Assembly: GCA_051294905.1 (NCBI GenBank)
Contig: CM119371.1
Span: 19,160,001-19,224,000 of the forward strand
Reading direction: 5' to 3'
Length of the DNA: 64,000 bases
DNA from: Botryllus schlosseri
Taxonomy: Eukaryota
The notes beneath the pieces are model-generated. The model saw only the letters and a program-made list of their open reading frames with translations. It was not told the origin of the DNA and did no database searches. Position 1 is the stretch's first letter; each line of letters begins with the position of its first letter. This document shows positions 1 to 64,000 of the stretch, in pieces. A program made the translations under genes and the position numbers.

Positions 1-432
1 ACCACCTCTCTAGCTATACGCCTGCGTCGAACACTTTTTGATAGTGGTCAAGTGATGAAAATTACCATCTCAAGTACTGTTGTAGTTGACTCCGCTTATT
101 TCAGAAACTTTCGCTTGAATGAAGCGAAAAATCAATCGTTCGTTTCATTGTCATGCATGCATGCAGACAAGACATCAAAAATACTATAAACTGTACTGTC
201 TGGTGATAAATGAATTGCAGCTGCACTACATTACAGTAAACGCATAAGACGCATAAGAGTTGTACGTCAGGTTAGTTGTATTGTAAAATATTGCAATACC
301 AAGGGTCTCAATAAATTATAAATATCTAATTACTGTGTAACAGACATAACATAAATAAGGTTAAAACAGTAGCCCACAGCAATTATTTAACTACAGTATT
401 AATCCAGGCACCCAACGGCTGAAAGAGGTTCT

Positions 433-590
433 GTAAGCCGGGATAACTTTGGACAATTTTCAACAATTCTGATTTGTATCTTGGTAATGCAAGGGTGTAG
501 GGGAGGCAAGTTTTGTGTTTTCCAGGGGTCATGGAGCAAAGATTAGAATTACCTTATCCAAAATCATCATGGTCATAAATAAGTACCGTA
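433..590 (+). mobile_element. Left-end fragment of the pogo/Tc1-like MITE that is full length at 54780-56077
   Basis: Close match to 54781-54935 (…GATAACTTTGGACAATTTTCAACAATTC…GGTCATAAATAAGTACC). It is cut off by a different element starting TACCGTAATTTTCC. Confidence 0.75.
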
Positions 591-960
591 ATTTTCCAAG
601 TATAGTACTCCCCCCTATGTATAATACGCACCCTTAACATAGCATGTATATTCTGGGAAAAAGCCTGTACCCATGTATAGTACGCACCCTGCATTTCAGT
701 ACATGAATAGTTCCGATTTCGTATAAGATGCTATTCTGTTTTGCGATGTCACTCTTGAACAATCATTACACAAAAACGCTAATCATTATACAATTAGCGG
801 GATTGTCTTTAAACGATAGTAGATAGCAGCCAAAGCCTGCGATGCGGGCGGCGCGATAGTTCAGACTAGCGAAACGAAATCTTGAGCACGAGGAGATGTG
901 ATTGCTAATCATTATACAATTAACGGTATTCTCCCTAAACGATAGTAGATAGCAGCCTGA
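586..960 (+). mobile_element. TA/CCGTA-ended (pogo-like) non-autonomous element fragment; second copy at ~25753-26620
   Basis: Both copies start TA|CCGTAATTTTCC and share TTCTGGGAAAAAGCCTGTACCCATGTATAGTACGCA and an internal repeat (ATCATTATACAATTAACGG…TAGCAGCC). Confidence 0.65.
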
Positions 961-983
961 TATATCAGGTGAGAATTGAAGAT

Positions 984-1200
984 TCCCTGTGAGCACAGGC
1001 GATTTTAGTGTGAGACAATCTCGTTACCTGTGAGACACTGACGATTTTGCTGTGAGACTATCTCGACACAGGTGATTCTGCTGTGAGACAATCTCGTTCC
1101 CTGTGAGACACCGAGGATTTTCCTGCGAGAAAATCACCATTGCCAATAAGAAATACATAGGCCACCCGCACAATAGCGATTTTCTCACAGGAAAATCCTC
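984..1200. repeat. Degenerate tandem array of ~20/41-bp units (CTGTGAGACA…GATTTT…CTGTGAGACAATCTCG) followed by a short inverted copy
   Basis: Repeated TGTGAGAC units at 985-1130. The inverted copy GCGATTTTCTCACAGGAAAATCCTC lies at ~1176-1200. Confidence 0.7.
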
Positions 1201-2522
1201 CCTATCAATTTTTGTCGAGAGTGATCTTCAAGAAAAACTATAGAGAGAATAGCGTGGGTAAGACAAGCAGTGAGCAAGAGCCTCCCTGCCAGGTGAGCAC
1301 GGGGCGCCAATTCATGAGGAACATTGTGAGCAGTGAAAAAGGCATCCGGCAAGCCGTCAGGTGAGCACCTGCCACCGATTCCAAACGGGATCACATTGGC
1401 TGAGAAAGGATAAATGCTTGATATAAATATGTAAAACTACTAATATTAATAACGAAGGTTAGTCATTCTGAAATTTATCAGGCCAGGCGTGACCATTACG
1501 TTTCCTATTAAGCTATTCATAACATGACCGCTCGCCATTTCAGAGCGTATGATGCATATGAATAAATAGGTGAGTCCAGAGGGCCAGTTTAACATGGATA
1601 TTTTGCGTCCAGTTAATTCATCACGACCATGTCCTGGAATGCAGTCGTAGGCTATATGAAAAATCGAAATGAGGCCATGAATAACAAAAGGGTTGCCGAC
1701 CCCTGATATAGGCCTACTAAATTTGGTAACGCTAATGTGACATTATAGCAAAATTAGGTTATAAGAGAAAAGTATTTATTGTTTTGTATAACTAGGGGGA
1801 GAACTGGGATTTTAAATTTCTCGCTATTTCTTTAAATCCTGCTTCTTAAGTGGTAAGATTGGGTCAAAGGCGGTGGTGATGGTTTCACTGACAATGACAA
1901 TAATATGTAAGACTCTTACAGATACGACATTCATTCTTCATAAAGATCATGTTTGAAAACGGTGACTCGTAGCTGCAACTATAGAGCCCGACATTGCCAG
2001 AATTTGCACTGCTAATTTTATGCAAATAAACAGTGATGAAAATTTATTTGTTAAAAAGCATGTATTACTAAGCAGGACTAAAAGCAGTGGTAGTTTTTGC
2101 AATAAATTGGGCGTGACGGAAGAGTTTCTTGCATAGAATGATGAACTCATCAAATATTTACCTATTCTATGCAAGTAATCCTTCTGTCACGCGAAATTTA
2201 TTGTCAAAAACAACCGCGGAGGCGGATTACAGTCTGGCGAGTCTGGCCTGACCTACCTACGCTGTCATCGAATGATGTGAATCGGATTATCCTGATCAAA
2301 ATCGATCAATGAACGATAGCTGCATTATGGCTATGTAACTGATATACTCATCTGAGATCTGATTAGCTGACACGAGCAAGAATTTCTCTAAAATACGTAT
2401 ACAAGTTACACCTTTGACAGGGAAGAACACGTGAACATCATTTCATTCCGCAAGCTAAAGCTACCAAGCTGCGCTTTCGCTCAACGCTTGTTTCCTTGTA
2501 GGGAAAGCCCCGAAGTAATCCG

Positions 2523-3029
2523 CAGTGATGAGCATCGGAGTGGAGTCGGAGTTGATTCGGAGCGGAGTTTTGCCAATTTTGTGACAGTCGGAGCGGAGTC
2601 GGAGTTTACTACAGATATTTGTTCGGAGAATTTCGGAGTATTGTAACTTTTGTCTCTGATATATTTGACCAGAATACACTATTGACTATGATTACAAACC
2701 AAAACACAGACAGTTGACACCTGGTAAAGTTGTAATATGACGGGTAACATGCAATAATGATTGCTAAGTGCATAAAAACCAGCCATCTGCACTGCAATTG
2801 AGGACTGGAGAGTAAATAATACTATGAGGCCAACCATATTATCACATGTACCATGTTGTACCATGTGTACCATGTACCATGCTTGCCACTGTTTCGGATA
2901 CTTGACGAGATTCGTCGGAGTATCTCGGAGTCTGGGATTGAGCTCTTCGGAGTCGGAGGGAGTTTTACTCAGACACTAAAGTTGTCGGAGGGATTCGGAG
3001 TTTCGAAAAGCACTATCCGCTCATCACTG
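2523..3029. mobile_element. hAT-type MITE with subterminal TCGGAG repeats
   Basis: TIR CAGTGATGAGC…GCTCATCACTG. Perfect 8-bp TSD GTAATCCG (2515-2522 / 3030-3037). Confidence 0.9.
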
Positions 3030-3203
3030 GTAATCCGTCAGGCATTAGCGCCGTCTAGCGTCCAACGTCCAACGAAAATAAACAACTGCTGCGGGAAGAA
3101 AAATATTCGTGTTCGACAGTTCTATTAATATTATCTGATGAAGTTATGAATCAGTACCGTCCTGTCTACACCTTATGATCCGTCTCTATACTTCATAATA
3201 TCA

Positions 3204-3575
3204 TAGGGTTATCGGACGACCTGTTTTAGGACGATTTGTCCTCTTTTTTGAAAGTGGTTCCGGGGGACGCCTAAATGTCCTCTTTTTTTGAGAATTTGTC
3301 CTCTTTTTTGAAAATTCTGATTCAATGTACGTGCCAATTGGACTGAGATTTAGGTAGTCAGCGCTCAAATAACGGTCTGGCTGACATTTTCGGGACTTGA
3401 GCCAGAAAATGACATTTTTAGCAACCAACGGAAGAAGATGTGATATAAGTCGGTATTTAGGGATTTGGGGCGGAAAGATGACTTTTTTTAGTCAACCAAC
3501 CAACCACAAATTTACTCCAGCATTGTAAATCTGAAAATTTTCAAAAAGTGTCCTATTTTCAGATTCGCAATCCTA
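3204..3575. mobile_element. TAGGGTT-ended MITE with GTCCTC(T) repeats (degenerate)
   Basis: Similar to 48625-48887 and to ~57115-57230 (GGACGCCTAAATGTCCTC core). Confidence 0.6.
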
Positions 3576-3962
3576 ATATCAGCTCAATTCAAACTCAGTA
3601 GATCTGTTCATACAGCGAGCAACGTATCTCAATACACAGCGAGGAATCGGTTCAAAATCAATACACCGAAGCATCAGAACATTAATAACAGCAGGCAGCA
3701 TTTTTTTTTCTTTCAAAAATCATGATGCGTGAGATCGATTAAGAGGTACATTATGGGCGCTGAGTCTACGAACGGTATTACTTTTGCCGAGTTATTGCCT
3801 CTTCCTGGGTCTGGATATTGGGTAATATAGGTTAACTCGCGCTTGAAGAGGTGAATATGGTCTTGGATTAGTTTATATCATCTCCCATGTTGTACCAACA
3901 TGTGCGTTGTAGTGCACTGATAAAGCAATAATTAGTTTTATCCTGAAAATTATCATTTAGAG

Positions 3963-5318
3963 CAGGGGTTCTCAACACGCGGCCCGCGACATCTTCCATC
4001 ATGAACGCAATTATTAGTGGCACGGTATTGTTATATATCAATTTAGCTACTTGGCTCTCTTATCACACCGTCTCTCTTTCATTTAATTACTCATTCTTTG
4101 ATGTGTTGATGCTTCCTAGTACATCTTTTTAAATAATGTTCCACTCACCCCGAATGATTTGAACAGAAACAAGAACAAGGAACGGGGAATTAAACGTCGG
4201 AAACTGGGTTTGTAACTCTGTGCGCAACAATTAATTTGCTTTCTGGGATATAAACGGTAAGCCAATGTGTCAGATTTGTCGAAGAACACTTGTAGTAAAG
4301 AAGGGTTGAAGCTTACAATGGTACCACGACAGTTTCTTCTGGAGTTATACATATCACCTGATGTTAGAAAAAACGCTGCTACGCAGGTGTCAAACCAAGC
4401 AATTCAAATTTCGAGACATTGTTAAAATTGCCGACGACGTTACAGACGCATCGTTCAAAATTGATTGGAATATCGCTAAACCAAAGAAATCTGCTAGAGA
4501 AGGTGTATTTCAATAACACTTTAACATACTGTGGGAATATTCGCTGTTTCCGGCGCTTAACACCAAGGACAACATCACCTGACAAATTTCGACGCTACAA
4601 TTGTCTGATTCAACCGTGACCAGATGAGTAAAAGCAATGTCAGTCGATCTTTTACCGCATGTTCTGGAACACGTTGCCGCGAAGACTACTCTAGCCTAGC
4701 ATTGGACTAATCCACTGGCTCCACATACATCGCAGAGCTAATTAGCTGGGTGCATTTATCAGAGTGGGCATATTTGCAGACGAAATGCTGGCGGGGAAAA
4801 AGTGGGGAGGGACCAGCGAAAAACAGCAACTTGATAAAGCTGACTTTTGTAACTATGGAATGAAAGGAGAAGGGTTGATTGCTTTGCTCAGAAATGACCG
4901 CTCATATATTTGCGAGCTTAAAGTGATAATTGCCTCAGTACCGAAAAAGTGACAGTAATTTAATGCTTGCTCGCTCACGCTTTGAAACAGAGAGTTCGGT
5001 TCTCTGGTGGAAGCGTTCGAAATATCATATAACGACTTGGTAACGAATGCAATGTACACTCCATGAAAGGAGTTACTTGCGCCCCTGGAAGATACTTATT
5101 CTCACAAAAATACAGCAACTGCAAACTTACGATCGCCGCCCATCAATGCTTTGGAATTCATAAAAATGTCCTAAATGTCCGTATACGATTGGTAGATAGG
5201 CTACAGAAGCCCGGATTTAATAGTAGCCAAAAAATACAAGGTAATAATGTTCTGCGGCCCGCAGCTTCATTTGCTGTTGAAATGCGGCCCGTTATACAAC
5301 GGAAGTTGAGAACCCCTG
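3963..5318 (+). mobile_element. Internally deleted hAT (Charlie/SPIN-like) element with a decayed transposase
   Basis: TIR CAGGGGTTCTCAAC…GTTGAGAACCCCTG. Perfect TSD ATTTAGAG. Remnant motifs KPMCQIC (~4260) and YSLALD*ST (~4690, DEST-like). Confidence 0.85.
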
Positions 5319-5960
5319 ATTTAGAGACTATTTTTCCGACAGATTACGTCACTTACCACCCCCTCATTTAAGCTACAGAATGAGTCAAATGACACTTATC
5401 TTTCATCACCGATGATTAGTTGGCTCAGTTTAACATGCTTTCGGACGTATTTTAATATTAGATGCTGTCCCATGCTAACATTTTTAGAAATTTCAATTGG
5501 GTGTTTTATTAATATGTTGAAAATTGAGTGATAGCTAAACAGAGAAAGTGTCGTCATGACCTAGATTTGTTTTGCTACATATGTTACGAGAACACGTTGA
5601 ACATGTAGCGATTCTATAAGTCAAATGTCACCAAGTGCACTTACAAGGAGTAGGCCTACTTTGGAATGAGGTTGAGAGATCAAGTTATAAACGCCAGGCA
5701 GCGCAAACGGTCCACCAGCTGAAAATTCGCGCTTATGGACAATTTGCGATCCCCATAGCATAGTGCGAGTCAAGGTACGAACCATTGATGATTGATATTT
5801 TTACCTGAATGAGATGTAAGGTTGGAACAAAAACAAGAAGTGATAGCACTTCTTAAACAATGACACTCTGCTTTACACCCAATTACCCATTCCCCCGGAA
5901 TTCCAGTTGCAGTTTCACATCCCTGCCAGATATGATTTCGAATGATGCTACGATAGAGAA

Positions 5961-7547
5961 CAGTGGTTCCCAACGTGGGCGATATCGCCCCCCAGGGGGC
6001 GATTTGTCGGTCCAGGGGGGGCGAAAATAGCCAAGGGGGCGATAGGGGGGCGAAAACGGACGGAGGGGGCGATGGCGCGTTGAAATGGCTATATTGGCGT
6101 CCATGACCGTAACTGCCACACCCAAACCCCCCAATTGGGATGGGGGACCCAAGCTTGAAGGGGGCCCACAATTTTTTCGTGAATTAACAATAACTTTGGA
6201 GTATTATTTTAAAAATTTAGGCAACTTTTTCAAAACGTTTCGGGCTGCGCGCCATTGCGTATCACATATTTATTGCTTATTGGATACCCTTCCCCCAGGA
6301 AGTAATACGCATGAGGTATAAAAATGGGCATCTCGGCGTCAGCCATTGTCACACCATGACGCACCAAGACATATGAAGTTTCAGGCCATGTAACATGCGA
6401 CTCCGAGAAGTGTGCAAAAACGAGAAAACCTTGGCGGAAAAGGACTCCCTTTATGCTGACCGAATTCGATAAATATACGATATACATCGATATTTAATTG
6501 TCCAAAGGCACCTAAATGGCAGGGGCCAAATGTTTCTGTCTTGCCTATCAGAACCCTGCAAAAATTATGCCATCTCGCAGAGAAAAATTAATTGCCAGTG
6601 CAGAAATACCAATTTGAAATCGTGTGCGTCTTTTAGTCTAGTTGTATGGGCGATTTGAATATCTTTTGACATATCAGACAGGCAACGAAATGTCATTACG
6701 TAACGTCATTATACCCACGGGTCCGCCCGAATATGTTCAATCATTATTCACGGGCCCTACATTTTCCAAGACACCTCACTCAGCTTTATCGGTAAATCTG
6801 AATACATGACCTATCGATCTCGCTTCCCATGACATGCCGCCCTATTTCTTGTCGCATTCTTCTTCCATACTATCTTCTTTACTTTCATTCAGTGTGCATG
6901 CCTCCTCTTTACATCGCCTAGGCCAAGGTGGGTGTCAGATTCCATAGACTACTCCTTGTCGCTTCGACATCTTCCTGTCTTTTCATTGTATCGCATTTTT
7001 GTGGTGTATTGAACTGATAAAATTGCTAATAAACCAATGATGATGATGATGATGAGCAGAGAGAGTATAAAAAATTGACAGCAATATATATGCAATTCCC
7101 GATCATATTGACCGATTCAATCATGAATGATAGCAATTTTTTGCGCTTCGCGCGAATTAAGCCGACTAACTAAAGAGTCAAAGAATTTGTGCTGAGAAGT
7201 AGCGGTAAAGAGGTATCGGCGGAGTTTGATCTGCGGGATGCATAAGTTTGCTTTATCGCCCTGTGGAGCGGGCTCAAGACCAACGTATTGGGGCGGGGGG
7301 CTGACGAAGTGCTGTTACGGTACTTTTGGATTGAAGTCAGAGAAATCTCCTTTTTTAGTCAACTCACCAAAATTTAGCTGGAAAAGTGTAATTTCGAGGT
7401 CGAGCCGAGAAGTTGACCTTTTTTCTTAGTCAACTCGCCGGTTATTTCAGTCTGTATGCCCATTTTCCGTTCCCAATATTTGGGGGGCTATGATCGGTTT
7501 GGAGTTTGAAAAGGGGGCGATGAGCCGAAAAAGGTTGGGAACCACTG
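5961..7547. mobile_element. hAT-type non-autonomous element with GGGGGCGA subterminal repeats
   Basis: TIR CAGTGGTTCCCAAC…GTTGGGAACCACTG. 8-bp TSD ATAGAGAA/ATATAGAA (1 mismatch). Confidence 0.85.
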
Positions 7548-8439
7548 ATATAGAACGTAGTGGAAGATGTAGATTGCACTAGTATATGCTGTAGAAAATC
7601 CATTACCACCGTCTACTCAACATTATTATCACAAATACAGAGTGAAACAACGCCATTTACTCGAGATCAGCTAAACAACGAAGGTCTTGACTTATATTGA
7701 GACGACAAAAAATAAACAAACTATGGGGATAACGTGGGGGTGATGTTCACGAACGTTCTTTGGTCAAGGATAAGCATCAAGCAGGATCATAAACGTTCAG
7801 TATCATCGCTTCCCCCAAACAAGCGGGAAGTATGAGTGAAGAACGAGGTGGAAGGTTTCTCCTATAAATCAAATAAATGGGAGAGGAATATCAAGATAGT
7901 TAGGATGCTCACAGTATGGCTGATTACTCCCAGCTGCCTATTGCGAATCCGTCCCCATCGAAATCGTATAAGAGGACTTTCGTGCAGATGACTTCAAGCT
8001 AATTTGAGTTAATAATAGGAGTTATATCTAAGAACTTCACTAATGCACATCCCGATATTGATTTATTTCTACGCGAAGATTTGAATACTGCAGCAGACCT
8101 TTAATGCAATGTCCCCAGTTAACGCCGGGTGTCTGTTATGAAGGAAATATACTGTGATTGTAGTACTAGGAGGAGTTGACCATATCATGACAAATATTAG
8201 AAATTTATTTATTCTAGTGTTGCGCAAGCTTAGTCAATATTCATCATTGTTACGCCAAACATAAGTCCTAGCTATGGTTCTGCCTTTTTCCTATCGCTAG
8301 AACTTTACGATTGTTCCTATTGGCTTAAACGCTACAATTACATGCATTGTTACGCATTTTCTGGTATAAAAACCCAAGTTTATCTCAAGTCGGCCCTTGA
8401 GACTTCAGATTCATCCACGAACGGTACGTATCTCTTCTG

Positions 8440-8661
8440 CAATACATTCGACCGAGTGAGAGAGAGATATGATATTCTTTCTCGCCTGCACCATCGAGAT
8501 GCTTTGGCGACGGAGTTGCGATACGGCCCCATGAGGTCTAGTCTGCGCCCCCGTTTTTTTTTCTCCGGCTGAGCTGCGGATACCATTTTTCGAGTCTTTT
8601 CGAACCCACGACCTACCGCTCGAAAAGCCGGACGCATAACCATTACACTATCTCGCTCGGT
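8440..8661 (-). mobile_element. tRNA-derived SINE copy
   Basis: The minus strand reads ACCGAGCGAGATAGTGTAATGG (A-box-like) … GGGTTCGAA (B-box-like), followed by a non-tRNA body. 3' end approximate. Confidence 0.6.
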
Positions 8662-10954
8662 GAACATGTGAGTTAAGGAATCACTGCCTAAGACAGCCAG
8701 TCGCCAGCTCAGCTACGTGGCTCCAGCTCGACACACACCCCTTCTGTTACAATACTCATTGATTAACAAAAATATTGCTTGTTCGTTTATTTTGTCCGTA
8801 TGTTTTCAAATTGTCGTCTTTTTGTAGGTTCAGGCATTGCAGTTGCTCGGCAACTTAAGGGTTTAAGTTAATAAACAACCAACCAATAATTAGCATGGAG
8901 CTTATTATAATTACATCACGTACTACACATCAAGCATGCTTTAGTAAATACTAATGACGTAATATTTCACGTAGTCACTCTCTCGTTCGAGAGACTGCAA
9001 AACAGTGGAGTCTCTCTCATATCAGATGAGACTCATTTTACGCTACCTACGGTAAACATCGACGAATAAATCCTGTATTGAGCAATCTCTTGGTTCAAGA
9101 ACTTACTACAGAGTTGACGTTCAAGTTAAGTATAGCGCAGCAATTACCTACAATACACAGGTTACGCTACTTTGCTACTTCAGGACGACACTGCAGCATA
9201 CATGGTTTGTTATTACCTAATTACAGCTATTTGTTGTTTACTTCGAACACATTGATCGGTATAGGAAGCTTATTGTAGCAAAATATATTACGATAATCCA
9301 AGGATATCTAGAAGTTCTTGGTATCCCTGCGAGAATCCTATGAAAACACGAATAAATAAGACATTTTTGTGTTCGATATCTGGAAAAGAATAGATTTATT
9401 CAGCAGTTTCATTCCGCCTATCTAATTTCTCACATGCTCGTAGTTTCAGTACAGATGGACCTACTAAAACATTAATTATAGGCTGTTCGAATAAAATGTA
9501 TCCTAGTTTGAACAAAGTAAAATAATGTCCAAATTCAGTGGTATCTTGAAAAATAGAGTGAACTCGCAGAAACCAATGCCATTTTCGAGCTCAGCGCCCC
9601 CGATTTACCCGGAAAACGTTCCCAGCTACCATGATGAATTTTTTTGTTGTCTAGTGTAATTTTCATTCGGACGTACCCGGGAAAACCAGAGCACTTTCAA
9701 GATTAATCATCGTCACTCATACCGGGAGATTTATGGTTAGCGAAGAAAGTTACAAAATATTCCGAAAACTATGGTATGGTTCTCGATTCGTTTTTACTCT
9801 CGCTGTTTGTTGACACTAAGTGGATACTCCACGTTTTATGACTTTCGCTTGATATGAAACCGCGTTTCACATCGTTAATTCGAGTACACAAATTTGAAAC
9901 GCTGTCGATGTCAAACCGCCCAAAATAAAATTTGGAAATACCCAATAAAAGCAATTTTTGGCTAAAAATAACACTGCCTGTGCCAAAGGCATCCTTGACA
10001 TATGGTAAAACTATCATTATGTAGATGTTTATCGAAGTCGTGCCTGGCGATTGCAGTATGGACTCTTACTTCAATGGTTCACGAATCCAATTTTCTTGTC
10101 TAGCCCCGACATCTGAGCTAGGAGTGAAACTGAGTATGCGGCAATATCATTGGCAAAGAAGCTTCTGGCAATGTTCAAGGTTGTGGTTCACATCAACAAA
10201 TATTTACTTGGCTAACTACATTCATAATCTCCCTTCAATCCGTTGACTTGATATCTACCGGCAGTAGTTTTAGCATGCCCTGGAAGTCGCTTATTCTATA
10301 CCTATTTAACGCAGAGCGAACGTTTGTAGTTGTTATAATTGTATATCTGACTCCAAGAAGGTTGCGTTTACAATTCGCTGCGTGTTTCTTCTTCCGTTCG
10401 ACGGACCGGCCTTGTTGGCTGACGTACCACGAAGCCTGTCTATTGCACACGTATTCGATGGATCACACTGACGAATATATTTTGTTTCCGTCTCCCCGAC
10501 TTGTAACTTTATTGAATGTCACGTACGGTTCAAAATGCAATATATATTTCTCGCAATTAGCGAAGCACTTATAAATGTCTATCGACTTCCGAACTGGCTC
10601 ATAATCATGCATGTATATCGACTTCCTCACCAGCTAATAATCACCAACGAATGCATCAACGTCTCTACGTGGTATTACATGCACCAAACATCGTACGATT
10701 TATTTCCATTATTGAATATTATTAAAATGGCGTTATACCAATATATTTCGTTAAAACCTACTCGAGCATATCAATGGACTAATTCTGTATCCAGTACGAC
10801 ACTGTAATTATAGCGATCCCTTTCAAAATCAACGATTTATTTGCTAAATTCAAAGTCAAGTAGCGTTGCTGCATGTTCTAATGAGTAACACACTCCGCGC
10901 AATTCGCATAAGGTGCACAAACGTCGTTGCATTGACCACAAGATTCGAACACAT

Positions 10955-11335
10955 AAAAAACATCAAGTTTTCCAAGTAGTCAGCGATTAATGCAGCCAAC
11001 GCATATGAATTGACGAGCAACAAATTATATTAAACAATAGTTCGATATCTCAATTTCAATTTTGTCACATCATTAAGATGCCTATTCAATTTAGGTTTCC
11101 AATTAAATGCTTCCCCACAAACATTGCATTTATGGCTTTTGACACCAACATGCATAGTCATGTGTATTCTAAGGCAGTCCTCTGATGTGAATTCTTTCCC
11201 ACATACATCACATTTATGGATTGCGATACCAGGATGCGAACGAAGATGTCTATTTAAGTTATCTCTCAAAGTAAATCTTTTCCGACAAACATCGCGTTCA
11301 TGGTTTTCGACAGTAGCATGTACAGCCAGCTATTT
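10955..11335 (-). pseudogene. Degenerate tandem duplicate of the last ~3 zinc fingers plus 3' UTR of the ZF gene
   Basis: ORF 11030-11269 (NLNRHLRSH…CDVCGKEF…LRIHMTMH…KLNRHL) parallels the gene's terminal fingers. The downstream non-coding sequence also matches 11395-11490, and the last finger is broken. Confidence 0.8.
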
Positions 11336-11491
11336 GCATACTGCAGACAAACCGCAAATGTCATCGCATTGAGAAAAAGATTTAAACGCATCAGTAAAAA
11401 AACTTCAAGTTTTTCACATAGTGAGCAATTAATGTAGTCAACGTTCTTGAGAGCGACAAATTATATCCAAACATTGTTCGAAATCTCAATC

Positions 11492-13048
11492 TCAATTTTT
11501 GACACCAACATGAATACCAAGATGCCTATTCAATTTGGATTTGAAAATAAATCTTCTTCCACAAACATCGCATCTATGTCTTTTAACACCAACATGTATA
11601 GCCATGTGTATTCTAAGGTTATCATTTCCAGGGAATTCTTTCCCACATACTTCACATTTATGGATTTCGATACCAGCATGCGAACGAAGATGCCTATTCA
11701 AGTTGCATTTCAAAGTATATCTTTTCCCACAAATACCGCATTCATGGTTTTTGACACTGCCATGCACAGCCATGTGTGATTTGAGTCCACCTTTTCGCAT
11801 AAATTTTTTCCCACAAACACCACAAGTGTGATTTTCGACCCCAGCATGAATATCCATATGATGATTGAGATTACTAGTATGCTTGAATTCTTTCCCACAG
11901 ACTTCGCATTCATATGTTTTGACTTTGAAATGCATCTTCAAATGGGTATGGAGGTCTTTTTTTCGGACGAATTCTTTTCCGCAAACATCACATTCATAGC
12001 TTTTACCACTAGCATGCACAGCCATATGTCCCCTTAGGCCCATATTTTGTCTGAATTCTATCCCACAAACATCGCATTTATAATTTTTGGTGTCAGAGTG
12101 CAGAGCCATGTGTGACTTGAGGTAAACCTTTGTCATGAATTTTTTTCCACAAACCTCACATTTGCTGCCACCCGAATGCACTTCCATATGTGAATGGAGG
12201 CCATCGCTTTGCACGAATTCTTTCCCACAAACATCACATTTATGATTCTTGACATCATTGTGAATATGCATGTGGTTTTTCAGATTATACCTACGAAGAA
12301 ATTCTTTCCCGCAAACGTCACAGCTATGATTCTTGACACTGACATGCGTAGCCATGTGACTTCTCAGGTTACGTTTTAGCACAAATTCTTTCCCACAAAC
12401 ATCACATTTGCAGCTTATAACAGTAGAATGCACCGACATATGTAGACGGAGGCCGTCACTTTGCGCAAATTCTTCCCCACAAACATCACATTTATAATTC
12501 TTGACATCACAATGAATATCCATGTGATTTTTCAGCTTACTCCTGTTGGTAAATCCTTTCCCGCAAACTTCACAATTATGATTCTCGACACCAACATGCC
12601 AAGCCATGTGCCTCGTCAAGTTTCCTTTTCGCACAAATTCTTTCTCACAAACATCACATTTGTACCTTTCACCGCCAGCACGCTGAGCCTTGGGCAGCTC
12701 GAGGCCATAGTTTTGAGTGACGTCTTTTCCATAAGTAAGACATTTATCATCCTCATCCATGACACAAGAACGCATCTCAGTGTGTAAATTGAGGTCACCC
12801 TTCCGAGTATATTCTTTTCCACATACATCACAGTTATAGATTGTCATTCCGGCATGCATACTCTTATGAATAATGAGGCTGCACTTTTCAATGCCTTTAT
12901 CACGACGAATGTCGCATTGGTGATACTTTGTTTGACCATTTTTGCACGGAGCTTTCAAATTCGTGTTAGAATCAATTGAGAGTGATTCCCCGTACATCTC
13001 AATGCAGGCTGTTTGGTAACAGAGGAGATCAAAAACGAGTTCAATCAA
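11492..13048 (-). CDS. Tandem C2H2 zinc-finger protein, terminal exon (14 intact and ~3 degenerate fingers)
   Basis: 518-aa ORF with repeated CxxC-x12-HxxxH units and non-canonical linkers (e.g. VGVENHN, CDVKNYK). A probable splice acceptor (…AAACAG, minus strand) puts the exon start near 13008. Upstream exons not identified. Confidence 0.9.
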   Translation of the reverse strand: MIELVFDLLCYQTACIEMYGESLSIDSNTNLKAPCKNGQTKYHQCDIRRDKGIEKCSLIIHKSMHAGMTIYNCDVCGKEYTRKGDLNLHTEMRSCVMDEDDKCLTYGKDVTQNYGLELPKAQRAGGERYKCDVCEKEFVRKGNLTRHMAWHVGVENHNCEVCGKGFTNRSKLKNHMDIHCDVKNYKCDVCGEEFAQSDGLRLHMSVHSTVISCKCDVCGKEFVLKRNLRSHMATHVSVKNHSCDVCGKEFLRRYNLKNHMHIHNDVKNHKCDVCGKEFVQSDGLHSHMEVHSGGSKCEVCGKKFMTKVYLKSHMALHSDTKNYKCDVCGIEFRQNMGLRGHMAVHASGKSYECDVCGKEFVRKKDLHTHLKMHFKVKTYECEVCGKEFKHTSNLNHHMDIHAGVENHTCGVCGKKFMRKGGLKSHMAVHGSVKNHECGICGKRYTLKCNLNRHLRSHAGIEIHKCEVCGKEFPGNDNLRIHMAIHVGVKRHRCDVCGRRFIFKSKLNRHLGIHVGVKN

Positions 13049-13874
13049 ATGATGAAGTGCAAATCGTTGATTACTAATGTGTTGATGAATAGGCTAGTAA
13101 TATTTTGTGTTACAGAAGACTGGATTAAAAAATCATCGTTAATATTTTCAATTGAGAGATGCATTTGATGTCAACAAAATTGAAACCCACATTTCCTACA
13201 TAAAGAAAACTGTGCTAGTATCTGCATACATGTTGCGATCATACCCAAAGAAGTCGTATGAAGTGTAGAGGCTTAGCCAGACAGGACCCCTATAGCCGAA
13301 AGCATAGCGGTTTGAGCGTATAACCGAAAAGGCGAAAACGTATGTGATACAGACGTGCGTGCGTGCGAAGAAGCGTTCTCTCGTTTTTTTGCGAATCTGG
13401 CCGAAAGTGTACGGGCGCGTATCGAGTTGAAATATTTTGAACTTTATACGCTATCGGCGCTGCCGGCTGGTCGTTTATGTGCTTCAGTTGTATTTGGCTA
13501 GCGGGGCGCTGTTTTGCCGAGTGTTTTGAATCGCAGGGAGAAGAGATGCGGTGGCAGTGGCGTTGTTGTTTGGAGTAGCAGTACTAGTTTACATCAATTG
13601 TAGTTGAGTATAGTGCCAGCCTATCTTAGGAATATTGTTTACCGCACAGTATATTTGATGAGGACAGTATGAGATGGTAGGCAATCACGAAACCAGGTAT
13701 GTCGCTATATTGAGGAGGGTTGGTTCGATTTACTTGGAATAAGGTCAGTCTCATGTTTGAAATGAGGATGTCAGTCTCATGTTTCAAATAAGGTCAGTCG
13801 CTATACTCACTATAAGGTCAGTTGCAGTACCAACATATTGTTGCAGTACCAGGCACGATTTCCCAGCGGTAACC

Positions 13875-14386
13875 CAGTCCGAACACATTCAAGACATGAT
13901 CCGAACACGCCCCAGACACGATGTCTGAGTTACAACATAGTCCGAACACACCTCAGACACCATGTGCGAATGGCAGAACAGTCCGAACACACCTCAGACA
14001 CAATGTCAGAATGGCAGTATATGCCGAACACACTTCAGACATGATGTCTGAACACGCCCCACTGTGACAACACAGTTCGAACACACCTCAGATATGATGT
14101 CCGAACACACCTCAGACATGATGTCCGAACACGCCCCAGACACCATATGTCCGAGTGCCAACACAGTCCGAACACACCCAAGACACATGTTTGAATGCCA
14201 ACACCTCAGACATGATGTTCGAACATGCCCCTAGTGTCAACACAGTCCCAACACACCTCAGACACCATGTACGAATGGCAGCACAATCCGAACACACCTC
14301 AGACACCCTGTCTGAATGGCAGCATAGGCCGAACACACTTCAGACACGATGTGAGAATGTCAGCATAGACCGAACACACCTCAGAC
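13875..14386. repeat. Minisatellite, composite ~22/40-bp unit (GTCCGAACACACCTCAGACACCATGT…)
   Basis: More than 12 copies of CCGAACAC(A/G)C…CAGACA. The array resumes at 15463-15540, and isolated copies lie at ~16000-16075. Confidence 0.9.
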
Positions 14387-15462
14387 CAGGGGTGGGCAAA
14401 CTTTTGAGCTCGTGGGCCGCATTCAACATCTGAATCCATTCGCGGGCCGCACTATATAAAATTGAGATTATAAACCAAAACGTGATATTGATATTTGATT
14501 ATATAGCGAGGCCATGGAGATGATATATGGGCTTATTTAAAACAAGCCAAACATTACTTCGATGATATCGTACGCGCTGCAGAAACATATAGTGGCAAGA
14601 TTTCATAGGCTGGCGGACCTCAATAACCAATTTGTCAAAACTATAGAGATGAAAGTCGGTTTGCCCGATTCTTAGAACCGGACTGAAATTTAAATCTTTG
14701 ACAGCGATCTGTACACATATTTATTAATACCACTTTTGGTTCAGTTCCAGGACACACCATGCTGACAACATCATAACCATGTTAGCCTCAAACACGCTTC
14801 TACTATGTGTAGATAAAATATAAATACGCCAATTCTAAGCATACAGACAACGAATCTACTCAAGACACGCCCCAATCGTTTTTATAGGCGCAACACTGAA
14901 AAAATAAAAAATGAAGTGGACAATCTGAAATCCCACTCGTGATCCAAATTATGTCAATCTCGCTGAAGCTATCCTGCTGTGATATTAAGTATATACCTTA
15001 AATCAGTGGTTCTCATACACGCACCCACCCCTATGATGGTGAAATATTTCGCGCCCCCTTATTGTCATATTACAAAACGCAACCAGGATGCTAGCAAACG
15101 CAACGGGTATAGTTTCATGGTATGGAAGGTTACGACTGGGAATGAGAGATTTTTAAATATTTAATTTAGACTAAATACGGAGCAACAACTTTGAATTGGA
15201 TGTAAATCGTGCGAATCGCAAAAATTTTTCAGTCAATCTCAGCTTTGCGCCCTCCTTTCTTATGCTTTCACGCCCCTAAGGGGGATGTGCCCACCAGTTT
15301 GAGAACCACTGATGTCTTAGAATTATCATGGTGAAATATACTCAGAAAAAGTCAAACAAGTCCCTGCATTAATTCGATTTTTAGTACGCATTTTATCAAT
15401 ATTTGAAAAAAGTTTCTCCAGACTCTCGAGGGCCGCCGCGGGCTGTAGTTTGTCCACCCCTG
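14387..15462. mobile_element. hAT-type MITE inserted in the minisatellite; contains a nested MITE at 15004-15311
   Basis: TIR CAGGGGTGG(G/A)CAAACT. TSD CCTCAGAC/CCTTAGAC. The inner element CAGTGGTTCTCA…TGAGAACCACTG belongs to the same family as 27587-29209. Confidence 0.85.
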
Positions 15463-16107
15463 CCTTAGACATATGTCCGAACACGCGCCAGACACGATGT
15501 CCAAGTGTCAACACAGGCCGAACACACCTCAGACATAATGTCAGTCAACATGTTTTGATCGCAACAATATTTTGATCGGCGCCCGCGAAACGCTGACGGT
15601 CCGATACACACGAATAAAGCGGAAAGCCGAAAACCTGCCGAAAGCTGAAAACCGCTGCGCTTCGGGAAACCGCTACGCTTTCGGCTATAGGCGTCCTGTC
15701 TGGCTAGGCCTTAAGCGTAATTACTTTATTCGTCAACAACCTATATTTGTGAAGAGCCTTTCTCGACAGTGTTGATTTTCAAGACACGGCCACGTATATC
15801 AAGAAATGCAGCAACAGAATTCGCTTTCAAATATCCTCAATTTCTACGTAAATAATACGTTATTTTCAAGAATGGTCATTTTTCGCTGTTCATCAGCAGC
15901 CTACAGTTAATATTTAAACAAGACGGATAACGGTTGAGGTAAACGAAAAGCTAAACGATTGAGTTAACGACAATTGAGCTAAATTTGAACTAGGGTCAAC
16001 ACATTCCGAACACACCTCAGACACCATGTCCGAATGGCAGCACAGTCCGAGCACACCTCAAACACCATGTCAGAATTTTGCGCCTAAAAGATGGAAAATT
16101 ACGGTAA

Positions 16108-16437
16108 TTGGAATTTGATAAAATTTTTGCTGAATTACGATTTTATTTACAGCATATTGTTATGGAGACCGGACAAGCACAACATAAAATAATGGTTGTT
16201 TATTACCATAGTTTCACGATCAACAACCAACCAGTGCTCAAAGTGAGAACAATAACTGTGTCGCTCGCTACTTTGGTCAAGGATTATCTGGGTCTAACAG
16301 CAACATCAACCCCGTCAGAAAGAACAATTTCAATTGCATGTAATTATTTTAAGGCAAAAAGAAACTTATTGCAGGGCCAGAAACTTTTCGCACCCCAACT
16401 TTCATTAAATGCAATTGAACAGTTTTTGAACAAGTGA
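16108..16437 (+). pseudogene. hAT transposase C-terminal dimerization domain remnant
   Basis: LVKDYLGLTATSTPSERTISIA…KRNLL matches the hATC pattern A..YL.IPATS.PSER.FS.A….R..L. Confidence 0.7.
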
Positions 16438-17517
16438 AAATTTAAAAAGCGTAACAAAATTTTTGTGATATGTAGTTATCAGGAGCCTTTTGCCCTTTGC
16501 ATGTATAATAATTTTACACACCTTATCACTGACACCTGACGATTACCAATCACATTTCAGCTTGGTGTGTTTATTTGATTACATTTCATCGCTCCTCTTG
16601 TAGCCTATTCGTTGTTAGTCGTTGCTAGTCGCTTGAATTTTTTTTGTGTTTTGTATTTTCCAGTACTCATGATTAGGGATAGTTCGAACACGTTGGAGTT
16701 CTTTTAATTAAAGGGTATTCTATGTATCATCAATTGAACTGGAATAGCATACGGTTGTTACCTACGGTTGTCAAAGAGCACCTCTCTACCGGAGTTGGAT
16801 TTATGATTAATCAATTACAGTTAACAATAATTGTAATTTTATATTTTGAGAATGGAATGGCATGTAATTGAACTGAATTCAAGTAATTGATCCAACTCTG
16901 CTACCAATCACAACGTACAACCGAAGCACCATGCTACCGCCTAAAAACGAATTCATCCGCATATATTTAGGAAAGATTCGAATTGAAAAAAAAGATTGAT
17001 AACATGGAAGATTTTATTTACCAGAAGCCTACCTAAAAAAACGGAATATTTTGATCTAAAAAACTAAAACTTTGATATTTATTTCCTCGAAAACTTAATT
17101 TTGACAAAATTATGCCCCTAAACTGACAGTTTTTACATTTAAAAACTTTATTTAAACGAAACCTGGACCTATGAAGAGATCCAGTAGTTACATCAGGCAT
17201 TATGGTAGAAATAATAAAAATTTGTTGTAGTACAACGAAAGATACTTTCCTGCATCCTTGAATAGAAAGTTTCTGCCTTACTAAATAGCTTGTCAAGAAT
17301 GGAGAAAGAACAACAGCTGTTGGCTGGCAACACTGAAGTTGTGCATACACTGCTGGTGACACACAGTGTTGCTTCAATCTGAGTTCTGACAATGTTATGT
17401 TGTCTACACCAGTGGTTCTCAACCTTTTTCACCCCGCGGACCGGTGAACTTTCATAATTGAAATGAAGCCAAAATGTAGAGTATGCAACCGTTTTTTACA
17501 ATTATATGATGCTAGAG

Positions 17518-18378
17518 CAGTGATTCCCAACCTTTTTATCGTAATTCCCCACTTCCGATTTATTCCGAGCCTTCATTCCCCACCTAAAATCTCTATATCC
17601 AATTATCCATATCTACCCTTTAAAGTGCTACCTCCAATAATATTTTGCTAGACTATGCTTAGTAAATAGTACGTGCTATTGGTGATTGTTAAGATCCCCG
17701 GAATTGATCAACACGCAATAAAATTAACGCAGCGCTGAACTAGTAACCGAAAACGCACCTCCGTAGATTTATGTATCTACCCCGGCGCGCAGCCAACAGA
17801 AATATAGGAGGGGTTTGAAAATTGTCCAACTGTTGCGGGATAGCATCAATTTACATACGTAAGTGCCGAATATTACACGGGTCAGACAAACTTCCTGATG
17901 TTGACGAACTCATGCGTGCGATATATATATATATAAGCCACCGTAAACTACACTTTCGCACAATACTAAAATAACTTGAAATAACATAAATATGTAATTT
18001 CATTTGTATGTGCTATCAATTAGCGATTCCACGATCTCCCATGAATGCATGTTCTTCAAGATGAGCTCTTATTACAACGAATCAGAATTTTTCTATCACT
18101 ACGTTTCGTGACCGATGATGGTGTACAAATGAATAAATACATTTCTGGAGAGTAGGCCTATACGTGTCGCTATCCAGGTGATTCTCGCTAATTGGAGGCA
18201 CTGATAATGTAAATCGCTGAATTGCAAATGGCTACGAAATATTCGGCCGGCATTTCAAAACGACATTTAATAAAGGAGAATATTACTGTAAAGATTTTTT
18301 CAAAAGTGATTCCATTCCCCACCAGAAATCCCGAAATTCCCCACCAGTGGGGAATTCCCCACCGTTTGGGAACCACTG
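17518..18378. mobile_element. hAT-type MITE nested in 17410-22127
   Basis: TIR CAGTG(A/G)TTCCCAA with ATTCCCCAC subterminal repeats. Perfect TSD TGCTAGAG. Confidence 0.9.
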
Positions 18379-19357
18379 TGCTAGAGAGTGACATTTTATG
18401 GTAGTGAGTCTGCTGAGTCGAGGTAGAATTGCCTTGTCCAGATATTCGTGATACCGCCGAGAGTCGTTTACAGTCTCTCACGCCGAAGGCTGTGGGTGTA
18501 ACCGACCACACCAACTCGAATAATATTCGTCCTTTTGACAATATCGAGAGAAGAAGGGGTTTCGGGGTCGAATCAAGCACATTGTCGTGCTACCTTGCTC
18601 ATTGCCCACTACTACCAAATGCAGGCTACTGTGGCAGCTACGAATACAATGCGTACCGCAAGAAAACACCTTACAGCAGCTATCCAGGTCATGCGCAAAT
18701 CCGAGCCGAAAAAGCACTTCGTCAGCCGATAAGCAAAACTTCCAAGGGGGCTTCGCCCCAGACCCTGCAGTTGGGTGAAGGTTTTCACCTGTACTAGTGA
18801 CTAGTGAGCACATTCATTCTACTTAGTGTGAGCATAGAGTTTATGTAGCTTAATCGCGCCAATAGCAAAAATTTTTGATCATTCATGACTCATTGGTTTT
18901 CTCGCTGCCGAAATTTTGGCACGACTTTCGGCAGGGTTGTAACCAAGTCACAAGACTTCGAGTCACAAGTCAATCTCACTTTTATAGTTTTGACTCGAAT
19001 CAAATCTAGTCATTTTCCAATCACCACCGAGTCAAGTCCGAGTCCAAGTCAGCAAGCAGAGGGTCAAGTCCGAGTCATGGTATTATGATTCGAGTCCGAG
19101 ACCAGGTCATATTGTTGACTGTTTAGTTTCCAGTTAAAGTCTTGTTAAGCCCAATTTTCAGAACTCTGTTTGATAATATCGAATGGTTCGCAATAATAAT
19201 ATCCTAATTTTCCTCACTTTCAGCAGTTTTTGGTCGCAATTTTAGGTACGAGTACTAATAGACGAGATCCCAATATTGTGGTTGTTTTAACCCTATTCGA
19301 ACGGCCGGCCTCAAGTCCAAATTTCAATGGATTTAAAGAAATGTTCATAAAATCTGA

Positions 19358-19438
19358 ACCACGGGATCTGAACCGACACCCAATATATCGCTGTAATAGT
19401 GAAACAGCCGCCTAACCAACTGAGCTACTCTGAAAGCG
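19358..19438 (-). mobile_element. tRNA-like head (SINE fragment or tRNA pseudogene)
   Basis: The minus strand has TAGCTCAGTTGG (A box) and GGTTCAGATCCC (B-box-like). No convincing cloverleaf or acceptor stem. Confidence 0.55.
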
Positions 19439-20194
19439 AGAGAGAAACAGGTGATGCCCCTATACCAAGATGTGTTCTCAACTTTTTGAAAATAAAAGAG
19501 AATTTGATTTTTGAATTTGTGACTACGTCATACATAGACGTACTCGGGATAGACTCATCGCCTGACTGATTTCAAAGCAATATCAGGATTCTAAAATGAC
19601 CTGAGTGAGATTCTTACGATAATACAATCGAGTGTAACGACCGCTGATATACCGATGGCTACAGTTGGCTATAGCGCGATTGATACCAGGCGTCTCGCAT
19701 TCACCGCACATACACGCGCCGCGTGTTATCGTAGTATTGACGAAGTTCAATCATTCATTCCACAGTGCCGCTGTATGTAATCACTTTGAACGAGTTACTA
19801 AGTACTAGATAGTGCTTTGTCGAAACACTCCTTGCTCTTGTACAACAACTAGAACTAAATATATATTGGTTGGTTTGACAGGTAGTCATACCTGCAATAT
19901 AAGATACAGTGTTTCACTGATATTTTACTAGACATTTGAAAAACATTAGGTCATATTATGCAAGCCTTTCATCGACAATTGTGATGTAGACAATCGCTTT
20001 GAGACAAGAGTTGTCTATTGAACCAATAGGCATCCTGATAACCCAGCTATCATGACGTGCACATCGCAGCAATCAGTTTTGAAGTGCAAAACTCGACTGC
20101 CGAATCTACATACCTATATTTTTCGGTAATTTGACAATGGCCATTGGACATTCAACCATATTTTGGTTTTTTTCTCTACCATCGGCCAGATCTG

Positions 20195-21075
20195 AAACAT
20201 TTTCACCAGAAGTAAAGCCATTTATGGACATAAATTTGCTGTCATATCGATTGTGCGTTGGAGATCTTGTAGCTCGCTGAACACTATCATGTTGGTAATG
20301 CTGTATTAGTATGAAAAGCAGCAATCGATATGCGTAATCTGCAACAGCAAATCTGCGCTAATCACAACAGCAAATATAATGCCGCGTGTTATTGTTGGGT
20401 AATAACATAGTATCGCGGATGTCCAATAGTGAGACTGTCGTCTGGTATATCAGGTAGCACATCGGCATATGCGGCAATGATATGTCGAGTCGCATGATAT
20501 AATATATGAAATAATGCATCAAACGTGTAATACAACAGCGAATCGAAATAATAACAAACCAGCACATCTAGCACCAACACATGGAAAAACACGGGTACAA
20601 TGATGGCTTCGTATGAAACCACTATAGCATTGGCGACCGAAGTTATTGCAAAGATATTCCTTGCCCACACCTCAATGAAAATAGGTCAACTGCAGAGTTA
20701 CGCCGAATTTTCTTGCCTCTCGTGAATAATGGACGAATAAAATACATTGAATCAAAAAAGTGCATTGATTAGAATTTAGATGGAGGTTGAATTTGATGCC
20801 ATTGGATCTGCTGGTCGTTGTGGACGGAAATCTCGAGCAGACACGAAAATACATTTCAATACCAGAATTGCGATCCGAGCTTTGATGTGACGGTGCGTTT
20901 CGTTTCATTCGCTACTATACGAAAGATTTTCACCAGAAGTGCAGCTATTTAGGAACATAAATTTGCTGTCATATCAATAGCAGAGATCTTGTAGCTCGCT
21001 GAACAAAATCATGGCAGTATTGGTGTATTAGTATGAAAAGCAGAAATAATCAATATGCGTAATCTTCAACAGCAA
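20195..21075. repeat. ~150-bp direct repeat pair (20195-20350 and 20925-21075)
   Basis: Both contain TTTTCACCAGAAGT…CATAAATTTGCTGTCATATC…GAGATCTTGTAGCTCGCTGAACA…TATGCGTAATCT.CAACAGCAA. Confidence 0.8.
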
Positions 21076-23806
21076 CAAAAATATATTGCTAAAACCCGCG
21101 CATGTTATTTCGTAAAATATTTTTAATTTCAGTTCGAAGAATCTTCCCTGCGACTAATGTTTGATTATTATTATGTCACAGGCGCTGGTTTATCTCACGC
21201 GTGCACAACTGCACATTCACGCGAGCGTCGTGGCAAATTGTAGTTTGCGCAAAACGTATTTTTGTATTCAATCTGCATTTTGAACAGGTTATTCGATAGT
21301 ATAATAGGTTATTTAATTGTAATTGTCTACGACCAGAACAAAGCAGGAAATTTGGGATTAAGTAAAGCGTGTTCGTGAAAATACGCTCAGGGCTCATTAA
21401 CGAGTCTGCCGGATATAAAGGGGTAATATTGTTCGAGATTACAATGAAATGTCGGTCCTGGCCGTCTGAGTCTCGAGTCATATGACTTGGTTCGAATCAC
21501 GCACATTGACTCGAGTCCAAGTCGAGTCAATACACAGATTGACTCGAGTCGAGTCGTTTCCGTATTTTATGAAAATGACTCGAATCAAGTCGAGTCAGCC
21601 GAATATCGTGACTCGAGTCGAGTCATGACTCGAGTCATTAAAACCCGGCCTTTCGGAGTCCCATGTTAGCGTGAACCTCACTATGTGTTGGTACGTCGTG
21701 GCGCGCCAACGGTTAACGCCGAAATGCTTATTTCTAAAAATCATGCGTATTTCTCGGAGAAGGGAACCTAATATGCAAGACATCCAGTGACACTAAATCG
21801 CGCTAAGCGCGAAAAGAAATTGAAAATGTTCTAAGAAGTTTAAAAAAATTACGCTATGATTTATATTCATTTGCAAAATAATATTGGGCCCTTTTCAAGC
21901 TCGGCCCTCCTCCAATTGGGCGGTTTGGAGTGCCCCAGTTATGGCCCTGCACAAAATGAATGAATTTAAAACGAATAATCGCGCAAACTGCACTGTTCAG
22001 CTATGGGCTCGTATCTGTTCTGTGCTTATCGCCTTCAACATTGCATCTTGAAATTAAGGTATAAAATTGTAATATACCTGGCGGACCGGTAGGAATGTCG
22101 TCGCGGACCGGCGGTTGAGAACCACTGGTCTACACCACAATTTTTTATAATGCGCTTCTCGATTTAAGAACAATTGCCCAATGCCAATGAAGTCTTGCTT
22201 CAGGATATTGCGGTACATCGAGTAAAGCACCATGTCATTTGACCGTTCATTATTCACAATGAGCAGACAATGGCCCGTTTACAACGGTAGACCTATAAAG
22301 TTGACTACAAGATGTAAAACGTCAAATGATAAGTTCACCGACAGTGCTAACATTCACGATACAAACAAAATGCAGGTTGCAGAAAATTTTTGACCTTGGT
22401 AACAATTTTTTGACGCTACAATTTCGACAAAATTCGTCATATTGATAACCACCTCACTTCAAGTTTACCGAAAATAAAACTAGATCTATTGCTTTTATAC
22501 GCTCATCGTAACTTTACTACAGTAACCGAGTCGAAATTTGAGCAATTTAAGGAATTAGGCAAATTACCTGCAAATAAATCCGGCATCATAGAGAAATTCT
22601 GAGCCGGAATCGGATTCAACAATCAAAAATTAGCCTACACCAGTGGTTCTTAACCATTACCAACTTGCGGATCATTTACGCTAATCTGCAGTTACGATAC
22701 TATTAATTTTATCTGCGACCAACGATGGCGAAGATGAGCATATCATCACAAATCCTTTGCATGAGTTGAGTATGTATCTTGACCGCCAGAAAAACTGGCT
22801 CAGAAAGCCTTTTGTGTTGTGTTGAATTACATGGCTTTAATGAACAATATGTACAGTACATCTAAAGAGAAATTTTATTGGATACTGCAGCTATTTTGAA
22901 ATACCAACAACTGTTCATGTAGATTATGCATCGCCCTTGAAGTTCGAAGATTTTAAATGATTTTTGTCGACAATAAACTTGCAAATGGTGCAAGAAGGCG
23001 ATTGCTATTTACCGTACCGTAAGTACGAGCCCATTCTAGCAATTGCAAATTCATAGGCAAAGAGATATTCACTCTGTGCAATGGACTCTCGCTAATCTAC
23101 AACACGGAATAAGCGTCAAAAATGAGATAGATTCATTGCACCTCAACACATTCAATTATTACTGATCGAGCATATCATGAGAGCATGGATCATATTTTCC
23201 GACACCGTGACACACTATAATGGGATAGTTAGCCTACTTCCTTTTATACAAGAGAGAAAGCATAAGGAAAAAGTAAGCATCAGACTGAGAAATTTAGTTG
23301 TCTTCCCTGGGTACGAGCAAGAATTTAATTAGTCACTTTGTGTCAAAGATAACCATGACCAAGACATGCCCGAAAGAAACGAAAATCATGAAACACAACT
23401 CAATTTTTCCAAGCTGTTTAAAATGGATATAAGCTCCAACGAGTCGATTTTAGTCTTGAATTCCCAAAAGTCACCAGTAGCCTATCGAATTATGCCATCT
23501 ATCGATTCTATCGTCCTACAGTTCGATGAACTGCAAACAAAACATAAATATTGTTTCCAGGAATAGCCTACCTTGATAATCCAATGAAATTTCGTGAAAA
23601 ATCACAATCATTTTAAAACATGTCTGCTAACAACTCATTTCTTAAGCTTTAATCACTTGTACTTCCTTGATAATGAGACTACCCATTATCCAAAGCTCCT
23701 CACGATTGACTGACAGATTGACACCCATGCTTGAGAAACCTGACACACTGTATCCTAGAACTAAAAGATTTAGCAAAAAAACTGACAGCAATACTTTCTT
23801 GAGCAG

Positions 23807-24425
23807 TAGGGCTGTTCAAAAATAACCTTTTTTCCTTAATCTTGCGGGTTACTTGATTAAATCGTTAGGTTGCCTTAAAAAATGACGCACACCAAATTTG
23901 AATTCATTCCAACCAATATTCGCGGATTTCGTAGAGTTTGAAAATTTTGAATTTGCCTAAAAATGCAAAAAAATTTTTTTTTTCAATTTTCCTTCCAACC
24001 TTATGAAATTGTTGCACTGTCTTCAAAAATGATGCAAAACAAATTTGACTCAATTCCAAGCTGCAGAAGCCGAGTTATTCAAGTTTTTTGATGATAATTC
24101 TGGGATGATCCACCAATCAAGGATAATCCCAGAATTATCAAAGAAAAACTGAAATAACTCCACTTCTACGGCTTCGAATTGAGTCAAATTTGTTTTGCAT
24201 CGTTTTTGAAGACAGCGCAACAATTTCATGGGGTTGGCAGAAAAATTTGAAAAAAAATTTTTTTTGCATTTATAGGCAAATTTAAAATTTTCAAACTCTA
24301 CGAAATCCGCGAATATTGGTTGGAATGAATTCAAATTTGGTGTGCGTCATTTTTTAAGACAACCTAACGATTTAATCAAGTAACCCGCAAGATTCAGGAA
24401 AAAAGGTTATTTTTGAACAGCCCTA
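23807..24425. mobile_element. Near-perfect foldback (fully palindromic) MITE, 619 bp
   Basis: The ~300-bp arms (TAGGGCTGTTCAAAAATAACC…) are reverse complements with few mismatches. Perfect 8-bp TSD TTGAGCAG. Confidence 0.95.
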
Positions 24426-25796
24426 TTGAGCAGTTATCACAGCCTACATTTCCTACTTCAACTGCCTTCTTGGGCAGCCAGCTCCTCGGACGTCCATTTT
24501 CTACTTGCAATTGAGTAGACACCCGAAGTATAATTGTATATTCAAACGTATAACATCACAAATTAGGTTATCATTCGTGCCGCAGAATGCATGTTAGGAA
24601 TCAGTTCTTTACCCCGCCATGCTCATCATAGTTTCCAATTCTGAGGTATGTCGTCAGAGAGTTACAGTGCCATGCTGTACTTACAGTCGATGCCTCTTGT
24701 ATAATGTTTGAGTCACTGACGTGCTAATCTAGGGATTCCATACCCACTTTTCCAGGAAATCGAAAATGTCCTCCGAGGACTCTTAAATGTCCTCGTTCTT
24801 TGAATTTATCCACCTTTATAGCTTTGCAAGCGTAATAAGATCGACATCACAGCCGCTCGATTAGGAAAACCGGGCACATCAAGGCAAAAAGGCGTCGAAC
24901 GGCGCATCATACAACCAAGTACGCGCACATATTTCATCAACTGGTCAACATTCAATTAATAAACCAGTTTGTGTCCAAAACTATTCCGACGATATGTTTA
25001 CTGCTTTGTTCAGGGGCAGAGCCACTTTCCACTTAACAGCATTGTGATCGATGTTCATTAAACTGAACAATCCGGTCCTATGACGACAGAAAAAACATCT
25101 GTATGACCTTAAGATTTCCAACTAGTTGCCGTTGCGTAGTTGTTGTGTGTCTTGCTATAAAACACCGTTTCCTGTTACATTTGCTACGTTAATTGTATCA
25201 TTTGTGTCTAATATTGACATTACTGTTTTACGCTACCGTTGCTATACGCTGCATTGTTGCTATGTGCTGGCTCCACTGATGTTATTTATAAATTTGGTAT
25301 TATTGCGTCATAATTCTTCATTTTGGTTTGAATTCCACTCTATTTTATTTCCTTTATCGTGCCGGTAGCTCTTGATGAGCGTCGCGCGAAAAGTTCTTCC
25401 GAGTTAACGTTTATTATGAACCTACTTTTGAAAGCAGTAATAATAATAGCGCACAAATATTAATTCACTCCACAAATGTATCGCAATGTTACGTTTATCT
25501 GAATTATCCCATGCCAGAGAAAATGAAATACATGCACGATTTCCATCCACACGATAATTGTCATCAGCACTTGTGTGTACCAACCCACAGGATGAAAGGC
25601 ATTGACCTAAAAATCACAACAGCCTAAAGCAAAATTTGCAATATTCTGTTCGGTAATAATTGTGAATACAGTCCGACTGTAGCTACAGTAAATTGCACTA
25701 CGGATTTCACTGTATGTGGATTTGTTGAATAATTTTGGCCAAACATCAGTTACCGTAATTTTCCGAATAAAGTACACCCCCATGTAAGCCTATAAT

Positions 25797-26256
25797 TATG
25801 GCTGGGCACAATGATTCGAGTACTCGATTTTTTCGAGGACTGAAATTTTATGGTATTCGCAGCTGAAAGTTATTTTATCGACGGGAGTTATGGTTTCGAT
25901 ACCAATTCCCACTGTGGAAGCCTTGAAACCTTGATTGGCTGCATTGCAGCATACGAAACATAGTACAAAGCTACGAACGTTACTGGAAATAACACATTTC
26001 CGAAGTCTTGATCCTCCTGCAACATTGTCACAAAGTGAAATGAAATAGGTAGGGTCGAATTGATACCAAAGTAGGCTATGTTTAATGTGATGAATAACAG
26101 GCATTATATTCTTTTTGGTGGCATAGAGGTACATATTTGAACCTTGACAACTTATATGCTGCTATTACATCATAATAAGTGATACTCAACTCTACTCGAA
26201 GCATAATTCGTGATTCAGAATCGAATCACTCAGGTACTCGATTTTGCCCAGCCCTA
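25797..26256. mobile_element. hAT-type MITE (TAGGGCTGGGCA TIR, CGAGTACTCG motifs)
   Basis: Perfect TSD CCTATAAT. It is inserted into the CCGTA element starting at 25753. Second copy at 60354-60863. Confidence 0.85.
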
Positions 26257-27586
26257 CCTATAATACGCAATACGTACCCTTAAAATGACATGCAAATTCT
26301 GGGAAAAAGCCTGTACCCATGTATAGTACGCAACCACGTCGCACCCTGCATTCGCAGTTACACGAATAGCTTTGTTTTACCATACGATGTCGTTCTGTTT
26401 TGCGGTGTCACTGTTGAACATGAACAATCATGACATATCATCGCATCGCATATCATTATGCAATTAACAGCATTGTCTCTAAGCGATACTAAATAGCAGC
26501 CAAAGCCTGCAAGGCTTGCGACGCGATAGTTCAGGCCAGCGACACAACATCTTGACCACGAGGCCTATTACTGATGCCATTGCTAATCATTATACAATTA
26601 ACGGCATTGTCCCTGCAACCCTGCGATTAGTGAAGTCTTAGGCCAATAAACGGCAAAGCAGATAAATTCTCGAGTAACCTTGAATTCTGACACATCGCTG
26701 TCATTGTACAGAGCAAAGCCGAATTTCACATTTCAAGATCTTTTAGGTGGTACTGGCGCCCTTACATAGTGAAAAATTGTATTTCACATTGACAATACTT
26801 GCAACAATACAGCCCAGGATAATTACCAGTTAATAAATTCAACGATCACCTACGCCTGCTCGACTTTCATTCTGCTGATGACTTGTAATTTATGTATGTA
26901 GCTGACTGTGGTTAGGGTTAGGCTACAGTTATGAATGCCATATTTCAACGGTAACTCGTAAATGAGATGCATCGAGGTGGCGGTGGTGGAGCAAATAAGT
27001 CATGTGAACGGGGCGAAACCAGAACCATAATGAAACCCCATCATGAGATCTCTAGATAGCCATGTGGACCAAATCATGGTCACTCCTCACAAACTATAAC
27101 AAATATGCTATCATGCAGAGCGGACAATACAAACACATGCAGTCTCAAGTACAGGCTATATAGATATAGATCATTGTTGAACAGGTCTACTTTTAGTAAA
27201 CATACAGTATACGCTGTACGTCACACATAGGATACATCAGGGGTCGCCAACTCAAAACGGGTCGCGGGCCACTTTTCAAATTTCGTAGCGGCCGCGGGCC
27301 GCATGAGTTCAATGTCGTTATTAATTAGGCAACCGCGTTATAAAACTCTACGTCAGTACAACGACGTACTACATAAACATAGGCGATGGGCATAGTGACC
27401 GAAAAAGAAGTAATATTTTAATAAAGGAATACAAATCGATTTCATTTTATTTTCAACTCTGAGCTGTGCACGATACCAGGATACGCTTTGCCGAGACAAA
27501 GAAATCGATATTGGGGCTAGCGAGATAACTTACTAACTGAAAGATCATCTCCACCTACAGCTTGATCTTGTGGGGAAGCCCTAAGC

Positions 27587-29209
27587 CAGTGGTTGTCAAA
27601 CTTTTTAAGACACGCCCCCCTTCATAATACTGAAAAATTCCGGTCTCCCTTATAGTCATATCACAAAATGCAACCAGATGGCTAGAAATCCTAACGGATA
27701 GTATGGAGGCATGAAAGGTTATGACCAGGCCGTGTTATTTTTGGCATTTCAGGAGCCAGATGCCAAAACTGCCAAAAATAAAAATTTGAAAATGCCAAAA
27801 ATAAGCAATTTTTGGCATATGCCAAAAATAACACGCTCTGCCAAATAGTGTATTTCGTTCATGGTGTTGTGTTGGCAGGACCTCGTTACAAGCGAGAAGA
27901 GCGTTTGTGAAATGCAGGTTTCTTAATCTGGGTCCAGCCGACCCATTAGGGGTGAAAGCATGGTGTCCTAAATGGTGCGGGCACAGAGAGATTGAACGGC
28001 TGACTGCATTTGGTTTACGTCATACTTTCCATTTGTCCAAAGGCAATTTTACAACCATTTTTGACCGGCTTGTCGAGCATTAAATTTGATAAAATGGGTA
28101 TCAATGAGAAGCTGCCGCAGTACTGATTATTAAAATCGAAATTATATTCTGCTCATGGAACTGGAACCCCCAAAATCAACCACAATTTTTGCATTGTGAT
28201 CGAGTTAAACATTGTGACGCAACAAACTGTCTGGCTATTTCTGAGCTGCATAGTCTCGTTTTGCCAGACAGTCTTGTTGCGTCAATGTTCTTAAACAAGC
28301 TAACCTTCCCAGGACTCTTCCATGCGAGTTGGTAATATTAAAGCCACCTGAAGTGACAAAAGTCCTCCGAAAATATATCGGTAGACTGAAGGAGAAATGA
28401 TAGTCGGGCTAATAAATAGAATGTGTTGAGAGACAACACATGAAACTCCTGGAAAGGGATCGGGAAGAAAATTCTTTCCGCGATGAGATCGGTGGCACTG
28501 GCGAAGTGATCTCTTTTCATGATGCATGTAAGCCGGTTCGGCCCTCCAAAGATTTTGAAGCTCTGAAAACCTTTTGTGGATGACTGGCAACATTCTTTCC
28601 CTCAACGGCTACTGTTGAAGCCGATATTTCCCAGATTCGCTGGGCGAGAAAAGAATTTAGGAGAAACTTAGCTGACCTGAGTTTAGAAGCACTGTTACAG
28701 TGCAAACGATTTAAGTCTATTCAACAGCTGTAACAATCAGCTGTTGAGCGTGTTTGTTAGGCTTTTTTTTCTCATTGGCCCCGATTCCGATGGATACTGC
28801 ACATTTTGTGGTTTCGTTTGATATTATTAACCTATGAAATCGTTAGGTTTTTTATTTTTCTTATTGTTTTTTGGCACTGATTATACGTGAATGCTGCACA
28901 TTTTGTGGTGTCTTTTGACAAACTAGCCCAAATAAAGCGTTTTGTGACTAATTCGAGGCTGAAACTATCTATTTAGAGGACGATGCCAAAACTGCCAAAA
29001 ATAAAAATCGAAAAATGCCAAAAATAAGTTATTTTTGGCAGTTTTGGCATATGCCAAAAATAACACGGCCTGGTTATGACTGTTGCTTAGAAAATTCTAT
29101 AATATGAATTCCGAACTATACACAAAATCAGTTGACCGCAGCTCCGCGCCCCCTTCAGATGCTTTCACGCCCCCACAAGAGGTGTGCGCCCCCATGTTGA
29201 GAACCACTG
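27587..29209. mobile_element. hAT-type MITE, middle shell
   Basis: TIR CAGTGGTT(G/C)TCAA. TSD CCCTAAGC/CCCTATGC. An uninterrupted relative lies at 15004-15311. Confidence 0.85.
27726..29072 (+). mobile_element. Internally deleted hAT-like element with a C-terminal transposase remnant (inner shell)
   Basis: Perfect TIR CAGGCCGTGTTATTTTTGGCAT, TGCCAAAA subterminal arrays and perfect TSD GTTATGAC. Remnant FCG*LATFFPSTATVEADISQIRWARKEFRRNLADLSLEALLQCK at ~28570-28710. Confidence 0.9.
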
Positions 29210-29766
29210 CCCTATGCCGTTTTCTAAGCGTCGCGGTCTTGGCAGTGTTTGGGCCATTGCACGTCAAGGCAATATGCTCATGCTCATATCAGCTGATTAT
29301 TCTCCCTCGATGGAATGCAGTTGCCATCGCCGATGCCATTAAAGCTAGTGACGAATAGTGATGTTGGGCGCAAGAGAATAGCTTGTTTTGAAACAACAGC
29401 AACAACAATATGTTGAAACTGTAGTCAATTTCAGCATTTCAAAAATGATTTTCTTATATTTATTCCGAAATCTCAAATCATGTCGCGGGCCGCAAAATAT
29501 GACATCGTGGGCCGCATGCGGCTCACGGGCCGCGTGTTGGTGACCCCTGGGCTACATGCTGTGATTTGAGATATGCTTGATTTCGAATTCATGATTCAAA
29601 TCACAATTAAACGATTTTCATCCCAAACTACAGTGGTATAAAAATATTGAAATGGGACCAAATATATGAAATACGGGCGTCACACTAGCAGTATTGTAAG
29701 ACTGAGAATTTTGAAAAAGTTTCCTCTTTCCAGATTTCCTAAATATGGTGAGTGGTATCCCTAGTG

Positions 29767-32700
29767 CAGTGCTTTTCAACCTTTTTGAGCTCCATTTGCA
29801 CTTTTTTTGTAAAATAAATTTTCTTTGCACAAACTAACCGAAAATTGCTATACAAAAAGAACATGAAGATACTTCACAACATTTTGTTCAGATATGCAAC
29901 AAATTGGCTACTATGTATCTTAAGCTATCGAGTGTCTCATTAAAAGGCAACTGTTTTCGCTCAATTTGATTTCAACTATTTCACTAAAACGCGTCTCGGC
30001 CAAACAAGTTGTTGGGTTTTGTACAAGAACGTCTACTAGTGCTTGGATGGCCAGGTCTTGAAGTCTCTTCTGCAATCCCATCCAAAATGCAGTGTATTTT
30101 TTGCGAGTGAATAATGCTTCCTGACAGAAATCGTTTTTGAGAGCTGACACAAAGGTCCTGGAGGCTCCAGTTTGTCGAAAGTGTGAAAAATTCACATGCT
30201 AGTGTTGAGGCTTTAGCCTTATGTCTTGGAAAATATGGCTCAAAACGATCAAGGAGAGTAGGCACGTTAGATCTCGCTACCTTATGACACGTCCCTCCAA
30301 CTTCTGGTATTTTTTTCCGATTTCCCATTTTTTGTCTCTCGAGTAAACGAGAAGAGAAATAATCTCACGATACCGTGTGTTCTTCTATTTAGCTTAATCT
30401 AAGTTGAGAATTCATTACAGTTTGAAAACGGTAAAGCAGCTTTTTTGACTCAACAAAATCTTGAGTTTTGTGGCATCTCACGACCCAAGCCTCACCCATG
30501 AAAAGGAATTCATTTTTAATGTAAGAGTAGTATACTACGATTTTACGGACAAGTGTGACATACATAACACGCACAGGACTATTCTATGCTAAACACAGCT
30601 CTACAAAACATGCCGCACGCAATTTCAAATCATGGTGATTCAGTAAAATAAATTCCTCTGCGTGTCGCAGTTTTACTACTGAGTCAATCCGTGTCAGTTC
30701 TCCTGGCCACTGTAACCACTACCTCGGAATTTTATGAAAATTGGTATGCTTACAGAACTTTATTTTCTGATTTGAGAAAAGTTGATATTATCAAAATCGG
30801 TCAAATAGAATAGAAGATATGACCCTCCAAAAATTGCTGTTTTTGTAATCGCTCAAGCGGAAAAAATGCTAAAAATTCAGACATGTCATTTAAATTTGCC
30901 CTATTTTGGTCAAATTACGGGTGTTGAGGGTGATACTTTCAAACTTTGTCATTTACACCCTGCTTCATACTTATACCCCTTGCTCGACACCTGAGGTTGC
31001 ATAGCTTGACCTGTGACCCCATGATTTTGTTCGCACTTTCAGAAATCACTCACGCGTGACGGCATTTTCAATTGCAAATATCTCTTGCTGACCAGGTAGT
31101 AACACCAAGTTTGAGGTGTCGTTGGAAAGCTCTTGTAAAGGACTTTTGAAATCAACAAAAATACTAGTGGGGAATTAATCGAAACAATCCAAAAATTTGT
31201 TGTAAAACAGTCTTTAAAAAGTTGTCACGTTTTTGAAAATTTTTACTATTATACATTCATAACAGGCTGCAAGCCTATTGATTAAGTCTTGTATTTCTAG
31301 TATAGGTTCCGTTTTTGAAGCTGGTTCTCACAAAAAAGGTTTCCACTACCAAAAACAAAAATTAAAAGTAGATCATATTTTATCAATTGAAAATTGGATA
31401 TGTCAAAAGAAAAATTTAATCTCAATGTTAAAGCAAAGCTTGTCAAGGTTTTCAAGGTGATGAGATGCCAGAATTAGTGGAGATGGCAGACAAATAAAGT
31501 GAAAAATTGTAATGAAGCAACTTTCGAAAATATAATATAAAAAGAAAAATCAATAATCCAAATTCATCAAGAGCTCAAATCGTTCGAGTCCTAACAATGG
31601 CTCCAGAAAATCTCAAAATTTTTGAGCAAATGAAAGGTTGGTGAGAGATGCCAAAGAGCAAGAAAAAGACAATGAAGTTTGTTCTTTGCCAGCACCACGA
31701 AAAGGAAAGTAACTTTCAGAAGAAACTAGGAACTAACATGCATATAACATCTTTCAATCTAAATTCTCATCTTACACTCATAAAACAAACTCTGTAGAAT
31801 ACCTAATTTCACTTTTATTCTATCTGTCAATTACTTTGTATGGAGGGTAATCGGTATAATTCAAACAGATAATTGCTCACATAGAATGTGTTGACAATAA
31901 TTTTAAAAAGATTTTTAAGAACGTAAGGGAATTTTGCTGCACAGTTTGAGTTGAAAACACAATACTTTGAAGCAGATATCAGAATACTGGATGTGTCCTA
32001 GATGCTTCTACACTAACTCACCAATTTGGTCTTAATTGAGAGCTAGTCCAATATTTAAATCAGGGTTTCGCTGTTTAACAGGGCCTTTAATTCTTTCAGA
32101 GTACATAAAAGTTGATGTTTTTCTTGATACACATTCTTTTTAATGCCAACTCGGTCTTTCATTCCTATCATCATCCTGCTACATTCGTTGTTTTAAAAAA
32201 AAATTACAACCTTTTGAATTCTTTCCTCCTTTTCGTGGTGGTGGCAAAGAATATCCGTTGTCTTTTTCCTAACTCTTTGGCATCTCTCACCATCCTTTCA
32301 CTTACTCAAAATTTTTTTTTCTTCACCAATGTTACTGGAGCCATTGTTAGGACTGGAATTTTTGGAGATCTTGTTGAATTTGAGTTACAGTACTTCTTTT
32401 TTCCAAACCTGATTCATTTCTATTTTTCACTTTATCTGGCTCTACTAATTCAACTTGAAATACCCTGACAACTGCTTTACAATTGAGATTTATTTTTGAA
32501 TTTTTTGTCTTGTCCCATTTTTAATTAATATAATAATAATACATTTTGAATTATTGATGATTTCTGCTTTTGGTAATGGAAAAACTTTTTGTGACAACCA
32601 GCTTCCAAAACAGAACTTATTTTACGAATATTCATGCTACAAATATAAGACTGACACCTGTTATGTTAAGTAAAATTGCAACAATTTTCAAAAACTCAAC

Positions 32701-34551
32701 AATTTTTTCAAGACTGTTTCACAACGAATTTTTTAAATGTTTCGATTAATTCCCCACTAATATTATTGTTGATTTCAAAAGTCCTTTACAAGAGCTTTCC
32801 AACGACACCTCACACTTGGTGATACCACCTGGTCAGCAAGAGATATTTGAAATTGAAAATGCCGTCACGCATAAGTGGTTTCTGGAGGTACAAACAAAAT
32901 CATGGGGTCACAGGTCAAACTATGCAACCCCATGTGCCAAAAACGGGTAAGAGAATGAAGTAGGATGTGAATGACCAAGTATGAAATTATCACCTGCAAT
33001 ACCCTTAATTTGACGTAAATATGACAAATTCAAATTACATGTATAAATTTTATACATTTTTTCCGCTTGAGCGATTACAAAAACAGCAATTTTTGAACGG
33101 CCATATCTTCGATTCTAGTTGACCGATTTTGATGAAATTTGTTCTTCTGAAATCAGAAAATGAAGTTTTCTATGCCTGCCAATTTTCATGAAAAACTGAA
33201 AAATTGGTTACATTTTTCTGTTTTTCTGGTGAACTCGACATGGAGTTACAGTACTGTAACTACTGTCTACTCAGATTGCCAGAACAGAACCATTTCGTGC
33301 CGACAACGAAGCATATCTATATCGAAAGGTTTGGCCATCCAGCATCAGTCATTTTTCGGCCAAGGTTTATCGCCGCTTATGTGTTTGGGACCGCATTTTA
33401 TCAGCGGTTTGTTAGTCGAAACTTTACGTCTTCATGTGCCCCAACGCAGAAGTGGTTGGCCTCGAAATGAATGAGTCTCACAGGCCTGAGCTCGCTTGAT
33501 GCTCATCCTTGCACTAGTTCATCCCACCGGTCTTGGATCATGTTTTACTGAAAAACCAGTTGGACAAATCTTGTCATGAATTCTCACGAAAAAGTCATAT
33601 TGTCTGAGTATCTCGCTTATTGGCTACAGTACCTAACACAGTGACCTTAGATATGTGAATACTATCAGAGTTTTTTTTCGCATCAAATACAATAATGTTA
33701 CATGCATATGGACATGATAGCTCTGGCATCGTGTCGACCCAAAATTATACCCTTTGCGGTCCATACTTCAATAAACCTTGAATGGGTTAAATTTTGCGCT
33801 GTAGCAACTTGCAATTGTGAGACTCTATGATGGTATTTCTAATATCCTCGCGCTAATCGAGCAGTTATTACGAAAATATGATGATTGCTTAGCGAAAGAA
33901 AGCAGAAAGTCAATTTGAAGTAATTTTTTTTAACCTGTCGCAGGTTCAGAAGGGCTGATATACGGTATGTCTGCCACTACACCAGCTTCCAAACCAGGCT
34001 TGTGGTCCATACTATATTAACCCTTTGCAGGGTAAAAATTTGCCTTACAGTAACTTGTAATGGTGAGTCTGCAATGGTGGTATTTACTTGTACCCACGTG
34101 CCTCGCGCTAATCGAACGGTTATTACGAAAATATGATGATAGTTTAGCGGAAGAATGCAGAAAGTCAATTTGACGTCATTTTTCCAGCCTGTAGCAGGTT
34201 CAGACGCCAGACGGGCTGATATGCTGTATGTCTGCCACTACACCAGCTTCCAAACTAGCCTTTTGGATACCGGTACGTAGTAATTATAGTGCGAAAATAA
34301 TAAATCACTACTGCTGGTGGAGAGCTACGATTAGTGGTGTGTCGTAAATCAAACAAGTTTTTACAATTGTGTCTCACTTACAACAGTTACACTGCCATTA
34401 AATTTCCTGCTAGGTTTATTTCAATTATTCCACGTCAGCAAAATTAACTATTATTCACGATTTCCATTCGCACTCATCTGGATTTTTCATTCGCACTGCA
34501 ATTTTTTTCATTTGCACAAGTGCGAAGCGTCACACAGGTTGAAAAGCACTG
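29767..34551. mobile_element. hAT-type element with decayed coding remnants and a nested long-TIR element
   Basis: TIR CAGTGCTTTTCAACC…GGTTGAAAAGCACTG. Perfect TSD CCCTAGTG. Possible hAT remnant LLDRFEPYFP (minus, ~30230-30260). Confidence 0.85.
30708..33253. mobile_element. Long-TIR foldback element (~1-kb diverged inverted arms), non-coding
   Basis: 30725-31700 is the reverse complement of ~32250-33205 (e.g. AATTGCTGTTTTTGTAATCGCTCAAGCGGAAAAAATG and GAGGTGTCGTTGGAAAGCTCTTGTAAAGGACTTTTGAAATCAAC). Candidate termini ACTGTAAC…GTTACAGT. No TSD resolved. Confidence 0.8.
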
Positions 34552-35017
34552 CCCTAGTGTATTTGAATTATACGCCAGATACCTTTGCGATCTTTTACAG
34601 TATATTCCATCCATTCGACTAATATATCTATCTGAGGTAATACTGTCGTGACATTCTCTTTTTAGTTGTTAGATCAAGGACTAACACAGGAAACACGCGT
34701 CTACCACTGCAAGTAAAGTATTATCTACCCAGCCAGGTTACAACCCTTGCAAGTTTATCAGATGCCTTCTTATAACTATACTAAGCCGGACTAAGACCAG
34801 TCGTCCTTTTTGAAATAAATTTGCGTGTGATGGAAGGGTTTCTTGCATAGAATAATCAACTAATTAAATATTTACCTATTCTATGCAAGTGACCTTCCTG
34901 TCACCCATATTTTTTGTCAAAAACAACCGCGGCCTGCTGAGTCTGGTCTGTAACCTACTCTATCGGATGCTGCGAGTCAGATTATCCTGATCAAAATTGA
35001 TCTATGAACGATAGCTG

Positions 35018-36027
35018 CGGAGATGCCACTGGGATATTTTGGCCCAGATGGAGACGCCAAATAAACCCAGAAAAAAACAGATCCTATATTACACCGAAAT
35101 GACAGTCATTAGGCTATTACAGTCACGCAGTAATAGAAGTAAGATTTAGCCCGTGACATTGAAATTACAAGCGTCTATAGGCCTACTCTACATTTTGCTG
35201 CGTGAACATTGCAAATCCCACAAAAGTACCGTATCTTGTTTTACTCTCAACGCATTGCTATGAAACAATTGATGCGCCGCGACTGTTCGAAACAATGCCA
35301 TTCATCCTCATCTTTGAGGATGATTTTCGGGTATTTCCATACAGCGATCGGACCAGTTGAAAGTTACTTTCGGTTGATTAAACCATGGGATATGGAGAAA
35401 TGTTCAGTCGCAAACACTGTCCTAGTGTCCAATCATGAAATTCAGAGTATATTCAAATGTGCTGATAACCAACCCCTCCGACTATCATTACTGGTGTGTC
35501 CGACTGTCTCTGAGTATCCCTGTAGAAAGTGAATATACTCAGATACCCATGTGCACAGTTACATATTACTTATTGATAGACAACATATCTATTGGAGTGA
35601 TTCAAGTCATTCATTCAAGTCTTAAATCGTTATAAATTGTAAGAAAACGGCTCCACTGAGTTGCCCTCTGAACAAGATTTTTTCGACCTGTAAGTTGGTA
35701 TTCAATGAAGCTCCATCGCATTGCGGATCGCACCGAGGCCTATCATTTTACTAGTGAAAAAGTGTCTCACAATAACTCGTTACGCCATTACAACAATGAA
35801 TAATAACGAAATCAATCAACAATTCTATAGATATCCTTACAATGCCGAACTGAACTGCGTGTATTTTATGACATTATGATCTAACTAATCTAACAATCTT
35901 CGAGTGTAAAATTGACCTGACGAGCATTATGTTAAAAAAAAAAGATTTTAAGGACAAAACCCCAGAAACCCAGGTGATGCTCGAAAAACCCAGATCTGGG
36001 TGGAAAAGCCCAGGAGTGACATGTCTG
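35018..36027. mobile_element. hAT-type MITE with CCCAG/CTGGG subterminal motifs
   Basis: Degenerate TIR CGGAGATGCCACT…AGTGACATGTCTG. TSD GATAGCTG/GATGGCTG. The empty site is visible in the paralogous block at ~2315 (GAACGATAGCTGCATTATGG). Confidence 0.85.
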
Positions 36028-37099
36028 GATGGCTGTATTATGGCTATGTAACTGAAATACTAATCTGAAACGAGCAAGAATTTCTCTTCAATACGTATAC
36101 AAACACCTTTGACAGCGAAAAGCACGTGAACACTGCATTCCGTAAGCTAAGCTGATAGCTGTGCAAAGCTGCGCTTTCGCTCGGCGCTAGGATCGTAGTA
36201 GGGAAATTCCCGTAATCATAGGTGAGACTATAGATAACTAAGGTAAACCGTAGATACGACACTCACGATCGTCACGCTCCAGTTATACTCTACGGTACTG
36301 TTGTTGTTTTGCCGGGAGCTTGTGTACGAAGAGCTGGATTACGGCATTTGGACAGGAATATCTATTCATGAGAATAGATGAGATAGGTTTAGCCAGGTTC
36401 TGCTCCCTTTGGTTATCAACCAAGGTTGTATGGTTGATAATTCACAATCTCTGCCCGGGAAACGTACAGGTAAATACAATTTTTAAGCCATAATAAATGA
36501 CTATACCACACAAGTAGAAATTCAGAGATTGGAAGTAATTACGGGTTGGATTAGAAAAAGCATTCTGGTTGCCCTGATCTAAATCCCTTCTAATATTGGA
36601 GATATCTTGATATGCATGAAGTTATGCTGCAGTGATAAGAATTATTGTTACTTGACAGGCAGTTAACTGTGTAATAAATTTAGAAACCAACAGCCGTGGC
36701 AATCTACAGCTTCATTTTGCTGTGAATTCAGTGGATAATGATTGAGTGTTTTACAAAGAATAACTATTTCATATAAGGCTCAAGGTTGTTACCAGGGTTT
36801 TGCCTATTGAGTTCGCTGATATGTGGTCAATATATAGCTGTTGAGGTTTGTGCAGAATACAATGCAGCGATGCCGAGTGTAGTCTCACAATCACTGACTA
36901 ATCGGTAAGATCTATGCAGAATCAAAGCAAGGGGCAGTAAACAATCCGTAAAATATTCAAGTCATTGTAAGAAATGTTTTATGGTATTTCACATGATATC
37001 GGACTTTCTGCGACATCACGTCCATTTGCGAAGTGGTAGCATGCAGTAAAATCATGGGTTTTCTAATCAATCCAGTCACTGTATGTAAACTATTTAACG

Positions 37100-40000
37100 A
37101 TGGCACCAACACACTGTGCAATGCCGGGCTGCAATTGGTCACGTTCCAGCAAGACAAAGCGTGCATTATTCATAATCCGCCAACCCCAATTTGCAAAGAC
37201 TGCTGAAGAGAGATCTCACCGGGAAAAGTTAACAAATTTCATCTTGTCTCTCAGAGACCACACTCGGGGAGATATTATAAAAGATATGTTACATAAAGAA
37301 ACGTAAGTCGATACTTCCGCAAGCGTTGCGTGTAAATGTGGCCTAATGTGCCATGGTTATTGGCTGATCTAGTCGACGATATTAGAATTATAGTATTTAA
37401 TGTTGCAGTGCTGCCATTTGCGACCATCACTTCGCTAAAGATGATGTAGTTTGGACTACTGGCGGTAAAAGACCCAAGCTCCGTCTTGGTGCTCTACCAA
37501 CAAAAAATATTTCAAAACAATCATCCTCTAGCTGCCAACCCCACAGGAAGTCTCCTACACCTAGGAAAGAACTTCCTCCAAAAAAGGTTTACGCCTGTCT
37601 GACAACCGTGAAAACGGCTGCTAAATGCTTGAAAGAAATTTACAAAGGTAAAAAGTTTTGTTGTGCTGCTGTACCTACCTTTCTTGTAATAACGCCTATG
37701 AATTGCTAGATTGCTGGCTCATAACTGAGGAGGATGATCATTTGGTCATACAGAAAAGAACCGGATTGTTTGAAAGCATAGTACCTGAATTGAGGTTTGT
37801 TGTAGTAGTAGGCTGCTTAGTCTAAGATGTGGGTGAAATTACGAGTTTTTATATTTTGAAAAAAAGAGTTGTAATAGACGAGACTGTCACGATACAGTCA
37901 ATCTCATGTTATGGCTGGCAAGTAGAACCAGAAAAAGTACAGCTCCCTCAGCTATCATTCTGCACTCTGACTTCATTTCTAGGTGAGTAGTAATGGTTCG
38001 AGTTCATCATGGTGATTGCAAAACTTGAAAGTTGTTTTGTTCAGATCAACTTAACAGGATTGCTTTATGCAAGGGGCTTGCAGACAGCATGACAGGCTGT
38101 GTGCATCACACAATAGTACGATGGAATGGGGACAGAGTAGTGGCCAAGGATGTATTTAGGTCATCTGGTTGTTATGTACTAGGCAAGTAGTATAATTTGG
38201 TTCAGATGATTTGTATGTATGTCGGCAGTAGGCCATCCATGAGGTAATTTCAATGCAAGAATAACTTTTCAGGGAACAGTTTTGACACAGATGGCATTTG
38301 CACCGCTTGTAGTAATTTTATGCAAAGGGGCAGTTTCAGTACTCATGAAGAACTTGAAATTGATGAGATTGAATGTGATCAGCAGGTGGTGTTATTGCTT
38401 CCAGATCAGCTTTGTTTGTAAATTATTAATTATTTCAGGAGTCAGTCAGTCGAAGCAAATGGCAGAACATTTTTGCTAATGCTCAGTCGAGCAACATGTC
38501 TTCGCACAGAAATGCTCGACGATACCCCACTGAAGTGATTCAATGGGCTGTTGAGCTGTTTTCCAGGTCCCCAGCTGCCTACAAATTTGTTCAAGAAAGT
38601 GGTTTCTTGGTATTGCCAACGTCAAGGACAATCCAACGTTTTCGGTAACACTTATTCATGCTACTTGATGATGTGTTCAAAAGTAGATTTATCCACAGGA
38701 ATAAGATCAAGCCTACTCCCGGAATTAATATGATTGCCATCAATGAAATTGAGGCGGTCATGGACGAGCATAAGTCTCTCCCGGCTTATATCACGCTTGA
38801 TGAAATGAAAAGTTGGCACCAATTTTTTTATGATGACATTAGGCACAGCAAGTAAAACTTCCTTTGTCTTTGACAGTTCGTGAAAATGTAGTTGTGAGAG
38901 ATGGCAGGCTGATTGGGTTTGTTGACTCGCCTTTCAATAATAAAGCTGAGATAGCAACACACATTTTGGGTAAAAAATGCATGTTCCATAGCCTACCGTT
39001 GCAGCTTGTCTTCATGATTTTTTTTTACAGTTTTCTATGTCCGTTCCATTCGAAAGGAAATTTCTCTACCATTGGCATGGTATCCAACTCGCTCGCTTCC
39101 ACCTGGTGACCTGGCAGTATACTTCTGGGAGCTGCTATATGAATGCGAAGTCAGAGGGTTAAATATCCATGCTGTTGTAGCTGACGGTCTGTCCATCAAT
39201 CGCAGCTTTTTCAAGCTGATCTCTGGGCAGAAAAAAATACCCCTTGATACAGCATTTACAGCACCAAATATGTATGCACCAGATAGGCTAATATACTTGT
39301 GCTCAGATCCTCCACATCTTCTCAAGGTAAGTATACTTTGAAGTTGCTGAGAAACTTACAAGTTATGCGGGACTGTTAATTGCAGACTGCTAGGAATTCT
39401 CTGCTTTCGTCCAGAAGTGCGGGGTCCAGGTATATGAATATTGATGGCAAGGGCAATGACATATTATGGAGTCATGTTCTGGAACTCTATAACACCGAGT
39501 CAACCAGCCTCGTCCTGTATCAATCTGGGCTAACAAGGGCACACGTGAAATTGAATCCTCGGTCAAAGGTATGTGACCACTCGGCATTTCGTTCATTTAT
39601 TTTCTGATTAATCTATGTGCGTAGATGAATGTGAGGCTGGCAATGGGTGTCCTGAGTGAGAGGGTAGCTATCTGTCTTAAGCAGATGGACCATCAAGGAA
39701 CTGCGGATTTCGTTTTGATGATGTACCGGTATGACCATTGTACGAATAAATGGCATTTTCTACCCAGTCAAATTAATCTTTTTTATGGCAGGTGGTTTCA
39801 CATTGTGACTTGCAAAGTGAACTGTCCATGCAATTTACAACATGGATGATAAAAGAATAAGTTTCCTTCGTGAGTTTGCAGACAAACTGGCAAATTGGAA
39901 AGTAACTAAATGGAATATACCTGCTATTCGTCATCCCAGTCCTATCTCTTCGTTCGATTACAGAAGGACTCCGAAGCTCGAAAAGAGCCCAAAAGGATGA

Positions 40001-40329
40001 TGACGCTGCCAACAATGGAAGGCCTCATCTTCACCTCACGAAGTTTGGTTGGCGTCTGCGAACAGTTATTGCGACAGATGCCTCGTGTGGCTCTTGGGAC
40101 ATTCACGCAAGATGTTTTGGAAGCGTTCTTCGGGAATTTGGTTGGTAGTAAACTATGCAATGCTGTGTTTACGAAATATATTTTTTTTTAGAGACAACGG
40201 GGCAGACGCTGCCAAAATCCCGATATCGGCCAGGCTGCTTATGGAATCAATCACCTCTCGCAAAGCAAGGTCATAAAACGATCTGCATGCTTTAGCCCAA
40301 AAGCCTTGAAGCGAGCTAAGAAAAATTGA
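37100..40329 (+). CDS. P-element/THAP9-like transposase, ~15 exons, lacking the C-terminal domain; one apparent frameshift near 39810-39830
   Basis: Manual splicing gives THAP C2CH (HCAMPGC…ICDHHF…LGALPT), SPAAY…LP, LDEMK, ADGLSINR, DPPHLLKTARN, KMNV and QDVLEAFFG-RQRG..NP. The frame ends …KRAKKN* at 40327-40329. Confidence 0.88.
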
Positions 40330-40389
40330 GTCAAATTTGGTGTACAGGGGTTTTCAAGCAACTTAACACTTCTATCTATTAGCCAATAT

Positions 40390-40712
40390 TTTTCCGATTC
40401 CTTACCGAGACGAGTCAATTTTACTTTTTTTAGTTTTGACTTGAGTCTGATCGATTCATTTTCGATTCCTTACCGAGACGAGTCAATTTTACATTCTTAA
40501 GTTTTGACTTGAGTCTGATCGAGACGAGTCCGAGTCAATTTTACCTTTTTAGTTTTGACTTGAGTCTGATCGAGCCATTTTCGATTCCTTACCAAGACGA
40601 GTCAATTTCGATTCTTTACCGAGACAAGTCCGAGTCAATTTTACTTTTTTTAGTTTTGACTTGAGTCTGATCGAGTCATTTTCGAATCCTTTTCCGGAAT
40701 AAGTCCAAGTCA
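40390..40712. repeat. Tandem array of ~55-70-bp units between the convergent genes of P1
   Basis: About 5 copies of CGATTCCTTACCGAGACGAGTCAATTTTAC(T)nAGTTTTGACTTGAGTCTGATCGA. Confidence 0.85.
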
Positions 40713-41660
40713 CAGTCTACACGCTTCAGTATCGGGTTCAACTTGCGTAGCTGTGAAACTCTTATGTATATCGAAGGCCTCACAGTTTCTAGGCCTAATA
40801 CCCAATTTTGGTCCTGGTATAAGAGACTTGATGCTAACATATAGTATGACGGATGACTAGGTCTGTAGCCGTGCGATTTTGGTCATTCTCACATCTGTTC
40901 ATTCCTCGTGTTGAAGAAAGCAATTATATTCGAATCAACTCTAATGTTTGTCTCTGTCTGATATGAGAAGCCTGAAGTGAATTTGAGCATTGAGACAAGA
41001 GTATTTATTTTTATGCAATCGAAACATTTGAATCACAGTGAACTCACAGCATCATCAGTGATACAGAAAAGAAATGCATATTTGACTCACTGAATTGACA
41101 GCATCATTGCCGATACAGGAGAGAAATGCATATGTGTATCAGTGGACCAACAGCATCTTCGAGGATACAGAAAATATGCAAAAAAGCATGCATAATATGT
41201 GGTAGTAGATAGCAATCACCGTTAACGATACAGATTTTGATTTCAACTAGAATGATCTTACATGCATCAAACAGCATACTTTCTCTACCTTAAAAAATCG
41301 AATAATAATAGCAAACCGCAAATTGGAAGCAATGTTAGGGCTAAATGGGGCAACAGTGATAGCATGACGACAAGAGGTAATCAAGTAAATGTCACACGGC
41401 AGTACACTATGAAGCAAAACCTAGAAATTTACAAAATTTTGTTTACAGCAGTAAGGAGACAGTCTGGCGCGTAGCGACGCAAATAACCTACTATGTTGCC
41501 TGTAGAAGCGAATTGTTTAAAAAAGATTGGGAGTCACAAACAGGGCAATAAACTAGACTGCATCAAATCATCCAGGTAAATGACGGTGAGGTGAAAAATC
41601 ATTCATTATGCTAACCACTTGGCATGCACAAATTGACTTGTTGAGAAAAATGAACACCCG

Positions 41661-42578
41661 CTATTTTGATAGCTGACTTCGGAGGGAAATTGCTCCACTA
41701 GTAACTCCACTGTGCAGGCGTTCAAAGAGTTTCTTTGCAAAGCTGTGCGAAAAAACACGTACCATCAACGACGTTACGTATGTCACAAGTTGTCGTATAT
41801 CTGACTCGGATGCATCCTCCATGCACATGTCATAAATCCTATGAATGAAAGACTCGTAGTGTTGCCCACTGAAAATTATGATTTTAGCATTTTCAAAATT
41901 GATCAACGACGGGTGTCGGTTAGCTTCTTTACAGAATGCTAGATACACGTGTTCCACAAAAAACATGTACTCCTCGGTAGGATACATCAACGATCCGGCC
42001 TTCCTTTCCATAAATAAAATGAATGAGCCACGTGGTTGGTCATTGCAAAGCAGCTTCACAATTTCCAAGCGGAAGCGTTCACGTCCAGGAGGCCCTCGTG
42101 CCTTGTTCAAAGTATATCCAGCAATATATTCAAGAGTTTCGCTTTCAAACTGCCGAATTTCACCCCCAATAGTTTTATCCTCTTTGACTGGACCCAACAT
42201 TATCATATGTTTCATTGTGTCAAGCAAGAACTTTGATGCCTCTATCGGAGATAGCTGCTCATTGAAATACTCTCGTGCATGAACTGCTTCAGTAGGGAAG
42301 TGGCGTATCACCGTTGCCGATTCCGGCTTTGACACAAACTCACTCCAAAATCCATCAAATTTCTGCCTGCCATAGCCAGACAACGTGATTTTATCACTGA
42401 TTTGTTGAATGAAGTCATGAGGTAAAATACTATTTATTATAATAGCCGCTTTAGCTGTAGGCTTCTCAACTTGACCAGATGCTTCTTTGTCGTTACTTTC
42501 TTCCATGTCGTTGTACAACAGGTCATGAATTACGTCGTCAGTCAACAGTGACTCCCAATCAAATACACCTCCCTCCAT
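41661..42578 (-). CDS. P1 second gene: stand-alone protein resembling the P-transposase C-terminal domain (305 aa, intact, intronless)
   Basis: Motifs ETLEYIAGYTLNK…GSLMYPTEE.MFFV..V..AF…MVRVFSH resemble the YIAGY…GGL..PS…R.H/Y CTD of P/THAP9 transposases. Acidic N-terminus. Lies inside the TIRs. Confidence 0.8.
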   Translation of the reverse strand: MEGGVFDWESLLTDDVIHDLLYNDMEESNDKEASGQVEKPTAKAAIIINSILPHDFIQQISDKITLSGYGRQKFDGFWSEFVSKPESATVIRHFPTEAVHAREYFNEQLSPIEASKFLLDTMKHMIMLGPVKEDKTIGGEIRQFESETLEYIAGYTLNKARGPPGRERFRLEIVKLLCNDQPRGSFILFMERKAGSLMYPTEEYMFFVEHVYLAFCKEANRHPSLINFENAKIIIFSGQHYESFIHRIYDMCMEDASESDIRQLVTYVTSLMVRVFSHSFAKKLFERLHSGVTSGAISLRSQLSK

Positions 42579-43248
42579 CCCTATCTCAAGTTATGTACGA
42601 TTCTAAATTTATTACACAGTTAATCGCCTGTCAAGTAACAATAATTCTTATCACTGCAGCATAACTTCATGCATATCAAGATATCTCCAATATTAGAAGG
42701 GATTTAGATCAGGGCAACCAAAATGCTTTTTCTAATCTAACCCGTAATGAGTAACTACTTCCAATCTCTGAATTTCTACTTGTGTGGTATAGCCATTTAT
42801 TATGGCTTTAAAATTGTATCTACTTGTACGTTTCGACTGAAATTCCGTTTCTTATTCTGATTGATATGATACCAACACATCATTAGTAGTATAATTACTT
42901 TCAATACGACACCTCGGAACTTCTATCGCGAGAAACAAGAAACCCGCTTCGGGCAGCCGTATTTAATGGCTTCGAAATGGTATTCGATTGGTCGTTTTCC
43001 TATCACAGATTGTTTAGCATGGATCCAACAACCTTAGTTAGTAACCATACGGAGCAGCTACTCGCTAAACATGCCCCATGGATAGATATTACCATCCTAA
43101 TGCTGAAATCTGCCTCCTGCTGCATAAGCGCCAAGCAAAACAACAACAGTGCCGTAAAGTATATTTAGAGCGTGAAGTCACGTGATGCTCGCTAGTGTCG
43201 CATCTACGGTTTACCTTAGTTATCTATAGTGAGACTATAGTGAGACTA

Positions 43249-43688
43249 TGGTTTTGCGTAAGCGACTGTAGGATTTCTGGCAATCCAAAAGCTATCTTCC
43301 CGAGCCCAGAAATTATTGAATCTGGTCTTGATCGAAAGCTACTGTTGCACCGATTCCGAAAATATAAATTTAAATAATGATCAGTCACTGATCCACCTAG
43401 AATCTGTCCTCCAAGTCTGAAATATCGGCATTGTTCAGAACAATCGGGTAACCGCAACACAATGACCGTAACAATGACCCGTTGCGACTCTCCGATTGTT
43501 CGAACAATGCCGATATTTCGACTTTGAGGACGGATTCTAGGTGGATCAGTGCCTGATCATTATTTTAATTTATATTTTCGGAATCGGTGCAACAGTGGCT
43601 TTCGATCAAGACTATATTTAATAATTTCTGTGCTCGGGAAGATAGCTTTTGGATTGCCAGAAATCCTACAGTCGCTTAGGCAAAACCA
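43249..43688. mobile_element. ~440-bp foldback MITE directly abutting the GTGAGAC site
   Basis: The arm TGGTTTTGC(G/C)TAAGCGACTGTAGGATTTCTGGCAATCC… is mirrored over ~200 bp around a short spacer at ~43450-43490. Confidence 0.85.
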
Positions 43689-45226
43689 CTCTCCACTCCA
43701 GCCTCGGCGGAGCGGAACGTAGCTGCAAAATCGGTCGTTGCCGTTCCATGTTTAATTTCTATAGTGAGACTATACTATAGGGGTCGGCAACCTTTTGCTA
43801 GTCGCGGGCCAAATTTCAGGTGCACAACATTTTGGCGGGCCGGACCGGAATTTTTCTTAATACTATAGTTAACAGTCACGTCGGTATATTACCCTACAAT
43901 GCTGCAATCTCAATCATACAAATCACAAAAGAGCAAAACACATGTATTTACACTTCAACAGCGCAGGATAAATGTGACACTTGGCGCAGCTTGCTTTGTG
44001 ATAGGATTTTCAACTTCTGGCAACAAGTCAGATGAAGCTAGAATCCGGCCATATTCAGAATGTGCGTTGAGATACGTGATCTTAGCTTGCTCTTCGTGAA
44101 TTTCATTGTTGAAAACTATTGTTCTCATGCGCACGTGCTACCAAAAGTCGATGCTATTTCTTTTGCATAATTGTTGGTCAAGCTGGGATGAAGACCCATT
44201 TCAAGAACGTACTCTTTGTCAAAGTCAATCAGCGATATGCTCTTTGTATGAAATTTGTCATTCAATTCAACTGCATGGCATTTCAAATGGGCCCATTTGA
44301 AATTTTCTGGCAATGGTATTGGCGCCCACATTAACCGGAGTACTGGGTAGTCAGAATTTATTTTGTACAGAACGAATGTCGGAAAAGCGGATGGAAATTC
44401 ATTAATTAAATTTGGTATATCAGAGTTACAAATGTATAGTGCTGGTACTAGCATAGCCTTTACAAACTAGCCTGGAAGCGGCAGACCGATTCAATGCTTT
44501 TGTTGTTCCGTGCAGCGACACCGCGTGTAAGACTGCGACTTTCAATTTCTGCAGCCATTTGATACTTGGAGATGTGTGTATTCTGCATATCTACCCGATC
44601 GATCTGACTGAGGAAGAACTCAAAGAAATGTTTAAAGACGTAAGTAATAGCTATAAAACATCAAGGACAAAAATAAACTACGTCCTTTCTTGTGGTAACT
44701 GATGATAGACAAATTATTTCAATAGAGCAGTGAAATCAAACGGAATCAGGGAGTAGGCCTACTCTCCCCGTTGCTGTTCTGTTGATCCAAGCTTGTTGAA
44801 AAGATGGATGACGTGTTGCTCATATTATGTTTCAGAATGAAGAGGACGTAGTTGTAACGTCAAATGAAGAGGGATGTTTTGAGATTCAAACTGGAGATAT
44901 TGATATCGGATGTTAACTGCCGTCACTTTCATCTTCACAACAAATATCTGTACAGTACTGCTGGTGGTATAGATCCTCTATACTGGGATCATAACTATTA
45001 TTGGTGTGACATTGGATATGACTCTGCAACTCAACGGAATACTCAACAATGTGAGTAATAATTATTTACCGCGTTTTTTTCGGACGATTTGTGCTTCTAA
45101 ACTTGTCCCTGGAAACATCAGAACGATACTATAAAATGACTGAAAAATTGCAAACTAACAGCATATCATTGCAAAGAACAGTATATTTAAAAAATATCGA
45201 TCATCCTGTAGCTATGTCCTACATAG

Positions 45227-48200
45227 TCATAACTTAACGTTGGAACTTGTTGGTGCTTCAATTGGTTGCTTCAACACAGCCAAGTTCAACATGTTGGTAG
45301 CAAACTGACATATTGTTGGATTATTTGTCCTTTCCCCACGTTCTCTTTGCATACCGAAGTATGCCTCCAAAGTGTCCTGATTTACTTTTCTTGTCATCAC
45401 AAAGTCTGCTCCACTGCCCAGGGTATTTTTCACAATTTCGACCATTGATTTGGTGGCAATGCGCAAACCATTTCTGGTTGCATCACTCAAAATCATTTTT
45501 GATCGGTCAACCTCTCCTACCAATCTCAAATTTTGGGCATTAGTTTCCCAGCTGTCTAAGTATCCCAAAAATTCCATCGACAGCCAGTTTAACCGTGGGT
45601 CGGTTACAGATTTGAATGGTTCTCTCGACTCCTTGAACTTTTTGCCTTGATAACCAGTATTCATATAATCAAACCATTTATCAATTGTCATCAAGAATTT
45701 TCCCAAAGCCTCATATCCTCTGCTTTGAACTACAGAGCCTATGAAAATGAGAAGATGCTGGTTAGCAAATATCTGATTCGAGGTGCAAGCTTCATTAATT
45801 ATAATGCTCACCCATAGTTGCAGACAGAGTTTGAGCGGCGATACGGACATTCATTTTTTGCCAGGCATTTGGTGATGCATGGGCCTCAGTCAGCTGGGGA
45901 TAGATGCGAAGATCGCCTCTCGATATGTCTTCCTATTTTTCAAATATGGATATTGGATATATATGAAGTGTCAATAATAAAAAATGGCTAGTCAATTATA
46001 CCCGTATAATCTCAGTGATTGGCTCTTTGTAAATAGGACCCATGTTCCACAGACTCTTTTTACCGTTAAAGAGATTATTTCTGCAGGTTTTCAACAGATG
46101 TGGTGGATCGGGTATAAAATATATGTACCTGTGTTAGAAATACGGTAAGATTAGTCAATAGAATGTTGCCTGAAGTAGAAGATCATGTGCCTTTTTGTGT
46201 CAATGGGGTTTTTCATGCGATATGGAACTTGATCATCATTATAATCTCCAAGCAAAGCCATCACAGTTCGGTTCGCTGAAAGTCCATCAACTAAACAAAA
46301 CTCACGTAGTCATCTTTATTAAAGAAGTGTACCATATTTCAAGAATTAACTATGATAATATACTTCTGATACCAAAGAGCAAATGAGGTAAGCCAATTAA
46401 GCATTGGCACATGATGTAATAGGACTTACAAACAATTCCTTCAATGATACAACTTGTCTGAAGTTGAACTTCGACCAGAAGATCCAGTAACAGAAAAAAG
46501 AGATCCGACGAATCTATCCCAGCTGTCGGGTAACATGCAATGACTCCATCTAGGTCTTTATTGGTTATTCCTGGATTTTAGTTCACGAGGCACCAGTTTT
46601 AAACTATGTCCTTTTATTTACAGAATTCACTGACCTCGCATGTATGCAGCAAGGATGTGAGTGGCCATTTTATCGGAAGATTTTGACAATCCTGTGTATA
46701 CTTCATTTTCGTAGTCAACCAGTCCAATGATAGCATTTGTTGAAGATTGATAAATAAGTTCCTCTGAAAGTTGACGGTAAGCAATGTGTAACAATGATGA
46801 CATACCGTACTGTCAATAAGCCAAACCTTTTATTGTCATCTCATCCAAAGCAAGAACAACATATCTGTCACATTCTTTTGAAGCTTTTGCAACAGCATCT
46901 CTTGTGATCTCTGCGGCCTTGGTTTGAAAGCCATACCCACATATTCCAAAGTCTTTGTTTCTGGTGGTATTTAATGTCCCGGGTGATGGCAAAATCAATA
47001 TTTTCCGAATTAACTTGTATGCTGCTGGTGATTTGGCGTACAACTTTAAGCAATACCTAGAATGAAGAATATTTATATCTTAGGTCCCAAACACAAAGAC
47101 TGTTTTCAATTTACCTTACTACCGATGGCGGAAATCTTCTTTGAAATTTGGACTTTTCAGCCTGCAAAGCTAACTGCGTCTCCCACCATTCCTTCAGGAA
47201 ATTGTCAGTGCTAGCAATTTCCTCCACAAAATTAGCCATTCCTTCACCTAATGTTACACCCTTAGCTTCCAGCAGTGACTCAAGATCAGAAATTCTGGAT
47301 AAAATTTATAGGTGAATTCTCGATTTAGTTCAAGCCAATCTGTTACCACTTACCAATATATTATCCTATATTGTTTATATCGCCCCATAACTAACTCTCT
47401 TACAATATGTAAAACGCATTCAATGTTTCAACTGACCGTGTCTGACACAAAGACCATGATTGTTCTAGTCTTTCTCGACTGGCCCTTTCTGCTTGCTTTA
47501 TAGGTACCTCCTGCAATTTGGACAGCCTGCGATATTTACTCCTTTGCTTTTCATCAAATTTAACATGTGACTTCATGCATTCTGCACATACAGATCCATC
47601 TTTGGAGATGACAACCTCGCATGTTTTGGTATAATGTCTGCAAAAGTAACATCCTCGAAATTGTTGGTATAATTGCGTCACAGTTTTAAAATAAGGACAA
47701 TAATATTTATAATATAAGAATATATGATTAAGTATCTGCTTTGCTTGGAAACTTGCAAACTACCTCATTGCAATGTACTTGGTCGTATTTCTGAAGTTTT
47801 TTTTATATTCTTTGCCAACTTTTGTAAGTCTATTCAACTTTGTAATTTTAATTTTCTCAGATCCAATACACGAAAAACTTAACTGACCTCGATTTTTCGA
47901 CCAACTTTCCTCCCTCTTTTGTTGCAGTGCAACGTACTCTCCAGAGGTTATCCTCCACGCTAAAATCTGCATACCCGTCACAGACATCCAACTTTTTCAA
48001 ATCCCGAAGCAGCTTTTGAAGCGAAAATTCCAAAGTAAGAGTATGTGAGTATGCTGATGCATACACTCCTTGAATGGCTAAAGACAGTTCAAAGGAAGAA
48101 GATTGATGCCGAATCAAGAGACTCATGTATGGACACGCGTGAATGTCGGGGTCTTTGTAATATGTCAAGTGCAGCCTGTTTTCATCGATTTTGTGGGCTC

Positions 48201-49082
48201 TCCAGTTTACAATAGGATGCAAAACAAAGTCAGTGTAAACATCATCAATAGAACCATAATCTTTCTTATTCGGGTAAGAAATTGGAAGTGAATATTTGAC
48301 AATTGTTCTTCTAGCAGAATTTGGAGTGCACTCGTGTGATTTTTTTGGGAGATTTTCCGTAGGCAGAGCTCCCCATTTGATCCGGGATCGTTTGCTGTTG
48401 GCCACTATGTCTCCTGAAGCAAAATGCTTCTCGCAAATGTACACTTCCTTCGTCTTCAGACGATTACGAAATTGAGAATCATCCCTGTATTTCAATAAAC
48501 GCTGAAATGAAAGGATACTTGATGTTCATGGATTGCATTGTGGTTTTTGGGGTCAATGAATAGATGGATTGGTAACAACAGTAGGTACCGGACGAGCAGG
48601 TATTCACTAGAGGTGGCAATAGAGTAGGGTTACCATACGTAGGATTTGTCCTCCTTTTTCAGGTTTTTGAAAATGTCCTCTGAGGACGCCTAAATGTCCT
48701 CCTTTATGGTGATTCGTCCTTTACAGCTAAGATAATGAAAATTCGTGGTTCGATCAAAAGCGACGACCTTTTTTTGTCAACCCTTCAGCAAAAATAGCGA
48801 AATCGGCTGATTTCAGTTTTGACCAACTAACTTATCTGAATTGGTAAAAGTGTCCTCCTTTCCCCCTTCCAAAATATGGCAACCCTACAATAAAGTGATC
48901 AGAGTTTAGAACGAGTTGTTAACCTGATGAAAATTGGATGCCCATTCTTGATCTGCAGAATGGGAGCTACCATCTTTCTCATTTGGAACTTTATACAGGC
49001 GAATCCCACTTCTCTGAGAACTTGTACACCCCGGCAAACAGCAGTATTTACCGGATCCCTTTCCACATCAGGCCTTTTTCAT
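45227..49082 (-). pseudogene. P-element/THAP9-like transposase of P2, multi-exon, lacking the CTD, disrupted
   Basis: Motifs: THAP (YCCLPGC…W…ICEKHF…GALPTENLP), SPAAY…LPS, LDEMTIK, DGLSANR, DPPHLLKTCRN, KMNV and QDTLEAYFGMQR..G..NNP. The frame ends …SSNVKL*. Lesions include an in-frame TGA at codon 5 (49068-49070) and a frameshift near 46483. Confidence 0.88.
48625..48887. mobile_element. hAT-type MITE in the first intron of the P2 transposase
   Basis: TIR TAGGGTT(A/G)CCATA. TSD CAATAGAG/CAATAAAG. Confidence 0.85.
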
Positions 49083-49589
49083 GCCTCTCTGTAGGCAAAA
49101 CTATCTAATTCTTTCTCAATTAAAGGATGAACTCGGTCATTACTTCACAATTCCAGCAACTTGACAGCAAATTTTGTCATTGTAATGCAAAAGTAACAAA
49201 GTTTAACACTCAATCATTGGGCTATTCATGCATACCAAAACTTTGCATTTTTTTTCTCGTTCCAATGTAGTAATTGACAAATAATTGCAAAGAATGAACG
49301 AAGTGACGAGCAGCCAGTAATCTATTGATATTTTTTTCCAATAAAAAACTCTAAAAACACCACAAGATTGTCATAATGAAAAGTTACGAGGGAGACTTGG
49401 AGTAATTGTTTTTTAATTTTCTAATATGACACCCAACTTGGCCTCAGAGAACATTTAAATGCATGCAAAGTGTACACTGAAAGAAAATAATAGAAAGCAA
49501 TATAAAATGGAAACGGAAATATGCAAAGGAAATGAAGTAGCATGTGTCGGAAATATGAAGAACCAGTTTCGATAATGTTGAGACCATAT

Positions 49590-50595
49590 TCAACTTCGGA
49601 TACGATCTCGCAGTGCTTTGGAACCTCTAGATTTATATTTCTTTTGTTCATGATAATTTCTCGTCGCAGCCAGGCAGTATGTATGAGTTCTTGTTCTCAC
49701 ATATTTAGAAATGAGGAGTTTCACAAGGATCTGGTCACAATGTGGATAATGTAATGGAATATTGACATTCTCGAGAATGCTTTTCATGTCAATAAACCGT
49801 GAGTTTTTTTGCTTTTGAAAATAAATTTCGACTTCTTTCATTAGGTAAAAAAATCTTTCATTTGGGCATATCATTCCTCTGTTTTTAGGTTCGAATTCCA
49901 TTGGTAGAGGGTTCTTAGACACTTGGTTTTTACACCAATCTCTCCATTCACCAGGAAACTTTTTGACAGCCCACTTCAATATAGCACCACATATATATTT
50001 AATTACTTTCAGGTCATCATCAGTTATCAATACACTCTTATACTTTGAAACTCCCCAGTCCGTAGCTTTTTTAATTGCTCCAGGAATAATCGTCTTCAGC
50101 AATTGCTTGACACGACTTTCAGGTATATCTAAGCAGCAAATGTAGGTCTTTTGCATGAGGGCAGAGTATGATAGCATCATTTCCTTTTTACTTTCGAATG
50201 ATACAGTTTTCTTTATATCTTGCAATAGTTCTTTGTATAGGTCTGTTTCCTTTCTTATCGTTATTTCCAATCCTAAAGTACATATCCCGGTGTCCAATAG
50301 TTCCTCACAGTTAACATCCGATATCAATATCTCCACAGTTTGACTCTCCGAACATCCCTCCCTATCTGACGTTCCAACTATGTCCTCTTCATTCTGAAAC
50401 ATATGAGCAAAACGTCATTTAACTTCAAGAGGCCCTTTTCAACACAACAGCAAGGGCCAAGGGGGGGTACTCCCTGGTTCCGTTTGACTTTCACTCCTTT
50501 ATTAAGAACATCAAATAATTAGTATATCATCAGTTACTATAGCTATTACTTACGTCATTAAATATTTCTTCGAGTTCTTCCTCAGTAAGATCCAT
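49590..50595 (-). CDS. P2 second gene: stand-alone P-transposase CTD-like protein (probable exons 50554-50595 and 49590-50393)
   Basis: Motifs KVIKYICGAILK…NRGMICPNERFFYLMKEVE.YF…KYVRTRTH. The probable exon 1 (MDLTEEELEEIFND, GTAAGT donor) joins in phase 0 to TTTCAG|NEEDIV. The reading frame is intact. Confidence 0.8.
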
Positions 50596-51997
50596 CGGCT
50601 AAATATATATAGAAAATACGCACAGGTCTAAGTAGCAAATGGCCGCAGAAAATGAAAGTCGCAGTCTTACACGCGGTGTCGCTGCACGGAACAACAAAAG
50701 CACTGAATCGGTCTGCCGCTTCCAGGCTAGTTTGTAAATGCTATGGTACTAGGTTTACTCTCCTCCAGTATAGGAAAGTGAGCTTATTTAGTTGTTTCCC
50801 CCTGAAGTTGCAAATTCAATTTGTTTAGATGTGACGTTAAATGTTCTACGAAAGCAAGATTAGATACCCATTTTCGGCGATGTTTGTATTTTCAAGGAAA
50901 GTTGCTATTTCATTTCTCAGTTCATACACTCTTGCAAGCATCTCGACGTAACAAAGCATGTACCCGTTTTGCCTGCCAGTGACACTTGCAACCGACGGGT
51001 TTGCCCAAGACACAGAAAACTTCTGAAGAACGCATATTGCTTGGAATGCCGAACAGCTTCTTGTAGTTTAAGTGCTATATGTTTCGTTGTTCTTGTGTTT
51101 GAAATATACGTGACAAAGCAATGCTTATTGGGGTAGGCCTATCTTTACTATTGCTTTTGGGTCTGCATTCATTACAGTGGAACATATTGACTCAAAGGCT
51201 TTTCGCGTGCGCCTTGTCAGGAGTTAGCGACACAAGAAGAGCTTACTGAAATATAGACATACGAAAACCAAATTGGCAAAATATGACGTAACAATGCAAT
51301 AACAAAAAGGATCGCTAACAGCTGTATCGGTACTCCGGTAGTCATAACAAAGTGACAAGAGAAAATCAAATCATACAAAACACAGACAATTAGCGGTATT
51401 TTATTTAATATTTTAGGATTGCATAGATAGGCCTACTCTTTGTGCTTGTTATTGTGCCGTTAACTCTTTGATGGGGGCACACGGGGGATCTTTGAGGTGA
51501 TGGATTCTGCTGTGGTGAATGTGGTTCTGAGAGCAATATTCAAGTTCAGTACCGCCGGTAACATTTGAGGTATCTCTGCGTTTCTCTGAGAGCTATTAAG
51601 GTGATTAACATTTAAAAAGTGGTATTCTGCGACTCACGCAGCAGCCTGATTCTAAAATCGGAATATGACGAACCCGGACCAGCTCGGGGCTCGTTCACTT
51701 TCGGACCAAAAACCCTTTTTCTCCGTAACGCTGTACTAAGTTTGGTCCGAAAGTGAACGAGCCCCGTAGGTGCGTGAATTACATGTTCCGGAATCATCAT
51801 CCGTAAGTGGAAGAAAACATTATAAATTTTGACATTTTTCGAAGCAGTGCTGCACTGCAGATTGGAACTCATTACGAAACGGCGGGCCGTATTCTTGTGG
51901 TAACTAATCATTTCGTCGCGGGCCGGACGATTTCGCTTGGCGGGCCGGATCCGGCCCGCGGGCCGTAGGTTGCCGACCCTTGATGTAAACAGTCAAC

Positions 51998-52389
51998 AGA
52001 CGTCAGCTGATCCCACTCTCGCCGCTCGGCCGCATCCTTGCTCTTGAGTTTCTCTCTCGTTTCGCCAGACAGCATTGTTGCGTCACACTGCCAATCTACT
52101 CAACAATGAATAATTTGGGGTTGATTGTGGGGGTTCCAGGGCCATGAGTGGAATAAAATTTATATTTTCGTAATCAGTGCAGAGTTAGCTTTCGATTGAT
52201 ACCTGATTCATCAAATTTATTGCTCGGCAAGCCGGTCAAAGATAACCGTCAAATTGCCTGTAGCCAAATGGAAATTTGACGGTGATTTTTCACCGACTTG
52301 CCGAGCATTAAATTTGATGAATCGGGTATCAATCGAAACCTGACGCTGTACTGCTTGCGAAAATATAAATTTTATTCCACTCATGGCCC
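51998..52389. repeat. Dispersed repeat copy ending in a ~250-bp hairpin; non-hairpin copies at 56640-56920 (+) and ~28020-28190 (-)
   Basis: The copies share GGGGTTCCAG…CATGAG.(G/A)GAAT…ATCAAATTTA.TGCTCG; 51998 and 56640 also share GACGTCAGCTGATC…CGCCGCTCGGCCGCATCCTTGCTC. Only this copy folds back (52139-52389). Confidence 0.8.
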
Positions 52390-52453
52390 AATGGCAACAT
52401 CCTTCAGCTGATAAAGATATGTAGGCTACGTCTAAGTAGTCTACATTGGATAT

Positions 52454-54366
52454 CAGTGGCGGCTCGTCCTATAGGGCAACTGGGGCATTGCCCCACCTTA
52501 AATTCTGTTCAATAACAATTCTTTACCATTTATAGACGCACACAAATCTATATATACCGAAATCACAGCGAAAATCGTATTCTTCTTGTCCTTTCGCTTG
52601 TAAATGCCCATATATAGCGAAGTCTCTGCGAAAATCGAATTCTCTTCTGTGTTTTCGCTTTGCGAATGCCTATAGCCGGGGCATGCCCCGGTAGCGCTCA
52701 TAACAAGCTTTCACTGTCTATTCTCTCAAAGCCGCGCACAATAAAGAAACGGTGATTTACTCTCGCCTATTCATAAAATTACCGAGCAACCGGGGCACAA
52801 TAGCTCTGTGCCCCTAAGGTGTGATGTAACAATCGTATCTAAAGCTGAACTCGGTTACCGTCATATGCGTTTAGTCGACCTTTGCTGGTATAGGTCGATT
52901 TTGATGGTGTTTCACCCCATGAAAACTCTTGAAACTTGGTATGTCATGTCGTGATGGTGGTATTTAACACTGCCCCAAGTTTCAGGGTTTCTACTTAAAG
53001 TTTAGGGTAGTAATTCCGCTTCCGAAGTTGAGTGTGTGCTGATCCGTCATGCATCGCAAACAGATTTTACTCAAAAGCCGGTATTGGTATCCATTGATTT
53101 TGACGATGTTCAATACTGAGATCGGTTATGACATTTGGCACGGTAAGTCTTAATGTTAGTATAGAACGCTGTACCAAGTTTTAAGTTTGTCACTGAACTA
53201 TGTTAGTGGTAATTTCGTTTCCTAAGTCGAGTGAGAGCTGACTCGTCATTTATCGCTAACAGATTATACGCAAAGCCAGTATTGGTCTCTATTGATTTTA
53301 ACGATGCTCCTTACCTAGATCCGTCAAGCTTTTGCACGGTATGTCTTGATTTTAGTATCGAACGCTGTGCCAAGTCACATGGTTGACACTCAATGATTAG
53401 GGCAGTAATTTCGTTATCAAGGTCGAGTATGGTAGAGATGTGCTCCGATCTGGCACTTTAGCCTACAACGCATTGCGGATTTCACGCAAAAGCCGGTGCA
53501 TCTGCGGTAACGTTAACTGAGATGATAATATCATTCTCAGTTTGCATTCAAATATTTACTTTGATATTATAATCTCCAATGTCAATTTCACCGTGAAATT
53601 GTGGCGTTCAAGCCATTTGCTTACAACCCCCTGTCAAGCGCGATAGCTATTTCGTTTTCGATGGCGGCTTACAGCTGATCACTTGATCAGCCTATTCCTC
53701 AGTAAATTTTACGCAAAATTCGGTGATGGTCTGTTCGCATTAATTTTGACAGTGTACCATACCGAAAAGGGCCATGAGGCCACTTCTCGATGATGTCACG
53801 TAACAGTGTATTATAAGTTTAAGGCTTTCATTCACGTACTTATTCGATAATCTATTTTCCAAAGACGATTTTGCAGCAGACCTTAGAGTGTAATAAAGCC
53901 GTATATGTCGTGTTACAGTCTCCAGTTTCAAGGCCAAAATCTCCCATGCTGTACCGAGACCGAATTTCCGAGGCTGCTATTCTTAGTTCTTCAGAATGAT
54001 GTTTTGGATTCAATATGACAGGCCCAATCTATGATATAACAATTGCGTATCTGTCCGAACTCGCTGACCTTTCCAACTAGGCTTACGCTATCTCTCGAGT
54101 AGTCATCTCCAGGTCTAGTGCGAACATGAACCGTGTTGAATCTTAGTTCCGTACGCCGTTTACGTAGTTACGACACTTCAAGTCACAGCCCACCGGCGGA
54201 CCTCTCGTGGCACATACGTTAAAATCACTGTTGCCGGCAAATTCATGTTAACGTACCATCATTAAGTTACTTGTTTACGTTGGAAAACGCCATTGTGACG
54301 TCATCTTAATAAAAAGTCGCTTGCAGCCCTTGCCCCACCACCCGATATTGTCACGAGCCGCCACTG
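52454..54366. mobile_element. hAT-type non-autonomous element, copy 1 (1.9 kb, internal tandem units)
   Basis: TIR CAGTGGCGGCTCGT. Perfect TSD TTGGATAT. Inverted homologue at 57906-60273. Confidence 0.92.
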
Positions 54367-54779
54367 TTGGATATGTCAGATTATTATGATATCGATTGCC
54401 TTAGCCCGCTTGTTGCGTAGGGCTCCAGAGACACGTCGCGCTGTTCATGGCGGGTGTCGATACTTTCTATAGTCGCTTTTATGGTTAAGTGTGAGCAAGG
54501 AGCATTGAGCATGAGCATACATTACAAGCTTTTATTTGATCCGTATGGGTAGGACTTGGTCCGCGAATGCAGCAGGTAAAATGTTGATTGTTGAATAAAG
54601 TTTTACAGCAGGACTGTCGAATTAAACTGGTATCGCTGTCCGGATTCAATCCGTTACTAGAAAGCTTGCGGGCCATACCTGCCAAATGATTCCAAAATTT
54701 TACCACCAAATTCATGCCTTTGTTTTTCACTGGAATATATCTGATATCACTGTAAACGTTGACGTTGGAATTTGGTTTA

Positions 54780-56077
54780 CCGTAAACCGGGGTAACTTTG
54801 GACAATTTTCAACAATTCCGCTTTGTATCTTGGAAATTCTAGGGTGTAGGGGAGGCAAGTTTTGTGTTTTTCATGGGTCATGGAGCAAAGATTAGAATTA
54901 CCTAATCCAAAATCTTCATGGTCATAAATAAGTACCTTATTTTCGTAAATTATCCGTGTCCAAAGTTACCCCTGCATGTGGGGTAACTTTGGACAATGTA
55001 GTATTTTGTATGCCTTTACACTCCATTATTTATGAAACCTCGTAAATGAGGTTTATTTGGTAAAAGTTGATGAGAGCAGTGGCTAAAACTGAAACAAAAT
55101 AGTTTACGTCTGCCCTATTGCATGATTTTTACCTAATCCCCCACCCCCCAAAAAAATAAAAAATTAGGTAGTTTATGAAGGGTAATGCCCCCTTATTCAT
55201 CCCTTATCTCAATCTTACCTCATGCCTTCACCAATTGGGACTTATAAATAACATATGGTGATGAGGGGTATCCCACTGGCAGTGTCAGCAATCGACAGCA
55301 AACATTAAGCATGTTACCGTGATTTATTGCTGATTTCAATTATGTTACTGTTCTTCAAAAGATACACTTTCCCTTTCTTATGTCCTCTGATGGATATATT
55401 TGTCATAATTTACGATATCCCATATTCAGCAGGCACATCTTTAGGAATATGTGATAAGTTTTTGAAGTAGCTTACACCCGATTACTATCTCTCAGCTCAT
55501 TGCCTACCCATTTTTCATATTTTGGCAAACTCTTAATTTGTTAACCTTCTCATTCCATTTTAAAAAGCCATCAGGCCGGTTATAAGGAATATAGTTGAAG
55601 ATACACTTTGACACAGATGAAGTAGCCACTTTCCAGAGCTCTAAATATCACATTTTCCACTGTCCAAAGTTACCCCGTTCTGATAAAATTTGACGGGGCA
55701 ACTTTGGACATTAAATTTTCTTGTATTGATCTAAGGGTGAGCCCATTGAGATTTTTGCCATGGATTAAGACTACTCAGTGGTATCTGCTGCCAAGTTTTG
55801 AATCTATGAATCACATGCTATCTATGTTTGGTTATAAGAAGTTTAATGGCCATCAATTTTAATGAAATTGACCCCCGCCATTAATTTATCAATGTCGGGT
55901 CAAGTTTAACTGGTAGTGAAATGAATCCATCTTTTATTGAGACTACTTGTGGTACGCTTGCCTCATGAAAAAGAATTGGACATCCAGCTGCAACCCTTTT
56001 CCATCAATAACCATTTGAATCTTTTACTGCTTAGTGTCCAAAGTTACCCTTAAGTCCAAAGTTACCCCGGTTTACCG
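54780..56077. mobile_element. pogo/Tc1-mariner-like MITE
   Basis: TIR C(C/G)GTAAACCGGGGTAACTTTGGAC flanked by TA on both sides. Internal GTCCAAAGTTACCCC repeats. Confidence 0.88.
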
Positions 56078-57905
56078 TAGCATTTTTCAATCACCAAATA
56101 GTTTTTTTGAATGCCGGGGACCTTTTGCGTCAAAAGTAATACAGTGGTATCACAGATATTTGAATTATATTCATTCTGTAGCCTGTATATATATTCCTAA
56201 TGTAACTTACGTAAAACGGATTTGCAGTATTTTTTTCGCATCTGTGAATAACTGAATGTCCATTGTCCATTCGGCCCAACAGAGTTTGCACTTTTTCGCC
56301 TTCTCGGAATTTGGCAAGGTCGCCGACGTGGTGCTTATGGGGACTAGAGTGAAAACTCAACACTGTAGTTGTATTACTACAATATGATATATTTACATTA
56401 TCTAAATTTGCTGTCTTGAGTTAATCTTATTACTTGAAAGTATATTTTTCTTACTAGAAATATCTCTAACAGCTGAAGGATTGCGCGAAAATTGGTAGGG
56501 ACCAAATACATTCTGTGGACCCACTTCTACCATTACAAGTCAAGGAAAGGCTGGTGTGTGCTCGCTTGTACCGAAACGCATAGAAAAAGTATCAACAGCG
56601 CAGCGTTTCTCTGTGGCGCGGTTGCACATTGCTATTGCCGCGACGTCAGCTGATCTCACTTTTCGCCGCTCGGCCGCATCCTTGCTCTTGAGCTGGTCTC
56701 TCGTTTCGCCAGACATCGTTGTCACACTGCCAATCTACTCGACAATGAATAATTTGGGGCAGATTGTGGGGGTTCCAGGGCCATGAGTGGAATAAATTTT
56801 ATATTTTCGCAAGCAGTACAGCGTCAGCTTTCGATTGATACCCGATTCATCAAATTTAATGCTCGGGAAGTCGGTCAAAAATCACCGTCAAATTGCCTGT
56901 AGCCAAATGGAAACTGTGACGTGATATAATTTCATTGAACCGTGCGAATTGCTTGCGTCGACACCATATAGGACACTACGGTGAGACATTTGCGTCGAAC
57001 GGCAAATGAAAATGCACAAATTCTGCTGGAATTGTTCTATTAATGTTATCAGATGACGAATCAGTACCGTCCTGTTTATACCTTATAATCCTTATCCATA
57101 TTTCATATTATTATAGGGTTACCATACGCCCTGTTTCACTAGGATTTGCCTCTTAAAGTGGCCTCGGTGGACGAAATGTCCTCTTTTTGACAAATTGACT
57201 TCATTTTTGAAAATTTTGGTTCAATGTACGTGATTGTTTTTGTGCCGAACATAAGTTGGTAAAATAATGAGCTATACGCAGAGGTCTCAAACACGCGGCC
57301 CGCGGGCCGCATGCCGCAATTATTACTGACACGATATTGTTACATATTAATTTAGCTGCTTAGCTATATCTTATCGCACCGTCTCTGTTTCGTTCAATGA
57401 TATATATACAATTATTGTAAACTGCCACGGCGTGCCACGCCCCTGAACGCTATAAGGCCCTTTTCATACCGGATTTATGAAACTCTTTCGGGAACAAGTT
57501 CCGAAACAGGCGATGTTCACATAGAGAAAAAATTACCGAAACAGTTCCGGGAAAAGAGCGCGTTCATACCTATTTAGAGTTACCGCGAACTTATGTTCAA
57601 TCTGTATCAGTATAGAGCCCGAGCATGTTCCTATGGCTTGTATATTATCAACTGAAGCTGAGAGCAGGAACTGAAAGCCAGCAAAGAGGATAGAGTCCTG
57701 GAATGAAAAGAACCACCGATCACATCTGCGTACGACAAAGTCAGTTTATCTCCGTGAGAGAAACATTTGTTATACTCTGCGAAGAGCTTCGAGACCATAA
57801 CGAAAAGCAGCCAGCAAATTATTCGAACTCAATTTCTCTTGCTTGCTGAGTAGCTGTCGCTCTTTGGAGGCTAGCCAATGAAGCCAATCGTTTTATAGAT
57901 CCAGG

Positions 57906-60273
57906 CAGTGGCGGCTCGTGACAATATCGGGTGGTGGGGCAAGGGCTGCGAGCGACTTTTATCAACATGACGTCACAATGGCGTTTTCCAACGTAAAAAA
58001 GTAACTTTATGATGGTCACATGAATTTCCCGACAACAGTGATTTTAACGTAGGTACCGCGAGAGGTTTGCCGGTGAGCCGTGACTTGAAGTGTGGTAACA
58101 AATGTTTTATTCATTTATTTTTAATCAAAGGATTATTTTACAAAATGTACGTGAACTAAGAATCGTCCCTATGCCACGAATCAAGTATCAGGTCATCCTT
58201 AGTAGCATGCGTTTTGATTTCATGGTAGAGTTATAGATTACGCAAATCGATAGACCCTAAAATCCGACCGTCACCCCAAATTCGAAATCCGGATCCAGTC
58301 CGGCCAGGTAAAAAACATTGAAATCCTGCTCCGGCTCCTGAACCGGACTGTGGCCATCTCTGGTTACGACCAGGTGATAATAGGCAACCAAAGCGGAAGC
58401 ACCCGGCGTACGATTGGATCAATAGACTGGACAACTTCTAGACCTCTCATTTTCGCTCTAAAGGCAACTGCGTAAACTACGTACGGAATAAAGATTCAAT
58501 ACGATTCATGTTCGCACTTGACTTGACCTGACTAATTCCAATGACTAGAACTCGAGAGATTGCGTAAGCCTAACTGGAAAGGTCAACGAGTTCGGACACA
58601 TACGCAATTGCTATCTCATAGATTGGGCCTGTCATATTGAATCCAGAACATCAATTTGAATGGTCTTTGAAGAACTAAGGACAGCAGCCTCGGAACTTCG
58701 GTCTCGGAACAACGTAGGACATTTTGGCCTTGAAACTGGAGACTGTGACACAACACATACGGCTTACTATCTATAAGTCTGCTGCGAAATCGCCGTTGGA
58801 AAATATATTAATATATAAATACATGAATAAAAGCCGTAACTTAGTATACTGTTACAAGAAATCATCGAGAAGTAGCATACGCAATCTCATAACCCATTCC
58901 GGTATGGTACACTGTCAAAATCAATGCAAACAGACGAACACCGAACTTTGAGTAAAATAGATCGAGGAATAGGCTGATCGAATGATCAGCTGTTAGCCGA
59001 CATCGAAAATGAAATAGCTATCGCTATTGACAGGGGATTGTAAGCAAATGGTTTGAAGGCCACAATTTCACACTGAAATGGACATTGGCGAACATGAAAT
59101 TATATGAATATTTGAATGCAAACCGAGAATCTTGGTTAGCTGTTTCATGCGATCATCGAGATATACCATTGGAAATATCATCACCGATCTCGTTATGGAA
59201 CGCAGACTATAGATTAGCACAGACCGACACCGGCTTTTGCGTGAGATCCGCAATGACGTAGGTAGGCTAAGTATCAGATCAGCGCGCATCTCTACCATAC
59301 TCGACCTCGAAAACGAAATAACTGCCTCAATCATTGAGTGTCAACTTTAAGACTTGGCACCGCGTTCGATACTAAAATCAAGACATACCGTGTGAAAGCT
59401 CATGACAGATCTAGGTATGGAACATCGTTAAAGTCAATAGAGACCAATAACGGCTTTTGCGTAAATTTGTTGGCGATAAATGAAGAGTCAGCTCTTACTC
59501 GACTTTGGAAACGAAATTACCACCCACATAGTTCAGTGACAAACTTAAAACTTGTTACAGCGGTCGATAATAACACTTACCGTGCCAAATGTCATGACCG
59601 ATCTCGGTATAGAACATCGTCAAAATCAATGGAGACCAATACCGGCTTTTGAGTAAAATCTGTTTGCTGTACTATGTACATGATAGATCAGCACACACTG
59701 AACTTCCGAAACGGAATTACTACGATTATCTTTAAGTAGTAAGCCTGAAACTTGGAGCAGTGTTAAATACTACCTTCACGACATATCATACCAAGTTTCA
59801 AGAATTATCATGGTGCGAAACACCGTCAAAATCGACCTATACCAGCAAAGGTCGACTCAACGCATATTACGGTAACCGAGTTCAGATATAGATACGATTG
59901 TTACATCACACCTTAAGCTCGAGTAGGCATATTTGCCCCGGTTGCTCGGCCATTTTACGAATAGGAGAGAGTAAATCACCGTTTCTTTATTGTGCGCGGC
60001 TTTGAGAGAATAGATAGTGAAAGCTTGTTATGAGCGCTACCGGGGCAAGCCCCGGCTAGGCATTCACAAAGCGAAAACACAGAAGAGAATTCGATTTTCG
60101 CAGAGACTTCGCTATGTATGGGCGTTTGCAAGCGAAAGCACATGAAGAACGCGGGTTTCGCTGTGATCTCGGTATATATTGATTGCTGTGCGTCTATAAA
60201 TGGTTGAATTGTTATTGAACAGAATTTTAGGTGGGGCAATGCCCCAGTTGCCCTATAGGACGAGCCGCCACTG
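57906..60273. mobile_element. hAT-type non-autonomous element, copy 2 (inverted relative to 52454-54366, with extra insertion around 58225-58440)
   Basis: TIR CAGTGGCGGCTCGT. Perfect TSD GATCCAGG. Confidence 0.92.
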
Positions 60274-60353
60274 GATCCAGGTAAACATCAGATGTATTTT
60301 AAGAAGGCAACTGTCACAAGTTGATTTTATTGAAAATAATTGCTGGTGCCTAG

Positions 60354-60863
60354 TAGGGCTAGCCACAATGATTCGAGTACTCGAATCTAAATCGAGTATC
60401 AACTTTGATGATTCGAGTCGAGTAGTAAAATAATATTTTTCGAGTACTGAAATTATACTGAAAGTTGATTTATTTTCTAACGAGAATTATACCGTAGTTT
60501 TGATACTATTTTCCACTGAGTAAGCCTTGAAACCTTGATTGGCCATGTCGCAACATACGAGATATAGTACAAAGCTACGAACGTTGGCACGTTGCTGGAA
60601 ATAACACATTTCCGAAGTCATGACCATTCCATAACACTGTAAAGCAGTGCAATGAAAACGGTATGGTCGAAAAAACACCAAAGTATTTTTAATGTGACGG
60701 ACAATAGGCGTTATGTTCTTTATGGTGGCATAAAACGTAGCCTACACATTTGAATTTTGACATAGTACATTGTGTTGTGATGTCATCATGATGATACTCG
60801 ACTCGAAGCGTAATAAGTGATTCAGAATCGAATCACTCAGGTACTCGATTTTGCCCAGCCCTA
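60354..60863. mobile_element. hAT-type MITE, same family as 25797-26256
   Basis: Collinear similarity throughout. Ends TAGGGCT…AGCCCTA. TSD imperfect (GTGCCTAG / ta-GTGCATAG). Confidence 0.8.
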
Positions 60864-61256
60864 TAGTGCATAGTAATATTTCTACATTTGTCATGGCGGA
60901 ATGTCAGCCAGTTTTTGCATAGCATACCACTACAAAAAGGTCGGACAAATTTGGCATTGAATCATTATGTCAGAAAAAGAAGTCTGAAAGACCAATTGTT
61001 CTTGCCAATTAGGCTACTTTCTGTCTCAAAAGTAAGACCCAAATTGATGGAAAATTAGCTTAAACTGGAAACTGAGCAGTCAACACAATGACGTGGACTC
61101 GAGTCATAAAACCATGACTCGAACTCGACGCTCTGCTCGATGAGTTGGACTCGGATTTGACTCGGTGGTAAATTGAAAATAACTCGGCCTGAATCTAGTC
61201 AAAACTATTGAAATTGCTGAAAATGAGACCAAATTTATATGTTTTTGTAGTGTAGT

Positions 61257-62128
61257 CAGACATGTACTTCAACTTACTCATTTAGGTACTTTTAGTTACT
61301 AAAACTAAGTAGTTCTAGTTGTGGATTTGAAAAAGGGAATAGTTTTTGGTTCTAGTTGCGGATGTTTGAAAGTGAGTAGTTCTAATTTCAGATTTTGAAA
61401 AGTTGATAGTTCTTGTTCTGGACCGGCCAACCCGTGGCCCGCGAGTTAATTTCCGAAATTAGTAGTATTATCAAAAATGGATTGCACAGATTGTGAACTT
61501 GCATGGCCAATCAAAAATTTGATTAGTCTGGCCGCAACACTTGAGATGTGATGACTGAAATATCAGTTCCGACGCATTGGTAGATCTATGAGCCAGTCAC
61601 ATTTTGGTAGATCTTCGTACATTACAATAAAGCAGAATACTTCATGATAGATTTATCAAAAGTTTTCTACACGCTTAGCGCAACATCTTGTCACCCGATT
61701 TCTTGCTTTTAATATTGCTGCCCCTTTGTGAAAATGAAAGAACGCCTAATGTATCAGATTGACTCTAACTATATATATATTTGCGACCTCCCGTTAGCGC
61801 TCGCAGAAAGACAGTCGACTATGAAACCTAGGCACAAATTGATTGCCGCATGTTGGACGAAGCTTTCGATATCGATGTGTCCAGGTGCAGAATAGTCCAG
61901 TCCTTGCAAACTGAGCCCAGCGATATACAGCAGGCTTGCAATATAGTCAAGTGACAATATTAATAATTTATCAACTTCAAAGAATTTTCGCGCTTCGTGC
62001 GGTTAGTGGCCCGCAGAATAGTTCGTCAATCGAATGTGGCGATTTGGCTGAAAAGGTTGGCCACCCCTGTTCTAGTTGCTAGTTTAAAAAATTGCGCATT
62101 TTGAAATTCCAGTACTTGCACAAGTCTG
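61257..62128. mobile_element. hAT-type MITE with AGTAGTTCTA repeats; contains another MITE (~61420-62069)
   Basis: Ends CAGACATGT…ACAAGTCTG. TSD AGTGTAGT/AGTGTTGT. Inner end AGGTTGGCCACCCCTG. Confidence 0.65.
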
Positions 62129-63729
62129 AGTGTTGTGGCTGGTTAAAAAAATTACCACAGCAACATTTGTACCAAACATGCATTTGCTGCATTCAAGTTG
62201 TTCAGGATGACTTCATGATTGGGAGCCAGAGGGTTCCGTACTAGCCTACATAACTGATGACGCAGCCTATCCCTTTCAGCCCCGGCTCGCGAAAACAAAC
62301 AGAGCATAAGCTAAAGCTAATTTCAAATATGTAATATAAATTTCCTTTCTGCTGCCCTTAAAATTCACAATTGCTTTTTCAGAAACTTAGCAAAGCACAC
62401 ATGAAGGTTGAAAGATTTTGGTCGACTGAAGGCGCGGTGTTCGACTTTGCTCAGAAACTGCAATCCGCTAAGGCCAGAATGATACAGAGTATGGTATACG
62501 CAATGAAGACAAGACCTGGTGGTGATCCAAGTATCGCTGGCCCAGACGTCGGAAATGCTCTGTGTGACTTTCTCAATAAACAATGCTCTTGCTTAACCAG
62601 ATGTGTTTGTGCTGTTTCATTTTATTCGTGAGAGAAACTATAACTTAATGCACACTTGCACAGTTCCACCTTTTTCATCAGTATCCTCCATCTAGACCTG
62701 CGAAAAGATCAAATTAAGTTATACTTGCCTAACATTGCATAACAAAGGAATGACTTGGTTGTAACAAGATAATGAAGGCAAAGGTGAAAACCTAATTATG
62801 GCTTGGATGATGTGTGATGGTTTACCAGCCCGTTGGTACAATTTCAATTTTGGTTAGTGATTCAGAGCTAAGGACATCATTCTCTGTTGCGCTGCCACTA
62901 TCAAAGCAGATGTTACTAAATCCCCTATTCAGTTGGCGTATATGACGGTGACTAACCTACGCACAGCATATCCGTGGTTAGAAACTTGCCTTTGATGTAA
63001 CAAATTTGGTAACGGTTAAGATCACCTACCAAATTAGTGTTGAAGTACTAAAGTTTTCAGGCAACTCACCCAATGCTGCATCATTTGGAGATGGTGTTCT
63101 ACCTTTTTAGCCGTGCTCTGTTTACAAAACTACAGAAAAAAGAAGTTGACTAGTAGTCAGTGACTACGTATTGTGGGCATACATAATATAAATCCAAGAA
63201 TAATGCATTCCCAACACCATTACACAAGAAGATCAAATGCCGCAGGTAGCTGGCCTCGAAATAGGAAGCAGCCTGAATGAACAGCGCGTTACCGTAACTA
63301 AATGTTTGATTGACGGCGTTCCGGGAACCCAGCTGCGCCATTCGTGTTCATACCCAGTTGGTCCCGTAAAAATCTCCGAAAATAAGCGCGTTCATACCGC
63401 CCCGAAAAACCAGTGTTATGTTCACATAGAGGGGTTCCGGTAAACATTTTCGAGAAATGTTATTCCCGGAACCCCGGTATGAAAAGGGCCCAAGATAGAT
63501 TCCCGGCGAAATCAGTCCGTCGCGGGATATGCTTGAGTAGAGGTACGGAATTGCGTATGTCGACTGTGGGGAGTGCTGCAATCGACCATTCTGGCGTACT
63601 AATTTACTGATTTTCCCCAATTGGTTTAGTTTTTGTTGGATTCTTGAGCATAGTGAGGCAGTGCTGCGTACTAGGGTCTAATATAACTTTTAACAATGCA
63701 CATTTATCAAAGTACCAACTAGCTGTGAG

Positions 63730-64000
63730 CAATGTTCCCTCTAAGCTGCGCACGTGCGCAAATGCGCAGTGCTGACCAAGCCCCGAACTACTGCCATCTC
63801 CGGCTAAGCAAATTTGCGTTGTCACCATGTTACAGTTGCATTGTGGGGGATAGGCTGGACGACTTAGTACAGGCGCTTATGGAAAAACGTCCAGTTTTAA
63901 AATATATTTGATTCGTATTGGGTTTGTAGTATTTTATACGAATGGAGCTTTGAATGAATAATCATCATAACATTCAGGATTTGTTTCAGCCCAATATCTC
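63730..64000. mobile_element. Possible left end of a hAT-type MITE running off the window
   Basis: CAATGTTCCCTCTAAGCTGCGC followed by TGCGC repeats. The partner end is not in the window. Confidence 0.4.

Follow-up and report, generated by a model that had tools for sequence, protein, structure and literature searches.

Two-gene P-superfamily elements of Botryllus schlosseri with a putative transposase C-terminal domain encoded separately, in convergent and tandem layouts

Results

We analysed a 64,000-nucleotide stretch of Botryllus schlosseri DNA (contig CM119371.1, positions 19,160,001 to 19,224,000; hereafter, the window), which holds two complete two-gene elements of the P superfamily, P1 and P2, each bounded by terminal inverted repeats (TIRs) and a perfect 7-bp target site duplication (TSD). 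P1 (36229..43228, + strand; TSD GTGAGAC at 36222-36228 and 43229-43235; starting with TATAG) has its 5' TIR at 36229..36692 and its 3' TIR at 42594..43228, adjoining the start of ORF2. The transposase gene (37100..40329, + strand; about 14 short introns, as judged from the frames) encodes THAP, HTH and RNase H domains, the last with an insertion, and ends about 55 aa past the third acidic residue with no C-terminal domain (CTD); its window copy is broken by a frameshift (4 extra bases at about 39827-39830). ORF2 (42578-41661, - strand), a single exon of 305 aa predicted to comprise an acidic N-terminal helix, a helical domain and a homologue of the P-transposase CTD, is convergent with the transposase, as the original prediction held; its ATG lies at a distance of 650 bp from the terminus, 16 bp inside the inner edge of the TIR.

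P2 (44452..50745, - strand; TSD GTACTAG at 44445-44451 and 50746-50752; starting with CATAG) is a tandem element, and here too the predicted arrangement was confirmed: ORF2 lies upstream of the transposase on the same strand and has its own TGA (49590-49592). ORF2 exon 1 (50554..50595, - strand; 14 codons, MDLTEEELEEIFND) starts within the 5' TIR (50308..50745), 151 bp from the terminus, and splices in frame to exon 2 (49590..50393, - strand; 267 aa), so that in both elements ORF2 begins near one terminus and reads inward, as had been proposed. After a gap of 508 bp follows the transposase gene (49082-45227, - strand; 11 predicted exons), which ends 50 aa past the QD of its QDxLE motif, at about residue 576 of the fly enzyme, and is broken in the window copy by a stop at codon 5 (49068-49070), where 3 aligned family copies read TGG. 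Its intron 1 harbours a high-copy small inverted-repeat insertion (48627..48890) common to the aligned P2 copies and absent in the sister family L046. In neither layout is it possible for cis-splicing to join the CTD to the end of the transposase, a route that the original prediction had excluded.

The P2 3' TIR (44452..44920, + strand) holds a dead copy of the ORF2 start, comprising exon 1 (44598-44639, + strand; ATG changed to ATC in six of the six aligned P2 copies), the intron and some 85 nt of exon 2, the latter interrupted by a gap of 2 bp. This piece and the live P2 ORF2 have P2-specific bases in common, and it must therefore have been copied or refreshed after P2 and L046 split, rather than being a pure fossil of an old position. 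A separate third gene on the + strand at this end was considered and rejected, the ATG being lost and L046 and L115 having a 1-bp gap in exon 1.

Membership of the P superfamily was supported by the THAP motifs of both transposases (C..C and CxxH; PF05485 matched the P2 exon at E = 0.001, under the curated cut-off because an intron splits the domain), by RNase H matches above cut-off (PF21787, 27 bits, for a P1 exon; PF21789, 29.9 bits, for a P2 exon), by a DxxH motif that reads DPPH in both, and by a best PDB match to 6p5a_A. The GTP-binding insertion (PF21788) scored 52 bits in the split relative L101, a family in which one exon holds most of the core, the short exons of the window having been scanned in part. 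Both window transposases terminate near the RNase H/CTD boundary: the last P2 exon aligns to fly residues 516-556 and stops about 20 aa on, the distance from QD to the stop was 28-64 aa in the 10 transposases measured, and in each of the 16 transposases checked a stop of its own follows soon after the catalytic Glu, no donor site being common to them. The CTD thus lies off the polypeptide of the catalytic core in P1 and P2, the two being joined in one-gene P elements and THAP9; one-gene P elements (frames of 792-813 aa) also occur in the same genome. A word-indexed protein search with the last transposase exon returned no match, which is uninformative on novelty.

The ORF2 proteins of P1 and P2 are not alignable pairwise (BLASTP E = 0.09) and were linked by profiles built from genomic relatives: the P2-group profile reached members of the P1 group with values as low as 8e-11, P2 ORF2 was found at 5e-6 by the P1-group profile, and both searches ended on the same 65 frames. 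The sole PDB match of the ORF2 profile was 6p5a_B (E = 0.21) and the top Pfam family was Tnp_P_element_C (19 of 43 members, best E = 0.0015), neither value reaching its usual cut-off; 6p5a_B also ranked first in Foldseek for both ORF2 models (probabilities 0.97 and 0.85). Residues 121-250 of P2 ORF2 exon 2 superpose on fly CTD residues 617-734, and VIA comparison of the ORF2 model with the fly CTD gave Z 9.7 (rmsd 3.1 over 110 residues), which is within the chance range for helical bundles. By hhalign, ORF2 matched fused CTDs of the same genome at E = 6e-6, and in 7 of 56 metagenome loci its profile had matches (best 9e-9) to the C-terminal portions of fused transposases; the 43-row profile found no in-genome fused CTD at E<=0.001. 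From these concordant top matches, each weak alone, from sequence profiles and models, we conclude that ORF2 is a homologue of the P-transposase CTD. It retains YIAG and GxLxxP motifs and a basic C-terminal helix, and relative to the fly CTD has an extra N-terminal helical part of about 110 residues with its own conserved start; residues 23-116 gave no clear fold match (best Z 7.2). Other searches were less telling: Pfam on each single ORF2 gave nothing useful; the word-indexed protein search returned no match for P2 ORF2 and two unnamed proteins for the ORF2 profile, both results uninformative on novelty; ESM Atlas returned unrelated bacterial clusters of low recognition value for P1 ORF2 and no usable match for P2 ORF2; and PF12596 matched nowhere in the genome, controls included.

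A survey of 102 genomic stretches gave 52 convergent and 8 tandem cases, and not one from which the CTD could be cis-spliced. Apparent cases of ORF2 downstream on the same strand were rejected, the ORF2 match lying outside the element TIRs (L041 and L120) or being followed by the tail of another element's transposase on the opposite strand (L116). Tandem rows form one clade (support 100/100) within an 11-row set that includes 7 convergent rows; since this clade is nested among convergent families, the P2 layout was shown to be derived from the convergent one. The original prediction had read retention of ORF2 despite rearrangement as a sign of a trans-acting product. The distance between P1 and P2 is too great for a rearrangement to be read from their two layouts alone, and it is instead the closer, convergent relatives of P2 that show it; selection on ORF2 bears the prediction out, and action as a subunit is the part that stays conjectural. 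We found no description of a tandem two-gene P lineage in a literature search, and this lineage is the new part of the finding. Long TIRs are lineage-specific, measuring about 440-630 bp in P1 and P2 and about 30-90 bp in the convergent relatives of P2.

ORF2 stayed under purifying selection after the layout switch: between P2 and L046, both tandem, dN/dS was 0.158 (0.10-0.23) for ORF2 and 0.146 for the transposase (P1 versus L063: 0.120 and 0.071, respectively). Neutral decay, named in the original prediction as counter-evidence to a trans-acting product, was looked for and not seen, as between-subfamily values for ORF2 were 0.12-0.33 in all 11 unsaturated comparisons. That ORF2 is a decaying passenger might be read from comparisons within young families, where dN/dS intervals include 1 in 11 of 13, but near-identical copies hold few changes and post-insertion drift is expected there; the between-subfamily values (upper bounds <=0.47 in 11 of 11) refute this idea, to which we give practically no credence. 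Trees of ORF2 and transposase were broadly congruent (r = 0.92 over 27 rows, which are not independent), and every sampled split family, across a deep tree, retains ORF2. Each of six tandem P2 copies, which share 98.5-99.2% identity with the window copy, is flanked by a TSD different from those of the others. Both layouts were shown to have inserted repeatedly, and the element continued to jump after the layout switch.

RNA depth was low (about 1-3x raw reads over P2 ORF2, P1 almost uncovered, and only 5 reads from X21), and ORF2 was better covered than spliced transposase RNA. Reads of X24 and contigs of X1 and X3 showed the P2 ORF2 intron spliced out; a single sense transposase joint was found, a GC..AG intron (46128|46191, depth 3.9). 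Chimeric ORF2-transposase mRNAs, which the original prediction had also named as counter-evidence, were looked for and none was seen; at this depth, their absence is weak evidence. Trans-splicing is known for Drosophila mod(mdg4), and trans-splicing, or splicing from circles or dimers, might join transposase RNA to ORF2 exon 2 and so yield one fused protein. We consider this very unlikely: the P2-type exon 2 does start at a phase-0 acceptor and rare joints could escape at such depth, but the 16 transposases with their own stops offer no common donor near the 3' end, no such joint is among those listed, and exon 1, which would be lost in such a joint, is conserved in its protein sequence (between P2 and L046 there are 5 nt differences and 0 aa differences; exon 1 and its donor present in 8 of 10 elements scanned). 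Furthermore, in the P1-type ORF2s examined an acidic helix of the same kind comes first, there within a single exon.

The tandem order might itself be functional if one TIR-promoter transcript carried both genes, by read-through or operon-like processing. An unbroken X1 contig (48793-50393) extends from ORF2 across the gap into transposase exon 1. P2 and L046, whose gap sequences have otherwise diverged, share a conserved short block that ends in CAG and stands just in front of the transposase ATG, and the gap has a lone polyA-like hexamer (49417). Such a contig is, however, no proof of one transcript, and exon 1 spliced to this CAG would be in frame in P2 and out of frame in L046. Moreover, 6 reads with 2 start places mark a weak candidate 5' end of transposase mRNA at 49223 (- strand; 141 nt before the ATG, within the 508-bp gap), where the joined sequence, which we take to be adapter, runs directly into genomic sequence without a leader. 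We therefore regard a shared transcript as improbable. This alternative concerns expression only and is compatible with a two-subunit enzyme. The gap upstream of the P2 transposase ATG did not match the 5' ends of the convergent relatives.

Spliced antisense RNA over the P2 transposase gene (44598..47928, + strand, as mapped; true ends may differ) apparently comes from the opposite end, where the dead copy of the ORF2 promoter lies, with GT..AG joints 44639|44836, 45050|46624, 45050|47504, 46776|47504, 46776|47928 and 47628|47928. Two further joints (47642|47873 and 45374|47475) were rejected as splices, being the same as DNA deletions in copies L042/L045.

Discussion

In the cited accounts, each P transposase consists of one polypeptide (PMC7776569, PMC10983969), and what the CTD does is known mainly from one structure. 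In the fly enzyme, a linker that is flexible and disordered bears the CTD, which touches transposon and target DNA (PMC7776569). As far as those accounts describe Drosophila P (6P5A/6PE2), vertebrate THAP9 and zebrafish Pdre, P1 and P2 resemble them in THAP, HTH and a split RNase H with an insertion (PMC7776569, PMC10983969), as well as in DxxH, three acidic residues, a helical CTD homologue, TIRs and 7-8-bp TSDs. P1 and P2 differ in having a transposase that ends at the linker and, as a gene apart with a start of its own, a CTD extended N-terminally by about 110 residues; their two genes are convergent or tandem. We suggest, with a probability of roughly two in three, that the transposase stops before the CTD and that ORF2 is a separate, conserved CTD protein, likely a second subunit needed for transposition. 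By homology alone, ORF2 would dock where the fly CTD does, between RNase H and the GTP-binding domain of the partner, and would there touch transposon and target DNA, its added acidic helix and helical domain perhaps substituting for the lost covalent linker.

Alternatively, ORF2 could derive from the CTD but serve as a regulator, whether as a repressor or as a cofactor for targeting or timing, the truncated transposase being active alone. Selection and co-divergence would suit any cognate partner, spliced transposase RNA is more thinly covered than that of ORF2, and fly P elements are described as making truncated repressors (PMC7776569). The same source, however, describes the CTD as a structural part of the fly complex, lying on transposon and target DNA (PMC7776569); YIAG, GxLxxP and the basic helix are retained in ORF2, and no sampled split family in the deep tree has lost the gene, so that we judge a purely regulatory role unlikely. 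Conservation of ORF2 in itself fits a regulator as well as a subunit.

The likely route to the tandem layout would be copying of the ORF2-bearing end onto the opposite end, after which the old ORF2 copy would have decayed, its promoter now giving antisense RNA, and the P2 transposase would start from within the 508-bp gap. More tentatively, these elements may represent an animal P lineage with an obligate two-subunit transposase, in which the CTD is a free target-capturing protein with a newly acquired docking module, the ORF2 gene switches ends by TIR copying, the abandoned P2 promoter copy acts as an antisense self-silencing switch, and cutting and integration could be separately controlled. 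A natural split at the disordered linker, in a deep clade and surviving a layout change, makes the role of the CTD testable by omitting or swapping one gene and raises the possibility of a two-component, separately controllable transposase. The tandem lineage is a natural control that removes odd splicing as an escape, and it shows long TIRs moving promoters and creating antisense transcripts. In annotation, such transposases would be mistaken for truncated ones and ORF2 for an orphan gene.

A second gene inside the TIRs is found in PIF/Harbinger elements, where it encodes an accessory protein unrelated to the transposase. Kolobok Kol0 and KolobokP, as described, likewise carry a second gene inside the TIRs, that of KolobokP on the opposite strand and downstream; their second proteins (KolX, a His-Me nuclease) are unrelated accessories, whereas ORF2 of P1 and P2 would be a detached domain of the superfamily's own transposase (PMC9587614). 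Galileo, compared here by description, resembles P1 and P2 in its long TIRs, in its 7-bp TSDs and in that its TIRs have grown by taking up coding sequence of one end into both ends, and differs in having one ORF of about 900 aa where P1 and P2 have two genes and many introns (PMC4168063); its target consensus, GTANTAC, is matched only loosely by the family TSDs.

Two neighbouring P-superfamily elements, P1 and P2, are complete DNA transposons (36229-43228, target-site duplication (TSD) GTGAGAC, and 44452-50745, TSD GTACTAG, respectively), each carrying a transposase gene and a second gene, ORF2. An intron-rich P1 transposase (37100-40329, + strand) faces a one-exon ORF2 of 305 amino acids (42578-41661, − strand), and P2 ORF2 (exon 1, 50595-50554; exon 2, 50393-49590; − strand) lies upstream of its transposase (49082-45227, − strand) and has its own stop at 49590-49592; these coordinates bear out the convergent and same-strand (tandem) layouts of the original prediction, including its remark that both ORF2s start close to an element terminus and read inward. 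Neither transposase gene in the window is intact: that of P1 carries 4 extra bases compared with two relatives, and that of P2 has a stop at codon 5, which is absent from three aligned family copies and an expressed contig. P2 sits in a high-copy repeat (43249-44451 and 50746 onward), the empty site of which occurs in contigs and reads (joint 44442-50744). A short repeat array (40391-40709, 50-70-bp units) lies between P1's convergent genes; positions 18981 and 21565 hold similar copies. A separate inverted-repeat element (43249-43688) immediately follows P1.

Neither layout had been expected to permit cis-splicing of the transposase C-terminal domain (CTD) onto the transposase, and a cis-spliceable arrangement was found in 0 of 102 stretches (the two window elements and 100 genomic stretches picked via ORF2 and transposase searches, a biased and redundant sample). 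Initially, 52 were scored as convergent, 7 as tandem, 3 as same strand with ORF2 downstream, 15 as ORF2 only, 14 as transposase only and 11 as neither. The three downstream layouts (L041, L116 and L120) were rejected because the ORF2 match is part of an adjacent element; L041 was reassigned as tandem (total, 8), and L116 and L120 were left with no ORF2 assigned. At L120 (2039-6689), short inverted repeats flank a P1-type transposase with no ORF2 match inside, and we take its ORF2 to be either deleted or too divergent.

The transposase exons of P1 and P2 match PF21787 and PF21789 above the cut-off and PF05485 and PF12017 under it. By alignment, the last P2 exon corresponds to residues 516-556 of fly P transposase and ends ~20 residues further on, close to the 569/570 boundary at which the first chain of the fly PDB entry stops. 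All 16 transposases checked have their own stop soon after the catalytic Glu, with no splice donor common to them, and because the same genome has one-gene P elements in which the CTD is fused, truncation is a property of the split (two-gene) lineage. A one-gene THAP9-like family (L121-L123) was seen, with 14 of 34 PF21789 matches in open frames of >700 amino acids; unlike ORF2, this family has a CxxC...H...C pattern in its CTD. A few-intron split family (L101-L106 and L127) has CAATG termini and TSDs of both 7 and 8 bp.

Pairwise alignment of the P1 and P2 ORF2s fails; the two are connected through profiles. The single PDB match of a 43-row ORF2 profile was chain B of the fly P transposase structure 6P5A (E = 0.21; the YIAG and GxLxxPS motifs align), and Tnp_P_element_C was the most frequent Pfam family among ORF2 members (19 of 43). 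For AlphaFold models of both ORF2s (pLDDT 77 and 72) the top-ranked structure was 6p5a_B, and residues 121-250 of P2 ORF2 exon 2 superposed on fly residues 617-734 (Z = 9.7, rmsd 3.1). Against fused CTDs from this genome, profile-profile comparison gave E = 6e-6 and the 43-row profile gave no match at E ≤ 0.001; a 31-row profile matched fused-transposase tails in 7 of 56 metagenome loci. Individual scores are weak, but every method points to one and the same target, and taken together the profiles and predicted models identify ORF2 as a CTD homologue. Its extra N-terminal part (~110 residues) comprises an acidic helix, shared by the P1 and P2 groups, and a helical domain for which we found no clear match. 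No account of a split P transposase turned up in a full-text literature search; two-ORF P families may already be listed in Repbase reports or in subscription papers, which lay outside its reach.

In its account of the fly complex, PMC7776569 has the CTD attached by a disordered linker, positioned between RNase H, on one side, and the GTP-binding domain of the other subunit, and touching both transposon and target DNA. A transposase split at such a linker is structurally plausible. Our preferred reading (probability about 0.7) is that ORF2 is a required second subunit of the transposase, which it would bind; a regulatory role for ORF2 appears unlikely.

Neutral decay of ORF2, for which dN/dS near 1 between families had been proposed as the sign, was not seen and has next to no probability. 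Among 28 ORF2 comparisons (Nei-Gojobori), the 11 unsaturated between-subfamily ones gave dN/dS of 0.12-0.33 (upper bounds ≤0.47), 4 were saturated, and most of the 13 inside young families carried little information (interval spanning 1 in 11 of 13). For the key pair, P2 and L046 (both tandem), dN/dS was 0.158 (0.10-0.23; dS 0.86) for ORF2 and 0.146 for the transposase. The 14-codon ORF2 exon 1, present in 8 of 10 scanned elements, differs between this pair by 5 changes, all silent. Six tandem P2 copies at separate loci are 98.5-99.2% identical to the copy in the window and have six distinct TSDs; the tandem form has thus moved recently.

In a 22-row transposase tree (rooted towards one-gene elements; gappy or nested rows, L077 and L108 among them, were omitted), the 4 tandem rows form one clade (100/100) within an 11-row set holding 7 convergent rows; the remaining 9 split rows are all convergent, and other trees give a similar picture. 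Because the tandem clade is nested among convergent rows, the tandem order is, on these trees, derived from the convergent one. The split rows all fall to the same side of the branch leading to the one-gene rows, which fits a single origin of the split, with only two families as outgroup; ORF2 and transposase trees broadly agree. One of 56 metagenome loci has a convergent split layout (L142:2375-2986; 39% identity to the P2 transposase), and the split design therefore occurs outside this genome.

Convergent relatives have short terminal inverted repeats (TIRs), and the distance from their 3' terminus to ORF2 exon 1 is in most cases 155-166 nt. In P2, the two termini both look like the ORF2 end of these relatives: exon 1 is live in the 5' TIR and present as a dead copy in the 3' TIR, where P2 copies lack the ATG and L046 and L115 have a 1-bp gap. 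By the simplest route, the ORF2 arm would have been copied, inverted, onto the opposite end, and the original ORF2 copy would then have decayed; PMC4168063, in its treatment of Galileo TIRs, describes coding sequence recruited by copying of this kind. Alternatively, the transposase may have been inverted internally, followed by TIR extension. The remnant in the P2 3' TIR has P2-specific bases, so it was refreshed after the P2/L046 split. A 35-bp piece (44655-44689) in the intron copy of this TIR matches an abundant RNA end plus polyA (~1200 loose-ended reads of run X24) and is probably a 3' retroelement scrap.

RNA was drawn from five public runs (three as raw reads, two as contigs of guessed RNA status), with low depth and reads from several element copies. 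The P2 ORF2 intron was spliced out in two X24 reads and in contigs of runs X1 and X3, and an X1 contig contains the one sense joint of the transposase (GC..AG). Six X24 reads with two start places end at 49223 in adapter sequence, presumably the template-switch adapter, and hint weakly that transposase transcription starts in the gap near this position. Read-through expression in P2, compatible with ORF2 as either second subunit or regulator, seems quite improbable. The original prediction had also named chimeric mRNA as contrary evidence; no ORF2-transposase exon joint was seen in the five runs at this depth, with P1 nearly uncovered, and we consider trans-splicing very unlikely. Spliced antisense RNA crosses the P2 transposase, with six GT..AG joints on the + strand starting with the dead exon 1, one of the six being read from a loose end.

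Elsewhere in the window, 16 repeats at 84-nt spacing (11075-12919) are likely, judging from their period, to be a C2H2 zinc-finger array on the − strand, and 52454-60273 holds a large foldback-like structure (~8 kb) with nested inverted arms.
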